This document shows, piece by piece, positions 1 to 64,000 of a stretch of DNA of 64,000 bases. This stretch comes from Macrostomum lignano (Eukaryota). The DNA lies in contig NIVC01002451.1 of assembly GCA_002269645.1 (NCBI GenBank), positions 108,437 to 172,436 of the forward strand, written 5' to 3'. The notes below the pieces were generated by a model. That model had not been told where the DNA came from and did no database searches. It was given only the letters and a program-made list of their open reading frames with translations. The translations under genes and the position numbers were made by a program. Each line of letters opens with the position of its first letter. Positions within the stretch are counted from its first letter, which is position 1.

Positions 1-46
1 AACAGTTGCATCATCCTTCAATGTCAACGCGACAGTCGCTCAACTA

Positions 47-269
47 ATGGGCGTCGTACAACGTCTCCGACGAGAAGTGTGCACCTTCCGGTTCTGGAAG
101 GCGGTTCGCGCCGAATTCCTTGGCACCCTTCTGCTGGTGTACTTTGGCTGCGGCGCCACGCTGGCCGTAGCGCCATCCGCTCCCGGCTGCGAAGGCGGTG
201 CAGGAGATCCGGCACTGACGGTGGCGCTAGCGTTCGGACTGGCGGTGGCAGTTATTACGCAATGCACAG
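47..269 (+). CDS. AQP: Aquaporin (MIP family), exon 1 of 3
   Basis: MGVVQRLRREVCTFRFWKAVRAEFLGTLLLVYFG...ALAFGLAVAVITQCT has the MIP TM1 'AEFLGT' and TM2 motifs. Donor CAG|GTGAG at 270, phase 1. Confidence 0.93.
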
Positions 270-299
270 GTGAGCGGTGTTGTACATCATTAGGACTCA

Positions 300-480
300 T
301 GGAGTCATGAATGAATACAGGAAGCTACAATGCAGGGGTCGATTCCGTGCAACTCTCACTCATGAGGGCCAACCCGCAAGGCAAGAGAGAGTGTGCATGT
401 ACATGGCCATGAGAATTAAGTCAGGACCGCTGTACATCCCCCGTGAGTGCGTGCCTACGAGGGTTGTGTAAAGCTTTCCC
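300..480 (+). mobile_element. Degenerate copy of a tRNA-derived SINE family (aquaporin intron 1)
   Basis: B-box-like GGGTCGATTCC at 336-346. The body (gagggccaacccgcaaggca...gtacatg...ccgctgtaca) matches the copies at 42240-42370 and 62230-62548 by eye. Confidence 0.5.
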
Positions 481-700
481 AGTGCTTGTCAGCACAGAGC
501 TGCTACGTTACAGAACTTCATGTAGCTTTTATAATCAATTTCAGTGTTAAAAGCTACGTTGATGAGATATCAAACTTCCATCGCAGTCCATGAATCCTGC
601 TATTTACACAGAACTGTTAGTGGGTGAACTAAAATTTGAAAAGCTACGAGTTGGCTTGTTACTCCTACCGGAACCGATGGGCATCAAATCTATTTTCCAG

Positions 701-1104
701 GTCACGCTAGCGGCGCCCACTTGAACCCGGCTCTGTCGCTGGCTATGCTGGCCACGGGCCGCATCAGTGCAGCCAGGGCGCTGTTCTACACCCTGGCTCA
801 GATTGTCGGCGGTCTGAGCGGCTCCGGCCTGCTGATTGGCGTCGCTCGTCAGCGTTTGAGCTCGGCGGCAGCCACTGAGGCTTCCGTCAGCAATGAAACA
901 TCACCAGTTGCAGTCGGGCCGGTCTACTTTCTGCCTACGGTGGCGTCCGACACGCATCCAGGCCAGGCGTTCGGCGCCGAGTTCATGGCCACCTTTGTCT
1001 ACGCGTTCGCCACCTTCGCCTGCATGGAGCCGCGTCGGCCTGTTGAGCTCGGCTGTCGATCCGTCATTGTTGGACTGGCCGTTGCTATGGGACACCTGGT
1101 GTCT
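701..1104 (+). CDS. AQP: Aquaporin, exon 2 of 3 (first NPA motif)
   Basis: Acceptor TTTTCCAG|701. Reads GHASGAHLNPALS...GQAFGAEFMATF...GLAVAMGHLVS. Donor TCT|GTGAGT at 1105, phase 0. Confidence 0.95.
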
Positions 1105-1395
1105 GTGAGTACCGTGTGACATGCTGGACACCTGGTGTCTGTGAGTACCGTGTGACATGTTGGACACCTGGTGTCTGTGAGTACCGTGTGACATGTTAGA
1201 CATCTGGTGTCTGTGAGTACCGTGTGACATGCTGGACACCTGGTGTCTGTGAGTACCGTGTGACATGTTGGACACCTGGTGTCTGTGAGTACCGTGTGAC
1301 ATGTTAGACATCTGGTGTCTGTGAGTACCGTGTGATATATTGGGACACCTGGTGTCTGTGAGTACCGTGTAACATATTGGACACCTGGTGTCTGT
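1091..1395 (+). repeat. 36-bp minisatellite (about 8.5 copies) spanning the exon 2/intron 2 junction
   Basis: Unit GACACCTGGTGTCTGTGAGTACCGTGTGACATG(C/T)T(G/A). The first unit starts inside exon 2. Confidence 0.97.
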
Positions 1396-2415
1396 AAATT
1401 ACGTGAAGGGATATGCTATAAAACATTAGGACACCTAGTTTTATAAGTTACCTATGCAGAGTGGCCCCGTAAGAAGTTGTCTTTAACATCTGAAGTCCTA
1501 AAACTTGATTTAACGCCTCAAAGTGCATGTTTTTCTGGTCAAAAAGCTCAAAGATGTATAGAGTGTGATACCCAGCTAGCGGCGGCTCATCCAAGGCCCA
1601 GCAGTATCGCTCGGCTCGCGCTAAAAAGAAACTTTTTTACCATCGAAAAAAGTTAATCATCTTCGTGCCGAGGGGATTGCGGGAAGGGGAAAGGCCTGAG
1701 GGAGGCTGCAGCCTGGGAGCGGAGCACGGCGCAACAGAATCTGGTCTCTTGCCACAGCCGGCCAGTTGGTTCGGAAATGAAGGAGGAGCCGCCGAGCTCG
1801 AGCCGCGGCACAAATTCCCGGATCGCTTCATCATCCGCCAATTTGGCCGAGAGAGGAGAGACTGGGCGAGGCCGGGAACGGATCAAGGAGACCTCAAACG
1901 AGGAATCTGGAACTAGCCAATCCAAACAGTCTGATCAGCCTACACACACGTATACAAAACGGACAAATCATCAATTTTGTTCGGGCGAACGATGTTTTAA
2001 AAAATGTTTTAATTTCATCTTGCACTGAAAATCATGGGGATTCCGACAGACGGCTTGGCTGTAGAGTTTACAACTCCAGATTCCTCGTTCACGGTGTCCT
2101 TGGCGTAGGCTGGCCGCCAGCGGCAATCAAGGCAAATTTGGCGTCGCCAGAAGAGACGAGAAGACCGGCCGGCGGCGAGTCAGGGGATAACGAACTCAAA
2201 TCCATGCGATGGGAAAATAGCTGACGGGATCAACAGGCGCACGGACTGCAGCTTAGTACAATCTGTAGGGCCTGGATTTTGCGCACTCTGGACTGCTTAG
2301 ACCTGCAATAACGGGGCATTTCACCGGGGCAGTCAACTGACGGACTCTCCAATATTGAAGATCGGAGTCCCTGAAACCTCACTAGTTTCCGCCTAAACCT
2401 CCGCCCTTTCCACAG

Positions 2416-2736
2416 CTGCCGCTCAGCGGGGCGGGCCTGAACCCGGTGCGCTGCCTCGGTCCCGCCCTCCTGACCGGCAGCTGGCGGCACCACTGGCTGT
2501 ACTGGGCCGGGCCGCTGCTCGGCGGCCTGGCTGGCGGCCTCACCTGCGAGTACGCGCAGGATTCGCGCAGCGAGCTGCACTACCTGCGACGATCTCTGCT
2601 GCTGCGCGGCATTGGACGCGGCGGCGGCTTGCGGACCGGTGGTAACGGTGGCGGGGGCGGCGGCGGAGGCAGCGAGGGAGTCACGGAGTTCACGTTCACA
2701 CCGTCGACTACGTTTGAAAATATTCGCTCTGGCTGA
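2416..2736 (+). CDS. AQP: Aquaporin, exon 3 of 3 (second motif is NPV)
   Basis: Acceptor CCCTTTCCACAG|2416. Reads LPLSGAGLNPVRCLGPALLTGSWRHHWLYWAGPLLGG...NIRSG*. The joined CDS is 948 nt (315 aa). Confidence 0.95.
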   Translation: MPLSGAGLNPVRCLGPALLTGSWRHHWLYWAGPLLGGLAGGLTCEYAQDSRSELHYLRRSLLLRGIGRGGGLRTGGNGGGGGGGGSEGVTEFTFTPSTTFENIRSG

Positions 2737-2763
2737 GGTCTAGCTGAGACGGAATTGTTGAAC

Positions 2764-3240
2764 TGGGGTGTCAAACTTGAGGTATCAGATTTGGGGTGTC
2801 AAACTTGAGGTATCAGATTTGGGGTGTCAAACTTGAGGTATCAGATTTGGGGTGTCAAACTTGAGGTGTCAGACTGGGGTGTCAAACTTGAGGTATCAGA
2901 TTTGGGGTGTCAAACTTGAGGTGTCAGACTGGGGTGTCAAACTTGAGGTATCAGATTTGGAGTGTCAAACTTGAGGTGTCAGATTTGGGGTGTCAAACTT
3001 GAGGTGTCAGATTTGGGGTGTCAAACTTGAGGTGTCAGATTTGGGGTGTCAAACTTGAGGTGTCAGATTGGGGTGTCAAACTTGAGGTATCAGATTTGGG
3101 GTGTCAAACTTGAGGTGTCAGATTTGGGGTGTCAAACTTGAGGTGTCAGATTTGGGGTGTCAAACTTGAGGTATCAGATTTGGGTATCAAACTTAAGGTG
3201 TCAGATTTGGGGTGTCAAACTTGAGCTGGTGTCAGACTGG
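2764..3240 (+). repeat. 27-28-bp minisatellite (about 17 copies) just after the aquaporin stop codon
   Basis: Unit TGGGGTGTCAAACTTGAGGT(A/G)TCAGATT. Confidence 0.97.
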
Positions 3241-3831
3241 GATGGGTTTTCTAGTCAGGTGATATTAGACAGACTTGCAGGTCTTATGCTTAGCTGATCA
3301 AATATCAATGTTGTTTCACGTAAAAAAATGTTTGATTTTGACAAATAAATTTTTCTTGGACATTCGAGCACACTCAGTGAGTGGCTGCTCAGAAGCAGTG
3401 CGAGTTATATTCTACAGTATCTGCTAGTTTGCTTGGCAGTAGAGCATTATAAAAAACCATTATTTACCAATGCCCATCGCCATTTTATTGCTAATCCACC
3501 GAATAAATTTATTTATTAATGGCAGGAAAAACCAGCTAATGTTTCTAATTCGGCTTGAGCCAACTTTGCCGCAATGCAATATTTCATAAATATGGTTTTG
3601 CATCCATTAGTCGGAAAAGTCGGAAATGTCCCGTTAGACTTGCATGATTTATTGCTTCGTATTGCAGTTTTAAGAGCATCTCTGGACACTCTGAACCCTT
3701 GGACTAAAATGGAACTTAAAAAGAGAAGAAATGTAAATATTATAATTTCGCTGTCTCAATAAAAGTACACAATTGTACTATAACATCAATAAGGTTTATT
3801 CTAGCCCAGCTAGTTAGTTAGTGTGGGACTA

Positions 3832-4407
3832 GTGACAAGTTCAGTGTGACAAGTTCAGTGTGACAAGTTCAGTGTGACAGGTTCAGTGTGACAAGTTCAG
3901 TGTGAGAAGTTCAGTGTGACAAGTTCAGTGTGACAAGTTCAGTGTGACAAGTTCAGTGAGACAAGTTCAGTGTGACAAGTTCAGTGTGACAAGTTCAGTG
4001 TGAGAAGTTCAGTGTAACAAGTTCAGTGTGACAGGTTCAGTGTGACAAGTTCAGTGTGAGAAGTTCAGTGTGACCAGTTCAGTGTGACAAGTTCAGTGTG
4101 ACAAGTTCAGTGTGACAAGTTCAGTGTGACCAGTTCAGTGTGACAAGTTCAGTGTGACCAGTTCAGTGTGACAAGTTCAGTGTTACAAGTTCAGTGTGAC
4201 AGATTAAGTGAGACAAGTTCAGTGTGACAAGTTCAGTGTGACAAGTTCAGTGTGACAAGTTCAGTGTGACCAGTTCAGTGTGACAAGTTCAGAGAGACAA
4301 GTTCAGTGTGACAAGTTCAGTGTGACAAGTTCAGTGTGACAGATTCAGTGTGACAGGTTCAGTGAGACAAGTTCCGTGTGACAAGTTTAGTGGGACAAGT
4401 TCAGTGT
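3832..4407 (+). repeat. 14-bp minisatellite (about 41 copies)
   Basis: Unit GTGACAAGTTCAGT with point variants. Confidence 0.97.
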
Positions 4408-4967
4408 GCAAGTCCAGCCGGATATTCTCTCTGGAGAATCAATTTCGAGAAATTTCATATTTTCTTCGTTTCCATCTCACTGCCAGTGCAGGATAGAATT
4501 CCTGCAAACCGCCTTGCTACAGTGTGCTCAATATAAGGTTCTCAAGTATGCCATTCATTCTCAGCTCACTACTTCAGCTCACCCTGCCTCCTCCTGACTC
4601 CTCCTGCAGAAGCAGAAGCAAGGCAGGACCCGTTAACCAGTATTACAGATCGATCCTGTGGCAGAATCTGATTTTATCTCTCCCCCACACCCAGTCTCCC
4701 CGCCTCCCCATCGCTGTCCCAACCCTTATCTCACTGATGGATGGGGATTTCCGTGATTAAATTATCATCTACTCGGGATTGTGCCACCTTCAGCGCCTCT
4801 CCAATCTTGCCTGTCGCTCTCCTCCTATCTTCTTCTAATTTCTGCTTCTAGTGCCTCTGCTGCAGCGTCTGCTGCAACTTGGCTCATAAATCTTGCAACA
4901 TGGCATAAGGCTATACATTTATTCATTTACTAATGTAAATGGGAGCACAATAAGTTTACTGTAGGAA

Positions 4968-5813
4968 CTTATCCCACCGAGCTTATCCCACCGAGCTTAT
5001 CCCACCGAGCTTATCCCACCGAGCTTATCCCACCGAGCTTATCCCACCGAGCTTATCCCACCGAGCTTATCCCACCGAGCTTATCCCACCGAGCTTATCC
5101 CACCGAGCTTATCCCACCGAGCTTATCCCACCGAGCTTATCCCACCGAGCTTATCCCACCGAGCTTATCCCACCGAGCTTATCCCACCGAGCTTATCCCA
5201 CCGAGCTTATCCCACCGAGCTTATCCCACCGAGCTTATCCCACCGAGCTTATCCCACCGAGCTTATCCCACCGAGCTTATCCCACCGAGCTTATCCCACC
5301 GAGCTTATCCCACCGAGCTTATCCCACCGAGCTTATCCCACCGAGCTTATCCCACCGAGCTTATCCCACCGAGCTTATCCCACCGAGCTTATCCCACCGA
5401 GCTTATCCCACCGAGCTTATCCCACCGAGCTTATCCCACCGAGCTTATCCCACCGAGCTTATCCCACCGAGCTTATCCCACCGAGCTTATCCCACCGAGC
5501 TTATCCCACCGAGCTTATCCCACCGAGCTTATCCCACCGAGCTTATCCCACCGAGCTTATCCCACCGAGCTTATCCCACCGAGCTTATCCCACCGAGCTT
5601 ATCCCACCGAGCTTATCCCACCGAGCTTATCCCACCGAGCTTATCCCACCGAGCTTATCCCACCGAGCTTATCCCACCGAGCTTATCCCACCGAGCTTAT
5701 CCCACCGAGCTTATCCCACCGAGCTTATCCCACCGAGCTTATCCCACCGAGCTTATCCCACCGAGCTTATCCCACCGAGCTTATCCCACCGAGCTTATCC
5801 CACCGAGCTTATC
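4968..5813 (+). repeat. Perfect 14-bp minisatellite (about 60 copies)
   Basis: Unit CTTATCCCACCGAG. No variants seen. Confidence 0.98.
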
Positions 5814-6574
5814 TTCTTCCACCGAAATGTTTTGTCCCATTGAATCATATCTTTTGTGTTTTCCTTGCATAACTGCATGTATTTGAGGTCGGATTTTACG
5901 AGTAAAACAATATGTTTTTACAGTATATTATGATATCATTTCTTAAGTTACTACTACTTGGACGCCAGTTTCAGGATAGTCAGTAGTACAGCCAGGTCGC
6001 GATTACTAAAACGTCAGGATTGACGAAATCCGAACTTTACTGATTTTTTTCCGCTAGAGCCCAGATATGCAGGTAAAAACTATTGTAGAGAAGGACCTTC
6101 AACAGTCAGGAAGTTGAGACCTCGCCCGCCTCCATTTGCCTTTACTTATTCCTAGCATTACTCTGTCTGACACCCGCTAAAAGCCCCGTATCGCGTTTCT
6201 GTTTCTACTCATTTCCTGTCAACCATACAGCTGATGCAGGCACTCAACACTTCCCCATCAGCTACGAGTATTTAGTGCTGCATTCCATTTGTGACACAGT
6301 TCGCTTTTCAATAGTTATCGATGTGGGCTCGGATTTATGGTGCAAACTGGAGCTGGTATTTTCTCAAAGGCTTAGAATTAAGCTGGATTAAGTGACTGGG
6401 GGTATTGGCTTTGGTGGATTAGCAACTGATACGCCTCTCGAGAGCTCAAGGTGTAAAACTTCTGAGGAGCTTGCAGCGCGCTTGGAACTTCAAAGATGTA
6501 ATAAATTCGAGTTCAAGAGAACTTTAATGCCTCTCCTTTCCTGTCGTTTTTTATTAGCTATGATTAGTCAATGG

Positions 6575-7580
<1,006 letters not shown>

Positions 7581-8246
7581 CCCTCCTTCCACCTCTCTTT
7601 TTTCTTCTTTCGGTCCATTGATCAGACCTTTTTCGCAAATTTTCAAGTTCTACGAGTGCTGGAATTCTTCTCCCTGCAGTTTCAGCAGCCGTGTTCATCG
7701 TCAGAGAGGAGCAAAGCAGACTTTTTCGTAGCTGGTCCCATAAGGCTGTCTGTTCATGCTCGGGGAAGCAGGTCGATTGGACGAATAGTGAGTAAGACAG
7801 AGACAGCCTGGATGAGGCGAGGGCAGCGAGAAAAGCAACAGAGAATGGCTGGAGAGCCATACGCTTTTCTATACTAGCAGACTTCTTCAGCTCAAGTAGA
7901 GGCCATCACGCATGAGAGCCTCCTAGATTATTGTAGGGTTCTGGGAGCGGCTCGGCGTAAAATCGGGCTTGCGAGTTTTAGACTAATGCGAGCCCGATTT
8001 AAGCTGATAGTGGGCAACTTGAAACTATAAAAGCTATGTCAATAGGAGTCACCGAGTTCGAGTAAAGTATTTGTTTGGTCCAATTAGTTGCAAGCATTAG
8101 CAACGAATGAGTCAATTTTGATCTGAGTGGAGCAGTACCGGAACGGTGAAACTACGAAGCGCTATCCGGGAAGGATCACAGAGTGCAAGCAAAGTTCAAG
8201 AGGACTTGAAATCTTACGTTATTGTCTCGAGTGAGGTTCTGCGAAA

Positions 8247-10763
8247 GGAGAGGGAAGGAGACAATGAGGGGGAAGGAGACACAATGAGGGGGAAGGAGAC
8301 AATGAAGGGGAAGGAGACACAATGAGGGGGAAGGAGACACAATGAGGGGGAAGGAGACAATGAAGGGGAAGGAGACACAATGAGGGGGAAGGAGACACAA
8401 TGAGGGGGAAGGAGACACAATGAGGGGGAAGGAGACAATGAAGGGGAAGGAGACACAATGAGGGGGAAGGAGACAATGAAGGGGAAGGAGACACAATGAG
8501 GGGGGAAGGAGACACAATGAGGGGGGAAGGAGACACAATGAGGGGGAAGGAGACACAATGAAATGGAAGAGACACAATGATGGGGAAGATACACAATGTG
8601 GTGAAGAGACACAATGAGGTGAAGAGACACAATGAGGTGAAGATACACAATGAGGGGGGAAGAGACACAATGAGGTGAAGATACACAATGAGGGGGAAGA
8701 GACACAATGAGGGGGAAGAGACACAATGAGGGGGGAAGAGACACAATGAGGTGAAGATACACAATGAGGGGGAAGAGACACAATGAGGTGAAGAGACACA
8801 ATGAGGGGGAAGAGACACAATGAGGTGAAGATACACAATGAGGGGGGAAGAGACACAATGAGGGGGGAAGAGACACAATGAGGTGAAGAGACGCAATGAG
8901 GTGAAGATACACAATGAGGGGAGGAGACAATGAGGGGGAAGAGACACAATGAGGTGAAGAGACACAATGAGGGAAGAGACACAATGAGGTGAAGATACAC
9001 AATGATGGGGAAGAGACACAATGAGGTGAAAGAGACACAATGAGGTGAAGAGACACAATGAGGTGAAGATACACAATGATGGGGAAGAGACACAATGAGG
9101 GGGAAGAGACACAATGAGGGGGGAAGAGACACAATGAGGTGAAAGAGACACAATGAGGTGAAGAGACACAATGAGGTGAAGAGACACAATGAGGGAAAGA
9201 GACACAATGAGGTGAAGATACACAATGATGGGGAAGAGACACAATGAGGTGAAAGAGACACAATGAGGTGAAGAGACACAATGAGGTGAAGAGACACAAT
9301 GAGGTGAAGAGACACAATGAGGTGAAGAGACACAATGATGGGGAAGAGACACAATGAGGGGAAGAGACACAATGATGGGGAAGAGACACAATGAGGTGAA
9401 AGAGACACAATGAGGTGAAGAGACACAATGAGGTGAAGAGACACAATGAGGTGAAGAGACACAATGAGGTGAAGAGACACAATGATGGGGAAGAGACACA
9501 ATGAGGTGAAAGAGACACAATGAGGGGGAAGAGACACAATGAGGGGAAGAGACACAATGAGGTGAAGAGACACAATGAGGTGAAGATACACAATGATGGG
9601 GGAAGAGACACAATGAGGGGAAGAGACACAATGAGGTGAAGAGACACAATGATGGGGGAAGAGACACAATGAGGGGAAGAGACACAATGAGGGGAAGAGA
9701 CACAATGAGGTGAAGATACACAATGATGGGGGAAGAGACACAATGAGGTGAAAGAGACACAATGAGGAGGAAGAGACACAATGAGGTGAAAGAGACACAA
9801 TGAGGGGGAAGAGACACAATGAGGGGAAGAGACACAATGAGGTGAAGATACACAATGATGGGGGAAGAGACACAATGAGGGGAAGAGACACAATGAGGGG
9901 AAGAGACACAATGAGGAGGAAGAGACACAATTAGGGGAAGGAGACACGATGAAGTGGAAGAGACACAATGAGGGGAAGATACACAATGATGGGGGAAGAG
10001 ACACAATGAGGGGAAGAGACACAATGAGGAGGAAGAGACACAATTAGGGGAAGGAGACACGATGAAGTGGAAGAGACACAATGAGGTGAAAGAGACACAA
10101 TGAGGTGAAAGAGACACAAAGAGATAAAAGAGACACAATGAGGTGAAGAGACACAATGAGGGGGAAGAGACACAATGAGGTGAAGAGACACAATGAGGTG
10201 AAGATACACAATGAGGGGGAAGAGACACAATGAGGGGGAAGAGACACAATGAGGGGAAGAGACACAATGAGGAGGAAGAGACACAATTAGGGGAAGGAGA
10301 CACGATGAAGTGGAAGAGACACAATGAGGGGAAGAGACACAATGAGGTGAAAGAGACACAATGAGGTGAAAGAGACACAAAGAGATAAAAGAGACACAAT
10401 GAGGTGAAGAGACACAATGAGGGGGAAGAGACACAATGAGGTGAAGAGACACAATGAGGTGAAGATACACAATGAGGGGGAAGAGACACAATGAGGGGAA
10501 GAGACACAATGAGGTGAAAGAGACACAATGAGGGGAAGAGACACAATGAGGGGAAGAGACACAATGAGGGGAAGAGACACAATGAGGTGAAGAGACACAA
10601 TGAGGTGAAGAGACACAATGAGGGAAAGAGACACAATGAGGTGAAGAGACAAAATGTGGTGAAGAGACACAATGAGGGGAAGAGACACAATGAGGGGAAG
10701 AGACACAATGAGGGGAAGAGACACAATGAGGGGAAGAGACACAATGAGGGGAAGAGACACAAT
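8247..10763 (+). repeat. 19-21-bp purine-rich minisatellite, left part (interrupted by the BEL element)
   Basis: Unit about GAAGAGACACAATGAGGGG with variants and some multi-unit duplications. It produces spurious 584-854-aa ORFs. Confidence 0.98.
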
Positions 10764-11033
10764 TGTTTTGATGGTTCATTCAATAAATTGAGTCTTCGCA
10801 GTAAGCGACTATTTTTCGGCTACTAGCCAACCGAACAAAACAACCAGCGTGCGCACTCTCTCTGGAGAGGCTGATAACTATATATTGCAATAATTTTAAA
10901 TAAATGGGGTGGGTGCTGCTGAACATTATAAATGGGGGCTGGGGCTGAAACGTACGTATCAAAATCTCTGCTATGAAAGTTACGCGTAGGTGAATGAAAA
11001 GTACACTCGTACATGTAAGCCAACTCCTAAACA
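10764..11033 (-). repeat. 3' LTR of the BEL/Pao element (270 bp)
   Basis: Direct repeat of 17528-17797. Confidence 0.97.
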
Positions 11034-11047
11034 TTCCCCCCTTCCTG
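11034..11047 (-). other. Polypurine tract (PPT)
   Basis: The minus strand reads CAGGAAGGGGGGAA immediately before the TG of the 3' LTR. Confidence 0.85.
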
Positions 11048-11641
11048 ACAGAGCAATGTCAGCAACAAAGACCGGAAACACTGAACTTGAGTACCTAGTA
11101 ACCGAACGGACAAACTATGACCATAGCAAAAAAAAACATACAACGCCTGGGAACAGCACGAGAAGCGTGAGGGCTCAAAAGAGCTCAAAAGCCAAACTGA
11201 AAAGATGTTTCGGCACCCGCCACCAAGACTCGCAAATGAAAACAATGAAAATGCGCAAGACCGCAAACTGAAATAAGTTACCACTAAACATCAAAAAATA
11301 TAAAAATTTGCAACTCAGCTTAAACTCGCAATTTTAATAAAGTCGAAAATGGTTGACAGAAAAAACCCATCACCGTAACTTAACAGAAACTTCAAACAGC
11401 TCAAACTCAAAGGAAAAACAAATGCGCCAACTGCGCTCCAAAAAAATCTGATCCCAAAAAAAACCATGAACAAAAACAGACACAACCAATAATCAAAAAG
11501 GCAACGGCTTGAAAAGCCCAAAACTGGCAGAAAGCCTACTGAACGCACACGATACAGTACAAACAATTTGAAAACTCAGCGTAAACTCGGAAAAGTCCGG
11601 AAAAGAAAACAAACAGTTCTTAAGCAAATGATCAACTCCTC

Positions 11642-14600
11642 TCACTCGAGATAGCACAGTTTGCTCACAGGCCGCACGAATACCGTCCCACCGACCTGGA
11701 CCTTGGCCACCCGGACTCGATTGTCTGAACCTGGGTAGACTTCGACTACTCGTCCCAACGGCCAGTGTCCCCGCGGTGAGTCTGCTTTGATGACGAGAAC
11801 GACATCACCTGGCTGTAAATCACGCTGCGGTCCCGCCCACTTGGCTCTCGGCTGCAACCCTGGCAGCCATTCGCGCATCCAGCGTCGCCAGACGTGCCTC
11901 ACGAGTTCTTGGACGCGCCGCCACCGCCGCCTCGGGTCAGCCGCGACGTCGTCGGGCACATCCGGCGCGAATTGTCCACCAGCTTGACCGTGCAGGAAAT
12001 GGTTTGGCGTTAGTGGCTCTTCGTCTCTCGGATTCGCCGATTGATAGGTGATGGGGCGCGAGTTGATAAGCGCCTCCGCTCCAGTGATCGCTGACTGAAG
12101 CTCCTCGTCGGTGACATCTGCGCTGCCCAGAATCGCGTGTAGCGCTCGCTTCGCAGCCCGAATCATCACCTCGTGGGCTCCACCAAAGTGCGGGGCGGCT
12201 GGCGGCTGGAAGTTCCACTTGACTCGCTGCTTGGATGTCTCGCGACTGATCCTTGTCCTGTCCAGCTCCTCCAGAAGTCGCAGTTCATCTGCACCTTTTA
12301 CAAAGTTGCCACCGTTGTCAGAATACATAGCCTTGGGTAAGCCACGCCTGTTCACCATTCGGTAGAAGGCGTTCAAGAAAGAGTCCGCGTCAAGGCTGTA
12401 GGTCATCTCGAGGTGTACCGCTCGCGTCTCGAGGCATGTGAACAGCGCCAAATAGCGTTTCTGCCTCTTCTTAAATCGGCCTTGAATAGTGACGAACGGC
12501 CCTCCCATGTCGACGGCTACGTTCGTGAAGGCTTTTAAGGATCCTGCGACACGGGCATCAGGCAGTGGCGCCATCTGTTGTACGATGGGACGAGCTTTCT
12601 CTCTCTTGCACACAGCGCATTCAACCTCCCACTCGCGAATAGCTTCCCGAGCACAGATAACCCAATACTTGGCTGACAGCGCCGCCAGAGTTTGGTTAGT
12701 CCCACCATGGCTCTGCTGCTCGTGATATTGTTTGATGATCAGCTTGGTGATCCAATGCTTCCGCGGCAAAATAGATGGATGTCTTGCTGCAAATGGCGCC
12801 TGTGGCCTGAATTTCAACCGGCCATCCACTCGTAGGACTCCTGCTGCATCACGTACCGGCTGCAAGCACCGCAGCTTCTTCTCGTTCACTGTATCCGTCT
12901 TGAACGCTTCCTCCTGAGCTAACCTTACCAAACGCTCCTCGACCTCCTCGAGCTCATCCACCAACAGCTCACCGCCGCTCCGCTGATACTTCTCCGTCTG
13001 ACAGTTCCGAATGAACCGCAACACCCAAGCGAAGACGCGCTGCAGTCGATGGAAACTAGAGAATCGCTCTGGTTTGAGTCGCCAGCCTGTCTTGTCTTCT
13101 TCATCGGTGGTGACCAGACATACGGGCTCTGCACAACGCTTCTGGATGCTTGCTAGCTCTCTTCGACGGGTATTCGCCTCAGTAGTTTCTGGCGCAACTG
13201 GAATCAACATTTCTGGCCAATCGTTTGAGCACCTCGCCAAGAATCCAGGGCCGTTCCACCACAGCTCGTTGTCCATCAGCTCTTGCACACTGCAGCCACG
13301 GGATGCCACATCCGCTGGATTCAGACCTGTTGGAACGTACCGCCATTGATTTGGCTGCACCTGCTGCTGGATGAAGGCGACTCGGTTCGCAACGAAAGGC
13401 TTGAACGCTCTACTCTGCCTGCGAATCCACCAAAGCACATTGTGACTGTCACTCCAAAACACCACAGACTCAATCGCGATCTCCAACGCCTCGGCCACTG
13501 CCCTTGCGAGCCGAAGTCCTAGGACTGCCGCCATCAACTCCAGTCGAGGGATGCTCACCGCCATCAATGGTGCTACCTTAGCCTTTGCAGCAACGAAACG
13601 GACCGTCGTCTTACTCATCGTTTCGCTCCGCAGATATACGACGGCTCCGTAGGCCTCTTGCGATGCGTCTACAAACGAGTGAAGTTCGATGGATCCGTTG
13701 TCTGGACGCAGACACCGAGGCACGGCTAGTCTCGTAGCTTTGGAGAGCTCACTGGTCCACTGAAACGCTTGATCAGCCAACTCAGGATCCAACGCTTCAT
13801 CCCACCCAACACCTTGTTGCCATGCCAACTGCAGCATTATCTTTCCTGTGATAACTACCGGAGCTAGGAAGCCACAGGGGTCAAACACCTCGGCCACACC
13901 GCGCAAAAGCAGTCTCTTCGTCATCACCTTGCCGCTAGCATTCGACTCGCTGATGGAAATTCCTAGGACGTCCTCTTTCGCATTCCAATTCACTCCAAGC
14001 GCCTTAGCGGTTCGGGCCTCACCTTTCAATAGCAACTCGGCGCGTTCTGCGCGGTCCTCGACTGGAACGTGTTGCAGCACTTCTAACGAATTCGACATCC
14101 ATTTGCAAGCTCGCATCCCTGCCTTGCTCCATAATTCTACGAGTTGTTGGAAGAGTTTCACCGCTTGGCCAACGGTTTCTACGGAGTCTAGACTGTCGTC
14201 CATATAAGTGGAATGCAGCACGGTGTTGGCCGCCAGCGGCAGCTGTTGCTGATAGTGTCGCGCATTCTCCTGTGCCACAAACTGAGCCAGAAACGGAGAG
14301 CAGTTTACGCCAAATACCACACTGCAGAACTCATAGCTCTTCGGCGTTTGCTTCAAGTCTAAGTCTCGCCACAGAAATCGGAAAAATCTTCTGTCCTCCG
14401 GCGCAATTCGAACTCTCAGATACATCTCCTCGATGTCGGCTGCTAGCGCCACGGGATGCTTCCGGAACCGTAGGAGCACCTTTAGCAAATCCTGCTGCAA
14501 CTTCGGTCCCGTATGAATGGTGTCATTTAGGCAGACCCCATTGCTCCGAGCCGCTGCATCAAACACAATTCGAACTTTGGTCGTCTCCTTATCGGCCCGC

Positions 14601-16666
14601 ACTATCGCGAAATGCGGCAAGAACCACTGGCCAGCCTGACTTGGCTCGCTGATGCCGACCTCCCGCACATAGCCTTTTGCCAGATGCTTGTCTATCACAG
14701 CCTGGTACGCCTTCGCTAGCTCCGGGTTCTTCAGCAAGCGCTTTTCTGTGCTGACGAGACGCTGTAGGGCAGCTTCGTTGTTCATAGGTAGTTCTTCCGG
14801 ATTCTTTTTCCAAGGAATCGCCACTTGAAACCTGCCGTTCTCCATCTTCAAGGATGCTCGTGTCGCTTCTACGATCTTTTGATCTTCAGCGGACATTCTG
14901 GCCTGCTGTCCTCCATCTGGCACTTCATCGATCTCCCACATCTTCCGCAGAAGATCAGATGCCTCGTTCTCCGCCGTCACCGTAAAGAATGTCTGCTGCT
15001 GCTGCTCTTCTGCAGTTCCTACTTGATTCACTGGTCCAACGCAGGTCCACCCAATTGGCGTCAGTCTGGCAATCGGCTCTCCAGGTTGCCCACCTACTTC
15101 GCGACAGGCAAAGTGCAAGTCTGCATTGTCCACACCAATGAGCATATCCACAGTCTGCTTCCCTTTAATTTTGTCGAACGGCACGCCCCTCAGATGAGCC
15201 CAACGCTTTGCAAGCTGGCTCCAATCTACGGCTTCCATCCCACCGGTCACTTTCTCAGTTGTGTGGGCCGTAACTGTGGCACGAAAGGCGCCGTCCAGAC
15301 TGCGGATGTCGACCTCAACCGGAACCGTCTGAAAGGTGCTCACCTGGCCGTTCAGAACCTTTACCGTCATCGGTTCGAGGTTGCCTTCCAAGCCGAGTTC
15401 CGCTGCAACGTCAGAGTTCAGGTACGACCGGGTGCTAGCGTCGTCCAGCAAGACATTCACTCGGACTTCCCGACCGCCGTTGGATAAAATCACGGGCACA
15501 GTCCTCAGCGCTATTGACGGCGATGTTCTGGCCAGTAAAGTGCATGCCTCTTGCGGCTCTTGAACTGTGCTCTTCTTCTCCTGGAAGGACTTTGGTCTTT
15601 CGATCGTTTTGGGCGACCCCCCTTCATGCGGATTCGCCGTTGTCGCCGCCGGCCCTCGTTGATGCAGCAGCCGATTATGGTTTGCTTTGCAGCCATCAAC
15701 ACCGCACACTCTCGCTCGCTTGCACGCACCGGCTAGATGGTTTGCTCCCAAGCAGCAGAAGCACAGGCGCTTGTCACGAACCGTCGCCCATCTGGCTCCA
15801 GGTTCCATTCGTTGAAACCTTGGGCAGCTCCAAACTCCGTGCTGTTCTCCGCAGAGACCACAACCTTTTCGCCCTTCCGCCTGTTCTTTGTTTTGGCTAT
15901 TCGAATCATTCGTCTTCACAAAAAACGAGCGTGCTGCGGCTGCCCCTCGGGAAACAGTTTTCTTGGCTTTTACACTGTCGTGCCGTCCGGTCTCACCGGA
16001 AGAAGCCACGCCTCTTACCGCCTCACACGCTACTGTCATGTACTCTGCCTCCGTCAGAAGCCATCGATGCAACGTTCTGAGCGAATCTTCTTTCCTAGCT
16101 TCTCCGATCCACCGATGAAAACGAGCTAGGGTTTCGGTTGGCAGCTTCTTTTGCACTCTCAAGTACATAAGTCCATTGTTGCTTAGCTCACTCTCTCGCC
16201 CTGCAGCCTGTAGATTAACTACCGTAACATCCAGCAAGTCGGCCAGCTTTTTTAATTGACTTGCATTCTCTATCTGAATAGGTTGGAAACTATCCAAGTC
16301 CTCCAGTGCCAGCATCAGTCTTCGTCTCTCTCCACCATACTCCCGCTCAAGCCTTTCCAGAGCCGCTTTGTAGGCGAACTCCGAGTAGCCAAGATTCGCA
16401 ACAAGTTTTAATGCCTCTCCTCGCAGCGACTGGCGCAATTGCAACAACTTATAGGCTTCTGAAGATGGCGAGGCATGCACGCAGGCATAGAAAGCCGCCC
16501 GCCATCCTTCAAACTCCCGTTTGTCTCCACTAAACACCGGTATCGCAACTCTCTGCAACTGCCTCCACATATCCTGACCGATTCTTTCCTCAGCCCAAGC
16601 TTTCGCTGTACATTCTGCTGCGGCGGCCGGTGAAGCCCCAATTGGCGAATTAGCTCCACCGTACAT
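11642..16666 (-). CDS. BEL/Pao Gag-Pol polyprotein (Gag core, three Zn knuckles, aspartic protease, RT, RNase H, integrase)
   Basis: 1674-aa ORF. Motifs: IPVFSGDKREFEGW (DUF1759-like); CGLCGEQHGVWSC, CFCCLGANHLAGAC and CGVDGCKANH; LLDDAST (protease); YMDD (RT); FVDASQEAYGAVVY (RNase H); DMGGP and SDNGGNF (integrase); DUF5641-like C-terminus. Confidence 0.97.
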   Translation of the reverse strand: MYGGANSPIGASPAAAAECTAKAWAEERIGQDMWRQLQRVAIPVFSGDKREFEGWRAAFYACVHASPSSEAYKLLQLRQSLRGEALKLVANLGYSEFAYKAALERLEREYGGERRRLMLALEDLDSFQPIQIENASQLKKLADLLDVTVVNLQAAGRESELSNNGLMYLRVQKKLPTETLARFHRWIGEARKEDSLRTLHRWLLTEAEYMTVACEAVRGVASSGETGRHDSVKAKKTVSRGAAAARSFFVKTNDSNSQNKEQAEGRKGCGLCGEQHGVWSCPRFQRMEPGARWATVRDKRLCFCCLGANHLAGACKRARVCGVDGCKANHNRLLHQRGPAATTANPHEGGSPKTIERPKSFQEKKSTVQEPQEACTLLARTSPSIALRTVPVILSNGGREVRVNVLLDDASTRSYLNSDVAAELGLEGNLEPMTVKVLNGQVSTFQTVPVEVDIRSLDGAFRATVTAHTTEKVTGGMEAVDWSQLAKRWAHLRGVPFDKIKGKQTVDMLIGVDNADLHFACREVGGQPGEPIARLTPIGWTCVGPVNQVGTAEEQQQQTFFTVTAENEASDLLRKMWEIDEVPDGGQQARMSAEDQKIVEATRASLKMENGRFQVAIPWKKNPEELPMNNEAALQRLVSTEKRLLKNPELAKAYQAVIDKHLAKGYVREVGISEPSQAGQWFLPHFAIVRADKETTKVRIVFDAAARSNGVCLNDTIHTGPKLQQDLLKVLLRFRKHPVALAADIEEMYLRVRIAPEDRRFFRFLWRDLDLKQTPKSYEFCSVVFGVNCSPFLAQFVAQENARHYQQQLPLAANTVLHSTYMDDSLDSVETVGQAVKLFQQLVELWSKAGMRACKWMSNSLEVLQHVPVEDRAERAELLLKGEARTAKALGVNWNAKEDVLGISISESNASGKVMTKRLLLRGVAEVFDPCGFLAPVVITGKIMLQLAWQQGVGWDEALDPELADQAFQWTSELSKATRLAVPRCLRPDNGSIELHSFVDASQEAYGAVVYLRSETMSKTTVRFVAAKAKVAPLMAVSIPRLELMAAVLGLRLARAVAEALEIAIESVVFWSDSHNVLWWIRRQSRAFKPFVANRVAFIQQQVQPNQWRYVPTGLNPADVASRGCSVQELMDNELWWNGPGFLARCSNDWPEMLIPVAPETTEANTRRRELASIQKRCAEPVCLVTTDEEDKTGWRLKPERFSSFHRLQRVFAWVLRFIRNCQTEKYQRSGGELLVDELEEVEERLVRLAQEEAFKTDTVNEKKLRCLQPVRDAAGVLRVDGRLKFRPQAPFAARHPSILPRKHWITKLIIKQYHEQQSHGGTNQTLAALSAKYWVICAREAIREWEVECAVCKREKARPIVQQMAPLPDARVAGSLKAFTNVAVDMGGPFVTIQGRFKKRQKRYLALFTCLETRAVHLEMTYSLDADSFLNAFYRMVNRRGLPKAMYSDNGGNFVKGADELRLLEELDRTRISRETSKQRVKWNFQPPAAPHFGGAHEVMIRAAKRALHAILGSADVTDEELQSAITGAEALINSRPITYQSANPRDEEPLTPNHFLHGQAGGQFAPDVPDDVAADPRRRWRRVQELVRHVWRRWMREWLPGLQPRAKWAGPQRDLQPGDVVLVIKADSPRGHWPLGRVVEVYPGSDNRVRVAKVQVGGTVFVRPVSKLCYLE

Positions 16667-16967
16667 AGCTTGGATACCTAGCTGTCCGCGGGTTGGTTAG
16701 AATCAGCGTGGTCACACTTGCCGCCAGTTGGGGTGGGTGGTATTGATTTTTCTCCGGCCTTTACTCTCTCACCCCCTTGCTCAGCGCTCCTTAGTTGATC
16801 TGACCCTCCCCAATTAAGGGGTTGACTGAAGGGTCGGCTTGAACCATGGGGTTGGCGACTGGTACTGAGTACGCAGCTTGCGATTGGACGGCCGCTTCTA
16901 CCCGTAGTTGAGAGGAGTACAATTGATCATTTGCACTCGCTGACGTCTCTGCCAGTCTTAGCGCATC

Positions 16968-17465
16968 CTATCTGACATCTAACTCGCGCTGCCTCTCTGC
17001 AAACTCCTGCTGCATTCTGCGCTCCTCCTCCTCCATCTCTATCCGCTGCCGCCTGACTGCCTCCAACTCCTTCTGTCGCATCTCTTTCTGCTCGATCTCC
17101 CTCGACTCTAGTCGCACCTCTCGTTCCCTCTTGCGCAATTCTCTCAGCAAATTTACAATCTCACCGTACTCAGTCTCCAGCTTTTCCAACTCCTTTACTG
17201 TCTGGACTTGCACTGGTAGATTCCCGACGACCTCGGGCAGAATCGCTTGTAGCACCGCACTAACTCGCTCGTAGTGGTCATCCAGAGTGCCGGCCAGCGG
17301 TTCCACGTCCGCTAAAGTAGCTCCGTCCGAGCCCAATACCTTCAGTAGACGATTCCGCTGCTTCGTGAACGCGCACTTGTCGACCGCTTTTCTGGCCTTC
17401 AGCGAAATGAGACGGCTGTCTCCCTCCGGCACTTGTTCTTGCATCTCTGCTTCTTCATCAGACAT
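16968..17465 (-). CDS. N-terminal Gag-like coiled-coil ORF of the BEL element (165 aa)
   Basis: First long ORF after the PBS. LKARKAVDKCAFTKQRNRLL resembles BEL Gag N-termini. It ends about 300 nt before the main ORF and in a different frame. Confidence 0.75.
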   Translation of the reverse strand: MSDEEAEMQEQVPEGDSRLISLKARKAVDKCAFTKQRNRLLKVLGSDGATLADVEPLAGTLDDHYERVSAVLQAILPEVVGNLPVQVQTVKELEKLETEYGEIVNLLRELRKREREVRLESREIEQKEMRQKELEAVRRQRIEMEEEERRMQQEFAERQRELDVR

Positions 17466-17507
17466 CTTTTACCAATGAAGTAGAACCACAAGTAGAACCA
17501 CAAGTAG

Positions 17508-17525
17508 AACCACGCTCTGCTACCA
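17508..17525 (-). other. Primer binding site for initiator tRNA-Met
   Basis: The minus strand reads TGGTAGCAGAGCGTGGTT, 2 nt after the 5' LTR. This is complementary to the ...CTCTGCTACCA 3' end of eukaryotic tRNAiMet. Confidence 0.85.
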
Positions 17526-17527
17526 GA

Positions 17528-17797
17528 TGTTTTGATGGTTCATTCAATAAATTGAGTCTTCGCAGTAAGCGACTATTTTTCGGCTACTAGCCAACCGAAC
17601 AAAACAACCAGCGTGCGCACTCTCTCTGGAGAGGCTGATAACTATATATTGCAATAATTTTAAATAAATGGGGTGGGTGCTGCTGAACATTATAAATGGG
17701 GGCTGGGGCTGAAACGTACGTATCAAAATCTCTGCTATGAAAGTTACGCGTAGGTGAATGAAAAGTACACTCGTACATGTAAGCCAACTCCTAAACA
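17528..17797 (-). repeat. 5' LTR of the BEL/Pao element (270 bp)
   Basis: Direct repeat of 10764-11033, followed on the minus strand by the PBS. Confidence 0.97.
17541..17584 (-). other. Spliced-leader-like sequence in the LTR (second copy at 10777-10820)
   Basis: The minus strand reads GCCGAAAAATAGTCGCTTACTGCGAAGACTCAATTTATTGAATG. It shares a 25-nt exact core and the terminal ATG with the Macrostomum SL as I recall it (not looked up). Confidence 0.75.
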
Positions 17798-17908
17798 ACA
17801 ATGAGGGGAAGAGACACAATGAGGTGAAGAGACACAATGTGGTGAAGAGACACAATGAGGGGGAAGAGACACAATGAGGGGAAGAGACACAATGAGGGGA
17901 AGAGACAC
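17798..17908 (+). repeat. Right remainder of the 19-21-bp minisatellite split by the BEL element
   Basis: The same GAAGAGACACAATGAGGGG unit resumes at the TSD. Confidence 0.95.
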
Positions 17909-18397
17909 GTACGGATTACTCATACAAAAGTTCATGATTCCTCGTTCGCTACTCAAACCTCTTGCCGTCAGCTCAATTCTTCACGGTCTATCTTCGCAGA
18001 GTTGTTCCTTTCTCAATCAGTGCCAGTCAGTGAGTCCTCAATGTCCATCTTGGCTCAATTTGGCTATAAAAAACTGGGACATTCCAGTCGAGAGGGTCAT
18101 TAGGCCTTACTGAGCTAGCTCATACAGAGAGACGAAAGCTTTGGCTTTGGCCTGGATCAAATTGCATCCTGCCTCCTCGTGTCTGAGGAACGGTTGCTTG
18201 CTTAGTGAAATTAATATCTGGCCAAATGCTCTGCAGCTATCCGGCAGCTGTGCAAAGCCGTCCCAGTTGTGTAAAAAATTCTGCAATTGTGGCTGGCAGA
18301 CTGAATGCCCGATATTCTCCTTGGAGACGAGGGGTTGTGTCTGAGGTGTGTCCCGAACATCATCGGAATGTCTGTGGAACAATTGAAGCATCGGTTA

Positions 18398-21300
18398 TGA
18401 GGAGCACACTGTTGGGATGTCATTGGTGCTGAGGAGCACACTGTTGGGATGTCATTGGTGCTGAGGAGCACACTGTTGGGATGTCATTGGTGCTGAGGAG
18501 CACACTGTTGGGATGTCATTGGTGCTGAGGAGCACACTGGTGTCATTGGTGCTGAGGAGCACACTGTTGGGATGTCATTGGTGCTGAGGAGCACACTGTT
18601 GGGGTGTCATTGGTGCCGAGGAGCACACTGGTGTATCATTGGTGCTGAGGAGCACACTGTTGGGGTGTCATTGGTGCTGAGGAGCACACTGGTGTGTCAT
18701 CGGTGCTGAGAAGCACACTGTTGTGTCATTGGTGCTGAGGAGCACACTGGGGGATGTCATTGGTGCTGAGGAGCACACTGTTGGGATGTCATTGGTGCTG
18801 AGGAGCACACTGGGGGATGTCATTGGTGCTGAGGAGCACACTGGTGTGTCATTGGTGCTGAGAAGCACACTGTTGTGTCATTGGTGCTGAGGAGCACACT
18901 GGTGTGTCATCGGTGCTGAGAAGCACACTGTTGTGTCATTGGTGCTGAGGAGCACACTGTTGTGTCATTGGTGCTGAGGAGCACACTGGTGTGTCATTGG
19001 TGCTGAGGAGCACACTGGTGTGTCATTGGTGCTGAGGAGCACACTGGTTGTCATTGGTGCTGAGGAGCACACTGTTGTGTCATTGGTGCTGAGGAGCACA
19101 CTGGTGTGTCATTGGTGCTGAGGAGCACACTGGTGTGTCATTGGTGCTGAGGAGCACACTGTTGTGTCATTGGTGCTGAGGAGCACACTGGTGTGTCATT
19201 GGTGCTGAGGAGCACACTGGTGTGTCATTGGTGCTGAGGAGCACACTGGTTGTCATTGGTGCTGAGGAGCACACTGTTGTGTCATTGGTGCTGAGGAGCA
19301 CACTGTTGTGTCATTGGTGCTGAGGAGCACACTGGTGTGTCATTGGTGCTGAGGAGCACACTGTTGTGTCATTGGTGCTGAGGAGCACACTGGTGTGTCA
19401 TTGGTGCTGAGGAGCACACTGGTGTGTCATTGGTGCTGAGGAGCACACTGGTGTGTCATTGGTGCTGAGGAGCACACTGGTGTGTCATTGGTGCTGAGGA
19501 GCACACTGTTGTGTCATTGGTGCTGAGAAGCACACTGTTGTGTCATTGGTGCTGAGGAGCACACTGTTGTGTCATTGGTGCTGAAGAGCACACTGGTGTG
19601 TCATTGGTGCTGAGGAGCACACTGGTGTGTCATTGGTGCTGAGGAGCACACTGGTTGTCATTGGTGCTGAGGAGCACACTGTTGTGTCATTGGTGCTGAG
19701 GAGCACACTGTTGTGTCATTGGTGCTGAGGAGCACACTGTTGGGATGTCATTGGTGCTGAGGAGCACACTGGTGTGTCATTGGTGCTGAGGAGCACACTG
19801 TTGGGGTGTCATTGGTGCTGAGGAGCACACTGGGGGATGTCATTGGTGCTGAGGAGCACACTGGTGTGTCATCGGTGCTGAGAAGCACACTGTTGTGTCA
19901 TTGGTGCTGAGGAGCACACTGTTGTGTGATTGGTGCTGAGGAGCACACTGGTGTGTCATTGGTGCTGAGGAGCACACTGGTGTGTCATTGGTGCTGAGGA
20001 GCACACTGGTGTGTCATTGGTGCTGAGGAGCACACTGTTGTGTCATTGGTGCTGAGGAGCACACTGTTGTGTCATTGGTGCTGAGGAGCACACTGTTGTG
20101 TCATTGGTGCTGAGGAGCACACTGTTGTGTCATTGGTGCTGAGAAGCACACTGTTGTGTCATTGGTGCTGAGGAGCACACTGTTGTGTCATTGGTGCTGA
20201 GGAGCACACTGGTGTGTCATTGGTGCTGAGGAGCACACTGGTGTGTCATTGGTGCTGAGGAGCACACTGGTTGTCATTGGTGCTGAGGAGCACACTGTTG
20301 TGTCATTGGTGCTGAGGAGCACACTGTTGTGTCATTGGTGCTGAGGAGCACACTGGTGTGTCATTGGTGCTGAGGAGCACACTGTTGTGTCATTGGTGCT
20401 GAGGAGCACACTGTTGTGTCATTGGTGCTGAGGAGCACACTGTTGTGTCATTGGTGCTGAGGAGCACACTGTTGTGTCATTGGTGCTGAGGAGCACACTG
20501 TTGTGTCATTGGTGCTGAGGAGCACACTGTTGTGTCATTGGTGCTGAGGAGCACACTGTTGGGATGTCATTGGTGCTGAGGAGCACACTGGTGTGTCATT
20601 GGTGCTGAGGAGCACACTGGTTGTCATTGGTGCTGAGGAGCACACTGTTGTGTCATTGGTGCTGAGGAGCACACTGTTGTGTCATTGGTGCTGAGGAGCA
20701 CACTGGTGTGTCATTGGTGCTGAGGAGCACACTGGTGTGTCATTGGTGCTGAGGAGCACACTGTTGGGATGTCATTGGTGCTGAGGAGCACACTGGTGTG
20801 TCATTGGTGCTGAGGAGCACACTGTTGTGTCATTGGTGCTGAGGAGCACACTGGTGTGTCATTGGTGCTGAGGAGCACACTGGTGTGTCATTGGTGCTGA
20901 GGAGCACACTGGTTGTCATTGGTGCTGAGGAGCACACTGTTGTGTCATTGGTGCTGAGGAGCACACTGGTGTCATTGGTGCTGAGGAGCACACTGTTGTG
21001 TCATTGGTGCTGAGGAGCACACTGTGTGTCATTGGTGCTGAGGAGCACACTGTTGTGTCATTGGTGCTGAGGAGCACACTGGTGTGTCATTGGTGCTGAG
21101 GAGCACACTGGTGTGTCATTGGTGCTGAGGAGCACACTGGTGTGTCATTGGTGCTGAGGAGCACACTGGTGTGTCATTGGTGCTGAGGAGCACACTGTTG
21201 TGTCATTGGTGCTGAGGAGCACACTGTTGTGTCATTGGTGCTGAGGAGCACACTGGTGTGTCATTGGTGCTGAGGAGCACACTGGTTGTCATTGGTGCTG

Positions 21301-24300
21301 AGGAGCACACTGTTGTGTCATTGGTGCTGAGGAGCACACTGTTGTGTCATTGGTGCTGAGGAGCACACTGTTGTGTCATTGGTGCTGAGGAGCACACTGG
21401 TGTGTCATTGGTGCTGAGGAGCACACTGTTGTGTCATTGGTGCTGAGGAGCACACTGGTGTCATTGGTGCTGAGGAGCACACTGGTGTGTCATTGGTGCT
21501 GAGGAGCACACTGTTGTGTCATTGGTGCTGAGGAGCACACTGTTGTGTCATTGGTGCTGAGGAGCACACTGTGTGTCATTGGTGCTGAGGAGCACACTGT
21601 GTGTCATTGGTGCTGAGGAGCACACTGGTTGTCATTGGTGCTGAGGAGCACACTGTTGTGTCATTGGTGCTGAGGAGCACACTGTTGTGTCATTGGTGCT
21701 GAGGAGCACACTGTTGTGTCATTGGTGCTGAGGAGCACACTGTTGTGTCATTGGTGCTGAGGAGCACACTGTTGTGTCATTGGTGCTGAGGAGCACACTG
21801 TTGTGTCATTGGTGCTGAGGAGCACACTGGTGTGTCATTGGTGCTGAGGAGCACACTGGTGTGTCATTGGTGCTGAGGAGCACACTGGTTGTCATTGGTG
21901 CTGAGGAGCACACTGTTGTGTCATTGGTGCTGAGGAGCACACTGTTGTGTCATTGGTGCTGAGGAGCACACTGGTGTGTCATTGGTGCTGAGGAGCACAC
22001 TGTTGTGTCATTGGTGCTGAGGAGCACACTGTTGTGTCATTGGTGCTGAGGAGCACACTGTTGTGTCATTGGTGCTGAGGAGCACACTGTTGTGTCATTG
22101 GTGCTGAGGAGCACACTGTTGTGTCATTGGTGCTGAGGAGCACACTGTTGTGTCATTGGTGCTGAGGAGCACACTGTTGTGTCATTGGTGCTGAGGAGCA
22201 CACTGGTGTGTCATTGGTGCTGAGGAGCACACTGGTTGTCATTGGTGCTGAGGAGCACACTGTTGTGTCATTGGTGCTGAGGAGCACACTGTTGTGTCAT
22301 TGGTGCTGAGGAGCACACTGTGTGTCATTGGTGCTGAGGAGCACACTGTGTGTCATTGGTGCTGAGGAGCACACTGTTGTGTCATTGGTGCTGAGGAGCA
22401 CACTGGTGTGTCATTGGTGCTGAGGAGCACACTGTTGTGTCATTGGTGCTGAGGAGCACACTGGTGTGTCATTGGTGCTGAGGAGCACACTGTGTGTCAT
22501 TGGTGCTGAGGAGCACACTGTTGTCATTGGTGCTGAGGAGCACACTGTTGTGTCATTGGTGCTGAGGAGCACACTGTGTGTCATTGGTGCTGAGGAGCAC
22601 ACTGTTGTGTCATTGGTGCTGAGGAGCACACTGGTGTGTCATTGGTGCTGAGGAGCACACTGGTGTGTCATTGGTGCTGAGGAGCACACTGGTGTCATTG
22701 GTGCTGAGGAGCACACTGTTGTGTCATTGGTGCTGAGGAGCACACTGTTGTGTCATTGGTGCTGAGGAGCACACTGTTGTGTCATTGGTGCTGAGGAGCA
22801 CACTGTTGTGTCATTGGTGCTGAGGAGCACACTGGTGTGTCATTGGTGCTGAGGAGCACACTGGTGTGTCATTGGTGCTGAGGAGCACACTGGTTGTCAT
22901 TGGTGCTGAGGAGCACACTGGTTGTCATTGGTGCTGAGGAGCACACTGTTGTGTCATTGGTGCTGAGGAGCACACTGGTGTGTCATTGGTGCTGAGGAGC
23001 ACACTGTGTGTCATTGGTGCTGAGGAGCACACTGTGTGTCATTGGTGCTGAGGAGCACACTGTTGTGTCATTGGTGCTGAGGAGCACACTGGTTGTCATT
23101 GGTGCTGAGGAGCACACTGTTGTGTCATTGGTGCTGAGGAGCACACTGGTGTGTCATTGGTGCTGAGGAGCACACTGTTGTGTCATTGGTGCTGAGGAGC
23201 ACACTGTGTGTCATTGGTGCTGAGGAGCACACTGTTGTGTCATTGGTGCTGAGGAGCACACTGTGTGTCATTGGTGCTGAGGAGCACACTGGTGTGTCAT
23301 TGGTGCTGAGGAGCACACTGGTTGTCATTGGTGCTGAGGAGCACACTGTTGTGTCATTGGTGCTGAGGAGCACACTGTTGTGTCATTGGTGCTGAGGAGC
23401 ACACTGTTGTGTCATTGGTGCTGAGGAGCACACTGTTGTGTCATTGGTGCTGAGGAGCACACTGTGTGTCATTGGTGCTGAGGAGCACACTGTTGTGTCA
23501 TTGGTGCTGAGGAGCACACTGGTGTCATTGGTGCTGAGGAGCACACTGGTGTGTCATTGGTGCTGAGGAGCACACTGTTGTGTCATTGGTGCTGAGGAGC
23601 ACACTGTGTGTCATTGGTGCTGAGGAGCACACTGGTGTGTCATTGGTGCTGAGGAGCACACTGTGTGTCATTGGTGCTGAGGAGCACACTGTTGTCATTG
23701 GTGCTGAGGAGCACACTGTTGTGTCATTGGTGCTGAGGAGCACACTGTTGTGTCATTGGTGCTGAGGAGCACACTGTTGTGTCATTGGTGCTGAGGAGCA
23801 CACTGTTGTGTCATTGGTGCTGAGGAGCACACTGTTGTGTCATTGGTGCTGAGGAGCACACTGTTGTGTCATTGGTGCTGAGGAGCACACTGTGTGTCAT
23901 TGGTGCTGAGGAGCACACTGTGTGTCATTGGTGCTGAGGAGCACACTGGTTGTCATTGGTGCTGAGGAGCACACTGTTGTGTCATTGGTGCTGAGGAGCA
24001 CACTGTTGTGTCATTGGTGCTGAGGAGCACACTGTGTGTCATTGGTGCTGAGGAGCACACTGTTGTGTCATTGGTGCTGAGGAGCACACTGTTGTGTCAT
24101 TGGTGCTGAGGAGCACACTGTTGTGTCATTGGTGCTGAGGAGCACACTGTTGTGTCATTGGTGCTGAGGAGCACACTGTTGTGTCATTGGTGCTGAGGAG
24201 CACACTGTTGTGTCATTGGTGCTGAGGAGCACACTGTTGTGTCATTGGTGCTGAGGAGCACACTGGTGTGTCATTGGTGCTGAGGAGCACACTGGTTGTC

Positions 24301-27300
24301 ATTGGTGCTGAGGAGCACACTGTTGTGTCATTGGTGCTGAGGAGCACACTGTTGTGTCATTGGTGCTGAGGAGCACACTGGTGTGTCATTGGTGCTGAGG
24401 AGCACACTGTGTGTCATTGGTGCTGAGGAGCACACTGTTGTGTCATTGGTGCTGAGGAGCACACTGTGTGTCATTGGTGCTGAGGAGCACACTGTTGTGT
24501 CATTGGTGCTGAGGAGCACACTGTGTGTCATTGGTGCTGAGGAGCACACTGTGTGTCATTGGTGCTGAGGAGCACACTGGTGTCATTGGTGCTGAGGAGC
24601 ACACTGTTGTGTCATTGGTGCTGAGGAGCACACTGTGTGTCATTGGTGCTGAGGAGCACACTGTTGTGTCATTGGTGCTGAGGAGCACACTGGTTGTCAT
24701 TGGTGCTGAGGAGCACACTGGTGTGTCATTGGTGCTGAGGAGCACACTGTGTGTCATTGGTGCTGAGGAGCACACTGTTGTGTCATTGGTGCTGAGGAGC
24801 ACACTGTTGTGTCATTGGTGCTGAGGAGCACACTGTTGTGTCATTGGTGCTGAGGAGCACACTGTTGTGTCATTGGTGCTGAGGAGCACACTGGTGTGTC
24901 ATTGGTGCTGAGGAGCACACTGGTGTGTCATTGGTGCTGAGGAGCACACTGTTGTGTCATTGGTGCTGAGGAGCACACTGTTGTGTCATTGGTGCTGAGG
25001 AGCACACTGTTGTGTCATTGGTGCTGAGGAGCACACTGTGTGTCATTGGTGCTGAGGAGCACACTGGTGTCATTGGTGCTGAGGAGCACACTGTTGTCAT
25101 TGGTGCTGAGGAGCACACTGTTGTGTCATTGGTGCTGAGGAGCACACTGGTGTGTCATTGGTGCTGAGGAGCACACTGTGTGTCATTGGTGCTGAGGAGC
25201 ACACTGTGTGTCATTGGTGCTGAGGAGCACACTGTTGTGTCATTGGTGCTGAGGAGCACACTGGTTGTCATTGGTGCTGAGGAGCACACTGTTGTGTCAT
25301 TGGTGCTGAGGAGCACACTGTGTGTCATTGGTGCTGAGGAGCACACTGTGTGTCATTGGTGCTGAGGAGCACACTGGTTGTCATTGGTGCTGAGGAGCAC
25401 ACTGTTGTGTCATTGGTGCTGAGGAGCACACTGTTGTGTCATTGGTGCTGAGGAGCACACTGGTGTCATTGGTGCTGAGGAGCACACTGGTTGTCATTGG
25501 TGCTGAGGAGCACACTGTTGTGTCATTGGTGCTGAGGAGCACACTGTTGTGTCATTGGTGCTGAGGAGCACACTGTTGTGTCATTGGTGCTGAGGAGCAC
25601 ACTGTTGTGTCATTGGTGCTGAGGAGCACACTGTGTGTCATTGGTGCTGAGGAGCACACTGTTGTGTCATTGGTGCTGAGGAGCACACTGGTTGTGTCAT
25701 TGGTGCTGAGGAGCACACTGTTGTGTCATTGGTGCTGAGGAGCACACTGTTGTGTCATTGGTGCTGAGGAGCACACTGTGTGTCATTGGTGCTGAGGAGC
25801 ACACTGTTGTGTCATTGGTGCTGAGGAGCACACTGTGTGTCATTGGTGCTGAGGAGCACACTGTGTGTCATTGGTGCTGAGGAGCACACTGGTGTCATTG
25901 GTGCTGAGGAGCACACTGTTGTGTCATTGGTGCTGAGGAGCACACTGTTGTGTCATTGGTGCTGAGGAGCACACTGTTGTGTCATTGGTGCTGAGGAGCA
26001 CACTGTTGTGTCATTGGTGCTGAGGAGCACACTGTGTGTCATTGGTGCTGAGGAGCACACTGTGTGTCATTGGTGCTGAGGAGCACACTGTTGTGTCATT
26101 GGTGCTGAGGAGCACACTGTTGTGTCATTGGTGCTGAGGAGCACACTGTTGTGTCATTGGTGCTGAGGAGCACACTGTTGTGTCATTGGTGCTGAGGAGC
26201 ACACTGTTGTGTCATTGGTGCTGAGGAGCACACTGTTGTGTCATTGGTGCTGAGGAGCACACTGTTGTGTCATTGGTGCTGAGGAGCACACTGTGTGTCA
26301 TTGGTGCTGAGGAGCACACTGTGTGTCATTGGTGCTGAGGAGCACACTGTTGTGTCATTGGTGCTGAGGAGCACACTGTTGTGTCATTGGTGCTGAGGAG
26401 CACACTGTGTGTCATTGGTGCTGAGGAGCACACTGTTGTGTCATTGGTGCTGAGGAGCACACTGTTGTGTCATTGGTGCTGAGGAGCACACTGTTGTGTC
26501 ATTGGTGCTGAGGAGCACACTGTTGTGTCATTGGTGCTGAGGAGCACACTGTTGTGTCATTGGTGCTGAGGAGCACACTGTTGTGTCATTGGTGCTGAGG
26601 AGCACACTGTTGTGTCATTGGTGCTGAGGAGCACACTGTTGTGTCATTGGTGCTGAGGAGCACACTGTTGTGTCATTGGTGCTGAGGAGCACACTGTTGT
26701 GTCATTGGTGCTGAGGAGCACACTGTTGTGTCATTGGTGCTGAGGAGCACACTGTTGTGTCATTGGTGCTGAGGAGCACACTGTGTGTCATTGGTGCTGA
26801 GGAGCACACTGTTGTGTCATTGGTGCTGAGGAGCACACTGTTGTGTCATTGGTGCTGAGGAGCACACTGTTGTGTCATTGGTGCTGAGGAGCACACTGTT
26901 GTGTCATTGGTGCTGAGGAGCACACTGTTGTGTCATTGGTGCTGAGGAGCACACTGTGTGTCATTGGTGCTGAGGAGCACACTGTTGTGTCATTGGTGCT
27001 GAGGAGCACACTGTTGTGTCATTGGTGCTGAGGAGCACACTGTTGTGTCATTGGTGCTGAGGAGCACACTGTGTGTCATTGGTGCTGAGGAGCACACTGT
27101 TGTCATTGGTGCTGAGGAGCACACTGTTGTGTCATTGGTGCTGAGGAGCACACTGTTGTGTCATTGGTGCTGAGGAGCACACTGTGTGTCATTGGTGCTG
27201 AGGAGCACACTGTTGTGTCATTGGTGCTGAGGAGCACACTGTTGTGTCATTGGTGCTGAGGAGCACACTGTTGTGTCATTGGTGCTGAGGAGCACACTGT

Positions 27301-30300
27301 TGTGTCATTGGTGCTGAGGAGCACACTGTTGTGTCATTGGTGCTGAGGAGCACACTGTTGTGTCATTGGTGCTGAGGAGCACACTGTTGTGTCATTGGTG
27401 CTGAGGAGCACACTGTTGTGTCATTGGTGCTGAGGAGCACACTGTTGTGTCATTGGTGCTGAGGAGCACACTGGTGTCATTGGTGCTGAGGAGCACACTG
27501 TTGTGTCATTGGTGCTGAGGAGCACACTGTGTGTCATTGGTGCTGAGGAGCACACTGTTGTGTCATTGGTGCTGAGGAGCACACTGTTGTGTCATTGGTG
27601 CTGAGGAGCACACTGTTGTGTCATTGGTGCTGAGGAGCACACTGGTGTCATTGGTGCTGAGGAGCACACTGTGTGTCATTGGTGCTGAGGAGCACACTGT
27701 TGTGTCATTGGTGCTGAGGAGCACACTGTTGTGTCATTGGTGCTGAGGAGCACACTGTTGTGTCATTGGTGCTGAGGAGCACACTGTTGTGTCATTGGTG
27801 CTGAGGAGCACACTGTTGTGTCATTGGTGCTGAGGAGCACACTGTTGTGTCATTGGTGCTGAGGAGCACACTGTTGTGTCATTGGTGCTGAGGAGCACAC
27901 TGTGTGTCATTGGTGCTGAGGAGCACACTGTGTGTCATTGGTGCTGAGGAGCACACTGTTGTGTCATTGGTGCTGAGGAGCACACTGTTGTGTCATTGGT
28001 GCTGAGGAGCACACTGTTGTGTCATTGGTGCTGAGGAGCACACTGTTGTGTCATTGGTGCTGAGGAGCACACTGTTGTGTCATTGGTGCTGAGGAGCACA
28101 CTGTTGTGTCATTGGTGCTGAGGAGCACACTGTTGTGTCATTGGTGCTGAGGAGCACACTGTTGTGTCATTGGTGCTGAGGAGCACACTGTTGTGTCATT
28201 GGTGCTGAGGAGCACACTGTTGTGTCATTGGTGCTGAGGAGCACACTGTTGTGTCATTGGTGCTGAGGAGCACACTGTTGTGTCATTGGTGCTGAGGAGC
28301 ACACTGTTGTGTCATTGGTGCTGAGGAGCACACTGTTGTGTCATTGGTGCTGAGGAGCACACTGTTGTGTCATTGGTGCTGAGGAGCACACTGTTGTGTC
28401 ATTGGTGCTGAGGAGCACACTGGTTGTCATTGGTGCTGAGGAGCACACTGTTGTGTCATTGGTGCTGAGGAGCACACTGTTGTGTCATTGGTGCTGAGGA
28501 GCACACTGTTGTGTCATTGGTGCTGAGGAGCACACTGGTGTGTCATTGGTGCTGAGGAGCACACTGTGTGTCATTGGTGCTGAGGAGCACACTGGTGTGT
28601 CATTGGTGCTGAGGAGCACACTGTTGTGTCATTGGTGCTGAGGAGCACACTGTGTGTCATTGGTGCTGAGGAGCACACTGTTGTGTCATTGGTGCTGAGG
28701 AGCACACTGGTTGTCATTGGTGCTGAGGAGCACACTGTTGTGTCATTGGTGCTGAGGAGCACACTGGTGTGTCATTGGTGCTGAGGAGCACACTGTTGTG
28801 TCATTGGTGCTGAGGAGCACACTGTGTGTCATTGGTGCTGAGGAGCACACTGTTGTGTCATTGGTGCTGAGGAGCACACTGTTGTCATTGGTGCTGAGGA
28901 GCACACTGTTGTGTCATTGGTGCTGAGGAGCACACTGGTGTGTCATTGGTGCTGAGGAGCACACTGGTTGTGTCATTGGTGCTGAGGAGCACACTGGTGT
29001 CATTGGTGCTGAGGAGCACACTGTTGTGTCATTGGTGCTGAGGAGCACACTGTGTGTCATTGGTGCTGAGGAGCACACTGTTGTCATTGGTGCTGAGGAG
29101 CACACTGGTTGTCATTGGTGCTGAGGAGCACACTGTTGTGTCATTGGTGCTGAGGAGCACACTGGTGTCATTGGTGCTGAGGAGCACACTGTTGTGTCAT
29201 TGGTGCTGAGGAGCACACTGTGTGTCATTGGTGCTGAGGAGCACACTGTTGTGTCATTGGTGCTGAGGAGCACACTGGTGTGTCATTGGTGCTGAGGAGC
29301 ACACTGTTGTGTCATTGGTGCTGAGGAGCACACTGTGTGTCATTGGTGCTGAGGAGCACACTGTTGTGTCATTGGTGCTGAGGAGCACACTGGTGTGTCA
29401 TTGGTGCTGAGGAGCACACTGTTGTGTCATTGGTGCTGAGGAGCACACTGTTGTGTCATTGGTGCTGAGGAGCACACTGTTGTGTCATTGGTGCTGAGGA
29501 GCACACTGTTGTGTCATTGGTGCTGAGGAGCACACTGTTGTGTCATTGGTGCTGAGGAGCACACTGTTGTGTCATTGGTGCTGAGGAGCACACTGTTGTG
29601 TCATTGGTGCTGAGGAGCACACTGTTGTGTCATTGGTGCTGAGGAGCACACTGTTGTGTCATTGGTGCTGAGGAGCACACTGTTGTGTCATTGGTGCTGA
29701 GGAGCACACTGTTGTGTCATTGGTGCTGAGGAGCACACTGTTGTGTCATTGGTGCTGAGGAGCACACTGTTGTGTCATTGGTGCTGAGGAGCACACTGTT
29801 GTGTCATTGGTGCTGAGGAGCACACTGTTGTGTCATTGGTGCTGAGGAGCACACTGTTGTGTCATTGGTGCTGAGGAGCACACTGTTGTGTCATTGGTGC
29901 TGAGGAGCACACTGTTGTGTCATTGGTGCTGAGGAGCACACTGTTGTGTCATTGGTGCTGAGGAGCACACTGTTGTGTCATTGGTGCTGAGGAGCACACT
30001 GTTGTGTCATTGGTGCTGAGGAGCACACTGTTGTGTCATTGGTGCTGAGGAGCACACTGTTGTGTCATTGGTGCTGAGGAGCACACTGTTGTGTCATTGG
30101 TGCTGAGGAGCACACTGTTGTGTCATTGGTGCTGAGGAGCACACTGTTGTGTCATTGGTGCTGAGGAGCACACTGTTGTGTCATTGGTGCTGAGGAGCAC
30201 ACTGTTGTGTCATTGGTGCTGAGGAGCACACTGTTGTGTCATTGGTGCTGAGGAGCACACTGTTGTGTCATTGGTGCTGAGGAGCACACTGTTGTGTCAT

Positions 30301-33300
30301 TGGTGCTGAGGAGCACACTGTTGTGTCATTGGTGCTGAGGAGCACACTGTTGTGTCATTGGTGCTGAGGAGCACACTGTTGTGTCATTGGTGCTGAGGAG
30401 CACACTGTTGTGTCATTGGTGCTGAGGAGCACACTGTTGTGTCATTGGTGCTGAGGAGCACACTGTGTGTCATTGGTGCTGAGGAGCACACTGGTTGTCA
30501 TTGGTGCTGAGGAGCACACTGTTGTGTCATTGGTGCTGAGGAGCACACTGGTTGTGTCATTGGTGCTGAGGAGCACACTGTTGTGTCATTGGTGCTGAGG
30601 AGCACACTGTGTGTCATTGGTGCTGAGGAGCACACTGTGTGTCATTGGTGCTGAGGAGCACACTGGTGTGTCATTGGTGCTGAGGAGCACACTGTTGTGT
30701 CATTGGTGCTGAGGAGCACACTGGTGTGTCATTGGTGCTGAGGAGCACACTGTTGTGTCATTGGTGCTGAGGAGCACACTGTTGTCATTGGTGCTGAGGA
30801 GCACACTGTTGTGTCATTGGTGCTGAGGAGCACACTGGTGTGTCATTGGTGCTGAGGAGCACACTGTTGTGTCATTGGTGCTGAGGAGCACACTGTTGTG
30901 TCATTGGTGCTGAGGAGCACACTGTTGTGTCATTGGTGCTGAGGAGCACACTGTTGTGTCATTGGTGCTGAGGAGCACACTGGTGTGTCATTGGTGCTGA
31001 GGAGCACACTGTTGTCATTGGTGCTGAGGAGCACACTGGTTGTCATTGGTGCTGAGGAGCACACTGGTTGTCATTGGTGCTGAGGAGCACACTGTTGTGT
31101 CATTGGTGCTGAGGAGCACACTGGTGTGTCATTGGTGCTGAGGAGCACACTGTGTGTCATTGGTGCTGAGGAGCACACTGGTGTGTCATTGGTGCTGAGG
31201 AGCACACTGTTGTGTCATTGGTGCTGAGGAGCACACTGGTTGTCATTGGTGCTGAGGAGCACACTGTTGTGTCATTGGTGCTGAGGAGCACACTGGTGTG
31301 TCATTGGTGCTGAGGAGCACACTGTTGTGTCATTGGTGCTGAGGAGCACACTGGTGTGTCATTGGTGCTGAGGAGCACACTGTTGTGTCATTGGTGCTGA
31401 GGAGCACACTGGTGTGTCATTGGTGCTGAGGAGCACACTGTTGTGTCATTGGTGCTGAGGAGCACACTGGTTGTCATTGGTGCTGAGGAGCACACTGTTG
31501 TGTCATTGGTGCTGAGGAGCACACTGTTGTGTCATTGGTGCTGAGGAGCACACTGTGTGTCATTGGTGCTGAGGAGCACACTGTTGTCATTGGTGCTGAG
31601 GAGCACACTGTTGTGTCATTGGTGCTGAGGAGCACACTGTTGTGTCATTGGTGCTGAGGAGCACACTGTTGTGTCATTGGTGCTGAGGAGCACACTGTTG
31701 TGTCATTGGTGCTGAGGAGCACACTGTGTGTCATTGGTGCTGAGGAGCACACTGTTGTGTCATTGGTGCTGAGGAGCACACTGTTGTCATTGGTGCTGAG
31801 GAGCACACTGTTGTGTCATTGGTGCTGAGGAGCACACTGTTGTGTCATTGGTGCTGAGGAGCACACTGGTGTGTCATTGGTGCTGAGGAGCACACTGTTG
31901 TGTCATTGGTGCTGAGGAGCACACTGTGTGTCATTGGTGCTGAGGAGCACACTGTGTGTCATTGGTGCTGAGGAGCACACTGGTTGTCATTGGTGCTGAG
32001 GAGCACACTGTTGTGTCATTGGTGCTGAGGAGCACACTGTTGTGTCATTGGTGCTGAGGAGCACACTGTTGTGTCATTGGTGCTGAGGAGCACACTGTTG
32101 TGTCATTGGTGCTGAGGAGCACACTGTGTGTCATTGGTGCTGAGGAGCACACTGTGTGTCATTGGTGCTGAGGAGCACACTGGTTGTCATTGGTGCTGAG
32201 GAGCACACTGTGTGTCATTGGTGCTGAGGAGCACACTGTTGTGTCATTGGTGCTGAGGAGCACACTGTTGTGTCATTGGTGCTGAGGAGCACACTGTGTG
32301 TCATTGGTGCTGAGGAGCACACTGTTGTGTCATTGGTGCTGAGGAGCACACTGTTGTGTCATTGGTGCTGAGGAGCACACTGGTGTGTCATTGGTGCTGA
32401 GGAGCACACTGTTGTGTCATTGGTGCTGAGGAGCACACTGTTGTGTCATTGGTGCTGAGGAGCACACTGGTTGTGTCATTGGTGCTGAGGAGCACACTGT
32501 TGTGTCATTGGTGCTGAGGAGCACACTGTTGTGTCATTGGTGCTGAGGAGCACACTGTTGTGTCATTGGTGCTGAGGAGCACACTGTTGTGTCATTGGTG
32601 CTGAGGAGCACACTGTTGTGTCATTGGTGCTGAGGAGCACACTGTTGTGTCATTGGTGCTGAGGAGCACACTGTTGTGTCATTGGTGCTGAGGAGCACAC
32701 TGTTGTGTCATTGGTGCTGAGGAGCACACTGTTGTCATTGGTGCTGAGGAGCACACTGTTGTGTCATTGGTGCTGAGGAGCACACTGTTGTGTCATTGGT
32801 GCTGAGGAGCACACTGTGTGTCATTGGTGCTGAGGAGCACACTGTTGTGTCATTGGTGCTGAGGAGCACACTGTGTGTCATTGGTGCTGAGGAGCACACT
32901 GTTGTGTCATTGGTGCTGAGGAGCACACTGTTGTGTCATTGGTGCTGAGGAGCACACTGTTGTGTCATTGGTGCTGAGGAGCACACTGTTGTGTCATTGG
33001 TGCTGAGGAGCACACTGTTGTGTCATTGGTGCTGAGGAGCACACTGTTGTGTCATTGGTGCTGAGGAGCACACTGTTGTCATTGGTGCTGAGGAGCACAC
33101 TGTTGTGTCATTGGTGCTGAGGAGCACACTGTTGTGTCATTGGTGCTGAGGAGCACACTGGTGTGTCATTGGTGCTGAGGAGCACACTGGTGTGTCATTG
33201 GTGCTGAGGAGCACACTGTTGTGTCATTGGTGCTGAGGAGCACACTGTTGTGTCATTGGTGCTGAGGAGCACACTGGTGTGTCATTGGTGCTGAGGAGCA

Positions 33301-33505
33301 CACTGGTGTGTCATTGGTGCTGAGGAGCACACTGTTGTGTCATTGGTGCTGAGGAGCACACTGTTGTGTCATTGGTGCTGAGGAGCACACTGTTGTGTCA
33401 TTGGTGCTGAGGAGCACACTGTTGGGATGTCATTGGTGCTGAGGAGCACACTGTTGTGTCATTGGTGCTGAGGAGCACACTTTTGGGGTGTCATTGGTGC
33501 TGAGG
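18398..33505 (+). repeat. 15.1-kb satellite array, 29-bp main unit (about 520 copies)
   Basis: Unit GTCATTGGTGCTGAGGAGCACACTGTTGT. Units vary from about 27 to 31 bp in the segment after CACACT. Confidence 0.99.
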
Positions 33506-34343
33506 GGTGGACCAATATTTTAAAAGGCAATTAATTATGTAAACAAGCTGATAGACTTTGAGCAGAGTGTTGAGTTCATCAGCGATGCCTTTTGAGAACT
33601 TGGGAATGGCGGCACCAGCAGCTGCTTGTGAGTGACTGCTGCAGCTGATCTTGACGCAACAATAAATTATTTCAGTCCCCGACTACAGCCATACGTCCCT
33701 GCTTCCGTTGCTTTGAATAATATACGAGCGTATGCAGTCATGTAGAAGGAAATGCTCTCCATGCCCACTGTTATGCTAATTCTTGCTGCTTTCAAAGTGA
33801 TTGCATTCGCTAATTAGCAGCTACTACGCAATAATTAATTTTGCAGTCCCCTAGAAATTGATAAATGTGAAGCAGCTGCTCGCATGCGAACAAGAGCGCA
33901 CTGCAAGGTGAAGCGACGGGGACTGGCTGTGGGACCGCAGTGCTGCCGAAGGCGTTGCGCCAGGGTGCCCGCAGCCCTGATCTTGATCCTGCGATTATTA
34001 TTATCAGTATTTTTTCCTAAGGTGAAGCCTTGAGTCAATTTGGTGGGACACAGCCGGAGTACGTACAGGGTAGAGAGGGAGGAGTAAGGAGAGTAAAGTT
34101 AAACGTGACTCAGGCGCGGAAACAAACAGCCACTGGGCATCCGACTGTTTTGCCGCTTCGGGGCACCTGACTCACCAATGCTACCATATATGCCAAGAGA
34201 TGCCGCCATCAAGCGGCTTCTTTATTGGGGCTCGGCTCGGAAATTCGATTTGGTTTCAGCGACCGCAGAGATGTTCTTACTGGAATGCGAGATGCTTGCA
34301 GAGCTCCGGATTGCAGAGTCCAGCGCTCAGCCTGCCGACGTGG

Positions 34344-35349
<1,006 letters not shown>

Positions 35350-35695
35350 CCCGAGCTTCCCCAGCCTGAGCAGCTGGCTCAGCAGCTAATGAACGGGGCC
35401 AACTCTGCTAATTGAGTTTTCGCCTTCCCGCCGGAGCAGCCAGTCTCAACAGGAGGTGCAGCTTGTAGTTTGCTCGCAGCAGCTGCGGCAGTGGCAGCTC
35501 AGACACCGAGACTCTCACAGGAGAGTTCGCCCAAGAGCTCCGCTTAGACTATTGAATATTAGACAACCGGCAACGCCCATAATAGGTCGGCAACAGCTAC
35601 GTGAATAAAACAATCATTAACTGTCATTGCTAGCTTGTCTAGGTTTTCCTGTTGCTGCATGCTCTGCGCGGCCTGCCTACGGATGGCGCACCTTG

Positions 35696-35709
35696 GTTAC
35701 TATGGTAAC
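35696..35709. promoter_or_regulatory. RFX X-box-like motif
   Basis: GTTACTATGGTAAC fits the GTTNCCATGGNAAC consensus with one mismatch. No target gene identified. Confidence 0.45.
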
Positions 35710-36574
35710 AACAGCAACAAGAGATGCGCTATGCGTAAAGCCCTATGTGGCGGTTGAAAATTCTCATGGCTAAAATGTTTTCAAGTACCATGGTTGCCTA
35801 CAAAAACTCACGACTAACTAAAAAATGCACAGAGCAGAGAGCATTGAGGACAGACGTAAACTCAGTTTGGCCTTCAGTGCAGCCCGTGAGCATTCAGAAG
35901 CGATAAGCTGCGGAATTCAATCAGATAATTGCTGCAAGAATGAAGACATAACTATTGACACCTCGTATATTCATTGCAGAAGCAATGGTTAACTCAACAA
36001 TCGAATAACTTTTCGTCAACAAGGGCTCAAGGACTACTCAAGTAGATGGACGGGAAACTACGCTGAATTCATTTAAGATGCTTTCAGAGAATTGTAAATT
36101 TTCATTAAGTATTCGATGTTTTTAATCAAGTCTTAATGGGCTAATGCAACAAAGCATATTTTTTCCATTATTGGAAGACTTACCTTAGGATGTTTACGAG
36201 TACTCAGTCTAAATCTCACTTAGCAAGTAATGAAAAATTGAAAAACGCTTCTATTAACAGTTTCCACGCCTCTTTATTTTCATTTGATTCCAACAAAAAC
36301 CGTGACGTGCTGGAAAGTAGAAACGTAAATTCAAATGCTTTTTTTGAAGTCCTTCCATAAATTACAGGCTATATTCTCTTTGCCAGCTTTATTCGCTTGA
36401 ACACACGCGAAAAAAAGTTCTTGAGATTCCATCAGCGAATGCAAAATCAGAAATCAGAAATGTAGAAATTTTTTAATAATGCTGATTCGCCATTTTCTCA
36501 AAAAAACCTCCCGCTTAACACTGCGGGTAAACTCAGGCGAACGCTTTTCCTACTCACTCACTATATTTCTCTCT

Positions 36575-37150
36575 CCTTCCACCAACCACCTCACCCCCTG
36601 CCCCTTTCACCAACCACCTCACTCCTCCTGCCCCTTCCAACAACCACCTCACTCCCCCTGTCCCTTCCACCAACCATCTCACTCCCCCTGCCCCTCCCAC
36701 CAAACATCTTATTCCCCCTGCCCCTGCCCCTTCCACCAACCACCTCACTTCCCTTCCCCCTGCCCCTTCCACCAACCACCTCACTTCCCTTCCCCCTGCC
36801 CCTTCCACCAACCACCTCACCCCCTGCCCCTTTCACCAATCACTTCACTCCCCCTGCCCCTTCCACCAACCACCTCACTCCCCCTGCCCCTTTCACCAAT
36901 CATCTCACTCCCCCTGCCCCTTTCACCAACCACCTCACTCCCCCTGCCCCTTCCATCAACCACCTCACCCCCTGCCCCTTCCACGTACCAACCACCTCAC
37001 TTCCCTTCCCTCTGCCACTTCCAACCACCTCACCCCTCTGCCCCTTTCACCAACCACTTCACTCCCCCTGCCCCTCCCACCAACCACCTCACTCCCCCTG
37101 CCCCTTCCACCAACCACCTCACTCCTCCCTGCCCTTTCCTCCAAATACCT
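36575..37150 (+). repeat. Degenerate C-rich minisatellite, unit about 30 bp
   Basis: Unit about CCCCTTCCACCAACCACCTCACTCCCCCTG. Confidence 0.92.
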
Positions 37151-39302
37151 CACTATCTGTCCCTGTCTTTTTCATGAATTTACAAGTTAAAAAATTCAAT
37201 TGCCGATGTGACACATTTTGATGCGGTGTTTACTAACATCTCGTACTCATTGAATAACAGGATCGGCGTAGAACAGCAAAACCTGATAGATGGATCATAG
37301 GCAAAGAGTCGGTGCCGTCACAAAGGCGTGTCAGAACCTGTTCTGCGATGGAATATTTTTCTAGTGCTCACAAACTCACTTGAAGAGAGTCAAGAGACTG
37401 GCTGATGCCCTATCAAAAATCATTCACTCTTTATTGCAAACGTTTCCAGTAGAGTGGGCAATTTTTTATATACACTCTATTCTTATACAATCGGGGGCGC
37501 AGGGGACTCCGGACCGCGCAGACAGACGGACTTAGCGGTGGGGGAGGGGATGCGAAAAGAATCGCTCGCTGGGGCAGCGGGAGAGAAAGAGCCCAACTTG
37601 CTGAATAGGACGCGGAGTCGGAGGCTTTTTCTTCTTGTGGTGGTGGCTTTTTTAAATTTTAGACTGGCGTGGTAGAGAGCGGGATGTACAGTGGGAGCAG
37701 GGATAGCGGGGAGACCAGATTAGCTGATGAAAGAGTCAGGAAGACTGTTTGTGAGTGAAAAAACATCGTAAACAGGTGTGGAATAACAAATACAAGGAGC
37801 TAGCGGGATGCTGGGTGAGACTAGTAAATCAGGTATCGCATTGTCAAGCCGCAGCCTGCGTTTACTTGCAGGGATTTGGTTGGGATTATAAATCTTAAGA
37901 TAAGGCAAAGTAGAGCGAGGCGATGCAGCATTTTAATGAAGCTAGATTTCACATTCGGCCCATCATCAAGAGTGATGAAGAGAGCGCCGACAGCTATGGG
38001 AAGGAAGCTGGAAATAGCTGTGTGGTGTGTGCGTGTTTATCTGTACAGGAATTGGCGGCGTGCATACAATGGCTTATTTACTTCCTTCATCAGTTTACCT
38101 CTTCCTCTCTTTTCCACTCTCGCGCACACGCTCGCCACAGAATCAGCGTAAGGGTGGTTAGGTCAGCGCTCGTTTGCAGCCCAGGACGCAGACAGGCCTT
38201 TAGCATTCGCACAAGCTGATTTTGTCCTGTCAGTAGTAGACTAGGTGCAGCGACAACAAACTTGCTTGTAGTAAAAGTGCAAGAGCACTCTTGAGTACGC
38301 GCGCTTGCTGGTTTGTATTTATTGTTTGTTTATAGCTAAAAGCTTGAGCTGTAGCGGGACATTGTTTTTTCTTGTAATGAAATAAGATTTCTTAGATAGA
38401 TTGATTTGCGGTCCAACTTCTGTCAAATCAATCTCATCATATTCATTCCAATCAGAGTGCCGCAGTGCTGCGAGCAGACTCGCATAGTGCTGCTAAATTC
38501 AATTTTCTCCTCACGAACACCCGGCAGCGCTTGTGCGCCTAAAATTGGAGCGAAAGAGTTCTTTGGAGTCTCCGCTGAGAAGGTTTGTTCTGGGAAGACT
38601 TCGGGATGGTGAGTTGGCTTTGGCTAGAGGGAAATGGAACGGGACGGAGCAGGGGAAAGCATGTCTAGGTACGGACATTGGGATGCCCCGAGGCACTTTG
38701 ACTAGAGAAGGAGATCAGGAGTGGAAATCTGTAGATGAGAGTTGAACAGGAGCGACTCAAAGAGGGTGTTTGCCCGGCTCTCATCAGTGTAGTGCTGTTG
38801 CACTGAAAGCAGAAATCGGTTCGATGACTCTATGAAGACATCAACTTCAAGGTGCACGCATGTTCCATCTGGAAAAATCATCGCAAAAAATGTGAAATTA
38901 GTAAAACTATATTCTATATGAGTCCAGACTGGGCTGCCCCAGAGTCAGTATAAAACTTACTCTCTCGGGTTGGGCAGAACTCACTAAGGGAAAGCGAATC
39001 GGTGAAAGGGGGGACACAGAAATGGGACGAGGAGGCGCGACTGGCTTCCACCATTGGCCGAATGGGGGGGGCATCGCAGCTCCTTGGAGTGTGCAGACGC
39101 TTCCTTCAAAACAACAAGATAGGTACCCCACGCTCGTAATAAAGAGTCTATTGGAACGGGTGAGAGACGAGAGACGAGAGAGGCATATCAGCACTGATAG
39201 GCAAAAGCGGACGACGATCTAAAAAGCAGCAGCGCTCCTAGCTCAGACTCAATATCGATAATTTAACTCAGCGCTAATAGCAGCAGCTGGAACTAGTCAG
39301 CC

Positions 39303-40018
39303 ATGGAGAGCTCCATGTCTGTGTGGCTGCTAGTTCAACTCTTCATCAACGTGGCATCCAGCTGTTCAAATCTATGCGCTGCCCACCTGTTCCTGCGGCT
39401 GTTCCGAGCGAACCGTGCCGCCTCGCTGCTCGGGCTGCTTCTTCTGTCAACCAGCGAGTTCGTGTTCGACCTCAGCCATCTGCTGTTCACGGTCAGCAAC
39501 TTGCTCGGCAGGGCCTGTGAGGACGAATCTAGCCCGGTTGGGAACTCAACCACCGCCGCTCCGGAGCTGGCGAGTGGCGTCCGTCTCTGGCTGTGCATCG
39601 GCGCCTTCGCTCCCTCCAACGCGTGCCTCTTCATCCGCAACTGGTGGATCACGCTGTTTACCATTGTGCGCTGCTTTGTAATTGTGTGGCCGTTCACCGC
39701 TCGGACAGTGTTCACTAAGAAACTCTACGCTCGGTGCTACGCCGCATGCGTCCTACTTGGCATCGTGTTCACCGCTCTGCGCGTCTGGACGGCATTCTCT
39801 TCGAATTCTCACCTGCTCCGTTTCGTTATGATTATCCAGGCACCGGTGCCCAGCCTGCTGGTGTTCGGCGCCAGCGTGCTCATGGTGGCCGACCTGGTGA
39901 AGATCCAGTGGTCCGCTTCGCGACGCCGTCGACTTCGTCGGCAGCAGCTGGTGGCCGCGGCTTCGCCATTGCTGGCACCGCACACGCCTCCGGAGCAGCA
40001 CGAACTGAACCCGTCAAG
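39303..40018 (+). CDS. Class A (rhodopsin-like) orphan/peptide-type GPCR, exon 1 (TM1-TM5)
   Basis: Five hydrophobic segments. The TM3 end IVRCFVIVWP is a DRY-equivalent. Basic ICL3 start. Donor AAG|GTGAG at 40019, phase 2. Confidence 0.8.
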
Positions 40019-40189
40019 GTGAGACACATTAATGGGTCTAGCTCAACCTATCCATTTTGCTAGTGGCAGGGCATTATAAGTGCTATCATGCCCACGCGTT
40101 CTACAGACTGTTTTCCACCGTAAATATTATAGAGACTTCGAGAAATACTTTGTGTTTCATGTCTTTCCCCTCCTTTTCGGCTTTTTAAG

Positions 40190-40784
40190 ACAGGAAATGG
40201 TTCAACGGCAGCAGCAGCAGCAGCACCAACAACAACAACAACAAAATCAACAACAACAACAACAACAACACCAGCAGCAGCAGCAGCAACAGCAGCGCCA
40301 GCAGCTAATGATTTGCCCGATGGAGCGGCCCCGAAGTCACTCGGTGATCTGGGAGGCGGCCCTCATAGACGATTCCAGACTGCGCAGCAACAGCCGCTGC
40401 TCGGAGCTCGGCACGCCGACTAAGAGAAAGAAGAAGCGAGACAGAAGTGCAGCCACAGCTACGGCGAGCGCGGACGGAGTTGACCAAGCGGCCAGCCGGG
40501 TCCTTCGCGCCACCATCACCATCGCCTCCGTGGCTGTGCTCTTTGTAGTACTGGAGACGCCGTGCAGTATTTTTGTATTCCTGGGCTTGGAAACGTCGCT
40601 AACTGAGCACATCAGCAATACGCTGATTGGCGTGGACTCGCTTCTGAACTTCGCCGTGTTTATGTGCACCAGCTGCACTTTCCGGGCCGAGTTCCTGGCG
40701 CTGTTTGGCTCGGGTCGATCGCGCCAAAACAGGCACACAAACAGCCAAAGAAATCGGGCAAGCGGATGCGCGACAGCCTACTAA
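40190..40784 (+). CDS. GPCR exon 2 (polyQ ICL3, TM6, TM7, helix 8)
   Basis: Acceptor TTTTTAAG|40190 restores the frame. Motifs: LFVVLETP (TM6), NFAVF (TM7), FRAEF (helix 8). Stop at 40784. Confidence 0.78.
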
Positions 40785-41506
40785 TAGTAGCACTCATTTC
40801 TGATATCAATGGATCTTGTGATTTTACACTGTATCTTCACATTTATGTTATTACTAGCTCCAACATTACTTGACTTAAACAAGCAGCTAGTCTGTACAGG
40901 CAGGCACATTTTCTCGATAATGAACAGATGACGTGGCATGCTTTGACAATCAATTTCAAGGATACGATTTACTTCTGAATTGAAGCCCAAAATAAATGCA
41001 TATCAATTATTCTTGTCATTAAGCTAGCTATATATCTAATGCTTCAAAGGTGGCAGGTGTTTAAAATTAATGCTTTTTGTCTCATAGATTCGTGCTTAGT
41101 TTAGCGGGCTGCTTGGTAGGTGCTCTGTGTGCCATTTCTCAGAATCACAGAGTTCAAAAATAGAATAAAATTCTGGAAAACTGTGCTCATCATTTTTTGA
41201 AAAATTCCATATATGGCCAGTAAAATGGGTCTATTTAGAGAGAGCGTGGCTGTAGTTGCACACACTGCAAAAAGTGTTTGAATTTGCCTGTGTATCATTG
41301 GAAGCAATCAGTGGCAGAAGGGACCTTCATAACGATAGCAACACCGTTCATAAAATTTAAAATACAAGCCATACGGTACTGACATCAAGGACGGAATTCT
41401 AATTAAACTTTTAAGTAATCCCAAAGTAAAACAATGCAGCATACAGCGATAATTATAAATATGATCTCTTAAAAATCAGTTCTTTAGTAATTCGAGTCTG
41501 CTTCGC

Positions 41507-41872
41507 TCACTGCTTTTTTTGCCCAACGACCGGCAGAAATTTCTCCGCCTCTGCAGGCGGCGCAACCGCCTGGTCAGTCCGGTTCGCCGTCTGCCGCCTC
41601 GGTGGCGCCTCGTCCATCGCCAGATCGTCGGCCTCGTCTCTTTTATCAATCTCGTCAGCGTCGTCGTCGACAACGCCGCAGCATTTCTGGCGCACCAGCC
41701 GGACTGCCAGCCACAGTAGCAGCGGCAGCGGCGTGAAAGTCAAGGCCGCGACCGGGCCGACAAGGCTCAAGTCAGCGTCCGGCTGCGGCAGCGACGTCTG
41801 CAGCATGAGAATCGGCAGGCCGGCGTTCTGGATCATCGTCTCTAGCCCGATTGTGACAACTCGCCGATAGCC
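41507..41872 (-). CDS. SLC10A: SLC10 Na+/bile-acid symporter family, exon 4 of 4
   Basis: Acceptor CCTAACACCACCATCCGGCAG|41872. Reads GYRRVVTIGLETMIQNAGL... with the conserved E-x-x-x-Q-N Na+ site. Stop at 41507. Confidence 0.92.
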   Translation of the reverse strand, partial: GYRRVVTIGLETMIQNAGLPILMLQTSLPQPDADLSLVGPVAALTFTPLPLLLWLAVRLVRQKCCGVVDDDADEIDKRDEADDLAMDEAPPRRQTANRTDQAVAPPAEAEKFLPVVGQKKQ

Positions 41873-42239
41873 CTGCCGGATGGTGGTGTTAGGAAGGTCA
41901 AATATCACAGACTCAGGGGAGCTGGATCGCTTGAACAACCTCCTAAGTTCTTCTGGTCGAAGACGTCGCGAATTTTTTCATATTATAGTTCAACTAGCAT
42001 GCCGTCCGTGAATGGTTTTAGCCATTGGCTGTGGCAAAATATCCATGGACAATGGAGACATGCAGAGGTATCAATTTAGGCTCGCACACACTGCTATCAA
42101 GACAGACCAGAATGTGCATTAGCTGGTATCTCAGGGTAGAGCAGTTCAGCAGTAAACGCGTCTAATTTTCACGCCGCCACCCCTGTTTCATTTCGGGCGT
42201 GGTGCACGAAAATTGGTCGAGGGGTTGTCGTGCGATTCA

Positions 42240-42370
42240 CAGCCATGAGATGAGGGCCAGCCCCCAAGGCACAGTGAAGTGTACATGCCTGACGATTAGA
42301 CAGTCAGTGCCGCTGTACACCCTGTGTGAGCGTGTGTACGAGTGCGTGCCTGAGTACAGTATTGGCTCAT
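42240..42370 (+). mobile_element. Partial copy of the SINE family (SLC10 intron 3)
   Basis: GCACAGTGAAGTGTACATGCCT...GCCGCTGTACAC is shared with the reverse complement of 62340-62400. Confidence 0.6.
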
Positions 42371-42600
42371 GAGTTATTTGTGCTCAAGAGTCTGCGGTCA
42401 AGCGGCCAAGGGGACCCACAACCTTTCTGCAAATAGTTATAGCTTCACGTAGCCTTGATCAGTCGTAATTCTGGGTGAGATTTTCTTGTTACGAGCTAAT
42501 TTGATGGCAGTGTGTGCGAGTAGACATTTTCAGCATTGTCCAACTGCCAACTAGATGAACATTAGTTAAAAGATTTTCTGAATCATGAAAGGCACCGAAC

Positions 42601-42944
42601 CTGGCAGAACACTGTAGCCATCAGTGCGCCAAAGATGAAGCCGAGATAGGGCAGGCAGCATCCGGCCAGAATCATAGCCGGCGTGAACAGCTTCAAGATG
42701 TAGGCGTTGGCGTAGAACCCAACGGTGAACATGAACAGGATGAAGCAGATCAGCATCGGTTTCAGGATGCGCCGGATGAACCTGTCCAGCCTGGGCAGTT
42801 GGCGTTGGATAGCGAATCCAATTGCGGTTGGCACTATGATCAGGACCAGGGTGAGCAGGATACTCCAATACGGGATGCGGATGTTGATGTCCCGCGACTT
42901 CAGCACCTGCTGGCCGAGGGTGAATATGTACAACGGCACCATGC
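42601..42944 (-). CDS. SLC10A: SLC10 family transporter, exon 3 of 4
   Basis: Acceptor CACTAACCCGAACTTCATCCGAGCAG|42944. Reads GMVPLYIFTLG...IPYWSILLTLVLIIVPTAIG...LPYLGFIFG. Donor CAG|GTTCGG. Confidence 0.92.
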
Positions 42945-43243
42945 CTGCTCGGATGAAGTTCGGGTTAGTGAATCTTGGAGTTAATTGCACAGAAATCGTT
43001 CGTGCTTATCTATGCCAAACTAACAATAGTCTGTGCACTTTAAGACAGCCAAAAAATGTTTGTTATAGTTAGCCAAGGCGTGTTGAAACGGGGTAAAATG
43101 CACGACAGCCCCTGAGAATATTGGGGTCAGCCCTTCAATAAATACTTCAATAAACTTCAATAAATAAAAAACTCGTATGCATATACTCGTAAGTATCTAT
43201 AGTTAATGTTTTTATAACTTGTATATTTCGAAAGTAAAGCTTA

Positions 43244-43638
43244 GTCAGGGAAGCCTCTATGGTCGCTGCGCAGCCACTATAGAGGGGTTGCTTTCACAAC
43301 CGCGAAACTTCACAACCGCTAAATCACCTACTTTCACAACCGCGAAACTTCACAACCGCGAAACTTCACAACCGCTAAATCACCTACTTTCACAACCGCG
43401 AAACTTCACAACCGCGAAACTTCACAACCGCTAAATCACCTACTTTCACAACGCGAAACTTCACAACCGCAAAACTTCATAACCGCTAAAAAGACTGTTG
43501 TATATGAAAGTAAGTGCAAAAATTTTAGCGGTTGTGAAGTTTCGCGGTTATGAAGTTTCACGGTTGTGAAAGTAGATACATTTAGCGGTTGTGAAGTTTC
43601 GCATTTGTGAAACCCACCCCTATAGAGGCTTCCCTGAC
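43244..43638. mobile_element. Foldback-type MITE with TTA target duplication (PIF/Harbinger-like)
   Basis: TIR GTCAGGGAAGCCTCTAT ... ATAGAGGCTTCCCTGAC, flanked by TTA on both sides. Internal arrays of TTCACAACCGCGAAAC lie in opposite orientation on the two arms. Confidence 0.8.
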
Positions 43639-43783
43639 TTAGTACTGCTTAATAATGCTTAGTATCAGTTATTACTATTTTTTCGATTCACAAAATAAGG
43701 AGTTTTGGCCATACACAATTTCATTTCAATAGATTTCATTCTTACTTTCGTTCTACAGAGTGCTGGTGTGAAAATGTGGGGGG

Positions 43784-44267
43784 GGGGCTGACCCGTGGAT
43801 GAAGGAATAGAAGGGATCGCTCATCGGAAAGCGAGTCAAGGCTTCCTAAAAATTGGGATATCCCCCCATGAATTTCATTGCATAGCTGCTGGAATTTAAT
43901 AATAGCCCCCCCCCCTAAGTTCTTAATGACTGAAGATTGTACGCGGGGAAATTCACTATTAACGCGCGTGCTAGGCTGTAGCATTGACATAGATAACCTT
44001 TTCTCTTGTTTCAAATACTAAGTTCTTTCCTTAAACCGTCGTGGCCCAGAAGAACAAATCAGTTGTAGATTTCTAACGTTAATCGTGACTTTGGAATTTC
44101 CCCCACGTACAAGCTTCAGCCAGTAAGAACTTGGGGGAGACTATAATTAAATTCCAGAAGCCAATAAAATCATGGGGGGGGAATATCCCAATTTTTAGAA
44201 AGTCTTGGCCATAGACTCGCTTTCAGATGAGCGATCCTTTCTATTCCTTCATCCATGGGCTGACCCC
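43784..44267. mobile_element. Palindromic MITE-like element with imperfect arms of about 190 bp
   Basis: TGGATGAAGGAATAGAAGGGATCGCTCATC...CTAAAAATTGGGATAT (left) is mirrored at about 44080-44267. No TSD recognised. Confidence 0.7.
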
Positions 44268-45153
44268 GCTTTCTTCTGACTTTGCCATAGACATTCTCAG
44301 CGGGCCGTGAAACCGACTGAATGCTTTGGAGTAAATGGGATTTTACCATAGACAGTCTCAGCGGACCGTGAAACGCGGTCTCACGCGCGCTAACAATGAC
44401 ACAAATATGGATGGGCGGCAGAGGGCAGAAACGAACCATAACGCCGAGGCGCTAGGATGGTATATTCTGACATCTTTGCTTCTAGTAAACTGAGAACAAA
44501 ACGGAGAAAGCAGAAAATATAAGAGATAAGACCCATGGATCATCCCCCCGATTTGATTAGAGAAATTGCTTCTAGCGGAAGTTCAAAAGCTTAATTGATT
44601 AAAGCAACCGCATTTGGCGGTTGGATTTTTCTGACCATAATATCCCAGATTTTTAGCAGTGTTTACCAAGGCAGAACAGATTTCTACAACAAAACAACAT
44701 GAATTCATGTCATTACTTAGGGATATTAAAAACATCTTTTTGTATAAATAAAACAAAACGAATCTTTCTACATGTAGCAATTGAAGCGCACAATCGGACG
44801 AAACATTTTTGGGCTAAATGCGAACGGTTACAAAACAAAGAAACCAAACGCTTATGAGTTCCTACTAAAAGACTGCAAGTGGATTATTGAATTTTTCAAG
44901 TGAACTTTCGTGTGTTTTCAAAGGCTCCAGTACTTTCTAAAAATAATTGAAAACAGAGAAACAACAGCGATGCCCTAAAGAGCAGGTAATTTAGCAGGAT
45001 TGATGGGCCGCGGTTTGCACACGAGGCTTGAAAGCCTTGAACTCACGTTTTTCACTTATAAAGTTTTGAAAATTAAACTTCAAGCATCGAGCTTCGATTC
45101 TCGAAAACAGAAGATAATACCACTGCCACTGGCTTTGAGAAATTGAGTATAAT

Positions 45154-46015
45154 AGTTGGATTATATACACCTGGCTCTCTGAGTTGGATTATATACACCT
45201 GACTCTCTGAGTTGGATTATATACACCTGGCTCTCTGAGTTGGATTATATACACCTGGCTCTCTGAGTTGGATTATATACACCTGACTCTCTGAGTTGGA
45301 TTATATACACCTGGCTCTCTGAGTTGGATTATATACACCTGACTCTCTGAGTTGGATTATATACACCTGACTCTCTGAGTTGGATTATATACACCTGACT
45401 CTCTGAGTTGGATTATATACACCTGACTCTCTGAGTTGGATTATATACACCTGACTCTCTGAGTTGGATTATATACACCTGGCTCTCTGAGTTGGATTAT
45501 ATACACCTGACTCTCTGAGTTGGATTATATACACCTGACTCTCTGAGTTGGATTATATACACCTGACTCTCTGAGTTGGATTATATACACCTGGACTCTC
45601 TGAGTTGGATTATATACACCTGGACTCTCTGAGTTGGATTATATACACCTGACTCTCTGAGTTGGATTATACACCTGGCTCTCTGAGTTGGATTATATAC
45701 ACCTGGCTCTCTGAGTTGGATTATATACACCTGGACTCTCTGAGTTGGATTATATACACCTGGACTCTCTGAGTTGGATTATATACACCTGACTCTCTGA
45801 GTTGGATTATACACCTGGCTCTCTGAGTTGGATTATATACACCTGACTCTCTGAGTTGGATTATACACCTGGCTCTCTGAGTTGGATTATACACCTGGCT
45901 CTCTGAGTTGGATTATATACACCTGACTCTCTGAGTTGGATTATACACCTGGCTCTCTGAGTTGGATTATACACCTGACTCTCTGAGTTGGATTATATAC
46001 ACCTGACTCTCTGAG
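45154..46015 (+). repeat. 26-29-bp minisatellite (about 30 copies) in SLC10 intron 2
   Basis: Unit GAGTTGGATTATATACACCTG(A/G)CTCTCT. Confidence 0.97.
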
Positions 46016-46245
46016 TTGACATATACACCTGACTCTGAGTTTACATACACTGACTCTGAGTTTGACATACATCTGAGAGTTTGACATAAACCTGACTCAT
46101 ACATACTGACTCTGAGTTTGACATACATCTGACTCTGAGTTTGACATACATCTGACTCTGAGTTTGACATACATCTGACTCTGAGTTTGACATACATCTG
46201 ACTCTGAGTTTGACATACATCTGACTCTGAGTTTGACATACATCT
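46016..46245 (+). repeat. 23-bp minisatellite related to the adjacent 28-mer
   Basis: Unit CTGACTCTGAGTTTGACATACAT. Confidence 0.92.
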
Positions 46246-46401
46246 CTCTGATTTTAGCTCGATTGGAAACGCGGTTTATTGTTAATTTTATTATTACTTG
46301 TATAAATTGCCGTAGAAGTAACTTTTTTATCTGGTTTGGCCTATATTGTCTACTTGAACATGCAGTAGCACAGAGTGCGAATAATTCACTTGCTTGCTCA
46401 C

Positions 46402-46573
46402 CCAGCGCGGTAATGGTGCTAAGCAGCGTCATCGTGACGCTGAGCGATACGTCTCCGCCGAGTAGGAGGCAGTAAAAGTTGCTGGCGCCGCCTCCGGGAG
46501 AGCAGCCCATGCCGAAGTAGCCGAGAGCCGTGCTGGGCGGGATTTCAATCACTAGGAGGACGCAGTAGGATAT
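46402..46573 (-). CDS. SLC10A: SLC10 family transporter, exon 2 of 4
   Basis: Acceptor CTCCACAG|46573. Reads ISYCVLL...GCSPGGGASNFYCLLLGGDVSLSVTMT, the family signature. Donor G|GTGAG, phase 1. Confidence 0.93.
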
Positions 46574-47342
46574 CTGTGGAGTTTAAGTTTGATTCAAATG
46601 TAAATTTTCAATTAAGGATCACTGCAGTATCGTGTAATTTTTGGAGGCCAATTTCCAGGAAAAAGTACACTGCGGAAAAGTGAAAAAATCATTTTTATTC
46701 GCAAAATCACAAATTGCATTTGATCTGGGACATTGAAGATTACCATTTATTTAATTTAGCATGGACAAAATGCTACTCTGTTTAATTTTATATAGCTGTG
46801 TGGTGAAAGTCTCATTTTTATATTGTTTTCTTTTTATTTCATAAGCCCAAGTTGTAAATACTCACAAGTGGCGTTATAGTTAGCTTTTTGTTTTTGTTCC
46901 GTCTTGAATCAAGCATATTTGTAATAAAAATGTTAAATATTAAATAAGAATGGTACTCTTAAGTCATGACTCGTACATTGCAGGTATATTGTAAATTATA
47001 TGAAAATGAAACTTTCTCTACACAAGCTATTGAAGGCATCTGAAGGCTGCGTACGGCTGTTCAATCCAAGGACTGGAGGTCGCCACAGACACCCTCAATT
47101 ACCCCAGCTAATGCCAATGATGCAATTCAGAGAGTTAAATGTCTTTTTCAAGGGCACAAATTGTTCCAGTGCGATCGGGAATCGAACCACCGGCCTTTTA
47201 GTCGTCAGTCCGACGCTCCAATCACAGGCCTACAACCCCTTTAAACATCGTCCAAAAAAGGACAAGTAATCACATGCCAAACATTCCCGAGCTTGGCTAG
47301 GTCAACTCATGCAGAAACTCTTCAAAAAAGACACACGCATAC

Positions 47343-48140
47343 CATAGGCATGAAGAGAAACTGTGACACCAAGCCGATGACCGGGGCAACAGGCCGGCGC
47401 AGCACATTCTTCACCACCGTCAGGTCCATCTCGCAGCCGATCCCGATGCTAGCCACCAGCACAAAGATCCACACCACTACGCGGAAGATCTTGTCTACTA
47501 GGCGGAGATAGCGCACAACTGACACTCTGAACTTCAGCTCGGTGCCTTCGGCGGCTGTCAGGCGCTGCACAGCCGTACCATTGCTGCCAGCGGCCGGGGC
47601 GGTCAGCTCCAACTGTAGCTCCGTTCGACCCAGGAAGAGGCCTCGCAGCTGGAGCCGGTGGCCAAGCCGCGGATACGGCGGTGTTGGCTTCTCTGTCTCT
47701 GAGCTGGAATTGTCTCGCATCTTCTGCAGCCACCGGAGGACATCCGGCGAGGGCTGGTGATCTCGCTGGAGCATCAGCGCCCAGTTTTCCACTGGCAAGA
47801 GTTCTGCCACTTCAGGATCGGCTACTGAGAAGGTCGCATTGATATCCACTGCCGAGTTCAGCGAATAGTCAAATGTCAAGTTGACGGTTTGCCCTTCCAC
47901 TATGCTGTACAAGTTGGGTCCGGGAAAGAAGTACAAGGTTAGGTTGGCTGACGCGGTGTCCTGATCACTGCCGCCACTGGTATTGGCTGGCAGAAGACGC
48001 AAATTGTGCACAGACAGCTGCATTGTAGTCTTCTGCTCCCTAGCCAAGGAGAATGCCTGGACTACCGAGTAATTGCTGGAGCACAGGAAAGTGAAGAATA
48101 CCATTAGCGGAAAGTATCGATGCAGCGGGTGACTCAACAT
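47343..48140 (-). CDS. SLC10A: SLC10 family transporter, exon 1 of 4 (signal-like segment, long ectodomain, first TMs)
   Basis: 266 codons ending ...IGIGCEMDLTVVKNVLRRPVAPVIGLVSQFLFMPM. Donor ATG|GTATG. The joined protein is about 559 aa. Confidence 0.9.
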
Positions 48141-51100
48141 GCCGAACCGTTTGAAATCCTAGCTGCTGTGACTGCACTGTAGTGACTTTTAAGCTTAGTT
48201 TTGAGCTTACTCCCTGCAATATTAACTCGGAAACCATTTGAGCAGTATCATATGAAGGGAGACGCAGAATAGCGTTCAGAGTCGTCTTATCAGGGCGTGA
48301 AGGGTGAGCACTCCGCTATATTCAACTGAGCAGTGTATTCTGCTAGTAAAGAAGAGTGCTCTCAGATTAATTTGAAGCCGAAACAGAGAATAAGGGACTG
48401 TAAAAGCAGAACGTCACACAAAATCTGAATGTGATCTTATCTAAAATATTGAGAACTGAGAACATTTATAAGCACGAACTATTCTCTCGATAGCTACATG
48501 CATATGCACATGTTAGATTGACAAGCTTTTGGCTGCAGATGGAAGCCAGAAATTCACAACAACAACATGCAGCGACTCAGAGCGCGCGACTCAGAGCGTT
48601 TTGGCGTGAACGTAGACCGCTATACGGGCCGACCGAATCCAGCCCGAATTTAAACAATTAAGGCATTTATAGCGACTGACATCAATGGCTAAATGCTTAC
48701 ATAGGAGCAAAATAAGTGTTGAATGAGGCAATATTTCAGAGATATCGTGGAAACTTAACTATTTTATTTTCATTTCTGCAACAGGTATTCATCTGCTCAT
48801 TTTTTTTCCCGATCCCAAATCGAAGTTTTAGTTTTTTTTTCCAGAAGCTTAACTTTCACTATAGAGTTGGCCATGAAAATTTAACATTTTGTTTTGGTCA
48901 TAACTTTTTGAACGCCCTTCATTGGGATTTATGCCTAACCAAGGGGGGTCAAGACCCAAGAGGGTCAGAGAGGAGTGGGTGGGCACATACGTAGAAAAAT
49001 TGCTTGGTTAGTTTCTCACGTTTTTCCGATCCGGGTCTCTTCTAAAAGGGAGGCGCCCCCGGCCTGTTTGTGTCCCTGTGCCCAAACAGGAAACAATGCG
49101 CAAAATTGTTTTTGTTTTAAAAAAATTGTCATCTAGCTAGCACGTACCGCGCTTCTCGCAAGAACTATAGATTTACATGTAATTGACTGTAGGAGACTTA
49201 GTCGTGACTTGATGACGAATGGGAATAATGACTGTAATCTTAGAGTAGAGAAGCTGAGTGTTCCAAAGAGGAGGACTGCATGATATATGGTCGCAGGTAA
49301 GATGGTGTTACAACGTCTGCGTAAACCAAAGTCAGTCGAGTAAATTTCTTCAATTGGATCGGGTCGGAGCTCCTCCAAACCAAAAAACCCCAGGCTTTAC
49401 AACCGGTCCAGCTTCTTTTATTATTGTGTGCTTAATTCTATAGTAGTGTACATTATTTTAATTACTCTCTAAACTAGCTACTGCAGTACTTGCACATACA
49501 AACTAATCTACAATTAAGATGCCTTCTGAATACAGTATATTGATGCCCCAACACAAGTAACACGTTCAGGTTTCAATAGATCAAATTGACAAAACTGTCT
49601 TTAAATCATTATCTAACTGACAGATTATTTTGTCAATAACGGCGAAAAATACTTTCGCAGTGACCTTTCGTCTAAAGCTTGCCATTTCGGCGAACGATTT
49701 GTTGAGATTGATCCAAGCTCCTTCAAAGAGCGAATAGTTTTGTTGTTTTTGACAAAAGTCAAAATTAAAAACACAAACTTTAAAAAGATTTTTTATCGTC
49801 ATATTTTTTTTATTCTGTGGAAATTTTATTATTTGATTAGTAAAATGTTGTTTTATTTAGGGGCCGAATTCCGTTACGGCAGGGATTTCAGAGTACGATT
49901 TAGAACAGGACCTGAAAAACCACACTTAATCTTCCTAATCTTCCTGCATAACCAACATGAAAACTTAGACAACACCCCGTGTGTACCACGCTGCTTCTAC
50001 CCGTTCTTACTCCAATCGAATCCGTTGCGCCGGACCCCTCGAAGCTTACATGTTATTGCCTTTTGCTATATCTACTTTTTGCATGTTCCTGCCTATTTTA
50101 ATTTACAAATACCGGTTCAATTGCTACTGCATTACGCGTCTATTCGCATACCGTAAATACTTTAATTGCAAAAAAATAATGCCTACCTACATTTTTGTTT
50201 TAAACGCCCTATTTTGGTTATTTCCTTTTCAGAAGGATCTTCCATTTTTAAATTCCTATTATGTCATATTAGGCCAGCAATCTTAACATTCGATATTTAA
50301 TATTGACTAATTAATACCTATATAGTTATTTTAATCACCTTTTGGATGAATAGCTCTCCATCAATCTCATACAGTACTTGTTTTATAAATCCTTATTTAA
50401 ATACTTTTTCGTTTCGTCAGCCGGTAGAGTTTGTTTGAAGATTCGTAGAAAATTTTTAGCCGCTCTTTTAAATACTATATTTTTACAAAACTCGTATTTA
50501 TAGTTATACTAAATTTACCCTCCTGGCCTCCTCTTGAATTACTATTGTTCTCGTATTAAAAACATTGAATTATGCTGGCCAAACAGGCTTTTGTCTAAGC
50601 CAAACTTACTACTACTAGGCCTACTAGCTACTACTAATAGTAGTAATCCATCGATTGCTTGTACATAACATGGGTACATGGCTACCAGTACCATCTAAGT
50701 CGTGAGTTTTTTTAATTTTACAAACTGCAAATATGTGCAAGGTGGTTTTGAACCTTGCAAGGCGGAAGTCAATGAATAATTTTTGACATAATTTTTTAAA
50801 AGCTACAATCCCTAAAGTGGTATATTATACTGGCAATTATAAGTTATAACTTATAAGTAGCCTATCTTTTCACCAAACTGGTCAGTGGTCATTTTCTTTT
50901 TCCAAAATGCATATCCAATATACTAAAAATTCACTCTCTGAAGCATTTTTTGCCAAAAATTCCTTCGCTGAAATGGGCTACACTCCTAAATAGAACAAAG
51001 TCAATTTAATATATGACTGATTAATTTGAGGCATTAAAACTATATATTGTAGTCTCACTACTAGTTAGTAGCAAATTATATGTTATCCAGATAGACATGT

Positions 51101-51554
51101 ACTATACAATAAAGTTTCATATTTAAATCCCCTTTCCTATATTTCAATACTTTACCCTAGTTAACTTTTTACTCGATACTCATAGACCAATAGGTCAAAA
51201 TATTTCATTGTTTTTGCAGAAATGACTCCTAGCAGTAGGTTGCACTAGATGGCTACCTTTTTGTGCTAGGTGTGGTTTCCATACGATACAAAATCCTACT
51301 GCTATACCAAAGTTGTAACAGGGCTGATTCTTCCTTCTTAATAATATCCCACTGCTAGCACCAAAGTTGTTGTAGGGCTTATAAGTTATTTCTGTCCTTC
51401 AAATATCCCACTAATTGCCACCAGCTGTGACAGGTTTTTAATTTCCCTCTATAAAGTTTCTACTGCTGATACTAAATTCTGCCTTTAGTATTTCTAACTG
51501 TTTCTTAGAATTTCATTTGAATATACTGGTAGTGTCTTATATATTAGTCTGGTA

Positions 51555-53039
51555 TAGTGATGGATCCGAACATTTGGATTCGGAATCCGAATCCGAAAAA
51601 AAGTCTTACTTTTATAGGAATCCGAATGTTTCGGATTCGGAAATTTTTTTTTCCGAATATTTCCGAATGTGCTTCTAAAATTCAAATCTAATATAAATAT
51701 TACAAATCAGGAAACCAAAGCATGCAACCCGTTAAATAAAGAAACTAAAAACTAAAAAGAAAGAAAATTAAAAGGCAAAGAGCAAAATATATCACATTAT
51801 TCTTTTTTTCTACGATTGTCTATTTTTGCAGCAATATATGTTTAAAAAAAGTTAAATAAGTAAATTTACTAAACCTAGGGACCCGTAAGACAATAAACCT
51901 AAAGTTACGGAAATATTTTGGTAATTATTGTTTAAGTGTAATAACAGGTTTTTTCAAAATGCAAAATTGCAACTGCACCCCTGGGCCTTTTCATATTGCT
52001 TGCTCTGGTTCTAGAACCAGAACCAATTTGTGAAGTATAACTTTTTGTCTCCATAACTAGAGGGAGATACATGCTATAAGTTTTATTATTATTGAATGAC
52101 AATTGCCAAGAAGAAAGTGAAAAATTGTGCTAAGTTAGGTTGTTAAGGCAGTCAAATATTAACAGAGTTTAATAGTTATATTGCTGTTTTTCTTGGAATT
52201 CCGAACCGATTCTGGTTCTGGAATTGGTAATATGAAAAGGCCCTGGGTCACATGGACTGTACGTACGTACGGTAAAATTATCATAATTGCACTGTATATA
52301 TATGTCACTCATTAGCTATAGTCAGTAGTACTAGAATTAGATGTTCATGTAACACGGTAGAAGTAGAACTGAATTTCCTATTTAAGTCCGTCTCTTTAAA
52401 TTTGGTTTCGCGATGGATATCAGTAAAGGTCGGACAAGCAGAAGATTTTGGTCATGCGTGAATTTTTTAAAGTCAGGCGTGATCGTGATCGTGAATTTAT
52501 ATTAGCATTCATGTATATTGAGCTCGTAAGTTACAAGTGTTGAAAATAACAAACAAGAAAAGAAATCATATACTCGTATATTGATAATAGCTACTCGGCC
52601 GTAATGCTGTCAAGTCAACAAATTTAAAATTTATTAATTCTTTACACATTCGTGTTCACGTTTTTTGGTAAATCAAATAGAAAAGTTATATTTCTAATAA
52701 AAATGTAAGCAGAAATTCACAACCGTTGGAACAGGTTTCAACAAAATCACTATCGTGAAAAAATGGTCCTGAATTCACAATTGTGATCACATCCGACCCC
52801 TAAGATAAAATTACGAGTACGAATATAAGCCCAGGAGAGATGGAATCTTGTCAGTCAATTTATGTGCGCACTAATTAGATGACGAGACATTTTCTTAAAT
52901 TAAGAGTCATAGTTACTCCCGCCATTTACCTTACACTTTTTGCTTACATTCGGAAACATTCAGATTCGGATTCGGATTTTTTTGTACATTCGGATTCGGT
53001 TTTGGAAACTTGCAAAAATCCACATTCGGTCCATCACTA
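51555..53039. mobile_element. Non-autonomous hAT element (1485 bp)
   Basis: TIR TAGTGATGGA(T)CCGAA / TTCGGTCCATCACTA. Perfect 8-bp TSD GTCTGGTA at 51547-51554 and 53040-53047. Subterminal TTCGGA/TCCGAA repeats. Confidence 0.9.
51984..52242. mobile_element. Harbinger-like MITE nested in the hAT element
   Basis: TIR GGCCTTTTCATATT / AATATGAAAAGGCC with a 3-bp CTG duplication. CWG TSDs are known for some Harbingers. Confidence 0.7.
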
Positions 53040-53971
53040 GTCTGGTAGCGCCTTATGTATTAGTCTAGTAGTGTTCTTAGTATATGGCCTGAGCAGTCTT
53101 ACTGGTATATGTACTTTCTCTATCCAGTCTGGGCATTACCAAGATTAGAGGGTCACAGTGATTATTCTTAATACTGCTTTTGCATGAATTCCCAAATTTT
53201 CTCTCTCTATTCTTTAGTACACTTTTTTCAAAACACTCTTAGAATCTCTTACTGGTACAATGAATAATACTTTGAAGATCTGAGAACATGTATTATTGAA
53301 CTAGCTGTAACAATTTAATTCGCAAGAGCAAGTTGACTTCTTCTTCCCTAAACTTTGCTCCTATTTATACTAATTGTGACAAGTATATTTAAACAAAAGG
53401 CTATTATTTGAGAATATTTAGAAAAGTAAAACAACATATAAAAATTTTACGTGTACATTTGAAATAAAGCCTTTCTAGGAAACCCTACCACAACCTTCCT
53501 CCTCTTACTATAAATTTTGAACAATGAAGCACAGTGAAAAATTTATAAAAACTCAATTAAGTACAAGTACAATGCACACATAATCATAGGTAAGTATGAA
53601 CAAGCAAAACAAAAATTAAGCAATCATTCAGTACAGTGAAAAGTTATAAAACTTAATAATACATAAAATGAAATGCACACACAGTCATAGGTAGTTTGTA
53701 AACATATTAAGCAAAAATCTAGATAATCACACTGAAAGAAACTAAGTAAAAGTGCAAAGTAATGCTAGAACATTGGTGCAAAAAGAAAAATAGGCATGTG
53801 ATGTGTAAGGTGCAAGGCAAAAATATAAGCGCTAAACAGACATATAGTTCAAGGAAAGTTTAAAAGTTTGGATAAGAGTTCACTAAAAGTTAATAGTTCA
53901 AAGTGTTCAGATCAAAAGTTCATACTTCAGGTTCAGAAATCACAATAACGTGGTAGCTTCCGATAAAAAGG

Positions 53972-54780
53972 CTAGCCGATCTGGCCCTGGATGAAGCACC
54001 AATGGAGCTCGATGGAGAGCAGTAGGCGCTGCGCCGGCTGGGCATCACTATGGAGCATTTGCTGCAGCCGTTCGGCTATCTCCTGGAGTACTGCCACTGC
54101 TTCTTGGTGAGTGAATTGCTCCCAGAGAGTCCAAGGGTGTGGCCAAATCTGAGATCGCTGCGGCAGTGCTTCATCAAGCTGCAAGAATGCGATGCGCAGC
54201 AAGTATTGTTGAATGCTGTGGCGCGGCGCTCAACTTCGGCGCCTCTGGTCTCAATCAGCTGACAGACAATGTTGTGGTGATCTTGAGGCATTGACGGGCC
54301 TTGCCGCTGGGGAGATCGCGCTGGCGGAGCAGGCGGGCGAGATGATCGCGGCCGGGCGGATGATCTTCCTAAGGGCGGCGCCTCCACTGGAACTGCCATC
54401 TGCATAGAGTGACTGCAGGCGCCCCCGCCCTTCATTATGCAGGACTTGATAGGTGTAGCAGCTTGGCGCTCTAGCAATGCGGCCCTCTTTTCTTCAGGCT
54501 TGGTTGCTGGTCTCTTGGCGGACAGTGAACGTGGCCTCGGATGCTTAGATGCTGAGTTTCCACCAGCACTTGGCGGCTTTGGGCGAGTCTGCTGTCTTAG
54601 CGGAGCCTCATTCTCTTGGCGCTCCCGACGTTCTCATTTGAGTCGCTCTTGCTCTCATTGCTCTCGTTCTTGATTCTCTCGATCTTGCTGTGCTTGCTGT
54701 CCTTGCTCTTGAGGCTCTTGCTGATCGTTGTCCTCCAGCAGTGCTTGTAGAAATGAGTCAATATCATCATTGTTATTCAT
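53972..54780 (-). pseudogene. Decayed ORF of unknown function (about 269 codons) in or next to the Gypsy-like remnant
   Basis: Reads MNNNDDIDSFLQALLED...LRIAFLQLDEALPQRSQIWPHPW...GQIG*. Two in-frame TGA stops (54655-54657 and 54634-54636) and one frameshift near 54213. TATAAATA lies 97 nt upstream of the ATG. Confidence 0.5.
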
Positions 54781-55904
54781 GTCTACGCACAGTTCTTAGT
54801 ATAATTCTTTGCAGGGATCTTAGAATTGCTCTTTGGATGTGTGAAATATGGTATCCTGCTAGCGTCAGGGCATTCGTATTTATAGGCTGGCAGCCAAAAA
54901 GCTGGACCGCATAATTGTGTTCCACGCGGGCCTCAAGTGGGGGGTGCTCGGGTTGGCAGATTTGACACTTCGATTTTTATAGATTTTCTTTAGATTTTTA
55001 TAACTTTTTTATTTTTTAAGATTTTTCTTAAGTAATATGTCATATGAAAGCTTACATTTAGCAGAATAATATGGTTTTTCAGATTTGTTCTATGTACAAC
55101 AGGTCAAATTTTATAGGCAAATAACTATTACTAATATGAAATTTTAACTAATTTACACTGGTTTCAATGGCAATTCCCTGACGTCATTACCCTATTGTTC
55201 CAAATATCGCGCGTAGCACCTTTAGGGCACGAATCCGTTCACACCTTGCTGAGTCACTCTATCGCCTCGTGGTCTTAGATTATACCTTTCTACTGGCTGA
55301 GCTTCCTCATCTAACTCTATTGCTCCTTCCTCTTCTGATGGCTCATCTGAGTCAGTCACTCTCTGTATTCTCACTATTCAATTCTTCATTTCCTTCATTT
55401 TCACTCTGCGAATTATTATCTGCAAACACTCTCCATTGAATTCTGTCTTTTTTGTCTGAGCTTTCCTCCTCTAAAATTTGAACTTCTGGAATTCTAACTT
55501 CTTTTTGTCCATGGCAAATTCTTTTCTTCGACTGTGGCGGTTCCTTCTTCTTAGTTTGTACTATTGCTAGTTCTAAATTGTTATTAATTTCTTCGGATAA
55601 ATTAATTTTGGATTTTGGCACTGGAGTCAGATTATTTCTATGTTTCTCTTCAAACAACTTTGCAAATTCTCATAGCTTCTCCTCGAAATCTATCTTCATT
55701 TCATCTCATCTCAACAACTTCTCGACTCAATATCTCAACTCGACCTTGACCTCTCGAAAGCTTCTCTGCTAAACTCATGCCAGCTACAGCTCTACTGTCA
55801 CGGGTCCTACAACTCTTAACTAATTCTCAAATCTCGAATCTCCTTCCACTATCTCAGTTTGGCCTCGTCAGTAGAATCGTAGAGATTCTGTATTAATCTG
55901 CTCT

Positions 55905-56729
55905 TTAGGCCTTACTGCCCTTCCTCTCTTGCATGGCCTGACTTTCTGAACCTTTCTTGGCTCTTCTGAAAGCATCATTGGCCTTTTCTTTCTGCTTTGG
56001 CCAATCCGCATTGGTCAAATATTGTTGACAATGCCTCAACAGCTCTCTGTACTCATCAGCACCACCATGACAGGCAAATCGCTCAATCAGACACTGCTTG
56101 ACCTCCTCGTAACTGGCAAAACGTGGAAGATTCATACTAAGCAAGGAAGGATATGCAGTAGCCAAATCCAGACTCGCAATGAGGTGTTGTTTCATCTCGA
56201 ACGGGTCAACGATGCGCTCCATCTTGCAATGCTGCTCAAACGCGGCAAGCCAGACATGAATGTCCTGACTTGGAGTAAATTTCACAATTTTAACTTGTTT
56301 ACTCTCAGGCCGCTCCATCTGCTGCTGCAGAGCTGCCATCATGGTCCTCATGTCCTGGTGCGTGATGTTCCGGCCGATGTTGTCCAGGCCTTGCAGAAGC
56401 TCGTCTGGCGGGTCGTTGGAAATGTCACTTCTTGCACCTTGCCTCGGCGTCGGCTGCTGACCAAAGTTGTTGATCGCTGCTGCTGCTGCGGCGGCATCTG
56501 CTGCTGCAGGCCTCAAACTGCTAATGTGCTGATCCAGCCGGCTGCTGCACTGGCTCTCGTCTCGTTCATTGAACATGTTGAACTCGTAGTAGTTACTGGC
56601 CAATGTCGTTCTCAAAAGAGCGGTTGGCTTGGGTGTGTCGTAGTTGGATCCCACCACTGCGTCACCAGTGTTGTACTTGGGGGTTTTCTCGGGGTGGCCT
56701 GGTAGGTCTTTGAATCCCACTGCTGCCAC
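55905..56729 (-). pseudogene. Retrotransposon Gag-like (capsid) ORF, truncated
   Basis: KFTPSQDIHVWLAAFEQHC...YEEVKQCLIERF...YRELLRHCQQ resembles the Ty3/Gypsy capsid helical pattern. Confidence 0.6.
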
Positions 56730-57149
56730 CAGTGTTGTACCTGTGGTTGTCCTGCTGTAAAGCGCAGTGACTTGGGCTCCGTCCTCTCACTTAGAAGCCT
56801 TCTTAACTTTAGTAGCATAGGTAGTGCTGCCACTAGTTCCTTTAGGTCTCGGCCTTCGGTGAGGTAAGCTTCCCATCGGAACAAAATAACAAAGTCAACG
56901 AACACAGCACCTAGTGCAGAATTGCAGTTCAACGAACTAGGCGTCTCATCAACAGTACCTGCCAGGCTTGGATGGTAGAGGGAGGGCTGAGTTAGTCTCT
57001 CGTAGGCTTGGGCGCTTTAGTTGGGTCTCAGTCAGACCAATACGAACAGACTCAATGTATGCAAAGACTCAGACACTCAGGACGTGATCTCGGGAAGAAC
57101 AAGACTAGCATAGAACTAGACACCTTGATGGAAACAAGGGGGAGAGGGC

Positions 57150-57450
57150 TCCTATTTATAGCTGGGAAACACCCACGCAGAAGACCCTCGTGACTCATTC
57201 TATTTTTAGAACTGATGTCACTCGAGAGTCTTGGGCAAGGTACAAGCGTGCGGAAGACCTTGTGACTTGTTCTATTTTTAGAACTGACGTCACTTGAGGC
57301 CCCCAGCCAGAGTACACGCGGCTGTGACTCAGTTGCTATTTTTAGCAACATGAGTCACTCCTCTCCTTAGAGAAGGAAGGGGTCCGAAAGCACGTGACTC
57401 ACCCAGTAAACAGGGCCAACAAGTGCAGTAAACATGTTTACTGCACTTTG
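57150..57450. promoter_or_regulatory. TATA box plus a clustered AP-1/CRE/E-box/forkhead motif block (putative LTR U3)
   Basis: TGACTCA/TGAGTCA at 57191, 57325, 57351 and 57395. TGACGTCA at 57285, CACGTG at 57391. 28-bp perfect palindrome at 57421-57448. Confidence 0.5.
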
Positions 57451-59735
57451 AGACTGAAGAACGCAGAGTCTGTCATGTGACTTGCTCATATGACAGAGGA
57501 AAACGGGACAGGAACAAAACAGAGACAGCCCACACCAAAGAAGCTAAGGGCTGAGAACGAAGATGCAGAAGGCCAGAACAGGCCAAGGGCAGCAGCAGAC
57601 AAACAAAAGGGAGGGGCGGGAAGCTGACCAGCGGCAGATAGCAACCCAGGGCGAAGGCAAGGGAACAACTGACAAGGGCGACGCCTAACCATAAACTAGC
57701 GGCTCACTACAAATTCTAATGCTTTAATGTTTTTTATTATGCTTTTTAGACTTTTTAAATGCTAAAAAACATTTTAGCAATGAGAAAATAATTTAATAAA
57801 TAGTTTTATATCTGTATATAAGATCCAATTAAATGTGCTCATGAGCCACTGAAAACTAGATAGCATACCTAACAAGCCAAACAAACAACTTCATTTGGGA
57901 GTACAAGATCTGTTAGCCAAAGTTTGCTAGTGAGAAATTTGCTTGCCAAAATCTGCTAGCCAAAATCTACTAGTTGAAATCTGCTAGACAAAATATACTA
58001 ACCAAAGTCAAGAAATAGTGACCTTCCCTTAGCTTGTTAATTAAATCCTCATATAGCAGTAGATACATGGTGTTAGGTTAGGACCTGCTAAGGTTAGCAT
58101 TGAGCCTTTAATAGTCTATGGCAAGCCTGAGCCATCCATCTTTTTCTTGGCACAAATGATTCGAATGGCCCAGGGTAACAAACTTGGCTATATCAGCCCA
58201 GTGTCTAATAGTTTATTGATTTTATACCACACTTCCCCTTCTTCAATCAGAGAGCTAGTGCACTTTTGTATATTAGGGGACAGCTACTGGTTTCAGCCAT
58301 GTTATATGCAATATTGACTAATAGCAAACTCCTATCTTCTTTCTATATCATGTAATCAAACTTCTCCAATAGAGCATTAATTTCTTTCTGCTACTCCTCT
58401 GGGAGATCTGGGCTCACCTTGTAAAAAAACCTTCCCTTTTATATATAGTGACTGCTTTCTCTATTTGGGCCAAGCTCAATGATACAATTGTAGAGGCTTG
58501 GGCAATGGTATCAGTGAGTCCCCTCCATTAGCTATAGCCAGATTTGCACTGCCACAAAAACTCTAGGTCACTCTACTGCTTGTGGCCACCCATAGTGGCC
58601 TTAATGACTAGGCCCAAATGCTCTCAAAATGTAATCCAAGCTAGCAAGGACATGTCTTTGCCAAAACTGCAATTCAGCCTATATTCATGCAACTGGCATA
58701 GTGCAAAGGATGATTTGTCACTGGACATAACACATAACTTGTTTCCACCAATGTGAAGACTTGAAAATGCAAAGTTTGTCAATATCAATACTAGCAATGG
58801 ACCAGCTTACAAGCCAAGATGCATATGTTTATCTTACTTTGCATATTTGCAACAACTTCTTCATGTTCATTTGCAACCTAGGGGTACACAGCATATACTG
58901 TGTCTTATCACCTTCTGCTTATGACAATGGACTCATTTCTAAGAAAGAGAACATTTTTATATCAGACTAACATTTCCATGGTAGCAATGTTTGAAACAAT
59001 TTATTTTAATTGTAAGGCCTGTTTATAAGTAACTTTTGCATTAAAAAATTCATAAATTTTCTAGGCACAAAATATTTTCTATTCATATTTTGGAAGAAAA
59101 GTTCTTGTCTATATTTTGGATGACAAAAAATCTTATGCAGGCTACCATGTGCCAAATTTCTCTTATTGAGTAGGGATTATACCATTGGCAGTGTGGGCTT
59201 TGTTTGAGGAAAGAAAAGAGGAAAATAATAATAAAGAAAAAAGATGAGAAAATTATTAGGCCTTTATGTTCAAGGCCCCTTAAGTCATTTAAATTGCTCT
59301 GTCTATGCATTGCAAAAAGAAGCATGCATATAAAAATGTATCATGCATTTCATTATTAAAAAATCTTATTCTCTATATTTTTTATGCAATATTGTTCATA
59401 AGTTCAAATATCATATTCATTTTGTAACACTACAATGATCATTGTTAAATTCATAATCATTTGTGACTGACGACTAGAGTCTTGGAACTCTGGAAGTTTA
59501 ATATAATTCAAATGCATATTTAGTATTTTAGAAAATATTTTATTGATACCAATTGGCTCCTAGAATTTTATTTTGGTCCATCAATTTTTTAGACTTAGAG
59601 TGCCACTAGACACCATATGGTTCTGACAAAAGTCTTAGGTTAGAGATGTACTAAACTGCCTACATTGGAATTAAACATCTTCAATAAACAATAACTTTCA
59701 GCCAGCACAGCACCTGTCCAGCCCCCACACCTTAG

Positions 59736-60296
59736 CAACTGGTCCGTTATGCTCCAGCAGCCCCCGAGTCGCCAGACGAGTCGCCAGAGGATGAGGTGAG
59801 CATACCTCGGGCGGCGTTAAACAAATTCATCAAAGAGGTGGCGCCAGAAGCCAGAGTAACCAACGACGCCAGGGACCTGTTAATCGCCTGCTGCAACGAG
59901 TTCATCCATCGCCTAGCAACCGAATCTAACAGAGTGTGCGGCCAGAGCAATAAGAAAACTATTAATCCGGATCACGTGCTGCAGGCGCTCGGCTGCCTGG
60001 GCCTTGCCGAATACCGCGGCGAAGCCGAAGAGGCCGGACAGGGCGCTAAGCGCGAAGTTGTTGAACGGCGCAAACAGACAGCCAGCTATAAGTTCAAGAA
60101 TTCCGGCCTGAGCTACGAGGAGCTGCTCAGCTTGCAGACGGAGATGTTTGCCAAAGCCCAGGCGCAGATGCTGCAGGAGACAGACGCTGTGACTGAAGAG
60201 GACGCCAGGCAGTTGCAGGAGGCCGCCGCTCTGGACGCGGCCGCTGGCGGAGCCGCAGCTGCAGCTGGCGGGTCAGCAGATGACGAGTATGATTGA
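59736..60296 (+). CDS. DR1: Dr1 / NC2-beta (TBP-associated negative cofactor, histone fold); start codon unresolved
   Basis: IPRAALNKFIKEVAPEARVTNDARDLLIACCNEFIHRLATESNRVCGQSNKKTINPDHVLQAL matches the Dr1 pattern. The frame is open from 59736 with no ATG before the conserved core. ATTAAA at 60480. Confidence 0.93.
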   Translation, partial: QLVRYAPAAPESPDESPEDEVSIPRAALNKFIKEVAPEARVTNDARDLLIACCNEFIHRLATESNRVCGQSNKKTINPDHVLQALGCLGLAEYRGEAEEAGQGAKREVVERRKQTASYKFKNSGLSYEELLSLQTEMFAKAQAQMLQETDAVTEEDARQLQEAAALDAAAGGAAAAAGGSADDEYD

Positions 60297-61649
60297 GTCG
60301 GCCGTGACCCATCCCGCTGGGAACCTATGGGGAACTTAAGCCTATGTAGCCTTGTGTATTGAGAGAGTGGGCAGTTTTCAGTAGTTGCTAAGACACTTGG
60401 GTGTGGTTAAATCCAGGTGAGACTTGGTTTCCTTTACTTTCATTGTTGCTTGTTTGATGACAGTAGACTTACTATGTCTATTAAAAATGTTCTGCAACTT
60501 CAATATCGTATTGCTAATCCGTTAATTCTCTTTTCATTCGCTATTAGATTATCTTTGTTTGTCCTTCTTTAGCCCTGGATAATTAATTCTACCTGTTTCT
60601 GACTTACTGCAAATCCATGAACAGCTAGAAGGAGTAGACCGGTTGAAAATGTTCCCAAGACAAAAATCGCTAAAGTGTCATTGCAAACAACTCCCTGGTT
60701 TCTCTAGGGCCGACTTTTATGACTTAGCGACGAGCGCATCACGTAAGTTGCAGATGCGTAAGAGTCGCGAGAAATTCGTCCAAGAGAGCAAGTTTTCTGT
60801 TTCATTTCGAATTCGCACTCCCAAATAACCGATTAGGATAGGAACAAATGAAATTTCGACCCAACTTTGCTGCCTTGCCGGTCTCCGGTAGCATATTTCA
60901 TAAAAAAAACCTTGCTCAGACAAAACGCATACTGGCTTCATTTGTGATGCTGAAGTCCAGAATGTGAGGGATTAAGAATTCTGTCTCGCCAAGGAAGAAA
61001 ATTCTTCAGTTGAAAACTGATTAGTCAAGTTAATTTTTCTTAACTGGAAATTTTCTCTGGCTGTTCCTTCTGTTAGAATTATCTATTATTATAATTTATT
61101 ATTATAATCTCCTGGTTAACTTTTCATTGTAAGTAAAAATGCTTTGCTTACTACTCATAGCGACTAGCGAGTTTCAGGATCACTAGAAGTAGAAGGATGA
61201 GACACCTGGTCTCTAACTGCCGTGCCTGGACTCGCCATTCTCGCCATGTAACTTAAAATAATCTATAGCAAATAAATGCTTATCATAATATATATTCTAT
61301 CTGCCTGCCAGTGTGCGTGTCCCGTGTCCTGTTCCAGCGGGTGCATTTTTAGCAATGCTTAAAAAATCTGCACCTTCTTGTTTGTCAATTATATTACTAT
61401 CACTATGTTATTTTGTAATGTGCTTCAGTTTCTAAAAAATGGTGTTTCAAGTTGAAAATGTATGCGAACACATATATAAATATGTATTTTACACGATTGG
61501 TAATTTGTTTGCCATTATTTCTACACGTTGGTCGTTTAAGAATCGATATTTATTATAATAGTCGAATGTCATCAGTTGCCCGAGGTAATTATCAGTCAGT
61601 TGCTTGTACTGTAAACTGCTTGTAAACAGGCATTTTTACTACTAACTAT

Positions 61650-62060
61650 ATAGATATACAAGTACACCGACATCTCGCTTCCAGCCCATAAGGTTCATTG
61701 ATAGAGCGCCTCATAGAGTACTCGGTGCCCTAGCCTTGATTTAGCTGCAGGGGGCTCCGGGCATCCGGATACAGCAGGGGAGGCGTTGCCGCCCAGTCCG
61801 CTAAACCCCTGGCGACCACGGGCAGCTGGTGCTGTGGTGTCGCGCACGGAGATCCGGTGGTGTCGGTGTCCGCAGCGCGGTCCCCCCCCACCCCAGAGTC
61901 CAGGAGGTGGATGGTCGCTCACCTGGTAGCCCTCAGGTAGCGGACAAGCTGGTAGAGGTTTGGGAAGAGGTAGGTAAACCTGTCCTGAGTAAAGGCGGGG
62001 CATTCGCAGGTGAAGTGCTCCACATTCTCAACATGAGATAGGGAGACGATGCTATGGCCG
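61650..62060 (-). mobile_element. 3' fragment of a non-LTR retrotransposon (C-terminal Cys/His motif plus 3' UTR)
   Basis: The minus strand reads AIASSPLSHVENVEHFTCECPAFTQDRFTYL...LVRYLRATR*, typical of the end of a LINE ORF2. Confidence 0.6.
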
Positions 62061-62229
62061 TAAAGAAATAAAGCATTAATTATGTACCAATTTTCAAGGG
62101 CTATAACTCGTGTACCTAACAGGAGTCAATTAATTATGGAATCTTGCAGCTATCTAAAAATACCTGGAGGAGGGGAGTACAGCCTATTGAAAGCGCAAAT
62201 AACTACTAAGATTAGAATCTTTTAGTTAG

Positions 62230-62548
62230 AGGCAGGAGGCTGTGTGGCTGTGTGTGCGCACTTTAAGCGACATTGTCACACAACCGATGAGAGGCATTAC
62301 TGCCCATTCCGCCGACTCCCCTGAGCAAGCACACACACAGAAGTGTACAGCGGCCCTAACTGTTTTTCGTTAGGCATGTACACTTCACTGTGCTTCGGGT
62401 TGGCCTTCAAGGGCGTTAATTGCGCACGAGCAGAGCCGAGTCGAGATTCCAATTTAGCCCCAAATTAATGTGACTGCACTTGGAATCGAGCCTGGGCCAC
62501 TGGTACATCAGAGCGCCGCATCAGACCACTGGGCTAAGCCCCCCCCCC
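62230..62548 (-). mobile_element. tRNA-derived SINE (most complete copy)
   Basis: A-box TAGCCCAGTGG (62526-62536) and B-box GGCTCGATTCC (62482-62492) on the minus strand. The body is shared with two other copies in the window. The 3' end is approximate. Confidence 0.7.
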
Positions 62549-62698
62549 CAAATAAATTCATCCATGTTTATATTGAATAAAAAATGCGTCTTCATTTTTA
62601 TACCTAGTTAGTAGTAGCAAATAATTCTACTTTCCAATCAGTAGTATGATTCAACCCCAACAACAGACTTATTATTTATATTATTGCAGCTAAAAGCG

Positions 62699-62967
62699 AT
62701 GACAACCTCGCAGAAGCACAGAAACTTTGTAGCCGAGCCGATGGGGGAAAAGCCGGTAACAGAACTGCCCGGCATTGGCCCCGTGCTGGGCGAGCGGCTT
62801 GCCTCAAGGGCTGCGACAGGGCCTACGTAATCCTTGGCCAGTTTCTCGTTGTCAAGAAGGACAAAGAAATGTTTACCGATTGGTTGAATGACCAATGCAA
62901 TGCCAATACTAAGCAGGCTGGCGACTGCTACAACGGTCTGGTTGAATGGTGTAACGCCTTCTTGTAG
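62699..62967 (+). CDS. BANF1: Barrier-to-autointegration factor (BAF); 1-nt deletion near 62805 breaks the frame
   Basis: [35 protein letters not shown] then, after the shift, [27 protein letters not shown]...[14 protein letters not shown]. The span is 269 nt versus 270 for an 89-aa BAF. Confidence 0.93.
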
Positions 62968-64000
62968 ACAAGTAGTTTTTGTTAATGTATGCAGTAAGAA
63001 AAACTACTTATGCGCCCATGTATGAGTATATAGTACTCTCATATTTTGCTTATCTCTTTGTTAGAGGCAAAATCCAATTGTTTTAATTCAATGTGTTTCT
63101 TATTCAAGTTTTACTCATCCAGATTTATTCATTTATTTATTCGAGTGATTATCCAAGCATCCCATAGCCTAGCAACTTTTATTCAGATGCTTATTTTATT
63201 TGCCTAATCTCTACTTCAGCATTGTACACACTTAGGTATAATTTTTTCGGCCTTAACTCTGAACTTGCCATTTCTGAATCTGAACAGTAGATCTGAATCT
63301 ACTGTTTAGACTGGACTGTCTAGACTGTTTATTGACGACGCTTATCATGTATTGTTTTTTTCCAGTGACCATTCTCTTTGAAGGGTGATGCCAATACTTT
63401 ATTATTTCCTACTATTAATTAACGTTGATATTTTGAGCAAATAAAGCAAATAAAAGTTTATTCCGAGATTAGTTTGTTAATAAGGGTGTAAAAAAAGAAA
63501 GAGATATGGACACTTAGCATACTTTCTTTAATTTGATTATTGTTTCGATCTCTCGTATTAGAATTTCGACAAGTGAGCTACCTTAAACTTCTCACTGCCA
63601 TCATTAGTAGATTAGCCTTCTAGTGACATGCAGCTTTCACAAACAATTCTTTGTATTTTTCATGTGTGCATGCGTGCGAATAGCTTTAAAATGCAAGCCT
63701 GAATTCGCAATTATTGGTGCCTTCTGATTGGCTGTACCAGGGAATCCTATTTGTTTCACCCCATTTTTCAGTGTCGCTTCCTGGGAGCGCAGCGAGCCAA
63801 TAGGATTCCCTGGTTGTACCTATAACGCTCTGCAGTTTGGCACATTGCCAACTTTTGGTTGTAGTCAATGCATAAAACTACCGAATCTTCTGCATAAGGA
63901 TCATAGATAAGTTCAGCATGCTGCCATTGGTCATTTGAACCGCTAATACAATAATAATCAATATTAAAATACATAAAATTGTTAAATCTCCTATCATTGT

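What the first reader, a model, noticed from the sequence alone, without database searches (positions are those of the whole stretch)
17541..17584. BEL/Pao LTRs carry a sense-oriented mimic of the host trans-spliced leader
Seen: 13 nt from the end of each LTR (also at 10777-10820), the element strand reads GCCGAAAAATAGTCGCTTACTGCGAAGACTCAATTTATTGAATG. It ends in ATG, and no GT donor follows. Knowledge (recalled, not looked up): the Macrostomum lignano SL is about GCCGTAAAGACGGTCTCTTACTGCGAAGACTCAATTTATTGCATG, and flatworm SLs end in a conserved AUG. By hand alignment, about 38 of 45 positions match, including an exact 25-nt core and both ends. Inference: a trans-spliced element RNA was reverse transcribed and the SL became fixed in the LTR. 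A young element would then make 'pre-leadered' transcripts. Possible roles include SL-dependent translation, a promoter element (the SL acts as one in nematode SL RNA genes), looking like self to small-RNA silencing, or template switching onto host SL-bearing mRNAs. I know of no description of this in LTR elements.
Basis: partly seen in the sequence, partly recalled or inferred. Interest (0 to 1): 0.92.

Follow-up and report, generated by a model that had tools for sequence, protein, structure and literature searches.

The report
Host spliced-leader copy inside retrotransposon LTRs
A young, intact BEL/Pao retrotransposon of the flatworm Macrostomum lignano carries, near the end of both of its long terminal repeats, a copy of the exon part of the host's trans-spliced leader. 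It is most likely a fossil of an element RNA that was trans-spliced and then reverse transcribed; the case is neat but not unprecedented, and nothing here shows that the copy has a function.

Summary
On the minus strand, 17584->17541 and 10820->10777 read GCCGAAAAATAGTCGCTTACTGCGAAGACTCAATTTATTGAATG, 13 nt from the 3' end of two identical 270-nt LTRs. The best alignment gives 39/45 identities with an exact 25-nt core, far beyond chance. The host is M. lignano: a window gene is 99% identical to one of its proteins.

Similarity to real SL RNA genes, which I recovered from public contigs, covers only the SL exon. It stops at the exon/intron boundary, with no GTAAG donor, no Sm site and no shared upstream sequence. 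So the ATG|AACC junction looks like a splice junction. The best reading is that an element RNA trans-spliced in U5 was reverse transcribed, and the SL became part of U5.

The element is intact and recently inserted, with a 5-bp TSD, PBS, PPT and a 1674-aa Pao-type ORF. The SL-bearing LTR is therefore compatible with replication.

The functional ideas are untested, and some fail on logic or anatomy. TATA-like motifs lie 64-110 nt upstream, so the mimic is probably internal to the 5' UTR, and its AUG opens a 7-codon uORF.

A 2025 paper reports leader fragments in LTR/LINE loci of parasitic flatworms and explains them the same way. No other family members could be reached, so conservation could not be tested.

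The parts
17528..17797 (-). 5' LTR, 270 nt (TGTTTAGG...CAAAACA)
   Evidence: 100% identical direct repeat with 10764-11033. Boundaries read.
10764..11033 (-). 3' LTR, 270 nt
17541..17584 (-). SL-exon copy in the 5' LTR (LTR positions 214-257). 39/45 identical to the Macrostomum SL, with an exact 25-nt core.
   Evidence: SL sequence from PMC5173321 and PMC10468722
10777..10820 (-). SL-exon copy in the 3' LTR
17528..17540 (-). 13-nt LTR tail AACCATCAAAACA after the SL ATG. Inferred to be the exon side of an old trans-splice junction. It ends in the terminal CA of the LTR.
   Evidence: only 2/13 matches to the SL RNA intron start GTAAGACACCGGT
17520..17543 (-). uORF opened by the SL-derived ATG (MNHQNIW*), ending in the PBS. 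This is the only ATG between LTR position 130 and the ORF1 start.
17510..17525 (-). Primer binding site TGGTAGCAGAGCGTGG, 2 nt after the LTR. From my own knowledge, its complement ...CTCTGCTACCA resembles the 3' end of initiator tRNA-Met. The same TGGTAGCAGAG is found in distant relatives.
17478..17513 (-). Three perfect 12-nt tandem repeats (GTGGTTCTACTT on the element strand) overlapping the 3' end of the PBS
16968..17465 (-). ORF1, 165 aa, Glu/Arg-rich, with no homolog and no Pfam family
11642..16666 (-). ORF2, 1674 aa gag-pol: DUF1759, aspartic protease, RVT_1, Peptidase_A17 (Pao), integrase H2C2, DUF5641
11034..11046 (-). Polypurine tract AGGAAGGGGGGAA directly upstream of the 3' LTR
17798..17802 (-). 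Target-site duplication ATTGT, 5' side, inside the 18-nt satellite
10759..10763 (-). Target-site duplication ATTGT, 3' side, inside the 18-nt satellite

Best explanation
The 44-nt segment is a genomic relic of the host SL exon that now forms most of the 3' half of U5 in a replication-competent BEL/Pao lineage of Macrostomum lignano.

Inferred origin:
1. An ancestral element RNA was SL-trans-spliced at an acceptor in U5, 13 nt before the LTR end and 15 nt before the PBS.
2. Reverse transcriptase, primed at the PBS, copied those 13 nt and then the whole leader up to its capped 5' end.
3. At that forced stop it switched to a co-packaged full-length RNA in U5 and finished R normally.
4. U5 is copied into both LTRs, so the insert was inherited by both and by all descendants.

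Today it is most likely a tolerated passenger. It is transcribed as an internal part of the 5' UTR, adds a 7-codon uORF and shares in ordinary U5 duties next to the PBS. It probably has no SL-specific activity.

Shown: the sequence match, its exon-only extent, its position, and the intactness and youth of the element. Inferred: the trans-splicing of the ancestor, the template switch, the U3/R/U5 borders and the lack of function.
For: - The match is real: 39/45 identities, local score 32 against 13-19 in shuffles, and an exact 25-mer with 0 expected by chance.
- The copy is full length. The 5' 17 nt alone give 12/17, P=0.004, so cDNA synthesis reached the 5' end of an SL-bearing RNA.
- Only the exon is present. 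Real SL RNA genes (L005, L007) continue with GTAAGACACCG, an Sm-like ATTTTTAG and two hairpins. The LTR continues with AACCATCAAAACA (2/13 matches), and nothing aligns upstream either.
- What follows the junction is the element's own LTR terminus and PBS. The spliced RNA was therefore the element's own.
- The insertion is young and the element intact: identical LTRs, 5-bp TSD, PBS, PPT and a 1674-aa ORF. The mimic nevertheless differs from an SL that is invariant in three Macrostomum species and two environmental genes. This suggests the capture predates this insertion and has survived retrotransposition cycles.
- LTR-element RNAs can be trans-spliced: a Cer1 mRNA in C. elegans receives SL1 (PMC3315495).
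- The same explanation was offered for leader fragments in LTR/LINE loci of parasitic flatworms (PMC12582326).
Against: - No other family member or SL-less sister element could be examined. The ancestral acceptor and the single-capture scenario are therefore untested.
- The transcription start, R/U5 border and poly(A) site are only guessed from motifs: TATAA at 104, TTTAAAA at 134, AATATATAG at 148-156 and a GT-rich stretch at 190-211. The LTR has no AATAAA.
- Differences from the SL cluster in the 5' part: 5 of 6 fall in the first 17 of 45 columns (P=0.023, from a split chosen after seeing the data). This could mean constraint on the 3' 28 nt, and so some function. It could also be the generic constraint on U5 next to the PBS, or chance.
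- The differences could have arisen at the capture event itself, so the argument that the capture is old is not firm.
Confidence: 0.6

Rival explanations
1. Functional mimicry. The SL copy is kept by selection because it benefits the element. It could recruit SL-binding translation or stability factors, act as a promoter or 5'-UTR element, or create a blind spot for small-RNA silencing, since antisense small RNAs to it would also hit about 30% of host mRNAs.
For: The 3' 28 nt carry 1 difference and the 5' 17 nt carry 5 (P=0.023). The mimic persists in an intact, recently transposed element. The single 3' change (GCATG to GAATG) creates AATGAA, a weak poly(A)-signal variant, at LTR position 254.
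Against: TATA-like motifs lie 64-110 nt upstream, so the mimic is probably not at the RNA 5' end. From general knowledge of nematode and flatworm SL translation, known SL effects depend on the trimethylguanosine cap next to the leader, and a genome-encoded copy would lack that cap. The SL AUG is out of frame and opens a uORF. There is no shared upstream promoter sequence with SL RNA genes. A blind spot of about 28 nt cannot protect a 7-kb element from silencing. The 3' skew is equally expected from ordinary U5/PBS constraints. No population or family data were available.
Confidence: 0.13
2. Capture without trans-splicing of the element. During minus-strand synthesis, reverse transcriptase switched from U5 onto a co-packaged host RNA and back. 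That RNA could be the free SL exon intermediate, the SL RNA or an SL-bearing mRNA.
For: From general knowledge, retroviral particles package small host RNAs and template switching is frequent. The insert is short and bounded by element sequence on both sides.
Against: This needs two non-homologous switches, and one must fall exactly at the last base of the SL exon. With SL RNA or an mRNA as template, some intron or downstream mRNA sequence would be expected, and none is seen (2/13 matches to the intron). Only the short-lived free exon intermediate gives the exact boundary.
Confidence: 0.12
3. DNA-level origin. The LTR picked up part of an SL RNA gene, or the element descends from an insertion into an SL gene array, as with the SL-gene-specific non-LTR elements of trypanosomes and nematodes.
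For: Site-specific retrotransposons of SL RNA genes exist (SLACS, CZAR, NeSL-1; from my own knowledge).
Against: The LTR has no donor, no Sm site, no intron hairpins and no upstream similarity to SL genes. The copy lies inside both LTRs, not in the flanks. The flanks are an 18-nt satellite with a clean 5-bp TSD.
Confidence: 0.02
4. Chance resemblance or assembly artefact.
For: None.
Against: An exact 25-mer has 0 expected occurrences in 100 shuffles. The local score is 32, against at most 19 in shuffled windows. The segment is identical in both LTRs of a structurally complete element.
Confidence: 0.01

Closest known systems
Leader fragments in LTR and LINE loci of parasitic flatworms (PMC12582326, Mol Biol Evol 2025)
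   Same: SL-derived sequence with no other SL RNA feature, lying in retrotransposon-annotated DNA. That includes loci tagged LTR/Pao and a same-strand pair 8.4 kb apart tagged LTR/Gypsy. [quoted passage not shown]
   Different: There the loci were filtered out as noise and described only as 'partial leader sequences', with no anatomy given. Here the host is a free-living macrostomid and the leader is full length (GCCG to ATG). It is placed precisely in U5, 15 nt from the PBS, in both LTRs of an intact, recently inserted BEL/Pao element.
Relict spliced leaders in retroposed genes ('recycled cDNAs') of dinoflagellates (Slamovits and Keeling 2008, cited in PMC12582326; PMC12014239)
   Same: A genome-encoded SL exon joined directly to downstream transcript sequence at the former splice junction. 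This is evidence of reverse transcription of a trans-spliced RNA.
   Different: Those are host-gene retrocopies made in trans and are evolutionary dead ends for the machinery that made them. Here the relic lies in the LTR of the retroelement itself and is propagated with every new copy.
SL1 trans-splicing of Cer1 (Ty3/gypsy) mRNA in C. elegans (PMC3315495)
   Same: Shows that an LTR-retrotransposon transcript can receive the host SL at an acceptor near its 5' end.
   Different: In Cer1 the SL is added to RNA, only on the spliced 2.4-kb mRNA. The 8-kb genomic RNA is not trans-spliced, and no SL is encoded in the Cer1 LTR.
Genuine Macrostomum SL RNA gene (109 nt; PMC8629364; examples L005 615-723 and L007 from 1589)
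   Same: The 45-nt exon, 39/45 identical, with a 25-nt exact core and the terminal ATG.
   Different: The LTR lacks the GTAAG donor, the Sm-like site and stem-loops 2 and 3. It cannot donate a leader.
SL-gene-specific non-LTR retrotransposons (SLACS, CZAR, CRE, NeSL-1; from my own knowledge)
   Same: A link between a retroelement and the SL.
   Different: Those elements insert into SL RNA genes and so are flanked by SL sequence. This is an LTR element carrying the SL internally, inserted in a satellite.

Membership tests
BEL/Pao LTR retrotransposon | Pao-type aspartic peptidase (Peptidase_A17) together with RT and integrase in one polyprotein, plus the BEL/Pao-associated DUF1759 and DUF5641 | tested here: met
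   Pfam: PF05380 3.8e-48, PF18701 9.6e-28, PF03564 1.8e-12, PF00078 5.4e-09, PF17921 1.1e-07. The best homologs are BEL/Pao polyproteins at about 50% identity.
BEL/Pao LTR retrotransposon | Long terminal direct repeats with TG...CA ends, a target-site duplication, a PBS after the 5' LTR and a PPT before the 3' LTR | tested here: met
   270-nt LTRs, 100% identical, TGTTT...AAACA. TSD ATTGT. PBS TGGTAGCAGAGCGTGG. PPT AGGAAGGGGGGAA.
SL RNA gene | SL exon at the 5' end | tested here: met
   39/45 identity with an exact 25-nt core
SL RNA gene | GT splice donor (GTAAG in Macrostomum) directly after the exon | tested here: not met
   The LTR has AACCATC after the ATG, and the leader holds no GT[GA]AG. 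Real genes have GTAAGAC.
SL RNA gene | Sm-like site and the canonical three-stem-loop fold | tested here: not met
   The real gene folds canonically (z=-3.0). The LTR has no counterpart downstream of the exon. The fold of the U5-PBS region is not exceptional (z=-1.45). No Rfam family was hit in the window.
SL relic from reverse transcription of a trans-spliced RNA | Genomic SL exon joined at its exact 3' end to transcript sequence, without intron sequence | tested here: met
   Similarity ends at the ATG, and what follows is the element's own LTR end and PBS.
SL relic from reverse transcription of a trans-spliced RNA | A trans-splice acceptor at the homologous site in the unspliced precursor, or in relatives that lack the relic | not testable with these tools
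   No SL-less family member is available. Relatives at 50% amino-acid identity (L008, L009) share the PBS, but their LTRs cannot be aligned.
Functional SL mimic | Excess conservation of the mimic relative to the rest of the LTR across copies | not testable with these tools
   Only this one element is in the window, and no relatives are in any collection.
Functional SL mimic | Transcripts begin at the first base of the mimic | tested here: inconclusive
   This rests on motifs only: TATA-like motifs start 64, 80 and 110 nt upstream, which argues against a start at the GCCG. There are no 5'-end data.

The most novel reading that the evidence does not exclude
An active BEL/Pao family keeps a host-SL look-alike in its U5 and 5' UTR under selection. 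The 3' 28 nt of the leader would be retained because they recruit host SL-recognising factors, or because the host cannot raise small RNAs against them without harming its own SL-bearing mRNAs. That would be molecular mimicry of the trans-splicing system by a transposon.
Probability: 0.1. Interest if true: 0.8.

Novelty: new member of a known kind. Interest (0 to 1): 0.42.

Why it matters
- It shows cleanly that host trans-splicing acts on LTR-retrotransposon RNA in a free-living flatworm. It also shows that the product can re-enter the replication cycle and be fixed in the LTR. This gives a natural marker for template switching during BEL/Pao reverse transcription.
- M. lignano has transgenesis, 5'-end and poly(A)-end RNA-seq data, and LTR reporter assays (PMC5730564, PMC12801592). 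Whether a genome-encoded leader affects translation or silencing can therefore be tested directly.
- There is a practical consequence. Pipelines that pull out 'SL-containing reads' to call trans-splice sites could mistake transcripts of this family for trans-spliced RNAs. Those transcripts share a 25-nt exact stretch with the SL, and 27 of its last 28 nt. The result would be a false acceptor 13 nt before the LTR end.

Tried and rejected
- **Family members.** All of these searches came up empty:
  - Exact look-ups of ORF2 and ORF1 found nothing on record.
  - A homolog search with ORF2 gave at best 50% identity, in other phyla.
  - A homolog search with ORF1 gave nothing.
  - A viral-contig scan with the 25-mer gave 0 hits, and one with the polyprotein also gave nothing.
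  - BLAST of the element against the window found only itself.
- **Core scans of metagenome and genome contigs.** These returned real SL RNA genes (L005, L007) and SL-capped environmental mRNAs (L001-L004, L006). All read GCATG after the core, so none is an LTR-type copy.
- **Distant BEL/Pao relatives (L008-L012).** They carry no Macrostomum SL (best local score 13). Their LTRs cannot be aligned, although the PBS TGGTAGCAGAG is shared.
- **Rfam.** No family was hit in the window.
- **RNA structure.** An apparent stem enclosing the mimic (UGUUUUG...CAAAACA) appears in the minimum-energy fold, but the region's fold is not better than shuffles (z=-1.45). I dropped it.
- **Shared promoter with SL RNA genes.** Rejected, because nothing aligns upstream of the exon.
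- **Supplementary consensus sequences.** The files of the M. lignano LTR paper are not held, and Wasik et al. 2015 is not held.
- **Acceptor just before the mimic.** CTAG at 209-212 does not match the M. lignano trans-splice acceptor motif [T/C]TNCAG. The only matches in the LTR and leader start at 84 and 167.

Full report
**What is there.** On the minus strand, 17584->17541 and 10820->10777 both read GCCGAAAAATAGTCGCTTACTGCGAAGACTCAATTTATTGAATG. The 25-nt core CTTACTGCGAAGACTCAATTTATTG occurs exactly twice in the window, and none is expected by chance. The two copies lie in two 270-nt direct repeats that are 100% identical, 17528-17797 and 10764-11033. They occupy LTR positions 214-257, 13 nt from the LTR 3' end.

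**The element.** The repeats bound a 7,034-bp element on the minus strand.
- The LTRs run TGTTTAGG...CAAAACA.
- A 5-bp target-site duplication, ATTGT, lies at 17798-17802 and 10759-10763.
- The insertion interrupts an 18-nt satellite that continues on both sides.
- A PBS, TGGTAGCAGAGCGTGG, starts 2 nt after the 5' LTR.
- A polypurine tract, AGGAAGGGGGGAA, directly precedes the 3' LTR.
- ORF1 (16968-17465, 165 aa) has no Pfam hit and no homolog.
- ORF2 (11642-16666, 1674 aa) carries DUF1759, an aspartic protease, RVT_1, Peptidase_A17 (Pao), integrase H2C2 and DUF5641.

This is a structurally complete BEL/Pao element, and its identical LTRs indicate a recent insertion. Its nearest relatives in a 5.8-billion-protein collection are only about 50% identical and come from other phyla. 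Two of them share the PBS core TGGTAGCAGAG. From my own knowledge, that core matches the 3' end of initiator tRNA-Met.

**Host and leader.** Window ORF 59796-60296 (histone-fold, NF-YB-like) is 99% identical to NCBI protein BOX15_Mlig016644g1 of Macrostomum lignano. The published SL is CCGTAAAGACGGTCTCTTACTGCGAAGACTCAATTTATTGCATG in M. lignano (PMC5173321). The 45-mer with a leading G was assembled for M. cliftonense, and the same sequence minus the first two bases for M. hystrix (PMC10468722 Table S3).

The optimal alignment of the SL to the LTR segment gives 39/45 identities with one gap. Its local score is 32, against 13-19 for the best hit in each of ten shuffled windows. The diverged 5' 17 nt are still significantly similar on their own (12/17, P=0.004). 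The whole leader, from GCCG to ATG, is therefore represented.

**Comparison with real SL RNA genes.** Scanning public contigs for the 25-mer recovered two genuine SL RNA genes. One is L005, an environmental contig. The other is L007, a contig of a supposedly bacterial MAG that also carries a eukaryotic U1 snRNA gene. The scan also found five environmental mRNAs that begin with the leader.

Both genes have the canonical 45-nt exon. It is followed by GTAAGACACCG, a hairpin, an Sm-like ATTTTTAG and a second hairpin, and the RNA folds canonically (z=-3.0). This agrees with the 109-nt gene described in PMC8629364.

Aligned to these genes, the LTR matches only across the exon. Upstream nothing aligns. 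Downstream the LTR has AACCATCAAAACA, which matches the intron start at 2 of 13 positions. The leader region holds no GT[GA]AG donor. The LTR therefore holds the exon half of the SL RNA only, ending exactly at the splice site. What follows the junction is the element's own LTR terminus and PBS.

**How it most likely arose (inference).** The exon-only extent and the exact boundary point to a splice junction, meaning that an element RNA was itself trans-spliced in U5. The full-length leader implies that reverse transcriptase ran to the capped 5' end of that RNA. A predicted GT-rich stretch (190-211) lies between the promoter region and the mimic. In the model I propose it belongs to U5. The simplest route is then a single forced template switch from the end of the trans-spliced RNA into U5 of a co-packaged full-length RNA, followed by normal R-mediated transfer. 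U5 is copied into both LTRs, which explains the two copies.

LTR-element RNAs can be trans-spliced: a Cer1 mRNA in C. elegans receives SL1 (PMC3315495). In M. lignano an acceptor without an upstream donor is expected to be trans-spliced (PMC8629364). One alternative needs no splicing of the element, namely two switches through a free SL exon. It is less parsimonious but not excluded. DNA-level capture of an SL gene and chance are excluded.

**What it does now.** Nothing here shows an SL-specific function.
- TATA-like motifs begin at LTR positions 104, 134 and 150, which is 64-110 nt before the mimic. The RNA probably starts upstream, so the mimic would be internal, not a 'pre-leader'.
- There is no AATAAA in the LTR, only AATATA at 148 and AATGAA at 254.
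- The SL-derived ATG is the only upstream ATG in the predicted leader. It opens a 7-codon uORF (MNHQNIW*) that stops inside the PBS, out of frame with ORF1.
- Five of the six differences from the SL fall in the first 17 columns (P=0.023, from a split chosen after seeing the data). This is compatible with constraint on the PBS-proximal part, but ordinary U5 function would give the same pattern.
A promoter role lacks the upstream similarity. A 28-nt silencing blind spot would not protect a 7-kb element.

The SL is invariant in three species and two environmental genes, while the mimic differs at six positions inside an element with identical LTRs. The capture therefore probably predates this insertion, and the SL-bearing LTR is compatible with retrotransposition. 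This is an inference, because the changes could date from the capture event itself.

**What is known.** PMC12582326 (2025) discarded 597 SL-like loci associated with mobile elements, mainly LTR and LINE, in parasitic flatworms. [quoted passage not shown] Its supplementary table tags such loci as LTR/Pao and LTR/Gypsy, including a same-strand pair 8.4 kb apart in Hymenolepis diminuta. Relict leaders in retroposed genes are well known in dinoflagellates.

The recent survey of M. lignano LTR elements, which lists five Bel/Pao families, does not mention the SL (PMC12801592). Neither does the genome paper (PMC5730564). PMC8629364 notes one other genome-encoded SL copy in M. lignano, at the 5' end of a protein-coding gene.

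**Verdict.** The functional reading and the claim of complete novelty are not supported. This is a clear, well-placed example of a phenomenon already noted in passing elsewhere. The decisive test, conservation across family copies together with mapping of RNA 5' and 3' ends, needs the M. lignano genome and RNA-seq data, which these tools could not reach.

Noticed in passing
L007 1121-1283 and from 1589 to about 1697: A contig filed under a Flavobacteriaceae MAG (JAGQZA010000190.1) carries a eukaryotic U1 snRNA gene (Rfam 151.7 bits) and a complete Macrostomum-type SL RNA gene. This looks like flatworm DNA contaminating a bacterial genome bin.
   Followed up: partly
L005 590-723: An environmental contig (Ga0302322_100095745) holds a complete SL RNA gene preceded by a partial duplicate of the leader start (GCCGTAAAC). 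Its exon is identical to the published SL.
   Followed up: partly
L001-L004 and L006, 5' ends: Five contigs of one environmental sample (Ga0316592) begin with the Macrostomum leader followed by coding sequence. They are SL-capped mRNAs of a Macrostomum-like animal in what appears to be a metatranscriptome.
   Followed up: no
window 8252-10763 and 17798-17908: An 18-nt satellite (GGGAAGAGACACAATGAG, about 135 copies on the left side) is split by the element. The TSD ATTGT is part of the satellite unit.
   Followed up: yes
window 18398-33505: A 15-kb array of a 29-nt satellite (TGAGGAGCACACTGTTGTGTCATTGGTGC, 524 copies, 96% matches) with a strong G-over-C skew.
   Followed up: no
window 3832-4417, 4968-5813, 6575-7580, 34344-35349: Further simple arrays: two 14-nt satellites, the second with 60 perfectly identical copies, plus (GTTA)n and (AGAT)n tracts of about 1 kb each.
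   Followed up: no
window 16968-17465 (-): ORF1 of the element is a 165-aa Glu/Arg-rich protein that looks like a coiled coil. It has no Pfam family and no homolog at E<=0.001 in 5.8 billion proteins. It is separated from ORF2 by about 300 nt and lies in another frame.
   Followed up: partly
window 17478-17513 (-): Three perfect 12-nt tandem repeats (GTGGTTCTACTT) begin inside the PBS and fill most of the space between the PBS and the ORF1 start. Their role is unknown.
   Followed up: no
window 46097-46552 and 47322-48140 (-); 59796-60296 (+): Host genes: exons of a sodium/bile-acid symporter family (SBF) gene, and a histone-fold NF-YB-like gene that is 99% identical to an M. lignano protein.
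   Followed up: partly
L011 and L012: In one metagenome-derived assembly (ERZ25066847), the distant BEL/Pao relative P0003 occurs as head-to-tail tandem copies sharing one LTR. The 6.4-kb self-repeat is 100% identical.
   Followed up: no
PMC12582326 supplementary table: Hymenolepis diminuta scaffold299 has two same-strand SL loci 8.4 kb apart, both tagged LTR/Gypsy and in the same sequence cluster. This may be another element with SL sequence in both LTRs.
   Followed up: no
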